A DNA stretch of 64,000 nucleotides from Macrostomum lignano (taxonomy: Eukaryota): assembly GCA_002269645.1 (NCBI GenBank), contig NIVC01000390.1, positions 539,516-603,515 on the forward strand, written 5' to 3'. Positions within the stretch are counted from its first letter, which is position 1. The number at the start of each line of letters is the position of its first letter. A program made the translations under genes and the position numbers. Below are positions 1 through 64,000 of the stretch, piece after piece. Under the pieces are notes generated by a model. That model saw nothing but the letters and a program-made list of their open reading frames with translations, was not told where the DNA came from and did no database searches.

Positions 1-285
1 ACTGGTTTAGGTTCGCCGTTTATCGAGTTCATAAATAAACTGATGCTGCTTCGCATCGGGTTATTCAGAGATCTGTTTTCTTACTGCAAGCAAAACATTT
101 TCACACCCTAGAGTTTCACATCCGATAGTCCGATGATCTATGAACTTGCATGTAAAAATTATAGCAAGAGCACACAATCTGACTCGCGGTAAATTGAAAT
201 TGACTTTTTTAATGGAATTGGAATCCGAGCAACATGTACTCTATCACAATCTATATGTACATGTATATCTCGAAATGGTTTATCG

Positions 286-550
286 TCGGAGTGACTGGCT
301 GCGCCGGAGTGACTGGCTGTGTCGGAGTGACTGGTTGTGCCGGAGTGACTGGCGGAGTGACTGGCTGTGTTGGAGTGACTGGCTGTGTCGGAGTGACTGG
401 CTGTTCCCGGAGTGACTGGCTGTGCTGGAGTGACTGGCTGTGCCGGAGTGACTAGCTGTGCCGGAGTGACTAGCTGTGCCGCAGTGACTGTCCCGGATCG
501 AGTGACAGCTGTCTGTCCCGAAGTGACTGGCTGTGCACGGAGTGACTGTC
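286..550. repeat. ~18-bp minisatellite (GGAGTGACTGGCTGTGTC)
   Basis: Direct tandem copies visible; it explains the RSDWLC/GVTGCV ORFs. Confidence 0.9.
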
Positions 551-1171
551 TGTTCTATTCTCTGTCCTAATCTGTCTGATCTGTTCTAGGACTGGTCGAG
601 CGCTCCATTTTATGATTGATTTTTACATGACCAATTTTACCCTTTTATGACTGATGATGATGCTGATGTTATGATTCATTGTGCCATTAAAAGACCGATA
701 ATACCATCATACCCTCGTGACTGACAGTGCTTTGGCACCGTCTGTGTGCTCCATTATTGCGCCTGATGTAACACCCGGTGAGTACTGTTGCACAATTTAC
801 ATGTACGTATAAGTCGGAACGGTTTTGATAAATTAGACAAAGTTCTAATTGAATAGTTGCAAAATAAACTTTAGAAGTACGAGGCTCAATAGGTTTACAT
901 ACATCTACGTTTTCAAGAAATGATTGTTAGGTGAAGTGTGGCATGACTAAAAGCTTGTTCAAAGCTCGAACTACATGTAAGTCACTTTATATTGCTTCAT
1001 TCTTCCATATACATGTACTTATGGTAATGGAAGGTAAATTATATAAAGCGAGAATTTAACCTAATGGCCAAGGTCCAGTAGGCAATATTATTGCACTTGC
1101 AAGAAGCGAACTCGTACCTTGGTCATTACCTTAAATATTCTCGCTTTAAATATTTAACCTTCCATTGATTT

Positions 1172-1484
1172 GAGGTTGCATTCACAAGCTCGAACTTTCA
1201 CAACGTCAAAAGCAAATGATTTCACAAGGTCGAAATTTTGCGTCGAAAAACTCGAATGGCAGTGCAGTCACTTTCACAATGTCGAAACTTCATAAAACTC
1301 GAAATTTCACGACTAACAAGAACCATTCGGTACTAAAGTGTTTCGGTGGGGTGAAATTTTGAGCTTGAGATTGAGAAGTGTAATTCGATCGAGTTTCGAT
1401 GCTATGAAGCTCTGACCTAGTGAACAAGGAATTGGTTCGATTGGCATAGACGACGTTGTGAAATTTCGAGTTTGTGAAGCCCCC
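1172..1484. mobile_element. MITE-like inverted-repeat element
   Basis: TTCACAAGCTCGAACTTTCACAACGTC (1181-1207) is the near-perfect reverse complement of GACGTTGTGAAATTTCGAGTTTGTGAA (1452-1478). Internal partial copies of the motif; ATTT on both flanks. Confidence 0.55.
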
Positions 1485-3575
1485 ATTTATTGATTGACTA
1501 CAACCCAGGTGATTGAGTAGCGCCCTTCTTACCTAGCCTTTACTACGTAACCTAATAATTTAGGCTATGTCAGATTCTATAAAATGCGGCCCCATATCCC
1601 AACCCAGCGAGAAGTGCTAGCTTCTGACTTTGTGGGACAGCTGATGAATAAGCAGGGTATCTTATATATTATTCTAACTTCAAGCTGCATTATTCAGATG
1701 CCGACTCATGCTTCAAGACAGTGATTTTGCCATATTCGTGTATTTAAGATCGCGCGTGTCACTTGACTGCAGTCATAAAAGTTCATTAAAGTTTATAAAA
1801 TGAAGCGACATCCAACAAATGTGAAATGTATGGGGTTTTAGGCCTATCAACTTTTCGGTAGGTCCAAGCCTAATTCTTAGGTTCGGCTTTGTACACTATT
1901 TTTATTGGTAATTCGATCTATTTTAAGTGGCCAGCGCGCTAGCAGTTAATAGGCAGACCTACTTAAATTTAAATTCGTCAGTTAAAAACAACAAAGTTGG
2001 TTTCGCTAACACCTCTTCTGAATAAAAGCAATGCTTGTAACAAAATAGAGTCAAAATTAATGACTACAAGTTTTCTATCTTGAATAAAATGCTTAGAAAC
2101 TTTACCTCATAAGATTTTCGTTTTCGTTTTCGTTTTCAGCTGGAAAGCATGCTCAACTCTTGAAACTTAACTATAGGCACTCGCCCCCTGCATCAGGAAT
2201 CCATCAAATTGGATAAAATCAACATGCTGAACACGTGAAACGTGGACGTCATAGGATACAGTATTATAGTACAGTCAATATCTGAATTAGACTAGGCCTC
2301 CAGAAAAGTTTTGCGGCTATAACATTGTTAAAAAAATGCAAAACTTTAACTTTATAGGTTAATTAGATAGCTTGTCTAGACATATAGTATTATTAAATTA
2401 GGAATTTAGAATATTTGGATTAGGCCTACAAAACCTATTGTATTTTCAACTTAAAAACGCTTTCATACTGCATTGTGCCTATTAGACGCAGTGATCATTT
2501 TTGCCTACTTACTATCAGAAAGTATAGTAAGTTTTATACTAAATCAGATAGACCTACTAAAAAATGAAAACTTCTATATAACTAAACCTGAAAATTTTCT
2601 ATGTATGTATATACATAATCGATTTTAAAAGAAATTTATCCACCCAATTTTTTTCAAACTTTTTTTTTACTATTCAATTAGAAATTCTTGTAAATTGGTA
2701 CAGTTTTCTTGGCTAAGAGATTGCTCCATTATAAAAGGATAAAATATTCAAAAAACATGCTTTTTGCAAAGGTCAAGCAGATTTTTTTGACTTGAAGTGT
2801 ATTGTAAAATGCTAAAGAAAAAACTGACTGGCAAATTCCAATTCTAAAATAGATTTAGCTACACTAGGCTTTTTGGCATAACTATGGTTTCGTTTGTTAT
2901 ATTATTTTATTTAAAAAAGTGACAAGTTATTAGAGATTACAACAAACCGTACTTGGAGAAGTTCAAATTAGAGTTCGAAGTCACGAGAAAGATAATTAGA
3001 GGGGATAATAATGTGACACCCAGTAGAGAAAGTTGCCAAACTCATTCCGTGGATATAGACGGCATCACAGAAATTCCTACAGATGAGTTTCAAATAGACC
3101 ATCACTTGTCCCATACATGTTGCAAAACTTCGCCTTGCAATGCGCCCATGTTCCCTTGATACCAGTGTGTGGATCATGTATCCCTGTATGCCGGAACAAA
3201 TTCAGGCGTCAAGGACTTTGTACGCCAGTGTACACCAGCCAGGTTCCAGTTTTACGCCAGTAGAGTGACCGGGGGGGGTCGGGGGTGTACCACTGCGGAT
3301 CCGACAACAAAGGATTGTTTTAGGATCCTAACCCTAACCCCCTAACCCTAAAGATGTTTCTTTCACTTTTCACAGTATTTGCCATAACTTAGATTCATAT
3401 GGCATTTTTATTATACTTAAAAATCTTTTTTTTAAATTGGCAACTGGCATGGGGAAATGAAGTTGCCAGATTGGCTTCTGATGCCAAAAATCCAATTGCC
3501 AATGACATTTTCAAGGGACCAAGAAACCCCATATGGCCCAAAAAATAAATCCAGGTGACAAAACTATTAAAAGTG

Positions 3576-4432
3576 TTAAGTAGCCTCAGGTGCCGCGCAG
3601 ACGAAGTCGCACTTCGAGGTCTCCTTCTTGCGCCTGTCGAGTACCTTGCTGACCGTGTAGGTTGTAGCACGCCCACTCGTAAAAAAGGTAACCGGTGCCT
3701 CCGGCTGGGGGTGTCGCCATAGCCTTTTAGATATAGCGGAACAGCATTGTCCAGCAGGCGCTCGCACGCGTCGCTGCCTAGCGGCGGCAGCATCCAGCAG
3801 AGCCTGGTCTGCAGCTGCAGGGTGTCGTTAGACTGATGACCATGCTGCTGCTGGGACCACATCGTCGCATAGAAGGACTCCGCGATGGCCTCTGAAAAAG
3901 CATATGGTTTTTAGGGTGCTGCCTTTACAAAAGGGTACCAAAACAATAAGCTAATAAGGGACTTAGTCATTGATCATAGATCATTTTTCTTATTTCTTTA
4001 AGTCGCAGTGCCGTATATTGTTACACTGAATTCCACGTTAGCCAACTGTTACGGATCTGTACTAAAACGAAATACTTCTGACCATGGGAACTTAGTGCAG
4101 TGCAATGCGCGCATGTATCGGTTAGCTACTGTAAGCCAAAATAATGAAAACTGCAAAGTCTCATTCACCAGTGCCGCCCCGATTGAGCGCAAAGTCTAGT
4201 AGCGTACACGACTGCTGGCAGTGCGGCGGAACACGCGGGGATCGACATAAAATGACTTTATAACTTTCTCCTCGTTGAGGGTAATGTTGAAGTCCACCCC
4301 GGCATCCGTCTTGCCTGCCAGCCGCAGCTTCATATCCGCTGGGCTGCGCGCCAGGGCCAGGCGCAGCTGCGAAATAGGGCCCTCGACATCGGGCTCTAGC
4401 CAGCCCTCCCGGCCCTCTCCAGAGCAAATGAC
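3576..4432 (-). CDS. Two exons of an unidentified protein-coding gene (upstream exons not located)
   Basis: GC3-rich open frames. Exon ~4432-4213 follows a CATCAG acceptor (VICSGEG...FYVDPRVFRRTAS). Exon from 3891 follows a CTTTTTCAG acceptor (AIAESFYATMWSQ...). The best-coding frame appears to switch near 3690-3740 and ends ...KKETSKCDFVCAAPEAT* at 3576. Confidence 0.45.
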
Positions 4433-5394
4433 CTGATGGTGTGGTACAGGTTTTGTGGGTTGATCAAGGCTTGATAGTGTTTGTATAAACTGTTGGGTCC
4501 TGGGGGTCCACAAAATAGAGCCAGTGGTTTATAGATGCGTGATTTGGCAGTGTATTGTATGCAGCCCAACCATCCATTTTGAAACATCCGTTTTGAAATT
4601 TAAAATGAAAAATAATATAATGAATGAAACCATAGTTATGCCAGCTTTTTATTTATTCTGTTTATTGGCTAAATTAGACACTAAATTGAATTGCATCACA
4701 GTGTTAAAAACACAATGTGAAAGCATAGCACTGGCACCAGACTTGATTTAGATTGTGTAACTATATTATTGTCAACTTAATAGAGACAATTACCAAATTG
4801 CCTAAGCAATTGATTATATTATAACTGACTTAGTGTGAGTATTGAATTATAAGTGTTTAATAGTGCTACAAATTCATTGTATCTATCTATTTGTCTGTCT
4901 ATTTGTCTGTTTGTTCAGTTTGCTTATCCCATTATCCTTAGCATTTCTGCCCAGTTACTATCTGGTAATTTTCTAAAAGCAGGATTTTGGCTAAGTTGGA
5001 AAAGGTAGGACTCAGTCTGTAGGGCCACCCAGCCTAGTCTCAGCCTCATCTTAAGTGGGTGCATAGTCTTCCTATGGCTGACAAAAAACTGGCAAAAAAA
5101 GTTTGAGCAGTGGATAGCAGTAAGGCAAAGATAGCCAAGTAGTGAGAGCTCAGTTTGTTTAAGACAAAAGGCGTGATAGGCTAGGCTTCTCAACAGAGTT
5201 TGGGTTAGCTGTTGCCAAGGGATGCTGGCCCTTGAGAGAGCTAGAGGTGAGAGCTAGAGATTAGATTAGCCTAGAGGTGATTAGGCTGAACTGATAATGC
5301 AGCAATATGGGTTCAAATTTTTAGAGCATCAAGTTTTATGTAATGCAAAAATTAAAAAGAACATTATGTAATACACAAAAGAAGCGTCATGTCA

Positions 5395-5650
5395 AGCATT
5401 AAATAAGCGTCATATTAGGCAATAAATAAGTGTCATGTCAGGCATAAAGTAAGCCTCATGTCAAGCATAAAATAAGCATCATGTTAGGAATTAAATAAGT
5501 ATCATATCAAGCACTAAATAAGTGTCATGTTAGGCATTAAATAAGCATAATGTCAGGCATAGGATAGACAATGTTAACATTACATAAAAAGAGCATCATG
5601 TAAAAAATAAAAGAAGTCCTATATAAAAAAGAAGTGTAATGTAAAACATA
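5395..5650. repeat. Degenerate ~22-bp AT-rich tandem repeat (AATAAGCATCATGTCAGGCATT-like)
   Basis: Recurrent aataag...catgt motifs at ~22-bp spacing. Confidence 0.6.
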
Positions 5651-6199
5651 AAGCATCATTTGAAATAGTGCTACAACTCTTGGGAGACATCATAGGGAGA
5701 CAATAGCTGTCTAAGGTTGCTTATTATATATCGTGGCTGCTTGCTCTTGGGAGATGCTTGCTTAGGGGAATTGTTAAGATATCAAGACTTACTGCAAGGG
5801 AGTTCCTGAGATGGCTAGGCTCATTGGGGGAATTGCTAAGTTGTTTCAATCAAATAGTTTATTCACTCAAATCAACTATTTGAGTGATTTATGGACTTTT
5901 ACATGAGTATTTTGGGGATTCCTTGACATTGTAAGGGACATTTCTGATTTATAAAAAACAAGCTGTTGAAACCCGCGGATTTTGAACCCGGGGAATTCCA
6001 ATACCCGGAACTACTTTTGCATGTATTCTGAAATCTAAGGCCATACACAAACAAAAACTTGTTAATAGTTAGTAGGATAGAGGTAGACATAAAATGGAGC
6101 ACATTCGTGTAAAATTAGGGTTTGAGACATTGTTGGCTGGGGTACTGCGCAGAATGTCAGGCAATGTCTGTCTGACTCTAAAACATATATTGCTAAACT

Positions 6200-6627
6200 C
6201 TGGTCTCTCCTTGACTCTCCCTACGTCCCTTGGATCCTTTAAAATTTCTATCGTCTCTTTGTTTAATTCCTCTTATCTCTCTCGTCCCTCGTCTCTCCTC
6301 TCTCCTCTCTCCCCTCTTCTCTCGTATCTTCCCTCATCTCTCTTCTCTTTCATTTCTCTTATCTCATCTCTTGTCTCTTCTTTTCTCTCTCCTCTCTACT
6401 TTTTCATTTTCTCTCTTCTCTCTCCCCCTCTCCTCTCTCCTCTCACCCCCTCTTCTCTCTTATCTTCCTTCTCCTTTCTATTTCTTTTCTCTCTTCTCTT
6501 AACTCTCTCATCTCTCCCCTCTTCTCTCGTCTCTTCCCGCACCTCTTTTCTCTCTCGTCTTTGCTCTCTCATCTTTCCTTTCTCTTCTTTTTATCTTTTC
6601 TCTCTTATCTCTTCTCATTTCTCTCTG

Positions 6628-6714
<87 letters not shown>

Positions 6715-7420
6715 GTCTTTCTTATCTCTCCTCCTCTCTCTACTCTCTCCCCTCTCCATTCTCCTCTTTCCTCTCCTCTCTTCTCACTCACTTCTCTACC
6801 TTTGTCTCTCCTCTCTCCTCTCGTCTCTGTAACCTCTCCTCTGTTCTCTCTACTCTCCCATCTTTTATCTGTTCACTCTCGTCTCTGCTCTCTCATCCCC
6901 CTCTTTAATCTGGCATCTCTGTCTTATATGTTCTCTCACCTCTCTCCTCTGTACTCTTTTCTTTCCCCTCTTTTGACTCCTCACTTTCCTTTCTCCTTTC
7001 TTCTTTTCTCTTCTCTTCCCTTTTCTATACTCTGTCTCCCTCTCTTCTCTCACTCCACTCTCCTCTCTCCGTTATCTCTTATCTCTCCTTCCACCTCTCT
7101 CATCTCTAGAACCTTAGAGATGTAGAGATGTATCTTTATCTCTTCTCTCTTCCCTTTACTCTCTCATCTCTTCTTTCACCTATTTCCTCTCTGCTCTCCT
7201 CTCTGCTCTCTCCTCTCTCCTCTCATCTCCAGCTCTCTGCTCTCTCATCTCTACTCTCTCCTCTCGCTTTTCCTCTCTCCCCTCTTCTCCCCTCTCTCTC
7301 ATCGTCCTCACCCCCTCATCTCTCCTATTATCTTTTATCTTTTCTTTTATCCCCTCTGTCGCCTCTCCTCTCTTCGAATCGTCTATTCCTTCTTCTTTCC
7401 ACTTTCATCTGCCCTCAGCT
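6200..7420. repeat. CT-rich polypyrimidine low-complexity tract with a pure (CT)n core at ~6632-6708
   Basis: Direct inspection; the 343-aa S/L/P/F ORF here is a compositional artefact. Confidence 0.95.
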
Positions 7421-7974
7421 ATGAGCTGGATTCTTTATCTGGCCTTTGAAGTAAAAGTCTGCCCATCCCTGCTTGGAAAGCCAGTTTGTGGGACGTAGTA
7501 CTCTCATGGTTGTTCTCATGCTTTGATCACGTCATCTTTCTTGCCAATTTGCAGCCCTGAAAGGAATTTGTGTATCTTCAGCTCCACTGCAGTCTGCATC
7601 AGTCTAACAACCAAGGAAATACGCATTTCTTAGGAGGCCATTTAAAATTTACACAGTACCTTTAAAAGAAACCTAAAATTTCCATGGTGTGCCTAGGGTT
7701 GTATTGCATTGCATCGCATCGCCTTTTCATAAATATTTCGCTTTTACAAACCATGCTAGATAGTGGATTCCCTCGATTTGCCAATTGCCATCCAGTGTTA
7801 AACTGCTGCAGAGTTTGCCAATACAGAGGGGAGGGCAGTGGTTAAAATTTCTCACTAAACTGTTATGGCTAAACGTAGCCTCTCCACTCTCGGGGTGGAA
7901 TTCCAAAACACTGTACATTTGCTATGTACATTCAGTCCTATCGCCTGACCCTTCGTCTGGCTCTGGGGCAATGA

Positions 7975-8610
7975 GTGAGTGAGTGGCACAAACAACAGAA
8001 AAAGCAGACAAACTTCACATGCTTACAGTTTCTTTTTTGGTTGAGTTACAGAGTTGAAACTTTACATTTAGATAGAGAATGGGTCAATAAAGAATTGTGT
8101 CAAGTTTGAAGTCAATCGCTTTACGTGGAGCAAACTTATGGCAGCTGAAAGTTAGTCAATTTTGAAACCCTTTTACACATCTGGGCCCAGATCGGTATCG
8201 GGAAAGAGAGGCAGGCGGGCGGAGGTTGGGGTGGCTGCCTGGCTGAAAAAACAGCCTAACTTTAAAAGTGCACACCGCCGTTCAGGATTAACTTTCAGAC
8301 TCGAAATTTTACATGATTGTGCCAAAATAGTTGAAAATTGTCTGTGTCAAATTTGAAGAGAATCGGTAGAAGTGGAGCGGCGCTATGGAGGATTTAGTGA
8401 AAAAATTGCGCATTTTGAGCAGTTTTTTGCACTTTTAGGTAGGAAGACTCAAATTTAGGAAATTAAAAGGTAGCCTAAGACATTCTCCGTAGTAAGTTTA
8501 GGGTGGGTGTAAAGTTTGGTGTCATTTGGTTGAGCAGTTTGGGAGTCCATAGCGATCAAAATTGTCCACACACACACACACAGAGTTTTGATTTTTATAG
8601 GTAGAGATAT
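7975..8610 (+). mobile_element. Possible non-autonomous Helitron/Helentron-type (HINE/DINE-like) interspersed repeat
   Basis: Three related TGTGTCAA(A/G)TTTG..TCG motifs (8096, 8342, 8508), a (CA)n tract, and a TTTTATAGGTAGAGAT end, as is typical of such invertebrate repeats. Recognised by pattern only. Confidence 0.3.
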
Positions 8611-10469
8611 ACTAAGGCAGGAGACTTTAGATAAAATAAAATAAATATTGACTAAATAAGAAAATCCTTAAGTCAATGGGAATGTAATTGACCAAGCAGA
8701 ATATTAAATGATCAAAAGGACAATTGTGACTATATTTAGGAATTATATTCATTTGTAAAGAATTTATATAGGAGGTAAAACTGTTAAATAGAATTCGGAT
8801 TGGGCCCCCCAATGGGAAGGGCAGTTATGCTAGTGTAATACTAATAATTAAAATTGCTATTTAACTTTTTTACTTAATTAATTTACTATATAAGTATTTG
8901 ATTAATTATTTTTACTCTATATATCCAATACTCAATATTTAGGAATCTTAAAGGTTAGCAAAATGGGCAGCTGCAGCTTTTTTGTAGCACTCATTTGCCA
9001 GGTCTGCCTAGCGCAAAGCAAATATTTTTTTAGTTGTTACAATGCTATAATAAGTCTTATGAAAGTGCAAGATTTTCTGTATTATTCTTTAAATTCTTTT
9101 CATCAGCATAACTTATAGAACCAATAATATGTAAAACTTGGCTATTAAACCTACAAGATGATAAAATAATCAGATTTACAACCAAAGTAGTCATAAATAT
9201 TAATAGATTTTTTGAAACTTGCCAATGTGTAGTTTGACAGGATTTTATTATAAACATGCTAAGTTTGTTTGTTGCCTTAGGGCTTAAATAACTTCTCCCT
9301 AGAATATATATGAGGAATCAGGCTATAGACAAATGTCCCATAGGAAAAAATTCTTACAAAGAAAGTTTTTATGTATTCTAGCAAGCAAATGCATGAATGA
9401 GAAAATTTCCATTGTGTGATTTTAGTGCATTGCTTGCAAAAAGGTTGAGCACAGGTGATACACAGCATAATACCATCATTTTGAAGATAGTGACAGCATG
9501 ACTGAAGTTCAAAGTACTTTAAAAATGAGTTCACATCATAATTGTCAAATATCTTCTCAGATTGCTAGTCTATCAAGTTGCTAGAAGGTCCTCCATGTCT
9601 ATTATCAATCTCCCAATTACCTTTGGCTTTGTTGTCTTCTAGATCTGCTTGTTGCTCTTGCTGCTTAGGAGGAACACAATATATTTTTTGGCACTAGTTC
9701 TGCTATGCTACACTATATGGCATAATGATAGAACCTAGTCTATACCTTCCTTGAAGACATATAACTAACTTGAGCTTGGAGACTAGAAGTATATAATAGC
9801 CAAATACTAGGTTGCAAAAAGTATGCTTTATAAAAAAATCAGTCAACCTCCCAAAGTAAAACTATAAAAAACAAAATAGCCTATTATATGGTCTAAAAGG
9901 ATAGTAGTTGATTCTATGCAGCAATACTACAGTAGTTTTATTACTAGCAAAAGACATTGATAACACTTATACTAAGAAGGATAAGGCTAGAACAATAATT
10001 TTGCAGGCATAAAAGTGAGCAGATGATCAGGATAGAATACTAGCACTGAAGGTAGATGATCAATGATAGAATAGTAGTATGAGGGCACAGATAGAATATT
10101 GGCAAATACTTAAAAACTAAAAGTATGCCACAATAAAAAAATACTTAAGAGCTTTTTATTATAAAGCTATTATATACTTCCAATCTTACAATTTTGTAAG
10201 CTTTTGGCCTAGCTAGCTGGTTATTGTTGGGTGCATTGGCAATAGGCCTATGTCATATTTTATATTTGGTTTATATTTTAACCTTGTCTATTGATAAAAT
10301 TAATTGTAAATATAATACTACTATTAGTAGGATAGCCAAAACCTTTGTAATCAGCCTACTTTGGGTATGTCATACATAGCTTACATAGCTTACCATAGTA
10401 ATATCATTGATTTAAAAGCTAACAAACTTGCAATTGCAAATAAGCTTTAAAAACAAAACTGTATCAATC

Positions 10470-11060
10470 AATAATATAATGTCTCCTAATATCAGTCATC
10501 CTCTCACAGTGCTTATACAGCTATTTTTCCTCAGCTTGCTTTTTCCTCTAGCTGCTAGAATTAATGCAATAGCCTACTTGACCTCTTAATGGTTTGCAAA
10601 ATTCTTCTTTGAAAAGTTAGCCTTTAGACATTTGAATAGAAATCCATTGCACAAGTTAAAGTCTAGGCTATGGGGACTCTGCCTAGTCCCTAGATTTACT
10701 TGTAGTCTAAGTAGAAAATCTAAAATAGCCTTCGTATAGGTGAGCAACTAGGCCTACACATTGTTTATCTATCATAAAACCTCATTCAATTAAATTATAT
10801 TTGATTAAAGAGTACATTAAAAGTCCTTAGTATGCTAGCTAAATTGGATACTAAAGTACTAAGTATTGACCTTAGTGTTTAATAAAGTTATGGAGATGGA
10901 GACTTGGGTATTCTCTGGCTATAAATAGCACAATTTAGTCAAAATTGGCCTGAAATCTTTAGCTCTTAGCCAATAGTGATAGTCTCTTTTGTCATCTGAC
11001 TCATCTAGGACTAGGTATAACCAGATTTTATCTTTAACAACAATAACAACAACCTAAATA
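10470..11060 (-). pseudogene. Hypermutated Tc1/mariner-type transposase remnant
   Basis: One unbroken minus-strand frame reads IVVKDKIWLY (cf. IVTGDETW; D codon 11030-11032) ... **INNV*A* (cf. QDNARPH) ... SPHSLDFNLCNGFLFKCLK (cf. PYSPDLxPxDxxLF.xLK) ... NH*EVK*AI, with ~13 in-frame stops. Confidence 0.7.
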
Positions 11061-12053
11061 GCAATTTTGGATCATTGTTCATTGCTATTGAACATCTTCT
11101 AGATCTGCTTTGTGCAAGTGTCTTGTTGAAATTCTTAGTGATTTTTGTTAGTTACTATATTGGAATAACTGCTTGTATGATGTACAACCATCTGTTCTAC
11201 AAAGTTGTTAAATTTTGGTTCCATGCTGCAATACTGCAAAATTAATTATATTTATATACAACATTTACTGTCTAAGCAATAAGCATAATGTTTATAAACC
11301 TGTGCCACATATCTGTAGGATCTGAAATTGTATTTCAATAGATATTAATTACATTTTACTAGTTATTAGTTACATTGTGCAGCAAGGCAAAATCAAGTCC
11401 TTAAAAAGGCTTGAAAGCACAAAGTGTTCTTCCTATTTCTTTATGGTGTCATTGGCTTTGTCATAGTGTAGCTTGTATAGGCATCTGGTGCACTTAAGCC
11501 ATAAACTTCAATAAAGGTAGAAATTTCTAGAATTACAATACAATGCATGCTACTACAGCAGCAGTCCCTTTACCAAAGATAAAGTCCAAATAAGAAAAGA
11601 ACTTTCACAAAATCCAAATGAATGATTAATGATTAATAAATGGTTCATTATTATTGGTACATATAGTCAGTCAGCCAGCCAGCCAGATGGCTCTAAGCAA
11701 AGGAGGGGTTCACTGGCTTTGAAGCCTTATCTCTGATTGAGCAGCACCTTGCCATTGCCACTGTCTTGCTCTCTCTATATAACAAATAAATTGTGCTTCT
11801 TCTCCTTGCCTTCTTAACTTAGACTTGCCCAGTATATGTGAGCTGCCAAACTGGTGAATGCAATGTGATCCAAACATACAACCTTTGTCATGCAGCCACC
11901 AAAAGATTCAATTTTAGTTTTGTCATCAATTTTTCCATTGACCAATGTTTTTGTTTTAATCTGGCTCGTTAATGTCTGAAATTGAAATTTAATTATGTTG
12001 ATTAGATTCACAAATGTAGAAAGTTCAATTTTTCACCTTGCTGATTGCTAAAA

Positions 12054-13847
12054 ATGGCAAATGCAGACGCAGACGAGGATTCTTTATCTGTGATCGAGCT
12101 GCTTACTTGCTCCATATGCAACTGTGTTGTATCCGATCCTAGGTTTCTTCCTTGCACTCACTCTGTGTGTCTCACCTGTGTGGATTCTATCAGAGATACC
12201 ATAGACTGGTGCACTGGCAGCTGTGCTGTCTGCCAGCACAAACTTCAACTGCCTTTTAGTTCGTCTCAGCTAGGTCGCGATCTCGCCAAATCTCAGCTGG
12301 CCAAAACAGTTAAGATCAATAAAAAGAACAGACAGCCCCTCTGCTCAGCTCCTGACTGCCAGAATGCGTGGAAGGCGGTGTCAGGCTTGTCGAGCCGAGC
12401 CATGTGCGAGCAGCATCTGCAGGCGGAGCTGGACCGGCTGGCTGCAGAGGTGGCCTCACTGAGAGAGCCAGTCGCGGCTGCACTGGCGCCAGCAAGCCGT
12501 CTCTCAGGAATTTGTGGTCGAGCGGCAGAGAAGAAGCAGAGTCTGGAGGCCACGCAGCGAGAGGTGGAGTCGAAGTTCGAGAGACTTCGAGAGCAGCTCG
12601 AGGACGCAGAGACGCTTGCGTTGAAGGCAGTTCGGATCGACATTGAGAGGAGCTCGAGCTGCAGTGAGAGGGCAGAGTCGATTCGAGCTCAGCTGGAGCA
12701 GTTTCAGAGTATGGGTGAGAGCTGGTCGGACTTGCAGACTGCAGGAATTCAAGGTGCAGTGCAGCTGGTCGATGAGACGAAGAGAGCACTGCGTCAGCTT
12801 GAGCACATTGACGACTCGTTTGCGACAGTCTCTGATGTAGTGAACTCTGTGGCTGAGAGTTTAGTTAGCAGCTTAAAGCCTGAATTAGAAAATTTGTCCG
12901 CTAAACTCGAGAATCTTGTTGATCGAACGGTTTCGTGCCGGCGTGTCTTGTCGCTTGAAAAATCAAAGTCCGTTAAACTGCAGAGCACACCTGACTTTGT
13001 GACTCTGTTATCGGACTGCAAGTTGATTTTGGACAAAAATTCGTGTTTCCGTGCTATCCCCGAGAAGGGTAAAATTCCTGCTGGAGCTGTGGAAATTCGT
13101 GGCTCAGTTTTGTGTTTTCTATATCGAACAATAAAAGCTGAGCCGGCGGTGCAGTTGTTTTCATTTCCGAGTTGTGACATTATTTTAGGAGGATGTTTCA
13201 AGATTCCGTGTTACGATCAGAGGGGCTATCCGATTTTTCAAAATTTTGAAGTGGAAGCGTTTTTTGGTGTTTCTTCAAAGAGCGTTTTTATTTTAGCTAT
13301 CGTGGATGCGATTGCTAGTTTTTCTATCGGAGGCGAGTTCTTAAAACGCATCCGAACTGAGAATTCGTCAATGTGGTCATTTTGTTCCAAGTCGGAGCAG
13401 CTGATAATTTTTTCACCAAATCATGGCATCAGCTTGTATGATTCGGAGCTGCAGCTTATGAAATTCATTTCCGTTTCGGATTTGTCGTGTCCTTCCGTAT
13501 TGTCAATGTGCCCGCAGTTTATCCTGGCAGACTTGGGTGATAGGCAGGTGTCAAGAATCGACGTTAGCAACCGCAGCGTGACCACACTGGCACAGTGCAA
13601 GCACCTGAGAGCTCAACTTCAACGCGCCAGTGTTATTTGTGAGGCTGAAAGCAAAATGTGCTTTGTACGCGGTGCAAATTCCATATTTGTGATGAACGAA
13701 CAATTTGATTTAGTTGAAACGCTGGAAATAAGAAATGTACGATCAGGCGGCTTCTTCAAGGTCCGCATCTCAAACATGGATTATCTTGTCGTTTGCAGAG
13801 CTGACGGAAAGTCCGTTGACTTTATCTCAATTAATAACTATGAGTAG
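12054..13847 (+). CDS. TRIM-like E3 ligase copy 1 (RING-HC, degenerate B-box, coiled coil, beta-rich/NHL-like C-terminus), intronless, 597 aa
   Basis: ATG at 12054 in ORF 12045-13847. CSIC...DPRFLPCTHSVCLTC...CAVC is a TRIM-type C3HC4 RING, followed by C..C...MCEQH, a heptad region and a ~300-aa beta-strand-rich tail. Confidence 0.85.
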   Translation: MANADADEDSLSVIELLTCSICNCVVSDPRFLPCTHSVCLTCVDSIRDTIDWCTGSCAVCQHKLQLPFSSSQLGRDLAKSQLAKTVKINKKNRQPLCSAPDCQNAWKAVSGLSSRAMCEQHLQAELDRLAAEVASLREPVAAALAPASRLSGICGRAAEKKQSLEATQREVESKFERLREQLEDAETLALKAVRIDIERSSSCSERAESIRAQLEQFQSMGESWSDLQTAGIQGAVQLVDETKRALRQLEHIDDSFATVSDVVNSVAESLVSSLKPELENLSAKLENLVDRTVSCRRVLSLEKSKSVKLQSTPDFVTLLSDCKLILDKNSCFRAIPEKGKIPAGAVEIRGSVLCFLYRTIKAEPAVQLFSFPSCDIILGGCFKIPCYDQRGYPIFQNFEVEAFFGVSSKSVFILAIVDAIASFSIGGEFLKRIRTENSSMWSFCSKSEQLIIFSPNHGISLYDSELQLMKFISVSDLSCPSVLSMCPQFILADLGDRQVSRIDVSNRSVTTLAQCKHLRAQLQRASVICEAESKMCFVRGANSIFVMNEQFDLVETLEIRNVRSGGFFKVRISNMDYLVVCRADGKSVDFISINNYE

Positions 13848-15124
13848 TGCGCTGTAGAATCAGCTTACTTTTGATGCTTATAAAAATGTTTTGGTGCTTT
13901 TTATATGGCGTTTCACTGCACTGTGCTATTCTCAACGACCATAAAACTCGATTGATAAATGGTAGGGTGGGGCTTCTCCATAATGGACACGTTCATTTCT
14001 GAACACAACAGTTGCTGTACAACTTGCTTGCTCTTAAGAGTGTCCTCTGATTTTAAAACTAATTCTAATTAAACTGTACCTGTTAGAAATATAAAGCATA
14101 AAGCTGAGACTGTCCTTGGTTTAAGCTTAGCTTATGCCACATATCGATCGAACTGGGGTGCGTAAAGGAGAAACCATGTTTACATTGCCTCTTTGTCTCA
14201 TTAGCTGTCTGGACTGGCTCCGAGATTTGCAGTCTATCTGGAGTAGAACAAATTGTAACAAATGTGGCTCAGATGCATGTCAATTGCCGAGATCTGTTTC
14301 TTCCAGTGTGGTACTCAAGTGTTTTTCCATTATTTTCTGAATCAATTTGAAAAGATGTTTTTTATTTATCCATAAGTTTTACGTATTTCTATAATTCCAT
14401 TCTTTTGTGTACCTACAGTCTTCTATTTTTACACTATTTTTGCTTTTCTAAGCTTTGTGCAAATAATCCTTGAAATTTGACTTCCATTTTCAATAGCTGT
14501 TTTTCATACTTAACCAATATTGTATTGTACTAGTATATCAGCCACAAATTTTAAATTTGTTTTTATCTGATACTTAATACACCGAATTATTAATACTTTT
14601 GCACCGGTAATTTTTTAGCGATTCAAGCGTAATTTATTGTTGGTTTTGTTGTTAAATCACCCTATTTGTGTGATTTCCTATGCTTTTTAGAGGTATTTAC
14701 AGGCCATATTTAGTTGTGTTATCCAGAAAATATTCGTTAAAGGTCTTTGTCTTTCTATGCAAAGAAACTTGGCACTAGAAACTCTGCAAGTGACCGACGG
14801 TTGGATTCGAGATTCGACCATGTGTTATTAGCTCCGAAACCATATCGGTATTAATTCTGCTTATGCTGAAAATTACAATAATGATACCGACTTGAAAACA
14901 TACACTTACTTACGAAAGTATGTGTGAAAATCCTATCAAATTATTAGAAACCAGGAACAATACTCGTATATGTACAAAATGCAATGAAAATGAGATTGAA
15001 AAAGTTATTGAAGACAAGACAATAATGCAGCTTTAAGGTTCACAATGACTTATTTTAACACTTTGAAGGTTTTTACCCCAGTATAATTTTCAGCCCATTT
15101 TCGGTTTTTATCACAGGTACTAAC

Positions 15125-15590
15125 TAGATGGGCCACTTAGGCATATATATTGAAAATCTAGCAAAATAGCCTTCTACTTTCAGTTCAGTAGCAAAGAAGA
15201 ATACATAAGCTATTGTAGAAAATAAAGGCAGCTGAAATGACTTTGATAAGTTTAGAAGCCCAAGCTTTCAAGGCGTAAACAACTTGCTAATTGGTTCAGC
15301 AATAATGTACATTGGCCAGTCCACTGAAATGTACATGTTAGCTTTAGGCTGGAACACAGATACTATAATAACTATTATTATTATAGTATCTGTGGCCTGG
15401 ACTTTCGAGAAAGGCTATAAAATTGGGGAGGGGCGGGGGGTAGTGTGGAAAGGCGCGGTTGGAGGGTTTAAGCTGGGGGCAAGTGCCAATTAAAATTAGC
15501 CTTGACTTAAAAATACATTAAAATGCTTCAGTTTAGCTTACTACTGAACTGAAAGTAGTTTACACGCAAATGTGCTGAGTGGCCCATCTA
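15125..15590. mobile_element. MITE-like element inserted in the first TRIM spacer
   Basis: TAGATGGGCCACT (15125) pairs with AGTGGCCCATCTA (ends 15590). An inner pair is TACTTTCAGTTCAGTAG / CTACTGAACTGAAAGTA. The segment is absent from the homologous spacer copies; no clear TSD. Confidence 0.55.
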
Positions 15591-18500
15591 TTGCAATAGT
15601 TATTCTAGTATCCGTTGTTTCTTCTATATACTGCTTTTTCAATTGTATTCCTCATCATTTTTGTTACTATTAACTTTTTAGTTTTAAAATTGGCTGTTCG
15701 TGCTAAGTGAAGACCCAATTCTATTTTCTCCAAATTTTGCCATTTTTGTTGTATTTCTAATTATAATACTCGAGAAAAACTTCCGTAGAATAATAAAGTG
15801 TTCAGATTTTGTTTTTATTCATTTTGATGTTATTTCTTAATTTAAGATCCGTCAATATTTAGCGTTGGTTCATAGCTGGAGCCGTCGAGCAAAGTCCAAG
15901 TAGTTTTAAGCGGGTTTACACTATTTTTTGCTTGCTGAAGTTTGCTTGTTGAATGGGTTCAGATTCCGATGCACTCAACAGGCAGCTCGGGTTTCTTGCC
16001 GATTACAACTTGGGATATATTGTGGCCACAGATTCGTAGTTTAGGAGGCTTATGGGAGCTAGCTATTGGGTGAAGTGCTTTGCGGTAAAATAGGATGGCA
16101 TCAGTAAATAAAATTGATGCTCTCTGTCGCATGTCAGTATCAGCGTTGCCATTCTCGACGACAAAGTGAATTCTAATTTAGCGTCAACGGCAAAGCAACT
16201 GCCGTCAATCTTTCAGTTTGTTAAAAGTGCGTGGGAAGCATTAAAAATAAGCAGGCACCATATAGGAATGGAAATATCCGTAGTTTTGTGAAATCTATAA
16301 CTTCCAATAGGAACTTTTAACAAGCAAGCTTCATACATAAAAAATATATACCGCTCAAGATTTTTTTCAAAAAAACAGCTGCGGTTTTGAGACAAGTTTT
16401 GCGGCTCTCAATTTTTATAACAATTTGTCAGAAGCTTATCTGTCAAAGACGATAGGCTAACAACTAGTCAGTATCATTCTGTCATTCTTATATCCAAAAC
16501 TTTCAATTATATGGTGTATATATGGTGTTTCATTGCACTGTCTGCTATTCTCAACGACCATATAGAAGTAGACTGATGAAGAGAGGAAAAACTCGATCGA
16601 TAAGTGGTTGGGTGGGGCTTCTTCCTATTGGACACATTGATTTCTGAACGCAAAAGTTGCTGTACAGCTTGCTTGCTTTTGGTTTCAAGGGTATCATCTG
16701 ATTTAAAAAAAGAATTCTGATTAAACTGGACCAGTTGGAAATATGAAGCATAAAGCTGGCATTGTCTTCAGCTCAAGCCCAGCTTATGTCACTTATCGAT
16801 CGAACTGGGGTGGGTGAAGGAGTGACCATGTTTACATAGCTTTTTGTCACGAATGGGGCTCACAGATGCATGCCAATTGCCAAGGTTTGTTTTCTTCCAC
16901 TGTTGTACTCAAGTTTTTTGCTTTCTTTTCCGAATCTTCTGTGATAACGAAGATTTTTATTTATCCATAAGTTTTTGTATTTTTTATAATTCCATTCTTT
17001 TGTGTCCTTACAGTCTTCTATTTTTGTACTAGCTACTTTTACTTTTTATGAGATTTGCGCAAAAAAACTCTTGATATTTGACTTCATCTTTAATTGCTTT
17101 TTTCCTACTTAACCAAGATTGTTCTGTAAATCAGCCACAAATTTTAAATTTCTATTTATCTAATATTTAATTAATACACCGGATAATTTGTACTTTTGCG
17201 CCTGTATATTTTTAGTGATTTTAGCGTAATTTATTGTGAATTTTGTTGTTGAACCGCCCTATTCGTGTGATTTTCTATGCTTTTTCAGAAGTATTTACAG
17301 GCCATATTTTGGTTTTGTTATCCAGCAAATATTCGTTAAAGGTCTTTGTCTTTGCTATGCGAGCGTACCAAGAAACTTGGCACTAGAAACTCTTATAAGT
17401 AACCAATGGATAATTATGATTCAACGATGCGTTTTTAAATCAGAAACCATTTCGCTGTGAGTTCTTGCTATGTTGGCTTTTACATTAAGGAAACTGATTA
17501 CCGACTTAAAACATAGCTAAATGCAAAAGTATGTGTGCGATCACCATAAAGCTAATTAGCCCAAGATAATTTCCTGCCAATTTTCGGTGTCTTGTTACTG
17601 CTCCCCATCCCATGTATTTAATCGTATTCATTTTTATATTTTAATTGTATTTTTCAATGATAAAATTGGCTGCTCGAGCCAAGTGAAGCCCGAATTCTAT
17701 TTTTCCCGCATCCTTTCTTTTGAGAACTTTTATTTCATATTTATAATTTTATAACTCGAAGAAAGGTTAATACAACGACAAAAAGTTTGCAAATTTGTTT
17801 TTCCATTCGTTTCACGGTATTTTTTTTATTTAAGAGCCGTCAATATTTTGTTTAGGCTAATTGTTGAAGTCGGCAAGCAAGGTCCAATTATAGTTATAAC
17901 TTAGTTTTGTGTGGGAGTTCAGTACTTTTATTTGCTTGTTAAATGTGTACAGTTTCCGCTAGCTTGGTGAAGTTTTCTTGCCGATTACAAAAGGGGGGGG
18001 GGTGGGTATCTTGTGGCCACAGAATCGCAGTTCAGTAGGCTCACAGGAGCCAGTTATTGAGTGAAGTGCTATGCGTGTAAGGGATTCTATTTAGACTACT
18101 GAGAAAAGTAGCCGAATAAAGATTTAAATCGGGAAATCTCTCATGTAGCCTGAAAAATGTTGCCTTAAAAAGACAACCTAAAAGAAACGTCTGAGCACAC
18201 AGAGCGGTGGGAGAGTACGGTGTGTGGCTGTGGCTGACTGACCAAAGCAAGCAAGCCAGAAACCGGTTCTAGGATCCGTCTGCCCAAGGTTCGACTCCCA
18301 CTTTTAGTGTGTCACAAAGCGGTATAATGGGTGGCACCAATGTCAATGCATAAAGTTGATGGTCTCTGTCGCCTATTGCCGTTGCCATTTTAACGAATTA
18401 AAGTGATTGCTAATTTAGCGTCACCAGCAGAGAAACTGCCGTCAATCTTTCAGTTGGTAAGAAGTGCGTGGAAAACTTAAAAAATAAGCAGACATCCTGT

Positions 18501-18785
18501 AGGTATAGAAGCGTGGGTAGTGTTGTGGAATCTATAACTTCCACTAGCAAACTTTGACAAGCAAGCTTCATACATCAATTGTACATTATTATACTGCTCA
18601 AAATTTTTACCAGTTTTAAAAAAACAGCTACAGTTAAGACAAGTTTTGCGGCTCTTTATTTTATCATTCATCTGTAAATAGGTTATTGTAGTAAATAGTT
18701 TAATAACGAGATAGGCCTATCATTCTGTCAGTTCTATATCCAAAGAATTCAGAAATGTATAATAAATTATTACTTTCTGCCATCC

Positions 18786-20591
18786 ATGGCCACCGCCTTA
18801 GCAGACGACTCAGGTGACAGTGCTCAGTCTGTGGAGCAGCTACTCACCTGCTCTGCGTGCTGCCGCATGGTCTCCGATCCCAGACTGTTGCCATGCTCAC
18901 ACTCTGTGTGTCTCAGCTGTGTGGACTCGCTCAGAGATGCCACAGTCCGGTGCACAGGCAGCTGCCCTGTGTGCCAGCAGAAACTTCAGCTGCCGAAGAA
19001 TTCTTCTGAGCTGAAGCGCGACATCACCAAGTGTCAGTTTGCCAAAGCGCTGAATATCACGGAGAAGAGCAGAGAGCTCTGCTCAGCTCCTGACTGCCAG
19101 AATGCATGGAATGCCGTGTCAGGCTTGTCGAGCCGAGCCATGTGCGAGCAGCATCTGCAGGCGGAGCTGGACCGGCTGGCTGCAGAGGTGGCCTCACTGA
19201 GAGAGCCGGTCGCGGCTGCACTGGCGCCAGCAAGCCGTCTCTCAGGAATTTGTGGTCGAGCGGCAGAGAAGAAGCAGAGTCTGGAGGCCACGCAGCGAGA
19301 GGTGGAGTCGAAGTTCGAGAGACTTCGAGAGCAGCTCGAGGACGCAGAGACGCTTGCGTTGAAGGCAGTTCGGATCGACATTGAGAGGAGCTCGAGCTGC
19401 AGTGAGAGGGCAGAGTCGATTCGAGCTCAGCTGGAGCAGTTTCAGAGTATGGGTGAGAGCTGGTCGGACTTGCAGACTGCAGGAAGTCAAGGTGCAGTGC
19501 AGCTGGTCGATGAGACGAAGAGAGCACTGCGTCAGCTTGAGCACCTTGACGACTCATTTGTGACAGTCTTCGATCGGATCGAATCAACGGCTAAAAAGTT
19601 TGTTGCAAATCTAACTTTGGAAGTTGAGAAGTTATCCATTGAGCTGGAAAAACTGGTTGATCAAACGGTTTCGTGCCGACGTGTGTTGTCGTTGAAAGAA
19701 TCAAAGTCCGTTAAACTGCAGAGCGCACCTCAGTTTGTGACTCTGTTATCGGACTGCAAGCTGATGTTGGACAAGAACTCTTGTTTCACTTCCATCCCTT
19801 TTAACGATAAAATTCCTGCTGGAGCTGTGGCAATTCGTGGTTCGGTTTTGTGTTATCTATTTCAAACACAGTATTCTGAGCCAACTATGCACTTGTTTTC
19901 ATTTCCTGGTTGTGACCTTATTTTAGGAGGATTTTTCAAAATTCCTTATTGGCATCAGGACAGCGCGCTATGGTCAGAAGATTCTGATTACATAGTTAAA
20001 GCATGTTTCGGTGTTTCTTCAAGAAGCGTTTTTATTTTGGCTTTCTCAGAAGCGATCGCTAGTTATTATGTCGGAGGCAAGCTTTTAAAACGCATCCAAA
20101 CTAACCATTCGTCAATGTGGTCATTTTGTTCGAAGTCAGAGCAGCTACTCGTTTTTTCAGGAAATCATGGCATGAGCTTGTATAATTCGGAGCTGCAGCT
20201 TATGAAATTAATTCCGGTTTCGAATTTGTCGTGTCCTTCCGTATTGTCAATGTGCCCGCAGTTCATCCTGGCAGACTTGGGTGATGGGCAGGTGTCAAGA
20301 ATTGAGGTTAGCACCCGCAGCGTGACCACACTGGCGCAGTGGAAACACCTGAGAGCTCAACTTCAAGGCGCCAGTGTTATTTGTGAAGCTAAAAGCAAAT
20401 TGTGCTTTGTACGCGTTGAAAAGTCAATCTTTGTAATGAACGAACAATTTGATTTAGTTGAAACGCTGGAAATAAGAAATGTACGATCAGGCGGCTTCTT
20501 CAAGGTCCGCATCTCAAACATGGATTATCTTGTCCTGTGCAGTGCTGCCGAAAAGTCCGTTGACTTTATCTCAATTAATAACTATGAGTAG
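18786..20591 (+). CDS. TRIM-like E3 ligase copy 2, intronless, 601 aa
   Basis: RING CSAC...DPRLLPCSHSVCLSC...CPVC; paralogous to 12054-13847 over its full length. Confidence 0.85.
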   Translation: MATALADDSGDSAQSVEQLLTCSACCRMVSDPRLLPCSHSVCLSCVDSLRDATVRCTGSCPVCQQKLQLPKNSSELKRDITKCQFAKALNITEKSRELCSAPDCQNAWNAVSGLSSRAMCEQHLQAELDRLAAEVASLREPVAAALAPASRLSGICGRAAEKKQSLEATQREVESKFERLREQLEDAETLALKAVRIDIERSSSCSERAESIRAQLEQFQSMGESWSDLQTAGSQGAVQLVDETKRALRQLEHLDDSFVTVFDRIESTAKKFVANLTLEVEKLSIELEKLVDQTVSCRRVLSLKESKSVKLQSAPQFVTLLSDCKLMLDKNSCFTSIPFNDKIPAGAVAIRGSVLCYLFQTQYSEPTMHLFSFPGCDLILGGFFKIPYWHQDSALWSEDSDYIVKACFGVSSRSVFILAFSEAIASYYVGGKLLKRIQTNHSSMWSFCSKSEQLLVFSGNHGMSLYNSELQLMKLIPVSNLSCPSVLSMCPQFILADLGDGQVSRIEVSTRSVTTLAQWKHLRAQLQGASVICEAKSKLCFVRVEKSIFVMNEQFDLVETLEIRNVRSGGFFKVRISNMDYLVLCSAAEKSVDFISINNYE

Positions 20592-21940
20592 TGAGTAGTT
20601 TGCGGTAGGATAACCTTGTTTTTCTGCTTATAAATGTTTTTGGCGTTTCATTACACTGTCTGCTATTCTCAACGACCATATAGAAGTGGACAAGTCACAG
20701 GAAAAAGTCGATCGATAAGTGGTAGATGGGGCTTCTTCCTATTGGACGCATTGGTTTCTGAACTAACAGTTCTGTTTAATTTACTTGCTTTTGCTTTTAA
20801 GGGTTTCGTATGGTTCTAAAACTAATTTGAATTAAAATGGACCTTTTAAAAAATGAAGCATAAAGCCGACACTGTCCTCGGCTTAAGCCCAGCTTATGCC
20901 AAATATCGATCGAACTGAGGTGGGTGAAGGAGAGGCCATTTCTTGACTGCAGTCTTCTCTGGAGTAGAGCATATTGTAACAAAATGTAACTAAATGTGCA
21001 TACCAATTGCCAAGGTTCGTTTCTTCCACTGTTGTACTCAAGTTTTTCCTTCCTTTTCCGAATCTTTGAAAGGGAAGTTTTTCATTTATCCATAAGTTTT
21101 TGCATATTTTTATATTTCCATTCTTTAGTGTCCTTACAGTCAGTTCGATTTTTATACTATTTTTTGCTTATTATAAGCTTTGTGCAAATAATCCTTACAA
21201 TTTGACTTCCATTTTCAATTGCGTTTTTTCTTACTTGACCAATATTGTATCTGTATATCTGCTACAAGTTTTAATTTTTTTGTCTGATAATTATTACTTT
21301 TACCTGTCAATTTTAGCCATTTAAGCGTCATTTTTGTTGATTTTGTTGTTGAACCGCCCCATTTTGAGTGATTCCCTATGCTTTTTCAAAAGCATTTACA
21401 AGACATATTAGTTGTGTTTTCCAGCAAATATTCGTTAAAGGTCTTTGTCTTTGCTATGCTAAGAAACTTGGCATTAGAAACTCCAGACTAGAAGTGACCG
21501 ATGATTTCGAGACTCGACGATGTGTTATTAACTCCGAGACCATGTTATTTTCTATATTTTGCGTTGGCAAAGTTCCAGTAGTTATAAGCTAGTTTCTAAC
21601 GGGAGTACCACGTTTGCTTGCTGAGGCTTGCTTGTTGTATGTGTACAGCCTCCGCTACATTCAACAGACGGCTTGTCAAAGTTTTCTTACCGATTACTAT
21701 GGGGATATCTTATGACCACAGATACCTAGTTTATAAGGCTTACAGGAGCTAATTATTGGGTGAAGTGCTATGCGGTATAAAAGGGTTGCATGAATGCATA
21801 AAATTGATGGACTCTGCCGCCTATTGGCGTTGCCATTCTTGACAAATCAGAGTAAATGCTAATTTAGCCGTCAATCTTTCAGTTGATAAGAAGTGCGTGG
21901 GAAACTTTATAATAAGCAGACACCCTGTAGGTATAGAAAC

Positions 21941-22159
21941 GTCGTGTTGTTTGTGAAGCTGAAAGCAAATTGTGTTTTATACGCGGTGCAAAGTCAATCT
22001 TTGTGATGAACGAACAATTCGAATTGGTTGAAACACTGGAAATAAAAACTGCGCTACCAGGCGGCTTCTTCAAGGTCCGCATCTCAAACATGGATTATCT
22101 TGTCGTGTGCAGAGCTGCCGGAAACTGTTGACTTTATCTCAATTAATAACTACGAGTAG
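21941..22159 (+). pseudogene. 3' fragment of a fourth TRIM-like copy
   Basis: Matches the last ~70 codons of copies 1 and 2 (..FVMNEQFELVETLEI..GGFFKVRISNMDYLVVCRA..FISINNYE*), with a small indel near 22125. It is joined directly to spacer sequence upstream. Confidence 0.85.
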
Positions 22160-24257
22160 TGCGCTTTAAGATCAGCTTGCTTTCTGCTTCTAAAAATGTT
22201 TTGTTGTTTCACTGTCTGCTATATTCACAGAATTTATAGAAGTAGACTGATGAAGAGAGGAAAAACTCAATCGATATTTGGTATGTGGGGCTTCTCTCTA
22301 TTGGACGCAATCATTTCTAAGCAGAACATGGCTGTACAACTTGTTTGGTTATGTTTTTGATGGCGTCATCAGATTCCTGAAACAAATTCTACTTTGGATC
22401 AGCTACTTAGAAATATAAATAAAAGTTATGGATTTTCATTCAAAGGCATAAAATGCATTATTATTCAGTCGTTTTATAACCTGTAGAAATCTTACAGATT
22501 CAAGATACGCTCGTAGTTGCTATGTGCATTGTGCACTGCTTTACGCTCGTATCTAAGCTCTGTTCCTGTCTAAAGAAATGATAATAGTAGGTTCAGGCTG
22601 TCCTCTGCTTAAAGCTTAGCTTATAGCATACCAAAAATCGATTGATTTTTACACAGCTATTTTTTGTCGTCATTTACTGGGACTGGTCATCACCGAGGTT
22701 TGCCGTCTTTTTCAGAGGTAGAACATATTGTAACAAACTGTGGTTCACAGATCCATACCAATTTGCTATTTGCCAGGTTTATTTTATCGCATTGTAGTTG
22801 TCTAGTCTTTTCCAGTCTTTTCTGAAGCTCCGTAAAAGAGGACTTTTTTTTATCCAATAATTTCTTCTTATATAATTAACCTTTTATGTGGAAAATGTTA
22901 CTATTTTTGGTACGGTGTGCTTTGTTTACCGGTAGAGCTTTGTGCAATAAATAAAAAAGTTTTTTTTCCTTTTTTCAGTAGAACTTTTTCCTACTTAACC
23001 ACAATATATTTTTACTGTATATCTGCCACATTTAAAATTTGTTTTAATCAGATAATTAATACACTGGCTGATTAATACTATTGTACTTGTTATTGCAGTT
23101 TTTATGGGATTATTTATTGTTTTTTTGTTACACCGCCGTATTTGTGTGATTAACTAGATTTCTTCAAAACAAACCACCAGTCATATTTAAGCTTTGTTAT
23201 CCAGAAAATATTTGTTAAAGGTCTTTGTCTTTGCTATGCCAAGAAACTTGGCACTAGAAACCCTGGAAGTGAGCCGGCAGGGTAAAGAGGATTCGGCAAT
23301 GAGTTGTTGAATCTGAAACCAAGTCGCTATGAATTTTGGTTATTCTGACTTTTACGTCATGACACTGACTTGAAATGCATGTATAGGAGTAGCTACACAC
23401 GAGAGTAGAATGCTATAAAATGCTTGAAAAACCAGGAACGTGTCTGAAAAATGGCCTTTTTCTTGACAGATAATATAATATACTCTTATACTTTGCATAT
23501 AATATTCAATAATAAACCTTTTTCAATCTGATTTTTATCAGATTTTCGATGTTATTTGTCAATTTAACAGCCGTCAATATTTTATGTAGGCTAATAGTTT
23601 GAGTCAGCAAACAAGTTCAAGTATAGTATAACTTATTATAGTTTTAGCTTCAGTACACTACTTTTGCTTGCTGAAGTTTGCTTGAATGTGTTCAGCTTCC
23701 ACTGCACTCAACAGGCAGCTTGTCAATATTTTCTTGCCGATTACTAAGGGAATGTCTTGTGGCCACAGTTTTGTAGTTTATGAGGCTCATGGGAGCTAGT
23801 TATTGGGTGAAGTGCTATGCAGTATTTTTAGTGGTCTCTCTGTCACCTATTGGCGTTGCCATTTTTGACGAATCAAAATTGAATGCAAATTTCTGATAAA
23901 TTGCGCATGCGCTACTTTATCGCCAGCAACAAAGCAACGGCTTTCAATGCTTCAGTAGGTAAGATTAGCAATCTGCGCCCCCTCCGTTTGTGATTGATAT
24001 GGGCAGTAATGTCTCAACGGTTGTGTGAGTAGGCTACTTCATCCAGAATACGTAGCTTACTCACAGGTAATTGAAAAGATCCCAAATCATATGGGATTTA
24101 GTATGCAGGAAGAATAGCATCTGTAGGGCGTAAATGAGTGCCTTTCATTAGCCATGAGGCTGTGTTTTGTGAAGTAGGACTTACAAACCTGTGCTTTTTA
24201 TTCACTCCAAATCGTACTATTTTTTGTTTAACTAATAAACCTTTCAGCAAACTGGCC

Positions 24258-26054
24258 ATGGCAACCAAAGATGAATTACCGTCAGCTGAGCAGCTGCTGA
24301 ACTGCTCCGTGTGTCACCGCATGGTCTCCGATCCCAGGCTGTTGCCATGCTCACACTCTGTGTGTCTCCGCTGTGTGGACTCAGTCAGAGATCCCACGGA
24401 CAGGCGCACTGGAAGCTGCCCTGTCTGTCAGGCAAAACTTGAGCTGCCGCAGAACTCAAATCAGCTCCATCGAGACGTCATGAAGTTTCGATTAGCGGAA
24501 AGTGTCAAGGCCTCCGTAGTCAGTACGAAGCCATGCACTCATTCTGACTGCAAGAAAATGTCAAAAAGCGTGTCAGCCTTGTCGAGCCGAGCCATGTGCG
24601 AGCAGCATCTGCAGGCGGAGCTGGACCGGCTGGCTGCAGAGGCGGCCTCACTGAGAGAGCCGGTCGCGGCTGCACTGGCGCCAGCAAGCCGTCTCTCAGG
24701 AATTTGTGGTCGAGCGGCAGAGAAGAAGCAGAGTCTGGAGGCCACGCAGCGAGAGGTGGAGTCGAAGTTCGAGAGACTTCGAGAGCAGCTCGAGGACGCA
24801 GAGACGCTTGCGTTGAAGGCAGTTCGGATCGACATTGAGAGGAGCTCGAGCTGCAGTGAGAGGGCAGAGTCGATTCGAGCTCAGATGGAGCAGTTTCAGA
24901 GTATGGGTGAGAGCTGGTCGGACTTGCAGACTGCAGGCCTCAGTGCAGTGCAGCTGGTCGATGAGACGAAGAGAGCACTGCGTCAGCTTGAGCACCTTGA
25001 CGACTCGTTTGCGACAGTCTCTGATGTAGTGAAGTCAACAGTTCAGGCCAGTGTGGAGAGTTTGAAGGCCAGCAATGAAAAACTATGCAGTGAATTGGAG
25101 GTTCTTCTTGATCGGAAAGTTTCAGGTGGCTCGGTGTTATCGCTTAAAGATTCAAAGCCTGTTGGATTTGAGTTCGCTCCTCTCTTTGTAGTCTGCTTGT
25201 CGGGTGTGAAGCTCATGTTGGACTCAAATTTGTATGTCTGTAAACTGAATGGCAGCCTTCCAACTGGCGCTACTCAGCTACCAAAGTCGATCATGTTTGT
25301 CATCTTCAAACGGTCGAATTATTTCGATTCCAAGCAAGAATTTCAACTATTTTCGCTTCCTAATTGCATCCCAATTTTCGGAGCGCGATTTGCCTTGCAG
25401 TTTCCGAATTCGTATTACTCTCGTACTGAAACGATTGAAGCCATTTTTGGCGCTTCTTCTGGGTGTTTTGTTGTCGCTATTTATGGAAAACTCTTCACTG
25501 CAGATGCCAGTGGAAAATTGATAAAGTCCGTTGGCATAGAGGATAGCAAACTGTGGCACTTTTCTCCGGAATCAGACCAGCTCACGGTTTCTCACTCAAG
25601 CTGTGGTGTCCAGTATGTCTCTGTGTTCAACATCAATCTGGAAAAAATTCGAACCGTAGTGATTTCTGCTTCTTCCATCTCGTCAGTGTTCGCCGTTGGG
25701 CCGAAATTCATGTTGGTAGACTTTGGCGACGGCAAGGTGTCGAGAGTTGATGTAGACAGTCGCAGCATCTCCGAGCTGGCTCAGCTTGACAGACTGGTTG
25801 GTCGACACCGTCGGACCACTGCAGAGCCTGGTGCCTTTGCGCTGTTCTTTGGCGCTGGCAATGCGGTATTTGTTGAAGGCAAGCATGCTGTGGCCGTGAA
25901 CAAGAGCGGACAGGTGGTGCAGGCTCTGCAGCTGAAGAACAGGGTGTCGAGAACTGCAACTGTTGTTCGGATGGCGAACGAATACTATCTGGTCATGCTC
26001 AGTGCATCCTGCAACTCCATGGAGCTTGTGTCAGTTGACCCGACTTGCTTTTGA
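24258..26054 (+). CDS. TRIM-like E3 ligase copy 3, intronless, 598 aa, with a divergent C-terminal domain
   Basis: ATG at 24258 (MATKDELP), just after a CTTTCAG. RING CSVC..DPRLLPCSHSVCLRC..CPVC; coiled-coil core near-identical to copies 1 and 2. Confidence 0.85.
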   Translation: MATKDELPSAEQLLNCSVCHRMVSDPRLLPCSHSVCLRCVDSVRDPTDRRTGSCPVCQAKLELPQNSNQLHRDVMKFRLAESVKASVVSTKPCTHSDCKKMSKSVSALSSRAMCEQHLQAELDRLAAEAASLREPVAAALAPASRLSGICGRAAEKKQSLEATQREVESKFERLREQLEDAETLALKAVRIDIERSSSCSERAESIRAQMEQFQSMGESWSDLQTAGLSAVQLVDETKRALRQLEHLDDSFATVSDVVKSTVQASVESLKASNEKLCSELEVLLDRKVSGGSVLSLKDSKPVGFEFAPLFVVCLSGVKLMLDSNLYVCKLNGSLPTGATQLPKSIMFVIFKRSNYFDSKQEFQLFSLPNCIPIFGARFALQFPNSYYSRTETIEAIFGASSGCFVVAIYGKLFTADASGKLIKSVGIEDSKLWHFSPESDQLTVSHSSCGVQYVSVFNINLEKIRTVVISASSISSVFAVGPKFMLVDFGDGKVSRVDVDSRSISELAQLDRLVGRHRRTTAEPGAFALFFGAGNAVFVEGKHAVAVNKSGQVVQALQLKNRVSRTATVVRMANEYYLVMLSASCNSMELVSVDPTCF

Positions 26055-27563
26055 GATTTTTTTATATTGTGTCGGAGACTTTTTGGATGCAAGTGGTCCT
26101 TATCCAGTTGAATGAAGTTTCGCATGTTTGTTCGATTTCACGGTTTCACTTTTGATGACCTTTTCTTCTCAATATTTATAGTTTTGTTCAGCATTTTTAT
26201 TTAGTAGCTATCTGTAGTGGGATTTACGAAATTTTTGAGTAGCATTTGGAATATGCAATACTTCATTAAATATACTCGTAGCTAGAATACTCGTGTTGAA
26301 TATCTAATGTTTATTTTATGCAGGTACAAAACTTGAGTCTTCAACGTACTCCTGAACCAAATAGCAATTAGATTTCGTTCATTTTGTGTAACCACAGAAA
26401 ACGTATGTACCAGTATGTATTTCATTGGATTATTAATATTTTTGAGCAACAGTATTTACTGATTATTAATGGTGGAGGTTTTTCAATTGCTGTTTTTTTT
26501 CTCGTAAGAGTCAGCTCAAATGTTTCCGTTGCATTTGATAAAATAGTAAAATACTATTCTTTATTTTCTACAATCGAACCAAGCCTTTAAACTATGAGTA
26601 GTGTGTTGTTTAAAGTATATTTAGCTTTTTCACTTTTCTAAGCTCGGTGATTTTCGCAGTGCATTATTCAACTATATTTGATCTTGTTTACCAAATTTAA
26701 CCATTTTGCACATTTGCAGTGCTAATATACCGTTCCTACTACTCACTCAGTTTAATTTTATTTTCTTTGGGTTTATTTTTTTCAATATTTAAAGCAACTA
26801 GAATCAGTATATTACGTTATATGTTAATTAGTCAAGAAGCGTTCATAACGTCATAACGTCAACGTAAATTTGTGATGCATTGTGGCTGCCTGTCTTACGG
26901 GCCGACGCACTGCTTCTTGTACATGAGCCGCTGACATTTGAGCATGGATTTCCGCATGGATCTGAACCTGAATGCACTGCTTATCTGTGTGGTTCTGGTT
27001 CTGCCCATAAACTACCATGGAATGTAAAGTACTGCGTTGAGTATTTCGCAATCATGGGATACTTAGGGAAGGAAATAACCGATCAGTCACAAGAGTCTTT
27101 TGATTTTGAAAGCTTTACTGTAAGACAGGCAGCCACCCACAATACGTCACATATTTGGCCAGAACTTTTGAGACGAGTGTGCAAACGAGATTGGGCTAGA
27201 GTACCTCAAATGAATATTAAATGTGCCGCTTTAAGGTGGAACCAATGATTCAGCATTAGCTTTTACGGGATGTGCCCCAGGTTCAAAACTGCCTTTACTT
27301 TCTGGACACCCATCGTATAAATATAATTTTACGAGGCAAAATTATCCCTTAATGAAATTTCCATCTTTGAAAGTCTGTGAGTCTTTTTCGTATCTGATCA
27401 GACTGCACGTCTTGGCAACCGTGTGTCCTTGTGTTCAACGTGTAATTATTGTTTATTAATTATTTTCTGCATTCTATTTTTGTGTTCTTATTGTTATTTT
27501 TATTTCTTTATGTAGATATTTTTCAATCAACTTAAATTATTTTCAGCTGTCAGCGAGCCAGTC

Positions 27564-28669
27564 ATGTCCCTAGTCCCGTGGCGTTTCGACAGCCCCTACG
27601 CTGACGAGCGCAACAGTCCGGTGCGCAACTTCTGTCTGGCTGGCCATCGTCTGGCCATTGTGCAGGACTTGACTAGCGGACCTATCGGACCGGCTGAGGG
27701 CACCACCGGTAGGCGGCTGTGGAGTGCCGGATTCCTTCTGGTAATTTTGCAAGTGAAGTAGGCGGAGTGAGGTGGGTGCCCAAGTAGAGGAGGCGGAGTG
27801 AGGTGGGTGTGCAAGTATAAAAGGAGGCGGAGTGAGGTGGGTGTACAAGTAAAGGAGGTGGAGTGAGGTGGGTGTGCAAGTAAAGGATCGGCGGAGTGAG
27901 GTGGGTGCCAAATTAAGGAGGTGGAGTGAGGTGGACGTGAAAGTAAATGAGGCGGAGTGAGGTGGGTGTGCAAATAAAGGAGGCGGAGTGAGGTGGGTGT
28001 GCAATGAACAGGGCGGATGCGGAGTGAGGTGGGGCTTGCTAGAGACGTAATCAATGACGTAACCCTTAACTATTGGACCATTTCCAGGCCAATTTAATCT
28101 CTAAATCAGCGGATTGCCTACCACCCGAGCTTCGACGCTCTTTGTCCATCGGCCACCAGCGTCAGCGCCAAGTGCTGGAGCTGGGCGCCGGTTGCGGCCT
28201 GCCATCGCTGGTGTGCGCCTGCCGCGGTGCCCAGGTGGTGGCCACCGACTCAGCCGACTCTCTGCCGCACCTTCGCCGGTCAATCGACGCCAATGCAAGT
28301 TTGGCTGACCAGACAAAGACCTCCATTGAAGTTGCCACATTAGACTGGGCCAATCCAAACAAAGAGCTGCTACTTGGCCGCGATTGGCTGGCTGTCATCG
28401 GCGCCGATTTGTTCTTTGATCCTGCCGCCTCGGCGGCTCTGTTTGACTCGACGCTGCGGCCGCTGCTGCAGTCCCGGCCGGGTCTTGTCTGCGCCTTTGT
28501 GTACAAGCGGCGCGGCCTGGCCGGCGAGGCGGAGTTTCTCGACAGACTGCGGCAGGCGGCTGGTGATGGCCGGCTGGAGTGGAGCAGCGAAGAGCTGCAG
28601 CCAATGCCGGAGTTCGCGGATCCGAGCCAGCACCGTCTGGTGACTGTGCGGTCCAAGGGCTGCGGCTGA
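27564..28669 (+). CDS. METTL21/Methyltransf_16-family protein lysine methyltransferase, 252 aa
   Basis: Exons 27564-27740 and 28088-28669 (phase 0, GT-AG). Motifs GTTGRRLWSAGFLLANL, VLELGAGCGLPSL, VVATD, LDW and VIGADLFF. Confidence 0.85.
27768..28035. repeat. ~30-bp intronic minisatellite (GGCGGAGTGAGGTGGGTGTGCAAGTAAAGGA)
   Basis: About 9 tandem copies inside the methyltransferase intron. Confidence 0.85.
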
Positions 28670-28827
28670 AGCTTATGGATTATTGATTGATGCTGTGCAG
28701 TTGCTACTCTTTATGGCCTACTGATTAGTAGTATTGTGTATATAAGAAAGTCTTTCTAGTTTCTAGCATGTTTGTTTATATTGTTTCTATTTTATATATC
28801 TGAGCTACTATAATTACTTTGCATTTA

Positions 28828-29150
28828 GGGGTGGTAGCCTAGTGATTAGAGCGTCGGACTCATGACTGAAAGGTCGGGGGTTCGATTCCCGATCCCACTC
28901 GAACATTTTGTGTCCTTGAGCAAGACACTTAACTCAGCTGCATTGCTTCAGTTCACCCAGCTGTAAAATGGGTGCCAGCATTAGCTGTGGTAATTGAGGG
29001 TGTGTGTGGCGACCCTCCTCAGTCCTTGGACTGAACAACCGTACGCAGCCTTCAGATGCGCCGCGCAATAGCTGCGGCTGAGCTGTCGGTTGCAAATCTG
29101 GCTCAATTGGGGCAGGTGTAATCAATTGTTAATAATAATTATTATTATTT
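28828..29150 (+). mobile_element. tRNA-derived SINE with a CORE-like domain
   Basis: The tRNA-like head has an A box TAGCCTAGTG and a B box GGTTCGATTCC. It is followed by TGTGTCCTTGAGCAAGACACTTAAC...CAGTT..CCAGCTGTAAAATGGG, resembling the MIR/CORE consensus, and a (TAA/TTA)-rich tail. Confidence 0.75.
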
Positions 29151-29358
29151 AGGCTTCGCGATATTATTAGTTATATATATATTATTAGCGAATTATTAGT
29201 TAAACGTACATAATTATCAGATAAGAAAATGAACCAAATATGGCCATTTTTACTGATCTGGCTGTGGTTAATTATTTTGTTGATTAAATTCAAATCGCAC
29301 CAGCCACTGAGCTCAAATCTTTAATGTTGAAATTTCAGCCAAGTATTTCTAAGCCCTG

Positions 29359-32300
29359 ATGAAACCAAAGCCCGTGCAGCCTCCCCGGCTCGCTTCATCG
29401 GCCTCCGAGCTCGGCGTCAAACGGCCGGCCGAGAAGCGCCGCGAAGCCAAGCAGAAAAAGAAGCAGCAGAAAGCCAATGCGAAAAAGCAATTGAAAGAGA
29501 AACGCCAGCAACAGTCGGCTGACGTTTCTATGCGAGACCATAGCGTCCTTGACAACAGTCGCCATAGCAACCGCGAGTCGGCCGATGAAGACGACGACGA
29601 CGATGAGGTGGCGCTGAACCCGGATTTCAAATTCGACCTGCCAGCCGCCAAGCCTCATCAACCGCTTTCCCAGCCTCCTGAGCCCAAGCTGCGCGCCCAC
29701 GGCGAGAAGACCAACGTTGACGCTCTCATACAGCGGCGCCTGCTGCGGCAGAAGCCCGCTGACGCCGACGCCGACCTGGAAGCGGCTGCCGATGACCCTG
29801 CATCCGGTTCGGCCGCTCCGCAGGCCGAAGCCCCGATCGATCCCGACCTAGTGGACGCTGACGAGGTGAAGCCGAAGGCCAAGAAGGGCCGCAAACAGGC
29901 GGCCGGGCCGGCCACGCCTGGCTTTGCGGACGAGATCGACCGGCCGGACCTGCCGGCCGGGTCCAGCTTCCTGGCTCTCAACCTGTCCCGGCCGCTGCTG
30001 CGCGCCCTGGCCGAGCTGTCCTGGTCGCGGCCGACTCCAATCCAGGCCGCCTGCGTGCCAATCGCTCTGGCCGGCCGCGACATCTGCGCGTGCGCTCGCA
30101 CCGGCAGCGGCAAGACGGCCGCCTTCCTGCTGCCCGTCATCGAGCGGCTGCTGTACAAGCCGGCCGGACCGCCTGTGACCCGCGTGCTCGTGCTCAGCCC
30201 CACCAGGGAGCTGGCCGTGCAGATTCACAGCGTGGCCGAGCAGCTGCTGCGGTATTGCGGACGGCGGGTGTCGCTGAGTTTGTCGGCCGGCGGACTGGAC
30301 CTGCGAGGTCAGGAGGCTGCGCTCAGGCAGGTCAGTCAGTCAGTCAGTCAGTCAGTCAGTCAGTCAGTCAGTCAGTCAGTCAGTCAGTCAGTCAGTCAGT
30401 CAGACCGTCAGTCAGTCAGTCCTGAAAATGCTTTCAGGAATCCTGAAATTGCATTTCATGCAAAGGGACAGCAAGTGGGCTTTCCTGATTTCAATCATGT
30501 TACTATTAGTAGTATTTCTTATATGTAAATTTAGGTACTAAGTGTGGGTAGCGATTTTTTTCGAATTCCAACCGCTTTGTTGTTTCTTTTCCGCGTAAAG
30601 TCTGTCCTACCCGCATTATAAAGTACATTTTGTACTTGATATTATCTGTAGGTTGCTGTATATTATCTTCCTAATCCTAATCAACCGCGCAGGGTCCGGA
30701 CATTGTCGTAGCAACGCCCGGCCGCCTCATCGATCACGCGCACAATGCGCCCAGCTTCCACTTGCGCAATATTGAAATTCTTGTTCTAGACGAAGCTGAC
30801 AAACTGATTGACGAGTTTTTTATTGAACAGATCAAAGAGATTGTGCGGCTGTGCTCGCCTACTCGACAGGTGCGTCTTGAATGGGTGTTTTATTATTGCT
30901 TCAGCTCACTTCAGTCTCATCTACTGATTTTCTGACTTATTCAGACCCATACTGTCTTACTCAGTCTCACCTACTGTCTCACTCAGACTCACTCACCGTT
31001 TCAACCTGTCTCACTCAGACTCACTCACCGTTTCAACCTGTCTCACTCAGACTCACTCACCGTCTCAGCCTGTCTCACTCAGACTCACTCACCGTCTCAG
31101 CCTGTCTCACTCAGACTCTCCTACTGTCTCACCCTGTCTCAACCAGACTCTCCTACTGTCTCACCCTGTCTCACTCAGACTCTCCTACTGTCTCACCCTG
31201 TCTCACTCAGACTCTCCTACTGTCTCACCCTGTCTCACTCAGACTCTCCTACTGTCTCACCCTGTCTCACCCTATCTCCCAGGTGCTGCTGTTCAGCGCC
31301 ACCATGACAGACGATGTCCGCGAGCTGTCGGCCATGGCGCTGCGCAATCCGGTGAAGCTGTTCCTCAGCGACAAGGCCGACGTCACCCTCCGCCTGCAGC
31401 AGGAGTTCGTGCGCATCCGCGAACAGCGCGAATCCGATCGGGAAGCCATAGTCGCAGCGCTGGTGCAGCGCAGCTTCAACGAGCGCTGCATCGTGTTCTG
31501 CCCGACCCGCCGGCTGTGCCATCGGATGCACGTCCTGCTCGGCCTGCTAGGCGTGTCGTGCGCCGAGTTGCACAGCTCGTTGAGCCAGGCCCAGCGGCTG
31601 GAGGCGCTAGAACGATTTCACAAGGCCGAGGTTGGCGTGCTGCTAGCCACGGATCTGGTGTCGCGAGGCCTGGATATTCAGGGCGTGCGGACCGTCATTA
31701 ACTACAGCCTGCCGGATACGCTCAAGGTGCGAAGAGCTTGGGCTTAGTAAAGTTTTCTACTATGCATATCGGTAGACTATAATAGACATCTAATATATAT
31801 TGTATTTGAAGAATTCTACAAATCGATTCTTTTTTGTCTTCCAGTTAGTAATAAAGTTACCGAACGAGACTCCCACTCTATCGTCCTTCAGATGTACACC
31901 CACCCTATCCTCATCCAGGTGTACACTCACCCCATCATTATCCAGGTGTACACTCCCACAATCCTCATCCAGGTGTACACCCACCCTATCCTCATCCAGG
32001 TGTACACTCACCCCATCCTCATCCAGGTGTACACTCACCCCATCCTTATCCAGGTGTACACTCACCCCATCATTATCCAGGTGTACACTCTCCTTATCAA
32101 TATCCAGGTGTACACTAACCTCATCCTCATCCAGGTGTACACTCACCCCATCCTCATCCAGGTGTACACCAATCCCATCCTCATCTAGGTGTACACTCAC
32201 CCCATCATTATCCAGGTGTACACTCACCCCATCATTATCCAGGTGTACACTCACCGAGTTGGCCGCACCGCCCGAGCCGGCAAGCAGGGCCTGGCCATCA

Positions 32301-32689
32301 GTCTGGCGGGAGAGGCGGAGCGGCCTCTACTGAAGCAGATTGTGCGCAAAGCGCCGATCCCCGTAAAGCTGCGCACGGTGCCAAAGTCGACAGTAGCGGC
32401 TTATCGAGAGCGCATCGCCGCCCTGGAGCCGGACGTGTCCGCCGTGATGCAGGAGGAGCGTCTCGAGTCCGCGCAGCGGGCGGCCGAGCAGTCGCTGAAT
32501 CGGGTTCAGAAGCGCCTGGAAGCGGCTGGCAGCAGCGGCAGTCGGTCGCAACAGCAGCAGCAACTGCAGCGCAACTGGTTCAGAGCCAGGGGCGGCTGCA
32601 ATTCAGCAACTGCCGGCGCCGCCAGCGGAGTCCTTGGCGCGGGAAAACTGGGGAAAGCCAGGGGGAAGAAAGCAAAAGGCAGTGCTTGA
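29359..32689 (+). CDS. DDX27: DEAD-box RNA helicase DDX27/Drs1, 679 aa
   Basis: Exons 29359-30330, 30693-30869, 31283-31726 and 32243-32689, all phase 0. Motifs PTPIQAACVP, ARTGSGKTAAF, PTRELAVQ, ATPGRLIDH, LDEAD, FSAT, RLxQEFVRIRE (DDX27-typical), RGLDI and YTHRVGRTARAG. Confidence 0.92.
30327..30421. repeat. (TCAG)n microsatellite starting at the DDX27 intron-1 donor
   Basis: CAG|GTCAGTCAGTCAG... about 22 units. Confidence 0.95.
30960..31275. repeat. ~31-bp intronic minisatellite (CTGTCTCACTCAGACTC(A/T)C...) in DDX27 intron 2
   Basis: Tandem copies run up to the acceptor at 31282. Confidence 0.85.
31889..32255 (+). repeat. 27-bp minisatellite that duplicates the DDX27 exon-4 splice acceptor
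   Basis: The unit CAG|GTGTACACTCACCCCATCATTATC occurs ~13 times; the last copy is the real acceptor plus the exon start. Confidence 0.9.
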
Positions 32690-32749
32690 ATTTTGAGTTT
32701 TTTAAAATTGGATCCTCACGCTGGGTTCCCCTTGGCTCTTGCCTTTGTC

Positions 32750-33183
32750 TCTCCCCCCTGTCCCTACCTGAGTCTCCCCCTGTCCCCACCTGAGTCTCCC
32801 CCTCTGTCCCTACCTGAGTCTCCCCCTGTCCCTACCTGAGTCTCCCCCCTCTGTCCCTACCTGAGTCTCCCCCTGTCCCTACCTGAGTCTCCCCCTCTGT
32901 CCCTACCTGAGTCTCCCCCTGTCCCCACCTGAGTCTCCCCCCTCTGTCCCTACCTGAGTCTCCCCCCTGTCCCTACCTGAGTCTCTCCTCTGTCCCTACC
33001 TGAGTCTCCCCCTCTGTCCCTACCTGAGTCTCCCCTCTGTCCCTACCTGAGTCTCCCCCCTGTCCCTACCTGAGTCTCTCCTCTGTCCCTACCTGAGTCT
33101 CCCCCTCTGTCCCTACCTGAGTCTCCCCTCTGTCCCTACCTGAGTCTCCCCCCTGTCCCTACTTGAGTCTCTCCCCCTGTCCC
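32750..33183. repeat. ~23-25-bp minisatellite (CCCCCTGTCCCTACCTGAGTCT) downstream of DDX27
   Basis: Direct tandem copies. Confidence 0.9.
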
Positions 33184-33439
33184 TTAAATTCAGTTTCTAA
33201 AAGGGTTGCAGTTAATTAATCCTACTATGCTCGCGATTTGCATTGTAAAATAATAAAAAGCTTTATTTGCGCGTAAATTATTAACGGCATTTAATATTTT
33301 CCGACCTGTTTGAATAAATGCTGATCCAATGCAGATTGGAGCTGAGCTGTGTGGCTCCTCATTCTGCGACTTTGGACCGTCTGGGCTTGTTCGAGGAAAC
33401 TGCTGGAGTCTATTGATTTTTTTCTGTGGATTAGCTGCT

Positions 33440-33852
33440 AGTCTGTTTTTGTCTGTCTGTCTCTGCTGTCTGTCTCTCTGTCTGTCTGTCTGTCTGTCAG
33501 TCTGTCTGTCTATTTGTCTGTGTCTGTCTGTCTATCTCTCTGTCTGTGTGTCTGTCTGTCTGTGTCTGTCTCTCTGTCTGTGTCTGTCTGTCTGTGTCTG
33601 TCTCTCTGTCTGTGTCTGTCTGTCTGTCTGTAAGTGTCTGTCTGTCAGTCAGTGTCTGTCTCTCTGTCTGTCTGTCTGTCTGTCTGTCTGTCAGTCTGTC
33701 TGTCTATTTGTCTGTGTCTGTCTGTCTATCTCTCTGTCTGTGTGTCTGTCTGTCTGTGTCTGTCTCTCTGTCTGTGTCTGTCTGTCTGTGTCTGTCTCTC
33801 TGTCTGTGTCTGTCTGTCTGTAAGTGTCTGTCTGTCAGTCAGTGTCTGTCTC

Positions 33853-33929
<77 letters not shown>

Positions 33930-34100
33930 TTGTCTGTGTCTGTCTGTCTATCTCTCTGTCTGTGTGTCTGTCTGTCTGTGTCTGTCTCTCTGTCTGTGTC
34001 TGTCTGTCTGTGTCTGTCTGTCTGTGTCTGTCTCTCTGTCTGTGTCTGTCTGTCTGTGTCTGTCTCTCTGTCTGTGTGTCTGTCTGTGTGTCTGTCTGTC
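33440..34100. repeat. Degenerate (CTGT)n microsatellite
   Basis: Direct inspection; it explains the CLSV-repeat ORFs. Confidence 0.95.
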
Positions 34101-34175
34101 AATCCAGTCGCACAGGATAGGGTAGATACTGCACTAAAAGCAGCCCAGCACTCGCACAAATTGCCCGGTTATTGC

Positions 34176-35315
34176 ATGGCCCCCATCAACTGTCCAATTT
34201 GTCGCGAGCAGCTGGACGGAGAGAGCGAGTGCTCCGCACTGACCAGCTGCGGCCACGTGTTCCACGCCAGCTGCGTGTCAGACTGGCTGGCCGCCAGCCA
34301 GCAGAAGATCTGCCCGGCCTGCAGGGCTCAGTCGCGCGGCCGTCCTCTGCGGCTGTTCTTCTCGGCCGATGAGGGGCTGCCCTCCCTGCCTCACCAGCAG
34401 CAGCAGCAGCAGCAGTCAACGTTGGAGCAGCAGGAGCTGATGCTCATCCAAGAGGAGGAACGAGAAGCTGAATTGCATCAAGTGATGCAGCTATTGCACA
34501 TGGAACAGGTGAGAGAAACATTAAACAGTAAAAGCTTTGAGAAAGCATCTAAAGCAGCAGCGAAAGCAGCTGAAGCAGCAACAATAGCAGCAGAAGCAGC
34601 AGCGAAAGCAGCTGAAGCAGCAACAATAGCAGCTAAAGCAGCAACAATAGCAGCAGAAGCAGCAGCGAAAGCAGCTAAAGCAGCAACAATAGCAGCAGAA
34701 GCAGCAGCGAAAGCAGCTGAAGCAGCAACAATAGCAGCTAAAGCAGCAACAATAGCAGCAGAAGCAGCAGCGAAAGCAGCTGAAGCAGCAACAATAGCAG
34801 CAGAAGCAGCAGCGAAAGCAGCTGAAGCAGCAACAATAGCAGCAGAAGCAGCAACAATGGCAGCAGCGGAAGCATTAGAGTATTGCCTAAAAATTTCCTG
34901 AGACCGATACTTTTATAATTAACTGAATCAGTGGTTTTTTGCTACTAACAGTAGTACATGCAAATATTCCACCGCTTCCTCTTGTCAGGAGCAGCGCCGT
35001 TTAGCTGAGCGCCAGTCGCGCGATGCGGAATGGCGCGCAACAGACGCGTCGCGCCAGCTGACCGAAGCCAATCGGCGCTGCGACAACTTCAAGGAGCGGC
35101 TGGAGGAGGCCGAGACGGAGCTGGCCGCGGCTTGGCGACGCGTCTCCGAGCTGGAGGCTGCGGCGAGGAACACGGCCGCGTCGCTGTCATCTCGGCAGGA
35201 GGTGGGCAGCGAGGAGAAGCTGCGCAGCGACCTGGCAAATCAGCAGGAGCAGAACCGGCTGCTGGCTATGGAGCTGGATCTAGTGTCCCGGACTCTGGCG
35301 CTGCAGTCTGGCTGA
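34176..35315 (+). CDS. RING-H2 plus coiled-coil E3 ligase A (TRAIP/RFWD3-like RING), ~219 aa
   Basis: ATG 34176, MAPINCPIC...[15 protein letters not shown]...CPACR...LRLFF. Donor 34508|GTGAGA, acceptor TTGTCAG|34989; the coiled-coil exon ends at TGA 35315. Confidence 0.75.
34550..34870 (+). repeat. GCA-rich repeat (frame-preserving [13 protein letters not shown]) in the predicted intron of RING gene A
   Basis: Built from 21/42-bp modules and open in frame with the RING exon up to TGA 34901. Confidence 0.85.
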
Positions 35316-35339
35316 GTGCTCATTCTGATTCCACTCCAT

Positions 35340-35945
35340 AAGCCCTAATCCTTATGAGAATCGGTCCTAATCCTCATGAGAATCATCCCTAATCCTTATG
35401 AGAATCGGCCCTAATCCTTATGAGAATCATCCCTAATCCTCACGAGAATCATCCCTAATCCTTATAAGAATCAGCCCTAATCCTTATGAGAATCAGCCCT
35501 AATCCTTATAAGAATCATCCCTAATCCTTATGAGAATCAGCCCTAATCCTTATGAGAATCAGCCCTAATCCTTAAAAGAATCATCCCTAATCCTTATGAG
35601 AATCAGCCCTAATCCTTATGAGAATCATCCCTAATCCTTATGAGAATCATCCCTAATCCTTATGAGAATCAGCCCTAATCCTTATGAGAATCAGCCCTAA
35701 TCCTTATAAGAATCATCCCTAATCCTTATGAGAATCAGCCCTAATCCTTATGAGAATCAGCCCTAATCCTTATGAGAATCATCCCTAATCCTTATGAGAA
35801 TCAGCCCTAATCCTTATGAGAATCAGCCCTAATCCTTAATGGAAATCATCCCTAATCCTTATGAGAATCATCCCTAATCCTCACGAGAATCAGTCCTAAT
35901 CCTTATGAGAATCATCCCTAATCCTCACGAGAATCAGTCCTAATC
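35340..35945. repeat. 22-bp minisatellite (CCCTAATCCTTATGAGAATCAG)
   Basis: About 27 tandem copies. Confidence 0.95.
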
Positions 35946-36464
35946 TTTATCTATACTAATACAATGTAAAGAGGCGCCATGGAAACTCAAAATGTTAACC
36001 GATTCATACTGTGTTAATGCCAAATATTTATGCCGTGTACAGATGAGTGAGAAACGCGAACAATTAAAATATTTTTCTTCAATAGTACAAAGCCAGATAT
36101 GCGGTGATCTTCTTTTTGGCTTTCAAAATTTGCTTAAACTGTTTCGCCATGAAAGTTTACTCGAATGGAGATGAATTTTACATTTTCACGCTTAGGTTCT
36201 TAAAGAATTAACCAGATGATACTCGAACTTCTGTTGCCAAGCTGTTCTATACTTTTCGATTTGTTGGATTGTTTCTAGAGATGATATGCGTGTACAAACA
36301 AACCAAAACAGCTTTTATAATCTATGCCAATGCGATTTTCTGCTATTTTAATTCGGTTTAACAATAAGTCCGCTTCAATGTATTGATTTCGTATTTCAAC
36401 TGCAAATTATCGATCAGTGTTGTTTTATTTTTGTTTAAATTTTACTGCAAATTTCAGCTGGTGG

Positions 36465-37068
36465 GCTGACCAGATCCTCAGTTGCTGCGCCAGCCTCCCA
36501 GATCCTCAGTTGCTGCGCCAGCCTCCCAGATCCTCAGTTGCTGGATCAGCCTCCCAGATCCTCAGTTGCTGGATCAGCCTCCCAGATCCTCAGTTGCTGG
36601 GCCAGCCTTCCTGATCCCCAATTGCTGGGCCAGCCTTCCTGATCCCCAGTTGCTGGATCAGCCTCCCAGATCCTCAGTTGCTGGGCCAGCCTCCCAGATC
36701 CTCAGTTGCTGCGCCAGCCTCCCAGATCCTCAGTTGCTGGGCCAGCCTCCCAGATCCTCAGTTGCTGGGCCAGCCTCCCAGATCCTCAGTTGCTGGGCCA
36801 GCCTCCCAGATCCTCAGTTGCTGGATCAGCCTCCCAGATCCTCAGTTGCTGGATCAGCCTCCCAGATCCTCAGTTGCTGGGCCAGCCTTCCTGATCCCCA
36901 ATTGCTGGGCCAGCCTTCCTGATCCCCAGTTGCTGGATCAGCCTCCCAGATCCTCAGTTGCTGGGCCAGCCTCCCAGATCCTCAGTTGCTGGGCCAGCCT
37001 CCCAGATCCTCAGTTGCTGGATCAGCCTCCCAGATCCTCAGTTGCTGGGCCAGCCTCCCAGATCCTCA
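36465..37068. repeat. 28-bp minisatellite (CAGATCCTCAGTTGCTGGGCCAGCCTCC)
   Basis: About 21 tandem copies; it explains the QPPRSSVAG ORFs. Confidence 0.95.
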
Positions 37069-37158
37069 GCACTTGCTCGGGCTGGCAGAACTGATCCAGT
37101 GCCCCAACAATCACCCGTTTATTCTCTCAGCTCACCGCGCCGCCCCCAACACTTCCAG

Positions 37159-38519
37159 GCGCCCATTACCTGCCTGATCTGCCAGGGCGGCCTCAATGGC
37201 GACAGCATCTGCTCCGCTATGCCCGCCTGCGGCCACGTCTTCCACCGGACCTGCCTGGCCGCCTGGCTATCCTGCCGGGCCCGCCCAGCCATCTGTCCAG
37301 CCTGCAGGACGCCCGCCCCGTCACCCCCGCTCCGGTTGTACTTTTCAGCCGCCGGGGATGATGAGCAGAGCGACGGAGGCGAGGATGAGACGGCCGAGAG
37401 GAGCGCGCGAGAGCAGAGGGATCGTCGGGCTTCTGAGCAGCTAACGCGGGTTGGAGTTCCACTTCTAATTATTTGATATCGATAATTAGCGGCTAAATTT
37501 AAGGGCCTTAGGCCCGGATGCTGGGATGCCAAGACTCAATTGGGGAATGCTGAGGTGCCAAAGATCAGTTGGGGAATGCTGAGGTGCCAAAGATCAGTTG
37601 GGGAATGCTGAGGTGCCAAAGATCAGTTGGGGAATGCTGAGGTGCCAAAGATCAGTTGGGGAATGCTGAGGTGCCAAAGATCAGTTGGGGAATGCTGAGG
37701 TGCCAAAGATCAGTTGGGGAATGCTGAGGTGCCAAAGATCAATTGGGGAATGCTGAGGTGCCAAAGATCAGTTGGGGAATGCTGAGGTGCCAAAGATCGA
37801 TTGGGGAATGCTGAGGTGCCAACGATCAATTGGGGAATGTTGAGGTGCCAAAGATCAATTGGGGAATGCTGAGGTGCCAATCTTAATGGGGGAATGCTGG
37901 GAGCGACTCAGCTGCCACAAGAAACAGGCCATTTATTCGTTAAAATTTTAACAAAACTTTTGTAGCAATAAATTTAGCTTTGCTTTTATCAGGCTACTTT
38001 CAGTAGGTTGCGCGCACATTCTATTTAGATTATTTTATTTTTACATGGATTTCATCTTAACCCCCCACCCTGCCCCTTCCCCGCCAGGCGCTTGGCGCGC
38101 TTCGCACAGAGGAGGCCGGGCGGCGCCTGCTGGAGCGCCAGCTGGCGTCAACACGGCGCCGCCTTGCCCAGGCCGAGGCCGACCTGGCGCTGGCTGACCA
38201 GCGCGCCGAGGCGAAAGTGGCTGGCCGGATTCGCGAGCTCGAATCCCTGCTGGAGGTGCTGCAACCGGCCGCCACTACTGCCGCCACTGCCGCCATTTCA
38301 GACGAATCTCATGCCGTCGGATCGGTTCAACAGGCTCAGCAGGAGCAGCTGGGCCGCCTAGCCAAGGAGCTGGTGGTGCGGACTCTGTCATACACATCGG
38401 CGCCGCCTCATCAGTCTGGCAGGAGGCTGGCCCAGCAGCAGCAGCGATCGCGGCTTGCCATTCACCGGGATCGGCGGTTTGGTAGCCGCGGACGAGGGGA
38501 GAGCGCTGATGAACACTGA
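37159..38519 (+). CDS. RING-H2 plus coiled-coil E3 ligase B (paralogue of A; start codon not located)
   Basis: Exon 37159-37449 follows ACTTCCAG (APITCLIC...ACGHVFHRTCLAAWL...CPACR...LRLYF). Exon 38088-38519 is coiled coil and ends at TGA; phase 0. Confidence 0.7.
37520..37885. repeat. 29-bp intronic minisatellite (GGGGAATGCTGAGGTGCCAAAGATCAGTT)
   Basis: About 12 copies. Confidence 0.9.
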
Positions 38520-38521
38520 GG

Positions 38522-39143
38522 TCCTGAGCTGCCAAGACTCGGGGGGGGGGTGCTGAGCTGCCAAGACTCAGGGGGTGCTCAGCTGCCAAGAATCAGGGGG
38601 GGTGCTGAGCTGCCAAGACTCAGGGGGTGCTCAGCTGCCAAGACTCAGGGGGTGCTCAGCTGCCAAGAATCAGGGGGGGGGTGCTGAGCTTCCAAGACTC
38701 AGGGGTGCTCAGCTGCCAAGACTCAGAGAGGGGGTGCTGAGCTGCCAAGACTCAGGGGGTGCTCAGCTGCCAAGACTCAGAGAGGGGGTGCTGAGCTGCC
38801 AAGACTCAGGGGGTGCTCAGCTGCCAAGAATCAGGGGGGGGGTGCTGAGCTTCCAAGACTCAGGGGTGCTCAGCTGCCAAGACTCGGGGGGGGGGGTGCT
38901 GAGCTGTCAAGACTCAGGGGGGGGTGCTGAGCTGCCAAGACTCAGGGGGTGCTCAGCTGCCAAGACTCAGAGAGGGGGTGCTGAGCTGCCAAGACTTAGG
39001 GGGTGCTCAGCTGCCAAGACTCAGGGGGGGGGGTGCTGAGCTGCCAAGACTCAGGGGGGGTGCTGAGTTGCCAAGACTCAGGGGGGGGGGTGCTGAGCTG
39101 CCAAGACTCAGGGGGGGTGGGGGTGCTGAGCTGTCAAGACTCA
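38522..39143. repeat. Poly-G-variable minisatellite (GGGGGTGCT(C/G)AGCTGCCAAGACTCA)
   Basis: About 20 copies starting right after the RING-B stop; the unit resembles the 37520 array. Confidence 0.9.
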
Positions 39144-39559
39144 ATGGCGCACGGCACCCCAGACCTTTCTACGTATCGTTAAGGATCACAAGAAGTTTTT
39201 GATTTGCACACGAAAATTAAAGTCGTTTTTTCTTACATATTTTATAGTATGCTTAATGGTTCCTTTAAAATCTGTGTAAAATTTTAAAGCTTGCTTTCCG
39301 CACCTTACAAAATTTCTATCGCTTTTTTTCTAATCGATCGATTCTTGGAAGTATTGGACTGAGATTTGCCATCTGTCTTCTCCTTTCTGCTTGCGGCAAC
39401 CTGTATTTCAGGTTTTTTGTATTTTGTACAAATATATATTTTTATATGTAGATTAAGTCCTGCATTCAGTTATTCTTGTATATTAGCAGATCGAATTGCT
39501 GCTATAATTGCTTTTTGTTTGCATCATTTCCATTAATCACCACCCACCCATTTCTAGAA

Positions 39560-40115
39560 TCGCCCTGGACCCGCTTAGAGTTGCCCTCGACACACTTTTA
39601 GAAACGCCCTCGACCCACTTAGAATCGCCCTCGACCCACTTAGAATTGCCTTCGACCCACTTAGAATCGCCCTCGACCCACTCAGTTATCCTAGAATCAA
39701 CCTCGACCCACTCAGTTATTCTAGAATCAACCTCGACCCACTCAGTTATTCTAGAATCAACCTCGACCCACTTCTAGAATCAACCTCGACCCACTTCTAG
39801 AATCGCCCTCGACCCACTTCTAGAATCGCCCTCGACCCACTTCTAGAATCGCCCTCGACCCACTTCTAGAATCGCCCTCGACCCACTTAGAATCGCCCTC
39901 GACCCACTCAGTTCCTAGAATCAACCTCGACCCACTTCTAGAATCGCCCTCGACCCACTCAGTTATCCTAGAATCAACCTCGACCCACTTCTAGAATCGC
40001 CCTCGACCCACTCAGTTATCCTAGAATCAACCTCGACCCACTTCTAGAATCGCCCTCGACCCACTCAGTTATCCTAGAATCAACCTCGACCCACTTCTAG
40101 AATCGCCTTCGACCG
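39560..40115. repeat. 21-33-bp minisatellite (TAGAATCGCCCTCGACCCACT)
   Basis: Direct tandem copies with TCAGTTATCC variants. Confidence 0.9.
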
Positions 40116-40269
40116 ATATTTAAATTCGCCTTCTAACGAATTTTACTCTCGTAGAAGCACATTCTAGTGATGTAGAAGTTTTCCTTCAATTTTCGAAGCA
40201 TCCTACTATAAGTACTTCAAGTAAAAATGCGCGCATTTTGTTATAAAAATTGTAATAACTCGATTCCAG

Positions 40270-40479
40270 GCAGGCTGCGCTAGCCAGACAATCCGCAACC
40301 CGCTGCAGCTGTACAGGCACTTGCTCAGATTGGTGCGCACCCTGCCGCCCGGCGCCAGGCCCTACTATTCCAATTATATTCGCCAGGCCTACAACAGCCA
40401 CTCGGACGAGACCGACCCGGATCGGGTTCGTCAGATTATCGACCGAGCTCTGCTGGATGCCGACTGGGTAGTGAAGAAG
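40270..40479 (+). CDS. LYRM9: LYR-motif protein LYRM9 (main coding exon; start and final exon ambiguous)
   Basis: PLQLYRHLLR...YYSNYIRQAYNSHSDETDPDRVRQIIDRALLDADWVVKK closely resembles LYRM9 (PLQLYRYLLR...VRQSF..HSDEDNPERIQQII.RAIEDADWIMNK). Acceptor TTCCAG|40270, donor 40479|GTTAGC. Confidence 0.8.
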
Positions 40480-40559
40480 GTTAGCGGGGCTGTGTGTGCT
40501 GCTTGAGGGAGTTCTGATGAAGTTTTTAGCTGATAGGGGTAGGCAATGATATGCAGGTA

Positions 40560-40651
40560 GGCCAGACACAGACACTAAGACAGACAATAAGACAGACAGA
40601 CAGACATACAGACAGACAGACAGACAGACAATAAGACAGACAGACAGACAT

Positions 40652-40710
<59 letters not shown>

Positions 40711-40754
40711 CACTAAGACAGACAGACACTTTAGACACTAAGCTATAGACACTA

Positions 40755-40851
<97 letters not shown>

Positions 40852-40856
40852 CACTA

Positions 40857-40909
<53 letters not shown>

Positions 40910-41005
40910 CAGACAGACAGACAGACACACTAAGACAGACAGACAGACAGACACACTAAGACAGACAGACAGACAGACAGACACACTAAGACAGACAGAC
41001 AGACA
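40560..41005. repeat. (CAGA)n microsatellite in the intron after the LYRM9 exon
   Basis: Direct inspection. Confidence 0.95.
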
Positions 41006-41154
41006 CATTGGATAAATGATTACGGTGTTACTGGACGGCTGCCGTTGCAATTCTCAGCAGTAAACAGCCTGATTGCCGCAGCCAACAGTGCACTCAGTAC
41101 TTGCAACCCTCCCCCGCCGCTGCCTCAGTACGCCGCCCAGAAGCCGGCCGAGAA

Positions 41155-42583
<1,429 letters not shown>

Positions 42584-43080
42584 GCACCGCCTGCCGTGTG
42601 CATCCTCTGCCTTGTCCTAGTTTATATAGTGTGAGGCTTAAATAATAAGTATTAGGGGAATGGATTGCTAATCTAGCCAACGTCGATATGATGAAGGAAT
42701 AGAATGGATTGCTAATCTAGCCTACTTCATTTATAATGGAATAGAATGAATTGCTAATCTAGCTAAGATTAGATTGGTAATCAAGGTAAATAATAAATCA
42801 TCCGAGTATCTTCTTGCTAATGTGGAGCAAACAGTGCTAATCAATCAATCGATCAATAAACGCAAATAAATAAGCAATGCTTTTCGTGTCATTCAAAGCT
42901 TGTTTCATTTGTTAAAATGCGCTCTTATTGTTTAAATATACTCTATTCTGATCTGATTTAAGTTTTGTGTCTGGTGTCAGGCCTCAAGTGAAAAGGAATC
43001 AGTCAGTTGTTTTATTATTTGAATTTCGTCTAGATTTTATACACAAAATAAAACAAAACAAAACAAAATACATGAAACTA

Positions 43081-45150
43081 CGGGTTCGATCCTCCAGTGT
43101 CGGCGGCTGGAGAACACGATGGCCACGGTTTTAGGCTCAGATAGCGTGAGACCGCAGCTGAGCGCCCAGCTCTCGACACGGTAGGTGAAAGCTTGGTGGG
43201 AAGAGGTCTCTTAGGCCACAGTGGCGGTATCGTCCGCATGGCCGACCTTTTGAACCGGGTCCGGGTACGGGCTGCTGAGGACTCCACCTGTATGTACCTC
43301 CACAGAGCGGGAGTGTCTCAGGAGGTGCGAGGTGGCAGTACGATGGGAGACCATGTACATGATCCAGCGAGTGAGGTGCTCAAAAAGCGCATTATTGAAA
43401 GCACCATCAATGCCGAGGAAAAGCGAGAGCGCGTATCCACTGCCGAGTACGGCGCGCTCCAGCTTGTCGGCAATGGCATGCAGCGCGCCTTCGATGAAAC
43501 GTCTAGGTGTTCCATCAGTTTGAGGAAGACGTCAGACTGATAGGGCGGTAAGCTTTGGCAAAATGATAGTCTCCCTTCCCTGGTTTGGGTATAAAGACTA
43601 CCGTGGCCCTCTTGCCAGGCCTTGGGCACGTACCCGAGGGTAATGCTGGCCTTGAAGAGGTTGCAGAGGAGCCGGGAAACCTGTCATTTTTAACTGCCTC
43701 GCGGAGGAAGGCAGGATAAATATTGTCAGGTCCCTGTGACTTGAAGGTAGAGAAGGATTTTGCGGCGGGAGCCGTCCTCTCTCTGGTAATGATGGTCGAA
43801 GCCAGGATCTGTCCAACCGGACAGTGGTCCGGTGGGCCTAGCTGCGGTGCGGCACATGGGAAAGAGATGGTGAGCATGATGTCCAGCGATTCCCCGGGGT
43901 TCTCAGCGAGCCGGCCGTCCGGTTTTTTAATGACTGAGAGCTTTGACATTTTGTCGAGGGTGAGAGCCTTAACCACGCGTGAAGTAGGGCGGGTGCCTTC
44001 TAACTCCGCGCAGTATTGGCGCCACTTGTCGGACTTGGCTTTCCTGGTTTCACGCTTAAAGTCGCGGATCGCGTCCTGATAAGCGGCCAGGTCAGCTGGG
44101 TCCTTGATCTTGCGAGTTTTCCGTTGGAGGCACTTTGCTTTGCGCCGGAGGGATCCAAGTGCCAGGTGCCACCAAGGGCGGATTTTTTGCCTTTGTAGGC
44201 CTTAGAGGACAGGAGACCTCGTGGGCTGTCAGGACGGTCTTGCTGAGCAAGTCTGCAAGGTCATCCACTTTCTGACAGGAGGTAGAAACGACGGTGGTCA
44301 GCTTGATCTGTCTGGCATTTCAGGGTTTCCGCGAAGGCCGTCCAGATCAGGTGTTCAAGTGTTCCGGACGTTCCTTTTCCGTAGGATGTTAGACTTGGGG
44401 CGAGAGGATTGCAAGAGGAAGCGAACGAAGCGATGGTCAGACAGAGACTCCTCTTCGTCCCAAACCTCCCAGTCCCTGACCAAAGGAGCCAAACCGTGGG
44501 AGACTAGGGTCACGTCGTCCGTCCATCGCCCGTTGCCGAAGGTGGGGGTTCCACCTATGCTGCGAAACTCAGTACGTATTGGTGGTGTACATGCAGATGT
44601 AAGCAAGGAGTTACTTGCCTCTGCTGTTGGAGGCATTGCTGCCACAGTGAGTGTGGTGGGCCGTTAATGTCGCCCGCCACCAGCAGATCAAACCTGCGGT
44701 TAGAGCAGTAGTCCATGAGGGAGGTGAGGTTAGGGAGGTTCGCTTCCCTCGGGTTCTCCCTCTTTCTGCCCTCAGAAGGTGCTTGGTATTGGTATATACC
44801 ATGATTTTTTATTTTTGTCAAGACATACTTTAATACAATATACAATATGGCCAGACAGAATCATAGTCCAGATTTTAACTCAATCCATCTTCCATCATCT
44901 TAGCCCAGATCTTAGCCCAGATATTAGCCCAGATCTTAGCCCAGATCTTAGTCCAGACCTTAACACAATCTTAGCCGCCAGAGCAGCCCCGAGCGAGCTC
45001 AACTCGAGCTTCCAGGAACCGATCAGCGCCAGCCCAGCTGTGCCTGGGTTGGAAAATCCAGCTATTTTTGTGCCATAATGCCGCAGTGTGCAACGGCAGC
45101 TCCCAACCCCCCTCCCCTCCGTAGCCCTCTGCACTGATTCTCGCCAATAT
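43081..45150 (-). mobile_element. Decayed non-LTR retrotransposon (APE endonuclease plus RT; R1/LOA-like)
   Basis: Minus-strand fragments: LLVAGDIN and EESLSDHRFVRF (APE); VVFIPKPGKGDYHFAKAYRPISLTS, ALHAIADKLERAVLGSGYALSLFLGIDGAFNN, HADD and GLTLSEPKTVAIVFS (RT). Frameshifted, and truncated at ~43081. Confidence 0.85.
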
Positions 45151-45441
45151 CTCAGCCGTATCTCTCACTGCTGCTGCTAGCTGCTCATATCTGAGTGCTT
45201 ACGGGTGCTCAGCAGAGCTACAGGCTTACCGCTGCTCTCCGCCTACGCTGCCGTTCCGGAGGGCGACCGGCTGCCGCCTCGGGAATTCCTAGGCGCCTGC
45301 GGCTTTTCCAATGCCTCGAACGGATCGTCCGCCGGAGCGGGCAGCGCTATAAAATCACAGCTGAAAGAACTTCCCCTCAAGCAATTATAAGTCCTCTTCT
45401 AAAAGCAGAAATTAATTCAAGCAAGCATTAATATTGAAACA

Positions 45442-46409
45442 ATGCTTTCCGAAGGAAAGTTCTTTGTTATGCTCTGCCTCGCCGTCTCGCTCGCCTCTGC
45501 TCAACCTGCTGGCCGCGCAAGACCAGCAGCGAGCAACTTGGAGCTGGCAAAGAAGCACCTGACTCACGCTGCGGATGGGCTGCAAGCCTACGTCGAGAGC
45601 ATCAGATTGGTTCGCCTGCTGAACAAGTCCATCAGTTCGTCTCTGATCGACTTCTCTGAACTGCTGCCATCTGGTGCCAGCCTACGTACTCAGCTGCACC
45701 GATTTCTGCTCATTGTTAAGCGTCTGGAGAGTCAGGAGGAGCCGCATGAGACTGGGTGAGTCTTCAGCTGCCGCTTTCTGTGATTTGTTGAGCTCCTTTC
45801 TGAAAGGTGCAAATCACTCTCTGGTTGCTTCAGGGAGACCGTAATTGCTTTAGGGAAACTCTAACTGCTTTAGGGAAACTCAAATTACTTCAGGGAAACT
45901 CTAATTGCTTCAGGGAAACTCAAATTACTTCAGGGAAACTCTAATTGCTTCTGGGAAACTCTAATTGCTTCTGGGAAACTCTAATTGCTTCTGGGAAACT
46001 CTAATTGCTTCTGGGAAACTCTAATTGCTTCTGGGAAACTCTAACTGCTTTAGGGAAACTCTAATTGCTTCAGGGAAACTCAAATTACTTCAGAGAAACT
46101 CAAATTGCTTCAGGGACATAGGAGAACTACCTACTCTATAAAATCGCACTCAATCCACTGCCACTACTATTGCCATTACCCAGGTGGCTGAACCGGCTGG
46201 AATACATCAGGCAGAACGTGGCGCAAGCCTTCGACTACGTAGGAAGCCACTTTAATGACGCGGCAGCCGCCCCGCTGAGCGCCCAGCTACCAGACCGCCT
46301 GCTGCCGCCGGTGCCGCACAAGCAGCGAGAACGTCGGTATATGCGAGACTATGTTGTGATTGACTGGCTGCACAAGCAGGTCATGCGGTCAATTCAAGAG
46401 CTCGGTTGA
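45442..46409 (+). CDS. Secreted alpha-helical protein 1, putative four-helix cytokine-like, 179 aa
   Basis: Signal peptide MLSEGKFFVMLCLAVSLASA. Exons 45442-45755 and 46184-46409 (phase 2, GTGAGT/CCAG). Paralogous to 48827-51237. Confidence 0.75.
45830..46115. repeat. 20-bp intronic minisatellite (GGGAAACTCTAATTGCTTCA)
   Basis: About 14 copies. Confidence 0.9.
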
Positions 46410-46544
46410 CCTAGTTTCAATTGAGTACATATTTGTAAAAAAAATAAATTCTATATTATAAATATCATAAATATACGTCAGAATCTACTTGTAAAATGCT
46501 GAATTGAAAAAAATCGCAAGCCTTAATCATTATTTCTTTGATAA

Positions 46545-48080
46545 ACTTTTGCTCAATGGGGAATTGCTCAGATAGTGAGTGACTCAATGGGGAATTGCTC
46601 AGATTAGTGAGTGACTCAATGGGGAATTGCTCAGATAGTGAGTGACTCAATGGGGAATTGCTCAGATTAGTGAGTGACTCAATGGGGAATTGCTCAGATT
46701 AGTGAGTGACTCAATGGGGAATTGCTCAGATTAGTGAGTGACTCAATGGGGAATTACTCTGATATTCAGCGACTCAATGGGGAATTGCTCAGATTAGTGA
46801 GTGACTCAATGGGGAATTTACTCTGATATTCAGCGACTCAATGGGGAATTGCTCAGATAGTGAGTGACTCAATGAGGAATTGCCCAGATAGTGAGTGACC
46901 AAATGGGGAATTGCTCAGATTAGTGAGTGACTCAATGGGGAATTGCTCAGATTAGTGAGTGACTCAATGGGGAATTGCTCAGATAGTGAGTGACCAAATG
47001 GGGAATTGCTCAGATTAGTCAGTGACTCAATGGGGAATTACTCTGATATTCAGTGACTCAATGGGGAATTGCTCAGATAGTGAGTGACTCAATGGGGAAT
47101 TGCTCAGATAGTGAGTAACTCAATGGGGAATTGCTCAGATTAGTGAGTGACTCAATGGGGAATTGCTCAGATAGTGAGTGACTCAATGGGGAATTGCTCA
47201 GATAGTGAGTGACTCAATGGGGAATCGCTCAGATATTCAGTGACTCAAAGGGGAATTGCTCAGATAGTGAGTGACTCAATGGGGAATCGCTCAGATATTC
47301 AGTGACTCAATGGGGAATCGCTCAGATATTCAGTGACTCAATGGGGAATCGCTCAGATATTCAGTGACTCAATGGGGAATCGCTCAGATATTCAGTGACT
47401 CAATGGGGAATTGCTCAGATAGTGAGTGACTCAATGGGGAATTGCTCAGATAGTGAGTGACTCAATGGGGAATTGCTCAGATAGTGAGTGACTCAATGGG
47501 GAATTGCTCAGATAGTGAGTGACTCAATGGGGAATTGCTCAGATAGTGAGTGACTCAATGGGGAATTGCTCAGATAGTGAGTGACAAAATGGGGAATTGC
47601 TCAGATTAGTGAGTGACTCAATGGGGAATTGCTCAGATTAGTGAGTGACTCAATGGGGAATTGCTCAGATAGTGAGTGACTCAATGGGGAATTGCTCAGA
47701 TAGTGAGTGACTCAATGGGGAATTGCTCAGATAGTGAGTGACAAAATGGGGAATTGCTCAGATAGTGAGTGACCAAATGGGGAATTGCTCAGATAGTGAA
47801 TGACAAAATGGGGAATTGCTCAGATTAGTGAGTGACTCAATGGGGAATTGCTCAGATTAGTGAGTGACTCAATGGGGAATTGCTCAGATAGTGAGTGACA
47901 AAATGGGGAATTGCTCAGATTAGTGAGTGACTCAATGGGGAATTGCTCAGATTAGTGAGTGACTCAATGGGGAATCGCTCAGATATTCAGTGACTCAATG
48001 GGGAATTGCTCAGATAGTGAGTGACTCAATGGGGAATTGCTCAGATTAGTGAGTGACTCAATGGGGAATTGCTCAGATAC
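46545..48080. repeat. 31/32-bp minisatellite (CAATGGGGAATTGCTCAGA(T)TAGTGAGTGACT)
   Basis: About 48 contiguous copies with no unique spacers. Confidence 0.95.
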
Positions 48081-48826
48081 ATGTAGATAGACTCAATGGC
48101 AATCATTATAAGTACAATAGTGATGATTAGATTCTAAAGCAAATAATAAGTAACTCCGTGCATACATCGTTATAGATTTTGAACTGTAAAACGTGATTCC
48201 AAATCAGGAAAAGTTCGCAATGTACTTTGATTGTGCCAGCATAATTTTCAATCTATTCACTATTTTCTAAACCTGATTGCATAATGAATGAAACTCTCAT
48301 TTGCCTGTGGAATCATAACCGCATAGCTACTAAATCTGTAGTCTAAAAATAGGGGATCTTGTCCCGCGCGCAGTACTCGCACAGGCCGAGAACTTCTTCC
48401 TCCCTGCACCTTCTGCCCGCACAGCACTCGGGTTGGGGTGCTAAACGAGTTATTTTTAGCAGAACCACTCAACACAGCGCAGTTCGCCGCGCAGAAAAAG
48501 TACATTGCCTTATAGCTCAGCTGAACTATTTCTTAGAAATGCTATCGCAAAATTTTCGTTCGCAAGCACCGCTGCAGTTCCATTTCTGCTCCTAGTAGAA
48601 ACGCACCGTACCCTTGATCGGGGACTACTTGGGATTTCCAAAAGAAATTTTTTGGTGTTTCTATTCTCAATTTTGTGCTGCTTTTTTTACTTAAAACAAA
48701 GTTCGTGTCCCCTGGAATTTCCAACATCTGATATGCGACCGCAATGGCATCAGCAACATATAAGCCCCGCTTCTGTCTTAACCTCTGCTGCTCAATTCAA
48801 CAGTCGGTTCCTGTTTTTTGGTTTTC

Positions 48827-51237
48827 ATGGCAACGCGAACTGTTTGGGCGCCAGTTGTTTTGCTTTGGTGCTTCGTGGCCGCTCACTGTACGGCCGCTCC
48901 TGGAGGCCATGTGGTTAAGAACCACTGCTTCACCATTCATTTGACCAGATCGCTGCGCTCAGGTGAGAGCAATGTTTATGAAGCTTTGGAAATCTGTGCG
49001 ATGCTGTAGCTTTTATGATTTTTGCTCTTCACTTCTTTGGCTACGAAGACAAAGTCGAAGCACTTTTTATTAAAGTTATTAAAGTACTTTTCTAATTTAG
49101 TCATATCGCTTCTCCTGCTCTCTCAGTCTGATCTCCAGTCACCGATCTCTATTCCCATTCTTCCCTATTTTAACCTATTTCTACTCTATTCTATTCTACT
49201 CTATTCTATTCTACTCTATTCTACTCTACTCTATTCTATTCTACTCTATTCTATTCTACTCTATTCTATTCTACTCTATTCTACTCTATTCTACTCTATT
49301 CTACTCTATTCTATTCTACTCTATTCTATTCTACTCTATTCTATTCTACTCTATTCTATTCTATTCTATTCTATTCTACTCTATTCTATTCTACTCTATT
49401 CTACTCTATTCTACTCTATTCTATTCTACTCTATTCTATTCTACTCTATTCTAGTCTATTCTACTCTATTCTATTCTACTCTATTCTAGTCTATTCTACT
49501 CTATTCTAGTCTATTCTACTCTATTCTATTCTACTCTATTCTATTCTACTCTATTCTATTCTACTCTATTCTATTCTACTCTATTCTATTCTACTCTATT
49601 CTAATCCATTCAAGTAGACTCCACTACACTGCACTCAGTACTAATAATCTCTAATGTGCCTCTATTGCGCAACACAATCTCTTAATCCTCCTCCCCCAAT
49701 TTGCAGCCGACTCCCTGCTGAGAGGCATGGACATCGTGCGCAAACACCTGGCCCAGGCAATGCAGCTCATGGACAGCTATCAGACTGGCGTGTTCTCGGC
49801 TCGGCTCAGAAACAAAACCCTGCCAGCTGGGGTCGCCAACTTCCAGCTGACGGAGCTCCAGCGAGTCGGCGCAGGAGTTCTTGAACTCTTTGACCGGCTG
49901 GCCGTGACCTGCTTGATCGCGGAGCATCTGGAGGCTCAGGAGAAGCAAGTCTTGGCCACGTCCAGGTCTGCATTTGGCTTTGAAGTGCTTTAAATAGAAT
50001 ACTGAACAATACAGTACTTACAGTAGTCAATACTACTCACAGTAGTCAATGCAGTACTTACAGTAGTCAATACAGTACTTACAGTAGTCAATACAGTACT
50101 TACAGTAGTCAATACAGTACTTACAGTAGTCAATACAGTACTTACAGTAGTCAATACAGTACTTACAGTAGTCAATAAAGTACTTACAGTAGTCAATAAA
50201 GTACTTACAGTAGTCAATACAGTACTCACAGTCATAGTAGTCAATACACTACTTACTGTAGTCAATACAGTACTTACAGTAGTCAATACTACTTACAGTA
50301 GTCAATAAAGTACTTACAGTAGTCAATACAGTACTCACAGTCATAGTAGTCAATACAGTACTTACAGTAGTCAATACAGTACTTACAGTAGTCAATACAG
50401 TACTTACAGTAGTCAATACAGTACTTACAGTAGTCAATACAGTACTTACAGTAGTCAATACAGTACTTACAGTAGTCAATACTACTTACAGTAGTCAATA
50501 AAGTACTTACAGTAGTCAATACAGTACTCACAGTCATAGTAGTCAATACACTACTTACTGTAGTCAATACAGTACTTACAGTAGTCAATACAGTACTTAC
50601 AGTAGTCAATACAGTACTTACAGTCATAGTAGTCAATACAGTACAGTACAATACAGTACAGTACAATACTGTACAATATTTATTATACTGTGTACAATAC
50701 AGTACAATATAGTTACAATACAATACATTAGTAAATACAGTTAGTTATAGTAGTCAATGCAGTACTCACAGTAGTCAATGCAGTACTCACAGTAGTCAAT
50801 GCAGTACTCACAGTAGTCAATGCAGTACTCACAGTAGTCAATACAGTTAGTTATATTAGTCAATGCAGTACTTGCAGTAGTCATTCAAATTTCGATCACA
50901 AAGCATAACAAAATTCCCAATTCGCAGGTGGAGCCGGCAGCTAGCTGACATCAAGTCCGAGCTGGTGAAGTCCCTGTGCTATTCACACTTGCTGCTCCAT
51001 CTGTCCAGCAGCTACTTGTCAGCTGACAGTCTGCAGCACATCCGGTCACTCTATGGCCAGTCTCTGATTCCCATCGAGCGCCTGCCGCACTCGGAGCGCG
51101 AATGGCGCCACCTTAGGGACTACGCGGTGACCGGCGCTCTGCAGAGGGCGGTTCGCCAGTCCATCTCTGAGCTGCAGCTGATGATGCTGCAGGTCGCTGG
51201 CGGGCTTAGCAACCCAAGCTTAGCAACCCCAGCTTAG
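48827..51237 (+). CDS. Secreted alpha-helical protein 2, putative four-helix cytokine-like, 234 aa
   Basis: Signal peptide MATRTVWAPVVLLWCFVAAHCTA. Exons 48827-48962, 49707-49965 and 50928-51237 (phases 1 and 2; total 705 nt, in frame). Shares KHL..A....Y, RL.NK, LE.QE, W...L..I and PH..RE.R..RDY.V...L...V..SI.EL with protein 1. Confidence 0.75.
49175..49605. repeat. (CTATT/CTACT)n pentanucleotide microsatellite
   Basis: Direct inspection; intron 1 of protein 2. Confidence 0.95.
50008..50880. repeat. 21-bp minisatellite (TACAGTACTTACAGTAGTCAA)
   Basis: Intron 2 of protein 2; source of the TTVSTVL ORFs. Confidence 0.95.
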
Positions 51238-51772
51238 CAACCCCAGCTTAGCAACCCCAGCTTAGCAACCCCAGCTTAGCAACCCCAGCTTAGCAACCCC
51301 AGCTTAGCAACCCCAGCTTAGCAACCCAAGCTTAGCAACCCCAGCTTAGCAACCCCAGCTTAGCAACCCCAGCTTAGCAACCCCAGCCTAGCAACCACAG
51401 CTTAGCAACCCCAGCTTTGCAACCACAGCTTATCAACCACAGCTTAGCAACCACAGCTTAGCAACCCCAGCCTAGCAACCACAGCTTAGCAACCCCAGCT
51501 TAGCAACCCCAGCTTAGCAACCACAGCTTATAGCAACCCCAGTTTAGCAACCACAGCTTAGCAACCACAGCCTAGCAACCCCAGCTTAGCAACCCCAGCT
51601 TAGCAACCCCAGCTTAGCAACCCCAGCTTATAGCAACCCCAGCTTAGCAACCACAGCTTAGCAACCCCAGCTTAGCAACCCCAGCGTAGCAACCACAGCT
51701 TATAGCAACCCCAGTTAAGCAACCACAGCTTAGCAACCCCAGCCTAGCAACCACAGCTTAGCAACCCCAGCG
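51205..51772. repeat. 14-bp minisatellite (CTTAGCAACCCCAG) beginning inside the last codons of protein 2
   Basis: About 40 copies; the first copies encode LSNPSLATPA and the TAG stop. Confidence 0.95.
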
Positions 51773-52536
51773 TTTAATCAGATTTTTGCACTGTTAATAG
51801 ATTTTTCACAAAAGCATATTTTATTGCAACTTTTACCTTCTTCCCAAAGTCGCACAACAGAACGCACAATGTTTTGTTTTTCTATTTAATATTTTATTGA
51901 TCTAGTCTTTTTAAATCTCTGAAAAGCTTGAAGTCGCATGCTTTGTTCGTTTTATTCGGATATTTCAAATACCAGATAACTTTTCCGATCAATTATTTCT
52001 GGTAAATAATCGCAATATTCATTCATATTCATTTTAAGATGCAATAGTAATGCAGCTTCTGTTGGTTGATTGGTATTTTCTATGCATTTCCATGCACTTT
52101 ACCGGTTTAATATTGTTCAAGCATTGCCAGCGTTTGCACCCTACTGTTCTACTCACAGTAGAGCATTAGAAACATGCCTAAGAAATACACTTTACGCTCG
52201 TATGAGGACATTTTTGTCCTGCACAATTAAGCGAACGATTAAAGTCTTAAGTTAATTATTTATTTGATTAAAGACAGAGTTTAAGGGTTAGAAGACAACT
52301 ATATAAGATAAAGTGATTGTTTTATAGAGTTAAACAGGTTAGTAATATTTAAGAGGGCATACTCTAATAATTCCGATTTTTTTCTAAAACGTTATAGTAA
52401 AAAAATTTACTACGTTTTACACTACAGTACACTACTTCGATTTCTACATGCAAGTGGACAAATTAAGTTTATTATTCATACAGAGATTAGCTTACAGGTC
52501 ACCTATGAGCACATCAAGCTTAATAATCAAAATCCC

Positions 52537-52776
52537 GGGAGCACGAGAATTGCCCGCAAACGAATTGCCCGCAAACGAATTGCCCGCCGAGATTTGCCCG
52601 CAATGCATTTTGCCCGCGAGTGAATTGCCCGTGGAGATTTGCCCGCCGAGAATTCTTTACTAAGATTTAATACATGTAATAAGCATTGCGAAGGCAATCC
52701 AGACAAAATCTGCAGTAAAAAAGCATTGCGGGCAAATCTCGGCGGGCAAATCTCGGCGGGCAATTCTCATGGACCC
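52537..52776. mobile_element. 240-bp MITE/foldback element with subterminal tandem repeats and a degenerate 9-bp TSD
   Basis: Termini GGGAGCACGAGAATTGCCCGC and GCGGGCAATTCTCATGGACCC. (A/T)TTGCCCGC repeats are inverted on the two arms. Flanks CAAAATCCC and CAAATTCCA match at 7/9. Confidence 0.65.
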
Positions 52777-53298
52777 CAAATTCCATTTTACTGACTCAAT
52801 AAAGTCAACTTGGTGGCGACACTTCATTCTTCATTGACGAATTGGACAGCCAACAGAGGCAAAGGGGGGAGTTTAACAAAATCGTTTATTTTTGTTTGTC
52901 CGATCTGGAACCTGGAATTAATTACAATAATAATTAGCGGAACTAACTAGCATTAAATTCAGCTGGCTAGATAAGGTAGAGAGTATTTTTAAATATATAG
53001 AGCCCCCAAAAAGCAGTTTTTCATTTGTCCAGCCGTCTATGTACATTTCATTGTACGTTATTTTAAGAGCCCCCATGTCCTTTCGGGTGTACACTGACGC
53101 CCAACCACCCCAACCCCCCGTCCCCACACTGGGGTGAATCTCTCTCTCCCTCTGTTATCAGTAGGCCCCCGGGGAGGGAGGGGCAATCATAATAAATAGC
53201 TCGGAGCTCCACATAGTGAAAGGCACGAAGCCTTAAAAGTTTGCAGACAAGCTTTGCTTTTGTCTGCACAGGCAGATTAAGGCTAGTCCTTTTCAGCC

Positions 53299-56200
53299 AT
53301 GATGCGCGGAGGTCACTCCGCTCTGTCTGGGACTCCGATCAGTCTAAAGTACTTCTCAGGCGATGGGCCCTGTGTATTACAAAGCGAGCTGCTGCTTGTC
53401 CAGCCTGTACCAATTAAGACATTAGCTCAGCTGCGCAATGTCCTACTCGCCAAAGCGAAGCACTTCCGTCCAGAGCATCGATTTCGTTCTTTGTCTGGCG
53501 AGCTTGTGCCAATCGATATGGAATCCTGCTTGGCCTTTAACTGCGTGCTGCGCAGCACCAACAGCGTGTTTGTCATTGGTGATGGCGAGAATATTGGTAC
53601 GCTAGTGATTCATTTTGTTTTGGAATACTTTATTTCTCTAGTCTAGGAGATCTGGTGAAGATTTAAATTACATTAAAATTTGATTGAGATTGGATTTCAT
53701 TCAGATTTACGATTGGACAGAGATTGGATAGAGAATAGAGATCAGATTGAGATCTGGTTGAGATATATAGGATAGAGATCTGGCTGAGATAGGATTGAGA
53801 TCTGGCTGAGATAGGATAGAGATCTGGTTGAGATAGGATACAGATCTGGCTGAGATAGGATAGAGATCTGGCTGAGATAGGATAGAGATCTGGCTGAGAT
53901 AGAATAGAGATCTGTTGTAGAGATTAGACAGATTAAAAAGTAAGTTCGCATTTCATTGCTCCTTTTACATTAAGTACCCAGTCAGTTGCCATGCTCTGAT
54001 TCCTCATCCTTTATAATTTGAAAACCCAGCCTGCGACAGCCTCGAAGTCGGCATCGTGTTAACTTCGCCAATCAATGGCGACGAGTTGCCAGTCGGTTTT
54101 GTGGACATCTCGCCGCGCGAGAGCCTGGAACAGCTGCGCAAGCGGGCGGCCGTCTTCCTGCCTCTGCTGGCGGGCTGCGAGTTTCTGTTTCTGAACAGGC
54201 GCGGCTGGCCTGTCAGCGAGCTGTACGAGGCTCGGCTAAGAGTGCACGAAGTGCTGGATCACCGCAGGAGTGTGTCGGTGGCGCCGCTAAGTCGGATGCA
54301 GGTGTAGTGGGGACTAGGACACTCGGAGTAGCTATTGGGGATTGAGATCGGATTCTTATGATTGGAAATTGGAAAATTTGGGATAACTTTTTTAGTTGGG
54401 TAAACGTTTTATTTGGGATCGGGATTCTTATATCTTGGGATAATTTGTTGGTTGAGGATTTTGATGGGCATCGGGATTCTTATAATTTGAGATAATTTAT
54501 GAGTTGAGGATAATGATGAGGATCGGGATTCTTATAATTTGAGATAATTTATAAGTTGGGGATAATGATGGGGATCGGGATTCTTATAATTTGAGATAAT
54601 TTATGAGTTGAGGATAATGATGAGGATCGGGATTCTTATAATTTAAGATAATTTATAAGTTGGGGATAATGATGAGGATCGGGATTCTTATAATTTGAGA
54701 TAATTTATAAGTTGGGGATATTGATGAGGATCAGGATTCTTATAATTTGAGATAATTTATAAGTTGGGGATAATGATGAGGATCGGGATTCTTATAATTT
54801 GAGATAATTTATAAGTTGGGGATATTGATGAGGATCGGGATTCTTATAATTTGAGATAATTTATAAGTTGGGGATATTGATGAGGATCGGGATTCTTATA
54901 ATTTGAGATAATTTATAAGTTGGGGATATTGATGAGGATCGGGATTCTTATAATTTGAGATAATTTATAAGTTGGGGATATTGATGAGGATCGGGATTCT
55001 TATAATTTGAGATAATTTATAGGTTGAGGATATTGATGAGGATCGGGATTCTTATAATTTGAGATAATTTATAAGTTGGGGATATTGATGAGGATCGGGA
55101 TTCTTATAATTTGGGATAATTTATAAGTTGGGGATATTGATGAGGATCGAGATTCTTATAATTTGGGATAATTTATAAGTTGGGGATATTGATGAGGATC
55201 GGGATTCTTATAATTTGAGATAATTTATAAGTTGAGGATATTGATGAGGATCAGGATTCTTATAATTTGAGATAATTTATAAGTTGAGGATATTGATGGG
55301 GATCGAGATTCTTATAATTTGGGATTATTTATGAGCTGGGATATTGATGGGGATCAGGATTCTTATAATTTGGGATTATTTATGAGCTGGGATATTGATG
55401 TAGATTTTTTAAATTAGATTACATAATGAAAATTATATTAAACAATTCCTAGGCCGATGTTCGCCTCCTTGCCGGGGCCTCGGCCGCCGCTCACGCCATC
55501 CCCGCCTGCCCAGCAACAGCGGCAGCAGCCTCGCCCTCGCTTGCACCCGTGCTGCTTCCGTCAGCGCGGCAGCCGCCCCAGACTCCGCTGCCGCCGGCCG
55601 CGCCATACCGGCCGCACAGCTCATTGGCGGTAGCGAGCAGCAGCAACCTGGCTGGTACCGCCGCTGGCGGCAAGCGGCACCTGGAACAGTTGCTAGGCGA
55701 CGCTGACCTGCTGCAGGGCCGTCATTCGGGCCGATCGGCCGCCAAAGACATGCTAATTAGCTATGTGAGAGCAGAGGCTGCTCACGTGGCTGTTGTGCTC
55801 AAGGAGAAGCTCACGGCTCTGGGCTGCTCCGTGTTTCTGGTAAGTCTGCTCTGGAGTCAATGTTTGAGTTGGTTTAGTTGATTCGTTTCCGGGGCTTGAC
55901 AGTCAAATCGAAATCTAGAATATCAAATTTATGGGAAAAATTATCCATGTGAAATCGGAATCCAAAATCCCAAATTTATGGGGAACATTGGTTCCCAGTG
56001 AAATCGGAATCCAAAATCCCAAATTTATGGGGAAAATTGTCCCAGTGAAATCGGAATCCAAAATCCCAAATTTATGGGGAAAATTGTCCCAGTGAAATCG
56101 GAATCCAAAATCCCAAATTTATGGGGAACATTGGTTCCCAGTGAAATCGGAATCCAAAATCCCAAATTTATGGGGAAAATTGTCCCAGTGAAATCGGAAT

Positions 56201-59200
56201 CCAAAATCCCAAATTTATGGGGAACATTAGTTCCCAGTGAAATCGGAATCCAAAATCCCAACTTTATGGGGAAAATTGTCCCAGTGAAATCGCAGTCCAG
56301 AATCACGAAAGTTTGGGGGAAATATCCCAGACATTTTAGATTTTAAGCGTCTCAAAATTTATGATTAAAAAATCCCCAAAACCTGCACACCCCACCTGTT
56401 TTCCATTCCCTCAACTCCACTCTTTGCAGGATGTCGACGAGATCGCTCTGGGCTCCGACTGGCAAGACGCTTTGAACGACGCGGTGGCAGCCACGGAGGT
56501 CTTCATCCCCTTGGTGACCCCCCGGTACGGCGCCACCCAGTGGACCAATAGAGAGGTGAAGCTGGCGGACGTGCTTGGCAAAGAGATTCTGCCTATCAAC
56601 TTCATCTCCGACTGGCCACCTCGCTGCCTAGCGATCCAGTTTGCCACCACGCAGTTTGTGCCCTGGTCTGGCGCGTGTAAGTGCTTGAGTTGGGGCTCGG
56701 GGCGCATTGGGACTCGGTTTTGGCTGTACTGGGACTCGGTTTTGAGTTGTACTGGGACTCGCTTTCAGGCTGTACTGGGACTCGCTTTCAGGCTGTACTG
56801 GGACTCGCTTTCAGGCTGTACTGGGGCTCGCTTTCAGGCTGTACTGGGACTCGCTTTCAGGCTGTACTGGGACTCGCTTTCAGGCTGTACTGGGACTCGC
56901 TTTCAGGCTGTACTGGGGCTCGCTTTCAGGCTGTACTGGGACTCGCTTTCAGGCTGTACTGGGACTCGCTTTCAGGCTGTACTGGGACTCGCTTTCAGGC
57001 TGTACTGGGACTCGCTTTCAGGCTGTACTGGGACTCGCTTTCAGGCTGTACTGGGACTCGCTTTCAGGCTGTACTGGGACTCGCTTTCAGGCTGTACTGG
57101 GACTCGCTTTCAGGCTTCATTGCGCAATTGTATCTCGTTTTCTAACTGATCAATAACTAACGTCTACTAATTAATCTATTCATAATCAGCCATATATGTA
57201 GAGAAAATAAAGCGCCTATAGCCAAGCCTAACTAAAGCAACAACCCAGTTTCTGACTAATTAGACAGACTTTATTTAAGGTATTTCAACCTAGCGACCTC
57301 ATTCTAGCAGTAGTGCTCACATAACAGTCACAATAGCTATACCCTCTGTTTTTGATAAAAAATCTTATCTGAATTTTAGTTGCGAAAGCGGGTTAACGAG
57401 TGTAGCCATGAAGTGCGGTTGGCAATCTGCTAATTTGGCAGGTGAATGCCATGTGCTAATGACCATTCAGCTGCGCTGTCTTGCGTGGTGCTTTTCTAGA
57501 ATAGAATGTTTTCGGTGGTGGTGGTTCAAGTCTCTCGAATTTTTATATTGGGAGGCTCTCTGCTGTATCTTCTGAGGGTCATTCAGTGAACTGCTGTATC
57601 TTCTGAGGGTCATTCAGTGAACTGCTGTATCTTCTGAGGGTCATTCAGTGAACTGCTGTATCTTTTGAGGGTCATTCAATGAACTGCTGTATCTTCTGAG
57701 GGTCATTCAGTGAACTGCTGTATCTTCTAAGGGTCATTCAGTGAACTGCTGTATCTTCTGAGGGTCATTCAGTGAACTGCTGTATCTTCTGAGGGTCATT
57801 CAGTGAACTGCTGTATCTTCTGAGGGTCATTCAGTGAACTGCTGTATCTTCTAAGGGTCATTCAGTGAACTGCTGTATCTTCTGAGGGTCATTCAGTGAA
57901 CTGCTGTATCTTCTGAGGGTCATTCAGTGAACTGCTGTATCTTCTGAGGGTCATTCAGTGAACTGCTGTATCTTCTAAGGGTCATTCAGTGAACTGCTGT
58001 ATCTTCTGAGGGTCATTCAGTGAACTGCTGTATCTTTTGAGGGTCATTCAGTGAACTGCTGTATCTTCTGAGGGTCATTCAGTGAACTGCTGTATCTTCT
58101 AAGGGTCATTCAGTGAACTGCTGTATCTTCTGAGGGTCATTCAGTGAACTGCTGTATCTTTTGAGGGTCATTCAGTGAACTGCTGTATCTTCTGAGGGTC
58201 ATTCAGTGAACTGCTGTATCTTCTAAGGGTCATTCAGTGAACTGCTGTATCTTCTGAGGGTCATTCAGTGAACTGCTGTATCTTCTAAGGGTCATTCAGT
58301 GAACTGCTGTATCTTCTGAGGGTCATTCAGTGAACTGCTGTATCTACTGAGGGTCATTCAGTGAACTGCTGTATCTTCTGAGGGTCATTCAGTGAACTGC
58401 TGTATCTACTGAGGGTCATTCAGTGAACTGCTGTATCTACTGAGGGTCATTCAGTGAACTGCTGTAGGCTCTGAGGGTCATTCAGTGAACTGCTGTAGGC
58501 TCTGAGGGTCATTCAGTGAACTGCTGTAGGCTCTGAGGGTCGTTCAGTGAACTGCTGTAGGCTCTGAGGGTCATTCAGTGAACTGCTGTATCTTCTGAGG
58601 GTCGTTCAGTGAACTGCTGTATCTTCTGAGGGTCGTTCAGTGAACTGCTGTATCCTCTGAGGGTCATTCAGTGAACTGCTGTAGCCTCTGAGGGTTCTTC
58701 CTCTAACACTGAGCCATCCTGCTAGATGCCAGACGGATTTCCTCCAACCCGCAGACGACATCGAGTCGGCCAACATCAATGACGAGGCCGGCCGGGTGGC
58801 CGAGGAGATCCGGCGGCAGTTCGACGCCAACAAGCGGCGCCCGCCGGAGTCCAAGTCGGATGAGAGAGGAAGCGCGATGGGGCCGCCTGTGAGTTTGAGA
58901 AGGAAAGGGCGGGCTTAGAGGAGTGCCAGAGAATATAATGGAGTGCCAGAAACTATACGGGGAGAGTTCCAGAGACTATAGAAGAGCGCCACAGACTATA
59001 GAAGAGCGCCAGAGACTATTGTGGTGATGGGGCTCAAGGGCTCGGTCCTTTCGTGCCCCTTTCCCAGACCCGGATTCGCGTACTGACCCTGGCTGCGGTC
59101 CTCCACTGACACGCGTACGACGCGGTGTCTGTCGGGACTAGGCTGCTCGAGCGTACGACGCACGACAGCCTACAGACTCGCGTACGACGCAGAGCTGCTT

Positions 59201-62200
59201 GGGGTGGGACCGGCGTACGACACACTTAATCCCCCTAAGGTGCCTAGTACAGAGGCAGACCCAAATGACTTGCAAATTGGAAGGCTTACCAGCCGCGATT
59301 TCGGTCGTACAACAAGACCATACATGCGCAACAGTCGGCCGAGTCGGCCGATCCGGCCGACCGATTTGGCAGCCAATCAAGGAAGTCGCAAAAATGCCCA
59401 TCCGAAAAAATACCAAAGTAGTATTACTAAGTAGCTGACGAGGCATTTTGACCTAATAAGACAGTCATAGTTACTCCTGCCGTTTACCCAAAGTTGCGTT
59501 AATTTTGCGTATGGTTTTTTTAATTACATGTAAGTCGCATTTTGGCCAAAAACTACGTCGCATTTTTGTTAAAACTAAGTCGCATGGCCGACTGAATTTT
59601 GGAGGTTGCGCATGTATGAACAAGACACAGCGCCGTCAGAGCAGTGGTAGTATTGATCGGTATTCTTTTAATTGTATTTGTATCGCAATTAACGCTGGCA
59701 CTATCACCGGGGAGCCACGAAGAAGACGAGAATGGGGTCTCAAGGGGGTCCGAATAAATAGGCAGCAAACTGGGGGTTGAGGGCGCGGGATAAAGGCAGA
59801 AAAGGGGGCTTAGACATCAGCATAGGAAAAACATGAGCCGTACCAGCCAATCGCCGGGGCGCAGCACGGCAGACTGGGACTGGCAGCCAATCACAAACAG
59901 GGGCGGGGCAGCAAAGCTAACAAAAGAATGGGGCGGGGTCGCACGGGGTGCACACAGAGCAAGGGGGGTTTGACTAAACGGAAAAGGCCTAGGCAGGGAG
60001 GGGGGTACGCACACGCAGAAGTGCAGGTGGGTGAGTCAGAAAATATCTGAGGAGGGGGGAGAGGACGGCCAACTGGCCCGGCCTAGCAAAGTAGCAAAGT
60101 ACACACAGTCATAATAACACATTCATGACACTATACTCGTAGAAGAGCGCCAGAGACTTTAGAAGAGCGCCAGAGACCATAAAAGAGTGCCAAAGACTAT
60201 AGGAGAGCGCCAGAGACTTTAGAAGAGCGCCAGAGACCATAAAAGAGTGCCAAAGACTATAGGAGAGCGCCAGAGACTTTAGAAGAGCGCCAGAGACCAT
60301 AAAAGAGCGCCACAGACTATAGAAGAGCGCCAGAGACTATAGAAGAGCGCCAGAGACTATAGAAGAGCGCCAGAGACTATAGAAGAGCGCCAGAGACTAT
60401 AGAAGAGCGCCAGAGACTATAGAAGAGCGCCAGAGACTATAGAAGAGCGCCAGAGACTATAGAAGAGTACCAGAGACTAATGGAGAGGGCCAGAACGTGA
60501 ATAAGCGCTTACCAAGCTAAACAATCGTTGAATTTCAGAGCTTCAAGCGAAAGCCGACCTGCCTATCGATAATGTCTCGCAAGTCAATAAAGTTCCGTCA
60601 GTCCAAGTAAGACTCGATTATTGTATCAGATTGTTCTTTTTTACTCTGGCCACTGTATCTTAGTGTGCACTTCTTCTCACACTGCTCTAGAGAGATCGAC
60701 CAATTCAACGAACAGCAACAGAATCTCCAGCAGCAGCAACAGCAGCAAAGGAAGCAATCCCTGCACCAGCTGCACCAGCAGCAGACACTCCGGACTGTGC
60801 AATCAAGCCTAGATGAAGATGAGGCAGTGTACCGAGCTCTGATGAGCAATCGTCAAGTGGTTGTTAGTTACCATGCCGACGATTTTGCCAAAGCCGATCA
60901 GCTGCACTCGGCTCTGGTTAATCGGAATTTCAAAGTCTCCGTCTTTGCTATCAGCTGCTCGGTTCGCTGCTCAGCTGACGTCGGCGGCGGCTCCCAGGAG
61001 GCCGCAGCTGCCGGTACGTCGGATGCCGCTGTTGCTGCCGCTCCTGCAGCAGCCAGCGGAGCCGGCGGCGGCGACTCGGCTGGCAGTCAGGGCAGCTCGA
61101 TTGGCATGAGGCGTGAGTGCCAATATCGGGAAGTGAGCAATGAGTGCAGTGTGCCATGGCAGTGTGCCATTTTCTACTGCGTGTGTTTATGGCTTGGGAG
61201 TTCAGTGTGCCGTTTTCTAATGCGTGTGTTTATGGCTTGGGAGTGCAGTGTGCCATTTTCTACTGCGTGTGTTTATGGCTTGGAAGTGCAGTGTGCCATT
61301 TTCTAATGCGTGTGTTTATGGCCATCTTTTCCAATGGCGACTTTTGGAAGTGTGATTCTGAAGCTACTTTACCTAGCTACTGTCAACTGTGCACTTGGCC
61401 GATATGTTGTGTATGAAATGTTTCAAATCGCCTTCGCATAGGCACCTTAAGGTTTAAGTGACAGAAAAAGCCGGCAAGGCAGGTGTTCCATCTCAACCTG
61501 CGCCTGCAGGTATCGGCTCCCGCGAGACTCTGATTCTCGGCGACGAGCTGGACACCTGCTCCCACTCGTCGGTAGAGCAGGCGGGCGACGAGTCTCGTGA
61601 AAGCCTGCTAGACTTTCAGACCAAGGCCGACTCGGCTGGCGCCGCCGTCTTCATCGTGTCAGACAGCTTCTTGTCGTCTAGGAGCTCTAGGAACCATGTG
61701 AGACTGACGTTACAGAATCAGGAGTTTTTTCTTCTCTTGCTACTGTTTACTTAAGCTAAGAGTAGTGTAATACGCGTTTTAGTTATTCTATGGTACTACT
61801 TATATATAAATAGTTAACAGTAGCATAATATGCATTTTAATGATTTAAACTTTTTTGCCAAAAAATTCTAGATATTCTACTGCGAACAGCGGAAGCACAT
61901 GATTCCGGTGCTGTGCGGCAACGTGCAGCTGCCCACTTGGCTTACTATGCTGTTGGAGGGCAGCAACTCTGTTGTGAGAGTGTTTCCTGTGCCTCTGGGT
62001 TTGGGGCTTATTTGAATTTTTTATTTGACATACAAAAATAATTAACTTCTCATAAAAACAATGGTATCATCAATAACCTCTCCATAAAACACAGGTACAA
62101 TAAATAAACTGGCCATAAACACACAGGCAGCATAAATAAACTGGCCATAAACACACAGGCAGCATAAATAAACTGGCCATAAACACACAGGCAGCATAAA

Positions 62201-63626
62201 TAAACTGCCCATAAACACACAGGCAACATAAATAAACTGGCCATAAACACACAGGCAGCATAAATAAACTGGCCATACATGTAAACACACAGGCAGCATA
62301 AATAAACTGGCCATAAACACACAGGCAGCATAAATAAACTGGCCATAAACACACAGGCAGCATAAATAAACTGGCCATACATGTAAACACACAGGCAGCA
62401 TAAATAAACTGGCCATAAACACACAGGCAGCATAAATAAACTGGCCATAAACACGCAGGCAGAATAAATAAACTGGCCATAAACACACAGGCAGCATAAA
62501 TAAACTGCCCACAAATACACAGGCAGCATAAATAAACTGCCCACAAATACACAGGCAGCATAAATAAACTGCCCACAAATACACAGGCAGCATAAATAAA
62601 CAGCCCATAAACACACTGATATCCCATTGACTGCGCAGAGCTCGGAGCAGCCAGGCTGGCCGGAGAAGGTGGCCGGTCACCTGGAGACCATATTCGATCC
62701 CAACACAATGGCCTACATGCACAAGAGCAAGGCGCTGGACTTTCGCATTGACAAGCTGGCCCAGATGGTGAAGTCTCACCTGCCAGCTAATAAATGGTTT
62801 ATCTATGTGTGCCGCAGCAAGCGCCTGGCCAACAGGTGCACAGACTCGGTGTGCAAGGCGCTCGGCGAGGCGCTGGCCCAGCTGGACTGGGTCGGCCTGG
62901 TCACCGGCGGCGGCCCCGGCGCCGACCAGATCGTGTCGCGCCAGTTCAGCTATAGCCGCAGACAGAACAACCAACCGGAGGACACCTGGCACCTGTTGCA
63001 CGACAGCGGCGGCGATAAATCGTCTTCCACATCGGCAGCCGCAGCGCCAAAGTCGCCAAACACCCCGCCACAGTTCGGCAAGAGCCTCGTGTGCGGCGAC
63101 TCCGCTGCCGAGAGGCTGCAAATCGCCGCCCACCTGTGCAGCCTCTGCCTGCTGATTGAGGGCGGCACGAAATCTGTGGAAGAGGCCGACCAGTTCATGT
63201 GGCACGACAAGGTGGTGCTGCCGCTCAAGTGCCTTGGCGGCGCCGCGGCCAGCTACTATGGAGAGAGCGAGCGGCGCTTTGAGGTAGCAGATTTTATTTT
63301 TTTTTGTCATCGATTTTTAATGTTTGCACGCAAAAAATATTAGACATTTCCGTTACTTGCTACTTTCGATGCTGATAGGTAGGATAATTTGCATCGGATA
63401 ACAAATTTAATACTGGAAACTATAACTGTACACTGCTTAGGTGCCTCCGGGCGTTAGTCAGAAACTGTGGAGTAAACTGGCGGTGCCGCTAGACTGCGGC
63501 AATTACACTGCCGAGCACCTGGTGGCCAACGTGCTCAAAATTATTCACAGCCTGCGCGGCTACGAGAAGCGAGCAGCTGCTCAGCAGCGGCCGGGCTTCC
63601 TCTGCAGGCTAAGAGGAACCACGTGA
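53299..63626 (+). CDS. Multidomain protein Ubl-like x2 / TIR (catalytic-position Glu) / degenerate TIR / SLOG, ~991 aa, 11 exons
   Basis: Exons 53299-53596, 54030-54301, 55453-55839, 56430-56674, 58726-58888, 60539-60606, 60691-61112, 61510-61697, 61872-61973, 62639-63283 and 63441-63626; phases are compatible and the total is 2976 nt. TIR: MLISY...VFL|DVDEIALGSDWQDALNDAV...FIPLVTPRY..TQWTNREV..A...K.ILP. SLOG: LVTGGGPGAD, LLIEGGTKSVEEA, VLPLKCLGGAA. Confidence 0.8.
53720..53915. repeat. 22-bp intronic minisatellite (GAGATCTGGCTGAGATAGGATA)
   Basis: About 8 copies. Confidence 0.85.
54400..55400. repeat. 52-bp intronic minisatellite (GATGAGGATCGGGATTCTTATAATTTGAGATAATTTATAAGTTGGGGATATT)
   Basis: About 19 copies. 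Confidence 0.95.
55905..56300. repeat. 47/49-bp alternating intronic minisatellite (AAATCGGAATCCAAAATCCCAAATTTATGGGG...)
   Basis: About 8 copies with a higher-order 96-bp dimer. Confidence 0.9.
56705..57116. repeat. 23-bp intronic minisatellite (GGGACTCGCTTTCAGGCTGTACT)
   Basis: About 17 copies, most containing TTTCAG|G. Confidence 0.95.
57575..58693. repeat. 31-bp intronic minisatellite (TCTGAGGGTCATTCAGTGAACTGCTGTATCT)
   Basis: About 36 copies ending ~30 nt before exon 5. Confidence 0.95.
58920..60495. repeat. 20-bp minisatellite (AGAAGAGCGCCAGAGACTAT) split by an insertion
   Basis: Copies at 58920-59019 and 60140-60495. Confidence 0.9.
59020..60130 (-). mobile_element. Solo LTR (1111 bp), 4-bp TSD
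   Basis: TGTGGTGA...TCATGACA termini (TG...CA with a short imperfect inverted repeat), CTAT on both sides, no coding capacity. Orientation is tentative, based on a minus-strand ATTAAA near 59670. Confidence 0.7.
61140..61322. repeat. 43-bp intronic repeat x4 (GTGCAGTGTGCCATTTTCTA.TGCGTGTGTTTATGGCTTGGGA)
   Basis: Direct tandem copies after the exon-7 donor. Confidence 0.85.
62050..62616. repeat. 32-bp intronic minisatellite (AAACACACAGGCAGCATAAATAAACTGGCCAT)
   Basis: About 17 copies. Confidence 0.95.
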
Positions 63627-63754
63627 CCTTGCCTGTAGGGTTGTCTGACAATTTTTACTGATTCTAGTGTACTTATTTGATTGCATGCATATTCATTTTT
63701 ATTTTTGTATATCAATATCACTTTTGTGAATTCTGTGGTGCAATCAAATCCACA

Positions 63755-64000
63755 ACTGATCAATCACACTGGGGAAATCATCTATCACACTGGGGAAATC
63801 ATCAATCACAATTGGGAAATCATCAATCACAATCGGGAAATCATCAATCACAATCGGGATATCATCAATCACAATTGGGAAATCATCAATCACAATCGGG
63901 AAGTCATCTATCACAATTGGGAAATCATCAATCACAATCGGGAAATCATCTATCACAATTGGGAAATCATCAATCACAATCGGGAAATCATCAATCACAA
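63755..64000. repeat. 21-bp minisatellite (ATCAATCACAATTGGGAAATC), running off the window end
   Basis: Direct tandem copies. Confidence 0.9.

Follow-up and report, generated by a model that had tools for sequence, protein, structure and literature searches.

Positions 45442-51237 on the forward strand of the analysed window, a 64,000-nucleotide stretch of Macrostomum lignano DNA, hold two intact genes in tandem, neither of which is annotated (Table 1). Gene 1 has two exons and encodes a protein of 179 amino acids (mature length ~159 residues), while gene 2 has three exons and encodes 234 amino acids (mature length ~211). All five exons have correct phases and canonical splice sites, with GT/AG borders and polypyrimidine acceptors at every intron. 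The TATA-like element of gene 2 was missed by a strict scan for TATAAA, indicating that it is weaker than the box of gene 1. The stop codon and the last ~11 codons of gene 2 lie within a 14-bp minisatellite array and the pattern scan detected no polyadenylation signal nearby; the 3' end of this gene may be mis-modelled. Minisatellites and a retroelement fragment surround the two genes.

Table 1. Coordinates of the two genes and associated elements within the window (aa, amino acids; helices according to DSSP assignments of low-confidence AlphaFold2 models).
Feature	Position	Strand	Remarks
TATAAA box, gene 1	45348..45353	+	94 nt upstream of ATG; pattern scan
Gene 1 exon 1	45442..45755	+	Signal peptide, helix A, sequon, A-B link, helix B; ends in phase 2; translation, splice sites
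Gene 1 signal peptide	45442-45501	+	aa 1-20
Gene 1 N61-K-S glycosylation sequon	45622-45630	+
Gene 1 intron	45756..46183	+	428 nt, GTGAGT...CAG
20-bp minisatellite	45825-46116		Makes up most of gene 1 intron
Gene 1 exon 2	46184..46409	+	Trp106, helix C, Pro-rich C-D link, helix D
Gene 1 stop TGA	46407-46409	+
AATAAA polyadenylation signal, gene 1	46443..46448	+	34 nt past stop; pattern scan
Intergenic 31-bp minisatellite	46552..48079	.	~49 copies; separates the two paralogues
TATAAG (TATA-like) element, gene 2	48759..48764	+	~65 nt upstream of ATG; read from sequence
Gene 2 exon 1	48827..48962	+	Signal peptide, N-terminal extension (22 residues); ends in phase 1
Gene 2 signal peptide	48827-48895	+	aa 1-23
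Gene 2 intron 1	48963..49706	+	744 nt, GT..AG
10/15-bp minisatellite	49179-49611		Inside gene 2 intron 1
Gene 2 exon 2	49707..49965	+	Helix A, sequon, A-B link, helix B; ends in phase 2
Gene 2 N81-K-T sequon	49811-49819	+
Gene 2 intron 2	49966..50927	+	962 nt, GT..AG; position and phase as gene 1 intron
21-bp minisatellite	50007-50883		Inside gene 2 intron 2
Gene 2 exon 3	50928..51237	+	Trp133, helix C, C-D link, helix D, short tail
14-bp minisatellite array	51204-51771
Gene 2 stop TAG	51235-51237	+

The two encoded proteins are 26% identical across 163 residues (BLASTP, E=2e-11), and their alignment z-scores of 12-20 against shuffled sequences are far above chance. Judged from these alignments, the genes are true paralogues, and the tandem pair would have originated from an old local duplication. 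In agreement with a preliminary description of this DNA, both proteins start with a signal peptide, read from the sequence as a charged start, a hydrophobic core of 11-15 residues and small residues at -3/-1 (ASA/Q and CTA/A), and a common phase-2 intron splits the codon before a conserved Trp (GG/G then TGG in gene 1, AG/G then TGG in gene 2). All peptides quoted there for four segments A, B, C and D were found in the two proteins, whereas the Pro-rich link described between C and D is present in gene 1 (5 Pro in ~22 residues) but not in gene 2 (2 Pro). Only gene 2 has the extra 5' phase-1 intron and the N-terminal extension. One N-x-S/T sequon is conserved between the proteins, both of which are probably N-glycosylated, and the mature gene 1 protein contains zero cysteines. 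The residues kept by both paralogues go beyond the hydrophobic face alone and form mostly polar or charged motifs, such as KHL within helix A and RL-NK[ST] where this helix ends, LE-QE closing helix B, and PH--RE-R--RDY together with SI-EL in or before helix D. Helices A and D, along with the residues preceding D, are the most strongly conserved parts.

Neither gene was called in the NCBI annotation of assembly GCA_002269645.1 (L001), and neither protein is present in the searched protein collections. Together with the repetitive surroundings, this might point to chance ORFs or decaying pseudogenes within repeat-rich DNA, as might four 1-bp deletions that the L001 copy, used as second copy for comparison, carries relative to our genes. 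However, a conserved exon of the neighbouring housekeeping gene, which is ALKBH4-like and through 99% identity to A0A1I8I4R1 of M. lignano identifies the species, shows 9 indels over 510 nt when these two assemblies are compared, which places the four gaps at or below assembly noise. The absence of both genes from the public M. lignano annotation is apparently caused by single-base assembly indels that break the reading frames. Exon 1 of gene 1 is 100% identical in L001, and the whole comparison yielded 8 synonymous and 4 non-synonymous changes (pN/pS 0.17, binomial P=0.003), indicating that the reading frames are under purifying selection. The GC3 of both genes (0.66-0.73) is as in neighbouring genes, and the introns are AT-richer. 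Decay is further contradicted by the regular structure of all five exons and by the fact that two copies with only 26% identity have both retained their open frames, their signal peptides and a common intron. We therefore consider chance or decay highly improbable, and the pattern of substitutions and splice sites supports both as real protein-coding genes.

Pfam searches at E≤10 connected neither protein to a cytokine family (IL6, LIF_OSM, CNTF, leptin and others) nor to apolipophorin-III, FAR or Taeniidae-antigen families; the matches obtained (Oleosin, PsiA and Nrd1-Seb1_dom2; E ~0.1, well below cut-offs) were noise only. Among PDB sequences there was no relative and no cytokine chain. A word search of 5.8 billion proteins and a metagenome scan also retrieved no relative of either protein, and exhaustive HMMER scanning of a public-genome library with 1.84 billion representatives returned no protein at E≤0.001. 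As far as sequence comparison reaches, the pair is a lineage-restricted (orphan) family with no detectable relative in ~15 billion proteins or outside this species.

AlphaFold2 models could be built from two sequences only and reached pLDDT values of 42 and 51, the better one being that of gene 2, so that even the term four-helix bundle is provisional. In these low-confidence models, DSSP assigned helices to residues 30-60, 81-98, 104-127 and 152-178 of the gene 1 precursor and to residues 46-80, 86-123, 132-158 and 188-224 of the gene 2 precursor; helices covered all four segments in two independent runs, and a short extra helix was predicted in the C-D link. The loops of the gene 1 model comprise 20, 5 and 24 residues, lengths that permit an up-up-down-down arrangement. 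The start of helix B differs between the two models, and in that of gene 2 the A-B link is absorbed into a 38-residue helix B. Alternatively, the proteins can be parsed into four similar segments of ~31, 38, 35 and 27 residues in gene 1 and 35, 38, 43 and 37 residues in gene 2. The long-short-long loop pattern is compatible with the cytokine fold, and four near-equal long helices with short turns are compatible with the data as well. Using the better model, Foldseek returned up-down four-helix bundles (designed bundles and Tar/PcaY sensor domains) with E values of at least 0.07, and the alignments to up-down bundles were sequential with TM-scores of 0.70-0.75 normalised to the target, obtained with a low-pLDDT model. 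Structure prediction followed by Foldseek had been proposed beforehand as a check for class I helical cytokines; its outcome, up-down four-helix bundles and no cytokine among the 50 matches listed, would taken literally count as a refutation, but a model of such low pLDDT has no refuting power. AlphaFold2 tends to default to up-down bundles when supplied with so few sequences.

The preliminary description had also noted that helix D recalls CNTF, a likeness that turned out to be at chance level. After human CNTF had been checked against 1CNT, its comparison with the paralogues gave P=0.36 in hhalign and E=7 in BLASTP, and Smith-Waterman or global alignments gave z≤1, a level that reversed CNTF reached as well. 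Both paralogues lack the FxxK motif (site 3) that is typical of LIF and CNTF at the N-terminus of helix D. In front of this helix, gene 1 has RERRYMRDY and gene 2 EREWRHLRDY; the aromatic position is not conserved, being R and W, respectively, and a Lys three residues further on is lacking.

With a probability of about 0.6, we interpret the pair as a lineage-restricted family of secreted helical-bundle proteins, possibly extracellular ligands. Each gene would give rise to a small secreted protein that is almost wholly alpha-helical, has four main helices and would act outside the cell; according to the models, a four-helix bundle is its most likely fold. Conservation of polar and charged motifs at an overall identity of 26% makes a binding role, as a diffusible ligand of a cell-surface partner, likelier than bulk structural secretion, and the conservation pattern of the two sequences suggests that they are possibly ligands.

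A plain up-down-up-down bundle with a non-signalling function, either as carrier of lipids or other hydrophobic ligands or as gland, seminal-fluid or immune-effector secretion, is an unlikely alternative. Carriers of this type are insect apolipophorin-III, nematode FAR proteins and cestode antigen-B-type lipid-binding proteins, with which the M. lignano pair shares a signal peptide, a length of ~160-210 residues, a predicted all-alpha composition and few or no cysteines, the cysteine-free mature gene 1 protein resembling exchangeable apolipoproteins. Four segments of similar length with short turns have the proportions of an up-down bundle and could pack accordingly, and the weak Foldseek matches listed for the better model were all up-down bundles, although the bias of AlphaFold2 towards this topology reduces the weight of the latter argument. 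Fast-evolving, species-restricted secreted genes are also typical of Macrostomum reproductive and gland products. However, the pair lacks Pfam matches to the carrier families, its conservation is concentrated in polar or charged motifs and goes beyond the hydrophobic face, and proline, Gly-rich breaks and indels of 2-3 residues occur in the middle of what would have to be a long helix B.

Quite unlikely, in our estimation, is the assignment to the class I long-chain helical cytokines, with up-up-down-down topology, crossover A-B and C-D loops and JAK/STAT activation through a CRLF3-like or gp130/Domeless-like receptor. Size, secretion and glycosylation of the proteins are consistent with it. 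As in the vertebrate IL-6/LIF/CNTF-type cytokines, a short B-C link (5-8 residues) and longer A-B and C-D links (at least 20 residues) connect the four main helices, which are predicted at ~18-35 residues each. Both of the longer links hold helix breakers (PSG or GAG; Pro-rich) together with a mini-helix, which is also seen in many long-chain cytokines. The parts conserved best here, namely helices A and D and the stretch preceding D, are receptor-contact regions in known cytokines. Since helical cytokines lose all sequence similarity between phyla, negative searches are expected. On the receptor side, CRLF3 was reported as an orphan class I receptor conserved across eumetazoans (PMC8063046), and a STAT exists in planarians (PMC8797187), but a tyrosine-kinase census of Schistosoma mansoni lists no Jak (PMC3135232). 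The absence of any sequence or profile signal to a cytokine, the chance-level likeness to CNTF, the missing FxxK and the better model, which fits up-down bundles and integrates the supposed long A-B loop into helix B, also argue against a cytokine. The paralogues further differ from the IL-6/LIF/CNTF type by lacking conserved disulfides and, among the structural hits listed, a match, and by the position of their common intron in the B-C link, whereas the intron of CNTF/LIF-type genes lies close to where helix A ends. An N-terminal signal peptide is the rule among class I long-chain cytokines, with CNTF as an exception. The Drosophila Unpaired proteins (Upd1-3), the arthropod JAK/STAT ligands, are likewise secreted, glycosylated, predicted to be helical, organised in tandem clusters and so fast-evolving in sequence that BLAST fails beyond close relatives; their length is about double that of the M. 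lignano pair, and no arthropod protein was found at E≤0.001 in the exhaustive HMMER scan. Taken together, none of the analyses lent support to the cytokine fold or a JAK/STAT role, the structural test that would be decisive had little power, and a cytokine identity is neither established nor disproved.

Orphan secreted genes are common in flatworms, and without a fold or receptor the pair is therefore of moderate interest. Even if the cytokine idea fails, two secreted genes under selection have come to light that the public M. lignano annotation lacks, and they represent a family without relative in ~15 billion proteins. Ligands of class I cytokine receptors are known from vertebrates and from flies (Unpaired), and our literature search found no description of one from a flatworm. 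For CRLF3, an endogenous ligand is not known from any animal (PMC8063046). In view of these two gaps, the secreted, putatively four-helix pair of M. lignano would be a concrete candidate. RNAi and transgenesis are routine in Macrostomum lignano, a free-living flatworm that serves as a regeneration model, which makes the cytokine idea directly testable. If this idea held, improbable as we judge it, the fast-evolving tandem pair would represent the first helical cytokines of flatworms and be among the first of spiralians, feeding into STAT signalling through an orphan class I receptor, either CRLF3 or a gp130/Domeless-like chain.

The tandem pair at window positions 45442-51237 was confirmed as two intact, paralogous genes for secreted proteins, in agreement with what the preliminary description had seen in the sequence. 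Gene models were obtained by reading window positions 45000-51600 and translating candidate exons. All three introns of gene 1 and gene 2 follow the GT...AG rule with polypyrimidine acceptors, and the phase-2 intron preceding a conserved Trp was found in both genes as described (GG/G TGG in gene 1, AG/G TGG in gene 2). Likewise, the N-termini carry signal peptides of the classic type (…SLASA/QP and …AHCTA/AP). A BLASTP alignment of the two proteins covers 163 residues at 26% identity (E=2e-11), and alignment scores stand 12-20 standard deviations over shuffles, which marks them as true paralogues; tblastn with both proteins against the whole window gave no third paralogue. One N-x-S/T sequon is common to both at the end of helix A, the first of four predicted helical segments A to D (N61KS and N81KT), and the mature gene 1 protein contains no cysteine. 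GC3 is 0.66-0.73 for both genes, similar to neighbouring genes, and neither strand holds competing long ORFs except repeat-derived frames.

Gene 1 is flanked by a TATAAA box, 94 nt 5' of its ATG, and by an AATAAA signal, 34 nt 3' of its stop codon. The only TATA-type element of gene 2 is TATAAG; because its stop codon lies inside a minisatellite and no poly(A) signal was found nearby, confidence in the models is lowest at the 3' end of gene 2. This minisatellite, with the 14-bp unit GCTTAGCAACCCCA, supplies the stop codon and the last ~11 codons. As the unit length is not divisible by 3, each repeat shifts the frame and the TAG of the unit is read in frame within three units, so that the C-terminal tail of gene 2 is repeat-derived and probably a recent addition.

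Features of the window, of its second copy L001 and of the gene 1 protein
Feature	Position	Strand	Remarks
RING-finger genes, three in tandem	12054-13847, 18786-20591, 24255-26054	+	single-exon, ~600 aa
Methyltransf_16 lysine methyltransferase ORF	28073-28669	+	
DEAD-box helicase gene	29359-32689	+	repeat-filled introns
ALKBH4-like dioxygenase gene	41155-41502 + 42075-42584	+	two exons
Minisatellite (ACT)x124	41651-42023		ALKBH4 intron
Reverse-transcriptase-like ORF	43515..43976	-	within about 43100-44700
Gene 1 CDS	45442..45755 + 46184..46409	+	179 aa
Minisatellite 31-bp x49	46552-48079		
Gene 2 CDS	48827..48962 + 49707..49965 + 50928..51237	+	234 aa
Minisatellite 14-bp x40	51204-51771		
TIR_2 domain ORF	56361-57149	+	possible upstream exon from about 53299
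Other arrays	within 41000-56000		20-bp x15; 10/15-bp x28-43; 21-bp x41; 22-bp and 52-bp x19
Gene 1 and gene 2 in L001	about 14934-15977 and 17458-19649		
Gene 1 protein, cytokine-like parse	residues 30-178		A 30-60; A-B 61-80; B 81-98; B-C 99-103; C 104-127; C-D 128-151; D 152-178

Between window positions 41000 and 56000, nearly every intron and spacer has a private minisatellite, including each intron of gene 1 and gene 2 and the 2.4-kb spacer between them. The reverse-transcriptase-like ORF (…FIPKPGKGDYHFAKAYRPISLTSS…) between ALKBH4 and gene 1 looks, by eye, like a fragment of a non-LTR retroelement, and the TIR_2 ORF (E=6e-8) continues into a coding-frame tandem repeat. The RING-finger genes have a central block of ~145 residues (SALSSRAMCEQHLQ... 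to ...LRQLEH) in which the three copies hardly differ (almost 100% identity), whereas in its flanks the third copy is only ~50% identical to the other two, which suggests gene conversion of the coiled-coil core. Rfam and tRNA scans of the window gave no match.

Searches for relatives of the pair returned nothing of use. With either protein, Pfam gave only noise at E<=10 and a word-indexed search of 5.8 billion clusters gave zero matches, and a profile built from the two sequences had no match at E<=0.001 in an exhaustive HMMER search of 1.84 billion representatives. The sole match of this profile among all PDB sequences was irrelevant (DinG, E=0.26), and none of 369 pattern matches from a metagenome scan with back-translated motifs was confirmed. 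Both proteins are themselves missing from the searched collections, and are therefore unannotated in public M. lignano proteomes. Flatworms commonly carry orphan genes for secreted proteins.

A reading of the pair as non-genes has to be weighed against a second copy of the locus, L001 (GCA_002269645.1, Mlig_3_7; NIVC01003594.1, 68848-88976), which is ~97.5% identical to its counterpart in the window and collinear with it, as confirmed by the same DEAD-box helicase upstream. Over the 1,245 coding bases of gene 1 and gene 2, 8 synonymous and 4 non-synonymous changes separate the copies (pN/pS = 0.17, binomial P = 0.003), indicating purifying selection on the reading frames. Four single-base deletions occur in the L001 version of these exons, but a pseudogene reading of the resulting frameshifts was rejected because the conserved neighbouring exon 2 of ALKBH4 has more indels between the two copies (9 in 510 nt). 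The ALKBH4-like protein shares 99% identity with Macrostomum lignano A0A1I8I4R1, with the next-best non-Macrostomum matches at ~45%, which assigns the window to M. lignano, a macrostomorph flatworm of free-living habit. In the window, its gene appears to carry a frameshift of 1 bp at 42280-42282 (GGG versus GGGG in L001), 3' of which the window's exon 2 corresponds to the 99% UniRef match in a single frame, and L001 has about 8 further indels in this exon. Frame-breaking single-base indel errors are present in both sequences, and the comparison identifies the single-base indels in the pair as assembly noise and not as evidence of gene decay. In the public Mlig_3_7 annotation of L001, no genes are called 3' of ALKBH4; that gene 1 and gene 2 are unannotated there is probably due to the assembly indels. 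That the two loci are not genes at all appears highly improbable.

The preliminary description had also proposed long-chain four-helix cytokines as candidate JAK/STAT ligands, with a helix D recalling CNTF. Three short, collinear likenesses to CNTF can indeed be found: where helix A ends (SYV...LNK), where helix B ends (LLARLLEDQQ in CNTF versus LIAEHLEAQE) and in helix D (VRSIHDL in CNTF versus VMRSIQEL). When human CNTF, in a sequence identical to 1CNT over residues 1-187, was used for comparison, the likeness was at chance level (hhalign P=0.36, BLASTP E=7), and local and global alignments gave z <= 1, the same as for reversed CNTF; the resemblance was accordingly rejected as chance. No cytokine family in Pfam and no cytokine structure among PDB sequences matches either protein, and unlike LIFR-type ligands, they lack the FxxK motif. 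As to the pathway, a STAT homologue has been reported from planarians, the authors asking whether interferon-like secreted factors exist (PMC8797187), and CRLF3 has been described as an orphan receptor of class I with conservation throughout the eumetazoans (PMC8063046). The tyrosine-kinase census of Schistosoma mansoni lists no Jak family member (Tables 2-3; PMC3135232). We found no literature tying helical cytokines to flatworms, and nothing specific on JAK/STAT in Macrostomum or CRLF3 in Platyhelminthes. Class I cytokines signalling through JAK/STAT would be quite an unlikely identity for the pair.

Structure models were computed with AF2 from a two-row alignment of gene 1 and gene 2; with so few sequences, AF2 leans to up-down bundles by default. 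The full gene 1 precursor reached pLDDT 42 and pTM 0.34, and Foldseek matches of this model were discarded as meaningless (rmsd >14 Å). For the mature gene 2 protein (pLDDT 51, pTM 0.43), the best PDB matches were designed proteins with an up-down four-helix bundle and the sensor domains of Tar and PcaY, likewise of four helices (E 0.07-0.6; TM 0.70-0.75 normalised to target), with no cytokine among the 50 matches listed and nothing useful in the viral library. By the criterion of the preliminary description this outcome counts against a cytokine, although a pLDDT of ~50 cannot settle topology. The predicted helices are compatible with a cytokine-like or a plain parse. The long-short-long loops that had been described hold in the cytokine-like parse of gene 1, where the sequon, a mini-helix with the conserved pattern F-x-[ST]EL and a PSG break fall in the A-B link and the C-D link is Pro-rich with a mini-helix of its own, whereas the gene 2 model has segments of similar length (35, 38, 27+11 and 37 residues) joined by short turns and the appearance of an up-down bundle. 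Gene 1 has a proline and gene 2 has GAG at a point in 'helix B' where the paralogues also differ by indels of 2-3 residues, all of which favours a break; for an unbroken helix speaks the hydrophobic 3-4 spacing of gene 2, which by eye seems to pass through GAG. A non-signalling up-down bundle, such as a lipid carrier or gland product, would agree with the plain parse, yet seems unlikely. Polar motifs are shared by the paralogues in helix A, helix D and the stretch leading into D, from which an extracellular binding or ligand role is inferred as the most likely.

We therefore favour, at a probability of roughly 0.6, selected, secreted orphan helical proteins that probably form a four-helix bundle acting as extracellular ligand. 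What the analysis supports best is a lineage-restricted pair of Macrostomum lignano genes, arranged in tandem and under selection, for secreted and probably glycosylated proteins that are predicted to be all-alpha and are probably four-helix bundles. They constitute a family that is new in sequence and absent from existing annotation.

What the first reader, a model, noticed from the sequence alone, without database searches (positions are those of the whole stretch)
53299..63626. Intron-containing animal gene fusing an enzymatic-type TIR to a SLOG domain: a Thoeris-like nucleotide-signalling module in one polypeptide
Seen: 11 exons join in frame to ~991 aa. TIR-1 (exons 3-4) has ISY...FLDVDEI..G.DW...L..AV....VFIPLVTPRY..TQWTNREV, with Glu (codon 56553-56555) at the WxxxE position. 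A second TIR-like unit (VVVSY...AAVFIVSDSFLSSRSSRNH|IFYCEQRKHMIPV) lacks that Glu. The C-terminal exon has SLOG hallmarks (LVTGGGPGAD; LLIEGG..S..EA; VLP...GGAA). There are no LRR, TM, ARM or SAM segments, so it is not a TLR, MyD88 or SARM1. Established: TIR domains with this Glu cleave NAD+ (SARM1, plant TNLs, ThsB); in type I Thoeris the TIR-made cyclic ADPR isomer binds the SLOG domain of ThsA; SLOG-like domains also occur at the TRPM N-terminus. Inference: a self-contained writer-plus-reader of an ADPR-type second messenger, i.e. a little-characterised animal immune or stress signalling system. GT-AG introns argue against bacterial contamination.
Basis: partly seen in the sequence, partly recalled or inferred. 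Interest (0 to 1): 0.9.

Follow-up and report, generated by a model that had tools for sequence, protein, structure and literature searches.

The report
Flatworm TIR–TIR–SLOG gene, already catalogued
This is a real, already annotated flatworm (Macrostomum lignano) gene for a cytosolic protein that joins two ubiquitin-like domains, an NAD+-cleaving TIR domain, a dead TIR domain and a nucleotide-binding SLOG domain; the family is conserved from sponges to acorn worms, its architecture is already in public tables, and what the SLOG domain does is still untested.

Summary
Eleven GT-AG exons (53299-63626, + strand) join into a 982-aa protein. It is 100% identical to the deposited Macrostomum lignano protein PAA84089.1 (BOX15_Mlig017568g1).

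Domains found:
- TIR-1, with the catalytic Glu361 (codon 56553-56555) aligned to SARM1 E642;
- TIR-2, a degenerate TIR with His672 in place of the Glu;
- a C-terminal SLOG domain, whose predicted fold best matches the ThsA SLOG bound to 3'cADPR.

Orthologues occur in sponges, Trichoplax, echinoderms, hemichordates, molluscs, annelids, nemerteans, a priapulid and chelicerates.

It is not new. A 2026 preprint tabulates the near-identical paralogue (A0A267GNU3) as TIR(Glu360)+TIR(His671)+SLOG. The same preprint shows that the TIR of the starfish orthologue makes canonical cADPR.

The "writer plus reader" reading is only partly supported. No separate effector domain exists. Canonical cADPR does not activate ThsA. 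The Macrostomum SLOG has lost 21 of 56 family-conserved positions.

My best reading is a ligand-gated TIR NAD+ cyclase/hydrolase built like TIR-STING, TIR-SAVED or SARM1. The SLOG ligand and the output remain unknown.

The parts
53299..63626 (+). Whole gene: 11 coding exons, ATG 53299 to TGA 63624-63626. Encodes the 982-aa protein BOX15_Mlig017568g1 (PAA84089.1).
   Evidence: Exon model. 100% identity to the deposited protein. 98.5% identical to the paralogue P0001, with no differences at exon junctions.
53356..53592 (+). Ubiquitin-like domain 1 (aa ~20-98, exon 1). It is degenerate: it lacks the family's GWPV motif.
   Evidence: hhalign of repeat 1 against repeat 2 gives probability 99.2%, E 1.3e-19. 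AF2 model has pLDDT 87.5. Foldseek hits are ISG15, USP7 UBLs and di-ubiquitin, E ~1e-5.
54032..54289 (+). Ubiquitin-like domain 2 (aa ~101-186, exon 2). It carries the conserved N-G-W-P-V...E motif (W159, P160, E166).
55741..56676 (+). TIR-1, the catalytic-type TIR (aa 287-402). It spans the end of exon 3 and exon 4, with intron 3 inside.
   Evidence: Pfam TIR_2 E 7.4e-18. SARM1 TIR is the best PDB sequence match. ThsB model scores 1.7e-11. 63 of 67 family-conserved positions are kept.
56553..56555 (+). Codon GAG for Glu361, the predicted catalytic glutamate in the W357-x-x-x-E361 helix.
   Evidence: Sequence read. Aligned with SARM1 E642. Conserved in at least 90% of 42 orthologues.
60845..61973 (+). 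TIR-2, a degenerate non-catalytic TIR-like domain (aa ~521-706, exons 7-9). It has an ~85-aa Ala/Ser/Gly-rich insert after the second strand.
   Evidence: TIR_2 in 23/23 orthologues, best 3.2e-8; this protein 4.8e-4. Weak TLR/MyD88 profile matches. Listed as TIR 523-725 in Table S2 of the 2026 preprint.
61695..61697 (+). Codon CAT for His672. It occupies the position of the catalytic Glu in TIR-2 (Gln in most orthologues).
   Evidence: Alignments. The preprint lists His671 for the paralogue.
62732..63560 (+). SLOG domain (aa ~738-961, exons 10-11, intron 10 inside).
   Evidence: AF2 pLDDT 89.3, pTM 0.87. Foldseek top hit is 7uxs_A, ThsA SLOG + 3'cADPR, E 2.3e-6, followed by LOG, MoCo carrier, PpnN and TRPM. 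LDcluster4 in 25/25 and STALD in 20/25 orthologues.
62903..62920 (+). First glycine-rich loop of the SLOG domain, T795-G-G-G-P-G800 (family consensus TGGFYG).
   Evidence: It is the only stretch of this protein that Pfam LDcluster4/YAcAr picks up.
63158..63184 (+). Second SLOG motif, E880-G-G-T-K-S-V-E-E888 (family consensus EGGPGAAHE; LOG motif PGGxGTxxE). Glu888 is kept, and the third Gly is replaced by Lys884.
   Evidence: ThsA residues G399 and E403 contact the ligand. The correspondence to G884/E888 is inferred from motif spacing, not from a superposition.

Best explanation
Identity. The locus is the annotated Macrostomum lignano gene BOX15_Mlig017568g1. It is one of two ~98.5%-identical copies of a family found across non-vertebrate animals. 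The family architecture is UBL-UBL-TIR(Glu)-TIR(no Glu)-SLOG, it is soluble, and it is presumably cytosolic.

Most likely mechanism:
- TIR-1 is the only catalytic output. It cleaves NAD+ and cyclises ADP-ribose to cADPR. This was shown for the isolated TIR of the starfish orthologue and is inferred here from near-identical sequence.
- The SLOG domain is a nucleotide-binding regulatory module, most probably for an ADP-ribose-type ligand. Ligand binding would change the oligomeric state and so switch TIR-1 on or off. Precedents are STING or SAVED domains gating fused TIR NADases, the ARM domain gating SARM1, and the ThsA SLOG gating SIR2. The ligand could be TIR-1's own product (a self-amplifying loop) or a nucleotide made elsewhere.
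- TIR-2 is a catalytically dead partner that helps build the TIR-TIR interfaces an active site needs.
- The two UBL domains are docking or autoinhibitory modules.
- The output is either a cADPR/Ca2+ signal or local NAD+ loss.

Shown versus inferred. Shown: the gene model, the domain identities, the conservation, and the orthologue's cADPR synthesis. Inferred: every step that involves the SLOG domain, TIR-2 and the UBLs.
For: Gene and identity.

TIR-1:
- TIR_2 scores 65.6 bits.
- SARM1 is the best solved relative, with E361 aligned to E642, W357 to W638 and Y294/R296 to Y568/R570.
- 63 of 67 family-conserved positions are kept.
- 42/42 members hit the ThsB model.
- The Patiria orthologue TIR is recorded as active, cADPR 'yes', and Glu-dependent. 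It belongs to the same 90% cluster as P0049 in my alignment.

SLOG as a nucleotide binder:
- The model is confident.
- The best structural match is the ThsA SLOG bound to 3'cADPR. ADPR-gated TRPM2 and AMP-bound LOGs are also among the hits.
- STALD hits in 20/25 orthologues and ThsA models in 10/42.
- The same SLOG subfamily is fused elsewhere to Macro domains (ADP-ribose binders/hydrolases) and to ion-channel domains. One stand-alone copy sits beside a NUDIX gene.

No other effector domain.

Precedents: SLOG-controlled oligomer change in ThsA and NMN-gated SARM1.
Against: - No experiment addresses the SLOG domain of any family member.
- The window's own SLOG falls below Pfam thresholds.
- It has lost 21 of 56 conserved positions, including Gly884->Lys and Glu866->Leu, and it replaces a conserved loop with a disordered Ser/Ala/Pro stretch. 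Ligand binding may therefore be altered or lost in Macrostomum specifically.
- The SLOG keeps the Arg865/Glu888 pair that is catalytic in LOG enzymes, so an enzymatic role is not excluded.
- The isolated starfish TIR was weak: it needed 4 h induction, and NAD+ depletion is not marked for it in Table S4.
- Domain-domain contacts were not modelled.
Confidence: 0.5

Rival explanations
1. Two-enzyme pathway on one chain. The SLOG domain is a LOG-like N-glycosidase/phosphoribohydrolase that processes a nucleotide. It might trim or destroy the TIR-1 product (signal maturation or termination) or release a free base. It would not act as a receptor.
For: - The family motif EGGPGAAHE matches the spacing of the LOG catalytic motif PGGxGTxxE. 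The SVRERE stretch supplies an invariant Arg865 where LOGs have their catalytic Arg. Both Arg865 and Glu888 are kept even in the eroded Macrostomum copy.
- LOG, PpnN and YgdH nucleosidases are strong structural matches.
- PMC9503650 argues that SLOG domains can either sense ADPr derivatives or cut the 1'-ribosyl N-glycosidic bond, and that they are often fused to Macro/NADAR processing domains. Macro fusions were seen here too.
Against: - The best structural match is the non-catalytic ThsA sensor, and the Pfam hits are to the STALD/LDcluster4 clades rather than Lysine_decarbox/LOG.
- Fusions of the same subfamily to ion channels fit a sensor role better.
- The same Arg/Glu positions are ligand contacts in ThsA, so keeping them does not discriminate between the two roles.
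- The third motif glycine is lost in Macrostomum.
Confidence: 0.25
2. One reading: a closed writer-plus-reader loop. [quoted passage not shown] This would be a one-protein Thoeris. It is a sub-case of the best explanation, scored separately.
For: Both Thoeris part types are detected in one polypeptide: ThsB model in 42/42 members and ThsA STALD model in 10/42. The top fold match is ThsA SLOG + 3'cADPR. The orthologue TIR makes a cyclic ADPR.
Against: - The product seen is canonical cADPR, which does not activate ThsA SLOG proteins.
- No binding data exist.
- A reader fused to its own writer gives no obvious gain unless it drives cooperative assembly.
Confidence: 0.2
3. A non-enzymatic TIR adaptor or scaffold of a Toll/IL-1-like pathway, as was proposed generically for conserved invertebrate TIR proteins. 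The catalytic signature and the SLOG fold would be vestigial.
For: Conserved invertebrate TIR-domain proteins have been hypothesised to act as adaptors or regulators (PMC6321704). Two TIR domains plus UBLs could serve as interaction platforms.
Against: The catalytic Glu, Trp and the Tyr/Arg pocket residues are conserved in sponges, Trichoplax, protostomes and deuterostomes. The orthologue TIR is active. SLOG motifs are conserved in most orthologues.
Confidence: 0.05

Closest known systems
Type I Thoeris (ThsB TIR + ThsA SIR2-SLOG) of bacteria
   Same: A catalytic-type TIR that matches ThsB models. A SLOG domain of the STALD/LDcluster4 kind whose predicted fold is closest to the ThsA SLOG bound to 3'cADPR.
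   Different: The two parts are on one polypeptide rather than two genes. There is no SIR2 or other effector attached to the SLOG. The orthologue's product is canonical cADPR, not 3'cADPR, and canonical cADPR does not activate ThsA. It is an animal gene with introns, plus UBL domains and a second dead TIR.
SARM1 (ARM-SAM-SAM-TIR NADase)
   Same: SARM1 is the closest solved TIR by sequence. The catalytic Glu, Trp and pocket residues align. A regulatory nucleotide-binding domain in the same chain as the TIR is the proposed logic.
   Different: There are no ARM or SAM domains. The regulatory domain is a SLOG at the C-terminus. There is an extra degenerate TIR and N-terminal UBLs.
TIR-STING and TIR-SAVED effectors (bacteria; TIR-STING also in oysters)
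   Same: The design principle is a second-messenger receptor domain fused to a TIR NADase that is activated by ligand-induced assembly. The SAVED_TIR model gives weak hits to TIR-1 in 36/42 members. The oyster TIR-STING precedent is cited in the 2026 preprint.
   Different: The receptor fold is SLOG, not STING or SAVED. The ligand is unknown, and assembly has not been shown.
LOG / PpnN nucleotide N-glycosidases and the TRPM2 N-terminal SLOG-like (MHR1/2) ADPR site
   Same: Same Rossmann-like SLOG fold with a Gly-rich loop and a GGxG...E motif.
   Different: Sequence similarity is only sub-threshold. The domain is not attached to a channel or used as a stand-alone enzyme, and catalytic competence is untested.
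The same family as recorded in bioRxiv 10.64898/2026.04.20.719644 (Table S2: A0A267GNU3; Table S4 no. 129: Patiria miniata A0A914B4U3)
   Same: The paralogue, 98.5% identical, is listed as TIR 287-421 (Glu360), TIR 523-725 (His671) and SLOG 757-955. The starfish orthologue TIR makes cADPR.
   Different: The preprint tested only the isolated TIR of the starfish protein. It does not discuss the SLOG domain, the second TIR or the N-terminal UBLs.

Membership tests
Catalytic (NADase/cyclase-type) TIR domains | TIR fold recognised by a curated model above its threshold | tested here: met
   Pfam TIR_2 scores 65.6 bits against a cut-off of 28, aa 292-399.
Catalytic (NADase/cyclase-type) TIR domains | Glutamate in the alpha-C helix (WxxxE) aligned with SARM1 E642, plus the conserved Trp | tested here: met
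   W357 and E361 align with SARM1 W638 and E642. They are conserved across 42 orthologues.
Catalytic (NADase/cyclase-type) TIR domains | NAD+ cleavage that depends on that Glu | not testable with these tools
   Shown only for the isolated TIR of the starfish orthologue (cADPR; a point mutation abolishes it). Not tested for the Macrostomum protein.
SLOG superfamily (LDcluster4 / STALD clades) | Match to a curated SLOG model above threshold in this protein | tested here: not met
   LDcluster4 scores 13.8 bits against a cut-off of 26.3, and only aa 776-807 match. Orthologues: 25/25 hit LDcluster4 (best 1.1e-11) and 20/25 hit STALD (best 6.3e-7).
SLOG superfamily (LDcluster4 / STALD clades) | Rossmann-like three-layer fold closest to solved SLOG proteins | tested here: met
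   AF2 pLDDT 89.3. 97 PDB matches at E<=1e-3; the 50 listed are ThsA SLOG, TM1055, LOG, MoCo carrier, PpnN, YgdH and TRPM.
SLOG superfamily (LDcluster4 / STALD clades) | Gly-rich loop after strand 2 and the GGxG...E motif after strand 4 | tested here: inconclusive
   TGGGPG is present. The second motif reads EGGTKSVEE, so Glu888 is kept but the third Gly is Lys884. 21 of 56 family-conserved positions are changed.
SLOG superfamily (LDcluster4 / STALD clades) | Binds or processes a nucleotide | not testable with these tools
   No data exist for any family member.
Thoeris defence system | ThsB-type TIR signal generator | tested here: met
   PADLOC ThsB model PDLC00434 scores 1.7e-11 for this protein and matches 42/42 orthologues.
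Thoeris defence system | ThsA-type effector: a SLOG (or Macro) sensor fused to an effector such as SIR2 or TM | tested here: not met
   No SIR2, TM or other effector domain is present. ThsA STALD models hit 10/42 orthologues but not this protein.
Thoeris defence system | Messenger is a non-canonical cADPR isomer (3'cADPR in type I) read by the SLOG | not testable with these tools
   The orthologue TIR gave canonical cADPR only in Table S4. Canonical cADPR does not activate ThsA. Nothing was measured for this protein.
SARM1 | ARM + two SAM domains N-terminal to the TIR | tested here: not met
   Pfam finds none. The N-terminus is two UBL domains.
Toll-like receptors / MyD88-type adaptors | LRR ectodomain plus TM, or a death domain | tested here: not met
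   No such Pfam hits. The maximum 19-residue hydropathy is 1.33, so no TM segment.

The most novel reading that the evidence does not exclude
Non-vertebrate animals, from sponges to hemichordates, carry a one-protein, Thoeris-like circuit. On a trigger sensed through the UBL/TIR-2 scaffold, TIR-1 makes a cyclic ADP-ribose. The SLOG domains of neighbouring molecules bind it and drive cooperative assembly, giving a self-amplifying switch that ends in Ca2+ signalling or NAD+ collapse. This would be an ancestral metazoan nucleotide-signalling immune executor. No vertebrate, insect or nematode name appears among the 120 best hits.
Probability: 0.2. Interest if true: 0.8.

Novelty: already known. 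Interest (0 to 1): 0.45.

Why it matters
TIR enzymes and SLOG sensors are the two halves of bacterial Thoeris immunity. Whether animals use TIR-made nucleotides as signals is an open question that has only just been raised experimentally.

This family is the one place where both halves sit in a single animal protein. The protein is conserved in sponges, placozoans, protostomes and deuterostomes. TIR-1 is about 70% identical between sponge and flatworm.

Showing what the SLOG binds, and whether it gates the TIR, would directly test whether Thoeris-like nucleotide signalling exists in animals.

The locus itself adds little. The gene is annotated, its architecture is tabulated, and the Macrostomum SLOG is a derived copy. 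Orthologues with the canonical motifs are better experimental subjects.

Tried and rejected
- Pfam on the whole protein found only TIR-1. The SLOG domain and TIR-2 appeared only when orthologue segments were scanned.
- A profile-profile comparison of TIR-2 with TIR-1 aligned only the first 34 columns at 38% probability. The long insert defeats it, so I relied on Pfam and PDB profile hits instead.
- A profile search of the SLOG alignment against PDB sequences gave only sub-threshold hits: TM1055, LOG and TRPM2, E 0.1-0.3, mixed with short-chain dehydrogenases through the Gly-rich loop. The fold search was needed.
- The N-terminal profile had no Pfam or PDB sequence match.
- Burroughs et al. 2015, which defined the SLOG clades, could not be read, and a text search for 'LDcluster4' found nothing. 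Whether that paper already notes animal TIR-SLOG fusions is therefore unverified.
- The family's name in the 'ecTIR-DC' classification could not be checked, because the defining paper is not held.
- Bacterial contamination is rejected: ten GT-AG introns, 100% identity to a flatworm protein, and eukaryotic neighbours.
- A pseudogene is rejected: the frame is intact and the paralogue differs only by 14 substitutions and one codon.

Full report
**1. What is in the sequence.**
The region 53299-63626 (+ strand) holds eleven open segments. They join through ten GT...AG introns into a 2949-nt reading frame of 982 codons plus TGA.

The exon coordinates are:
- 53299-53596
- 54030-54301
- 55453-55839
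- 56430-56676
- 58755-58888
- 60539-60606
- 60691-61112
- 61510-61697
- 61872-61973
- 62639-63283
- 63441-63626

The translation is 982/982 identical to the deposited Macrostomum lignano protein PAA84089.1 (BOX15_Mlig017568g1, UniProt A0A267GFP0).

A second copy on another scaffold is P0001 = PAA86952.1 = A0A267GNU3, 981 aa. It differs by 14 substitutions and one codon, and none of the differences lies at an exon junction.

Nearly every intron is filled by its own minisatellite, which is why the exons stand out.

**2. Domains.**

*(a) N-terminus.* Residues ~20-98 and ~101-186 are two copies of one ~85-residue domain. Profile-profile comparison gives probability 99.2%, E 1.3e-19. The domain has no Pfam or PDB sequence match.

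The AlphaFold2 model (pLDDT 87.5) matches tandem ubiquitin-like proteins: ISG15, the USP7 UBL pairs, FAT10 and linear di-ubiquitin. There are 89 PDB hits at E<=1e-3. The low TM-scores (0.3-0.4) reflect the different angle between the two lobes.

*(b) TIR-1 (aa 287-402, exons 3-4).* The evidence:
- Pfam TIR_2 scores E 7.4e-18, 65.6 bits against a cut-off of 28.
- The best solved relative is the SARM1 TIR. Y294/R296, D320, W357 and E361 align with SARM1 Y568/R570, D594, W638 and E642.
- The domain is about 70% identical between flatworm, sponges, Trichoplax and deuterostomes.
- The window protein keeps 63 of the 67 positions that are at least 85% conserved in 41 orthologues.

*(c) TIR-2 (aa ~521-706, exons 7-9).* TIR_2 is below threshold in this protein (E 4.8e-4, 21 bits). 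It is found in 23 of 23 orthologue segments, best 3.2e-8. A profile of the segment weakly hits TLR and MyD88 TIR domains over the strand-helix that normally carries the Glu.

In that register the Glu position is Gln in most orthologues and His672 here (codon 61695-61697). An ~85-residue Ala/Ser/Gly-rich insert follows the second strand. TIR-2 is thus a conserved but catalytically dead TIR.

*(d) SLOG (aa ~738-961, exons 10-11).* The window protein alone gives only LDcluster4 E 0.044 over the first Gly-rich loop. All 25 orthologue segments hit LDcluster4 (best 1.1e-11), and 20 hit STALD, the ThsA-type SLOG family (best 6.3e-7).

The AlphaFold2 model is confident (pLDDT 89.3, pTM 0.87) and has alternating strand-helix units. 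Its best PDB match is the Bacillus cereus ThsA SLOG domain bound to 3'cADPR (7uxs_A, E 2.3e-6, TM 0.62/0.70). The next matches are TM1055, LOG enzymes, MoCo carrier protein, PpnN, YgdH and the N-terminal domains of TRPM channels.

*(e) Nothing else.* There is no LRR, ARM, SAM, death or SIR2 domain and no hydrophobic segment long enough for a membrane span.

**3. How the window copy compares with its family.**
The SLOG domain is the most eroded part of the Macrostomum protein. It keeps only 35 of 56 family-conserved positions.

Specific changes:
- The second motif reads EGGTKSVEE instead of EGGPGAAHE, so the third Gly is now Lys884.
- Glu866 is now Leu.
- The conserved loop 'RDxQDRSxQAxQNxDGTF' is replaced by a Ser/Ala/Pro-rich stretch that the model leaves disordered.

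Arg865 and Glu888 are kept. In ThsA the ligand is held by E403 (ribose hydroxyls), by S290, R371 and K388, and by the backbone of G289 and G399 (bioRxiv 10.1101/2022.05.07.491051). By motif spacing, G399/E403 should correspond to position 884 and Glu888, and G289/S290 to the TGG loop. This is an inference, not a superposition.

**4. Distribution and relatives.**
A word-indexed search returned 176 proteins. The best 120 have E-values from 0 to about 1e-79, and most are 750-1050 aa long.

The named hits come from:
- homoscleromorph sponges (Corticium, Oscarella)
- Trichoplax
- crinoids, sea urchins, starfish and brittle stars
- hemichordates
- gastropods, bivalves, a chiton and an octopus
- annelids and nemerteans
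- a priapulid
- spiders, scorpions, ticks, mites and horseshoe crabs

About 43 of the 120 carry a precomputed PF18306 (LDcluster4) hit. Tardigrade members are listed in the 2026 preprint. No vertebrate, insect, nematode or cnidarian name appears among the 120. This is an observation about that list, not proof of absence.

An exhaustive HMM search with the SLOG profile found 787 representative clusters at E<=1e-3, and 92 at E<=1e-30. Below the orthologues, the same SLOG clade appears in several contexts:
- fused to voltage-gated-type ion-channel domains (P0182, P0188);
- fused to Macro domains (P0178, and P0202 together with a response regulator);
- fused to a dual-specificity phosphatase in a diatom (P0225);
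- as ~200-aa stand-alone proteins. One of these, in a cyanobacterial MAG, lies next to a NUDIX hydrolase gene.

Macro and NUDIX partners point to ADP-ribose-type ligands. Channel fusions point to a sensor role. This is contextual evidence from a few examples.

PADLOC models give a compact summary. All 42 family members hit a ThsB TIR model (this protein at 1.7e-11). Ten of 42 also hit a ThsA STALD model, but this protein does not.

**5. What is already known.**
- Table S2 lists A0A267GNU3 with TIR 287-421 (Glu360), TIR 523-725 (His671) and SLOG 757-955, together with tardigrade members.
- Table S4, entry 129, is the TIR of Patiria miniata A0A914B4U3. Its sequence is '...LISYVRAEASQYAL...TQWTNRELKLADIL...'. 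It is marked active after 4 h induction and cADPR-positive.
- That protein sits in the same 90% cluster as P0049 of my alignment.
- The text says activity was lost on mutating the Glu in all cases, and it draws a SLOG domain in Figure 3A.
- It does not discuss the TIR-SLOG combination.

Conserved invertebrate TIR proteins had earlier been grouped as 'ecTIR-DC' families with suggested adaptor roles. I could not check which group this family belongs to. I also could not read Burroughs et al. 2015, which defined the SLOG clades.

**6. Mechanism.**
The only domain with a catalytic signature that acts on NAD+ is TIR-1. The SLOG fold is known in two modes.
- *Sensor mode.* The ThsA SLOG binds 3'cADPR and re-arranges the oligomer to switch on SIR2. 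TRPM2 also appears among the fold matches.
- *Enzyme mode.* LOG and PpnN cut N-glycosidic bonds. Iyer et al. argue that SLOG domains may do either in NAD+/ADPr networks.

This protein has no effector downstream of the SLOG. The parsimonious design is therefore sensor plus TIR effector, as in TIR-STING, TIR-SAVED and SARM1. TIR-2 would supply the partner surface that TIR active sites need, and the UBLs would serve as docking or autoinhibitory modules.

It is weakened because the only product reported is canonical cADPR, which ThsA-type SLOGs do not respond to. It is not excluded, because this SLOG clade may have a different specificity.

The enzymatic alternative remains open, because Arg865 and Glu888 serve both roles.

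**7. Verdict.**
The finding is real and accurately described, and the domain calls are right.

The object is not new. The gene is annotated, orthologues carry TIR_2 + LDcluster4 annotations, a near-identical paralogue is tabulated with exactly these three domains, and an orthologue's TIR has been assayed.

What remains open, and interesting, is the role of the SLOG domain, of the dead TIR and of the newly noted tandem UBLs.

Noticed in passing
window 53738-53914, 54416-55400, 55900-56330, 56708-57116, 57560-58695, 60140-60494, 61159-61322, 62068-62616, 63759-64000: Almost every intron of the gene, and the 3' flank, holds its own distinct minisatellite. Periods range from 20 to 52 bp, with up to 37 copies at 88-96% identity. 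Several of these arrays create long spurious ORFs.
   Followed up: partly
window ~59020-60140 (intron 5): The 20-bp minisatellite TAGAAGAGCGCCAGAGACTA occurs on both sides of a ~1.1-kb non-repetitive, GC-rich stretch, as if something had inserted into the array. The only inverted repeat found was a single 14-nt pair inside it, at 59319-59332 and 59605-59618. Its nature is unknown.
   Followed up: partly
window 12045-13847, 18786-20591, 24138-26054 (+ strand): Three tandem, apparently intronless ORFs of ~600 aa lie about 6 kb apart. They are 78% and 53% identical to the first. The second and third have an N-terminal C3HC4 RING finger hit, so this is a local RING-protein gene cluster.
   Followed up: partly
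window 29359-30528 and 30881-31747 (+ strand); 33546-34901 (+ strand): The first two ORFs hit DEAD and Helicase_C and are probably two exons of one DEAD-box helicase gene. The third ORF is a RING-H2 protein.
   Followed up: no
window 6001-8000 (ORF 6094-7125): This stretch has very strong strand asymmetry (GC skew -0.51, AT skew -0.45). It contains a 343-aa ORF with no Pfam match and is probably repeat-derived.
   Followed up: no
window 1-27000 versus 28000-46000: GC content steps from about 0.33-0.47 to 0.49-0.55 near 28 kb and falls again after 46 kb.
   Followed up: no
P0001 (PAA86952.1), on another M. lignano scaffold: A second copy of the gene is 98.5% identical at protein level with the same exon junctions. 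This is consistent with the duplicated state of this genome.
   Followed up: yes
P0182, P0188, P0178, P0202, P0225; locus L001 6001-6618: The same SLOG clade (LDcluster4) occurs fused to ion-channel domains, to Macro domains and to a dual-specificity phosphatase. A stand-alone copy in a cyanobacterial MAG lies beside a NUDIX hydrolase gene. The channel-SLOG fusions resemble TRPM logic and may be ligand-gated channels.
   Followed up: partly
alignment A1, N-terminal repeats (window aa 153-166): Each UBL repeat of the family carries a nearly invariant F-x-D-x-N-G-W-P-V-x(3)-Q-E motif. It is retained in repeat 2 but lost in repeat 1 of the Macrostomum protein. It looks like a binding surface of unknown partner.
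   Followed up: no
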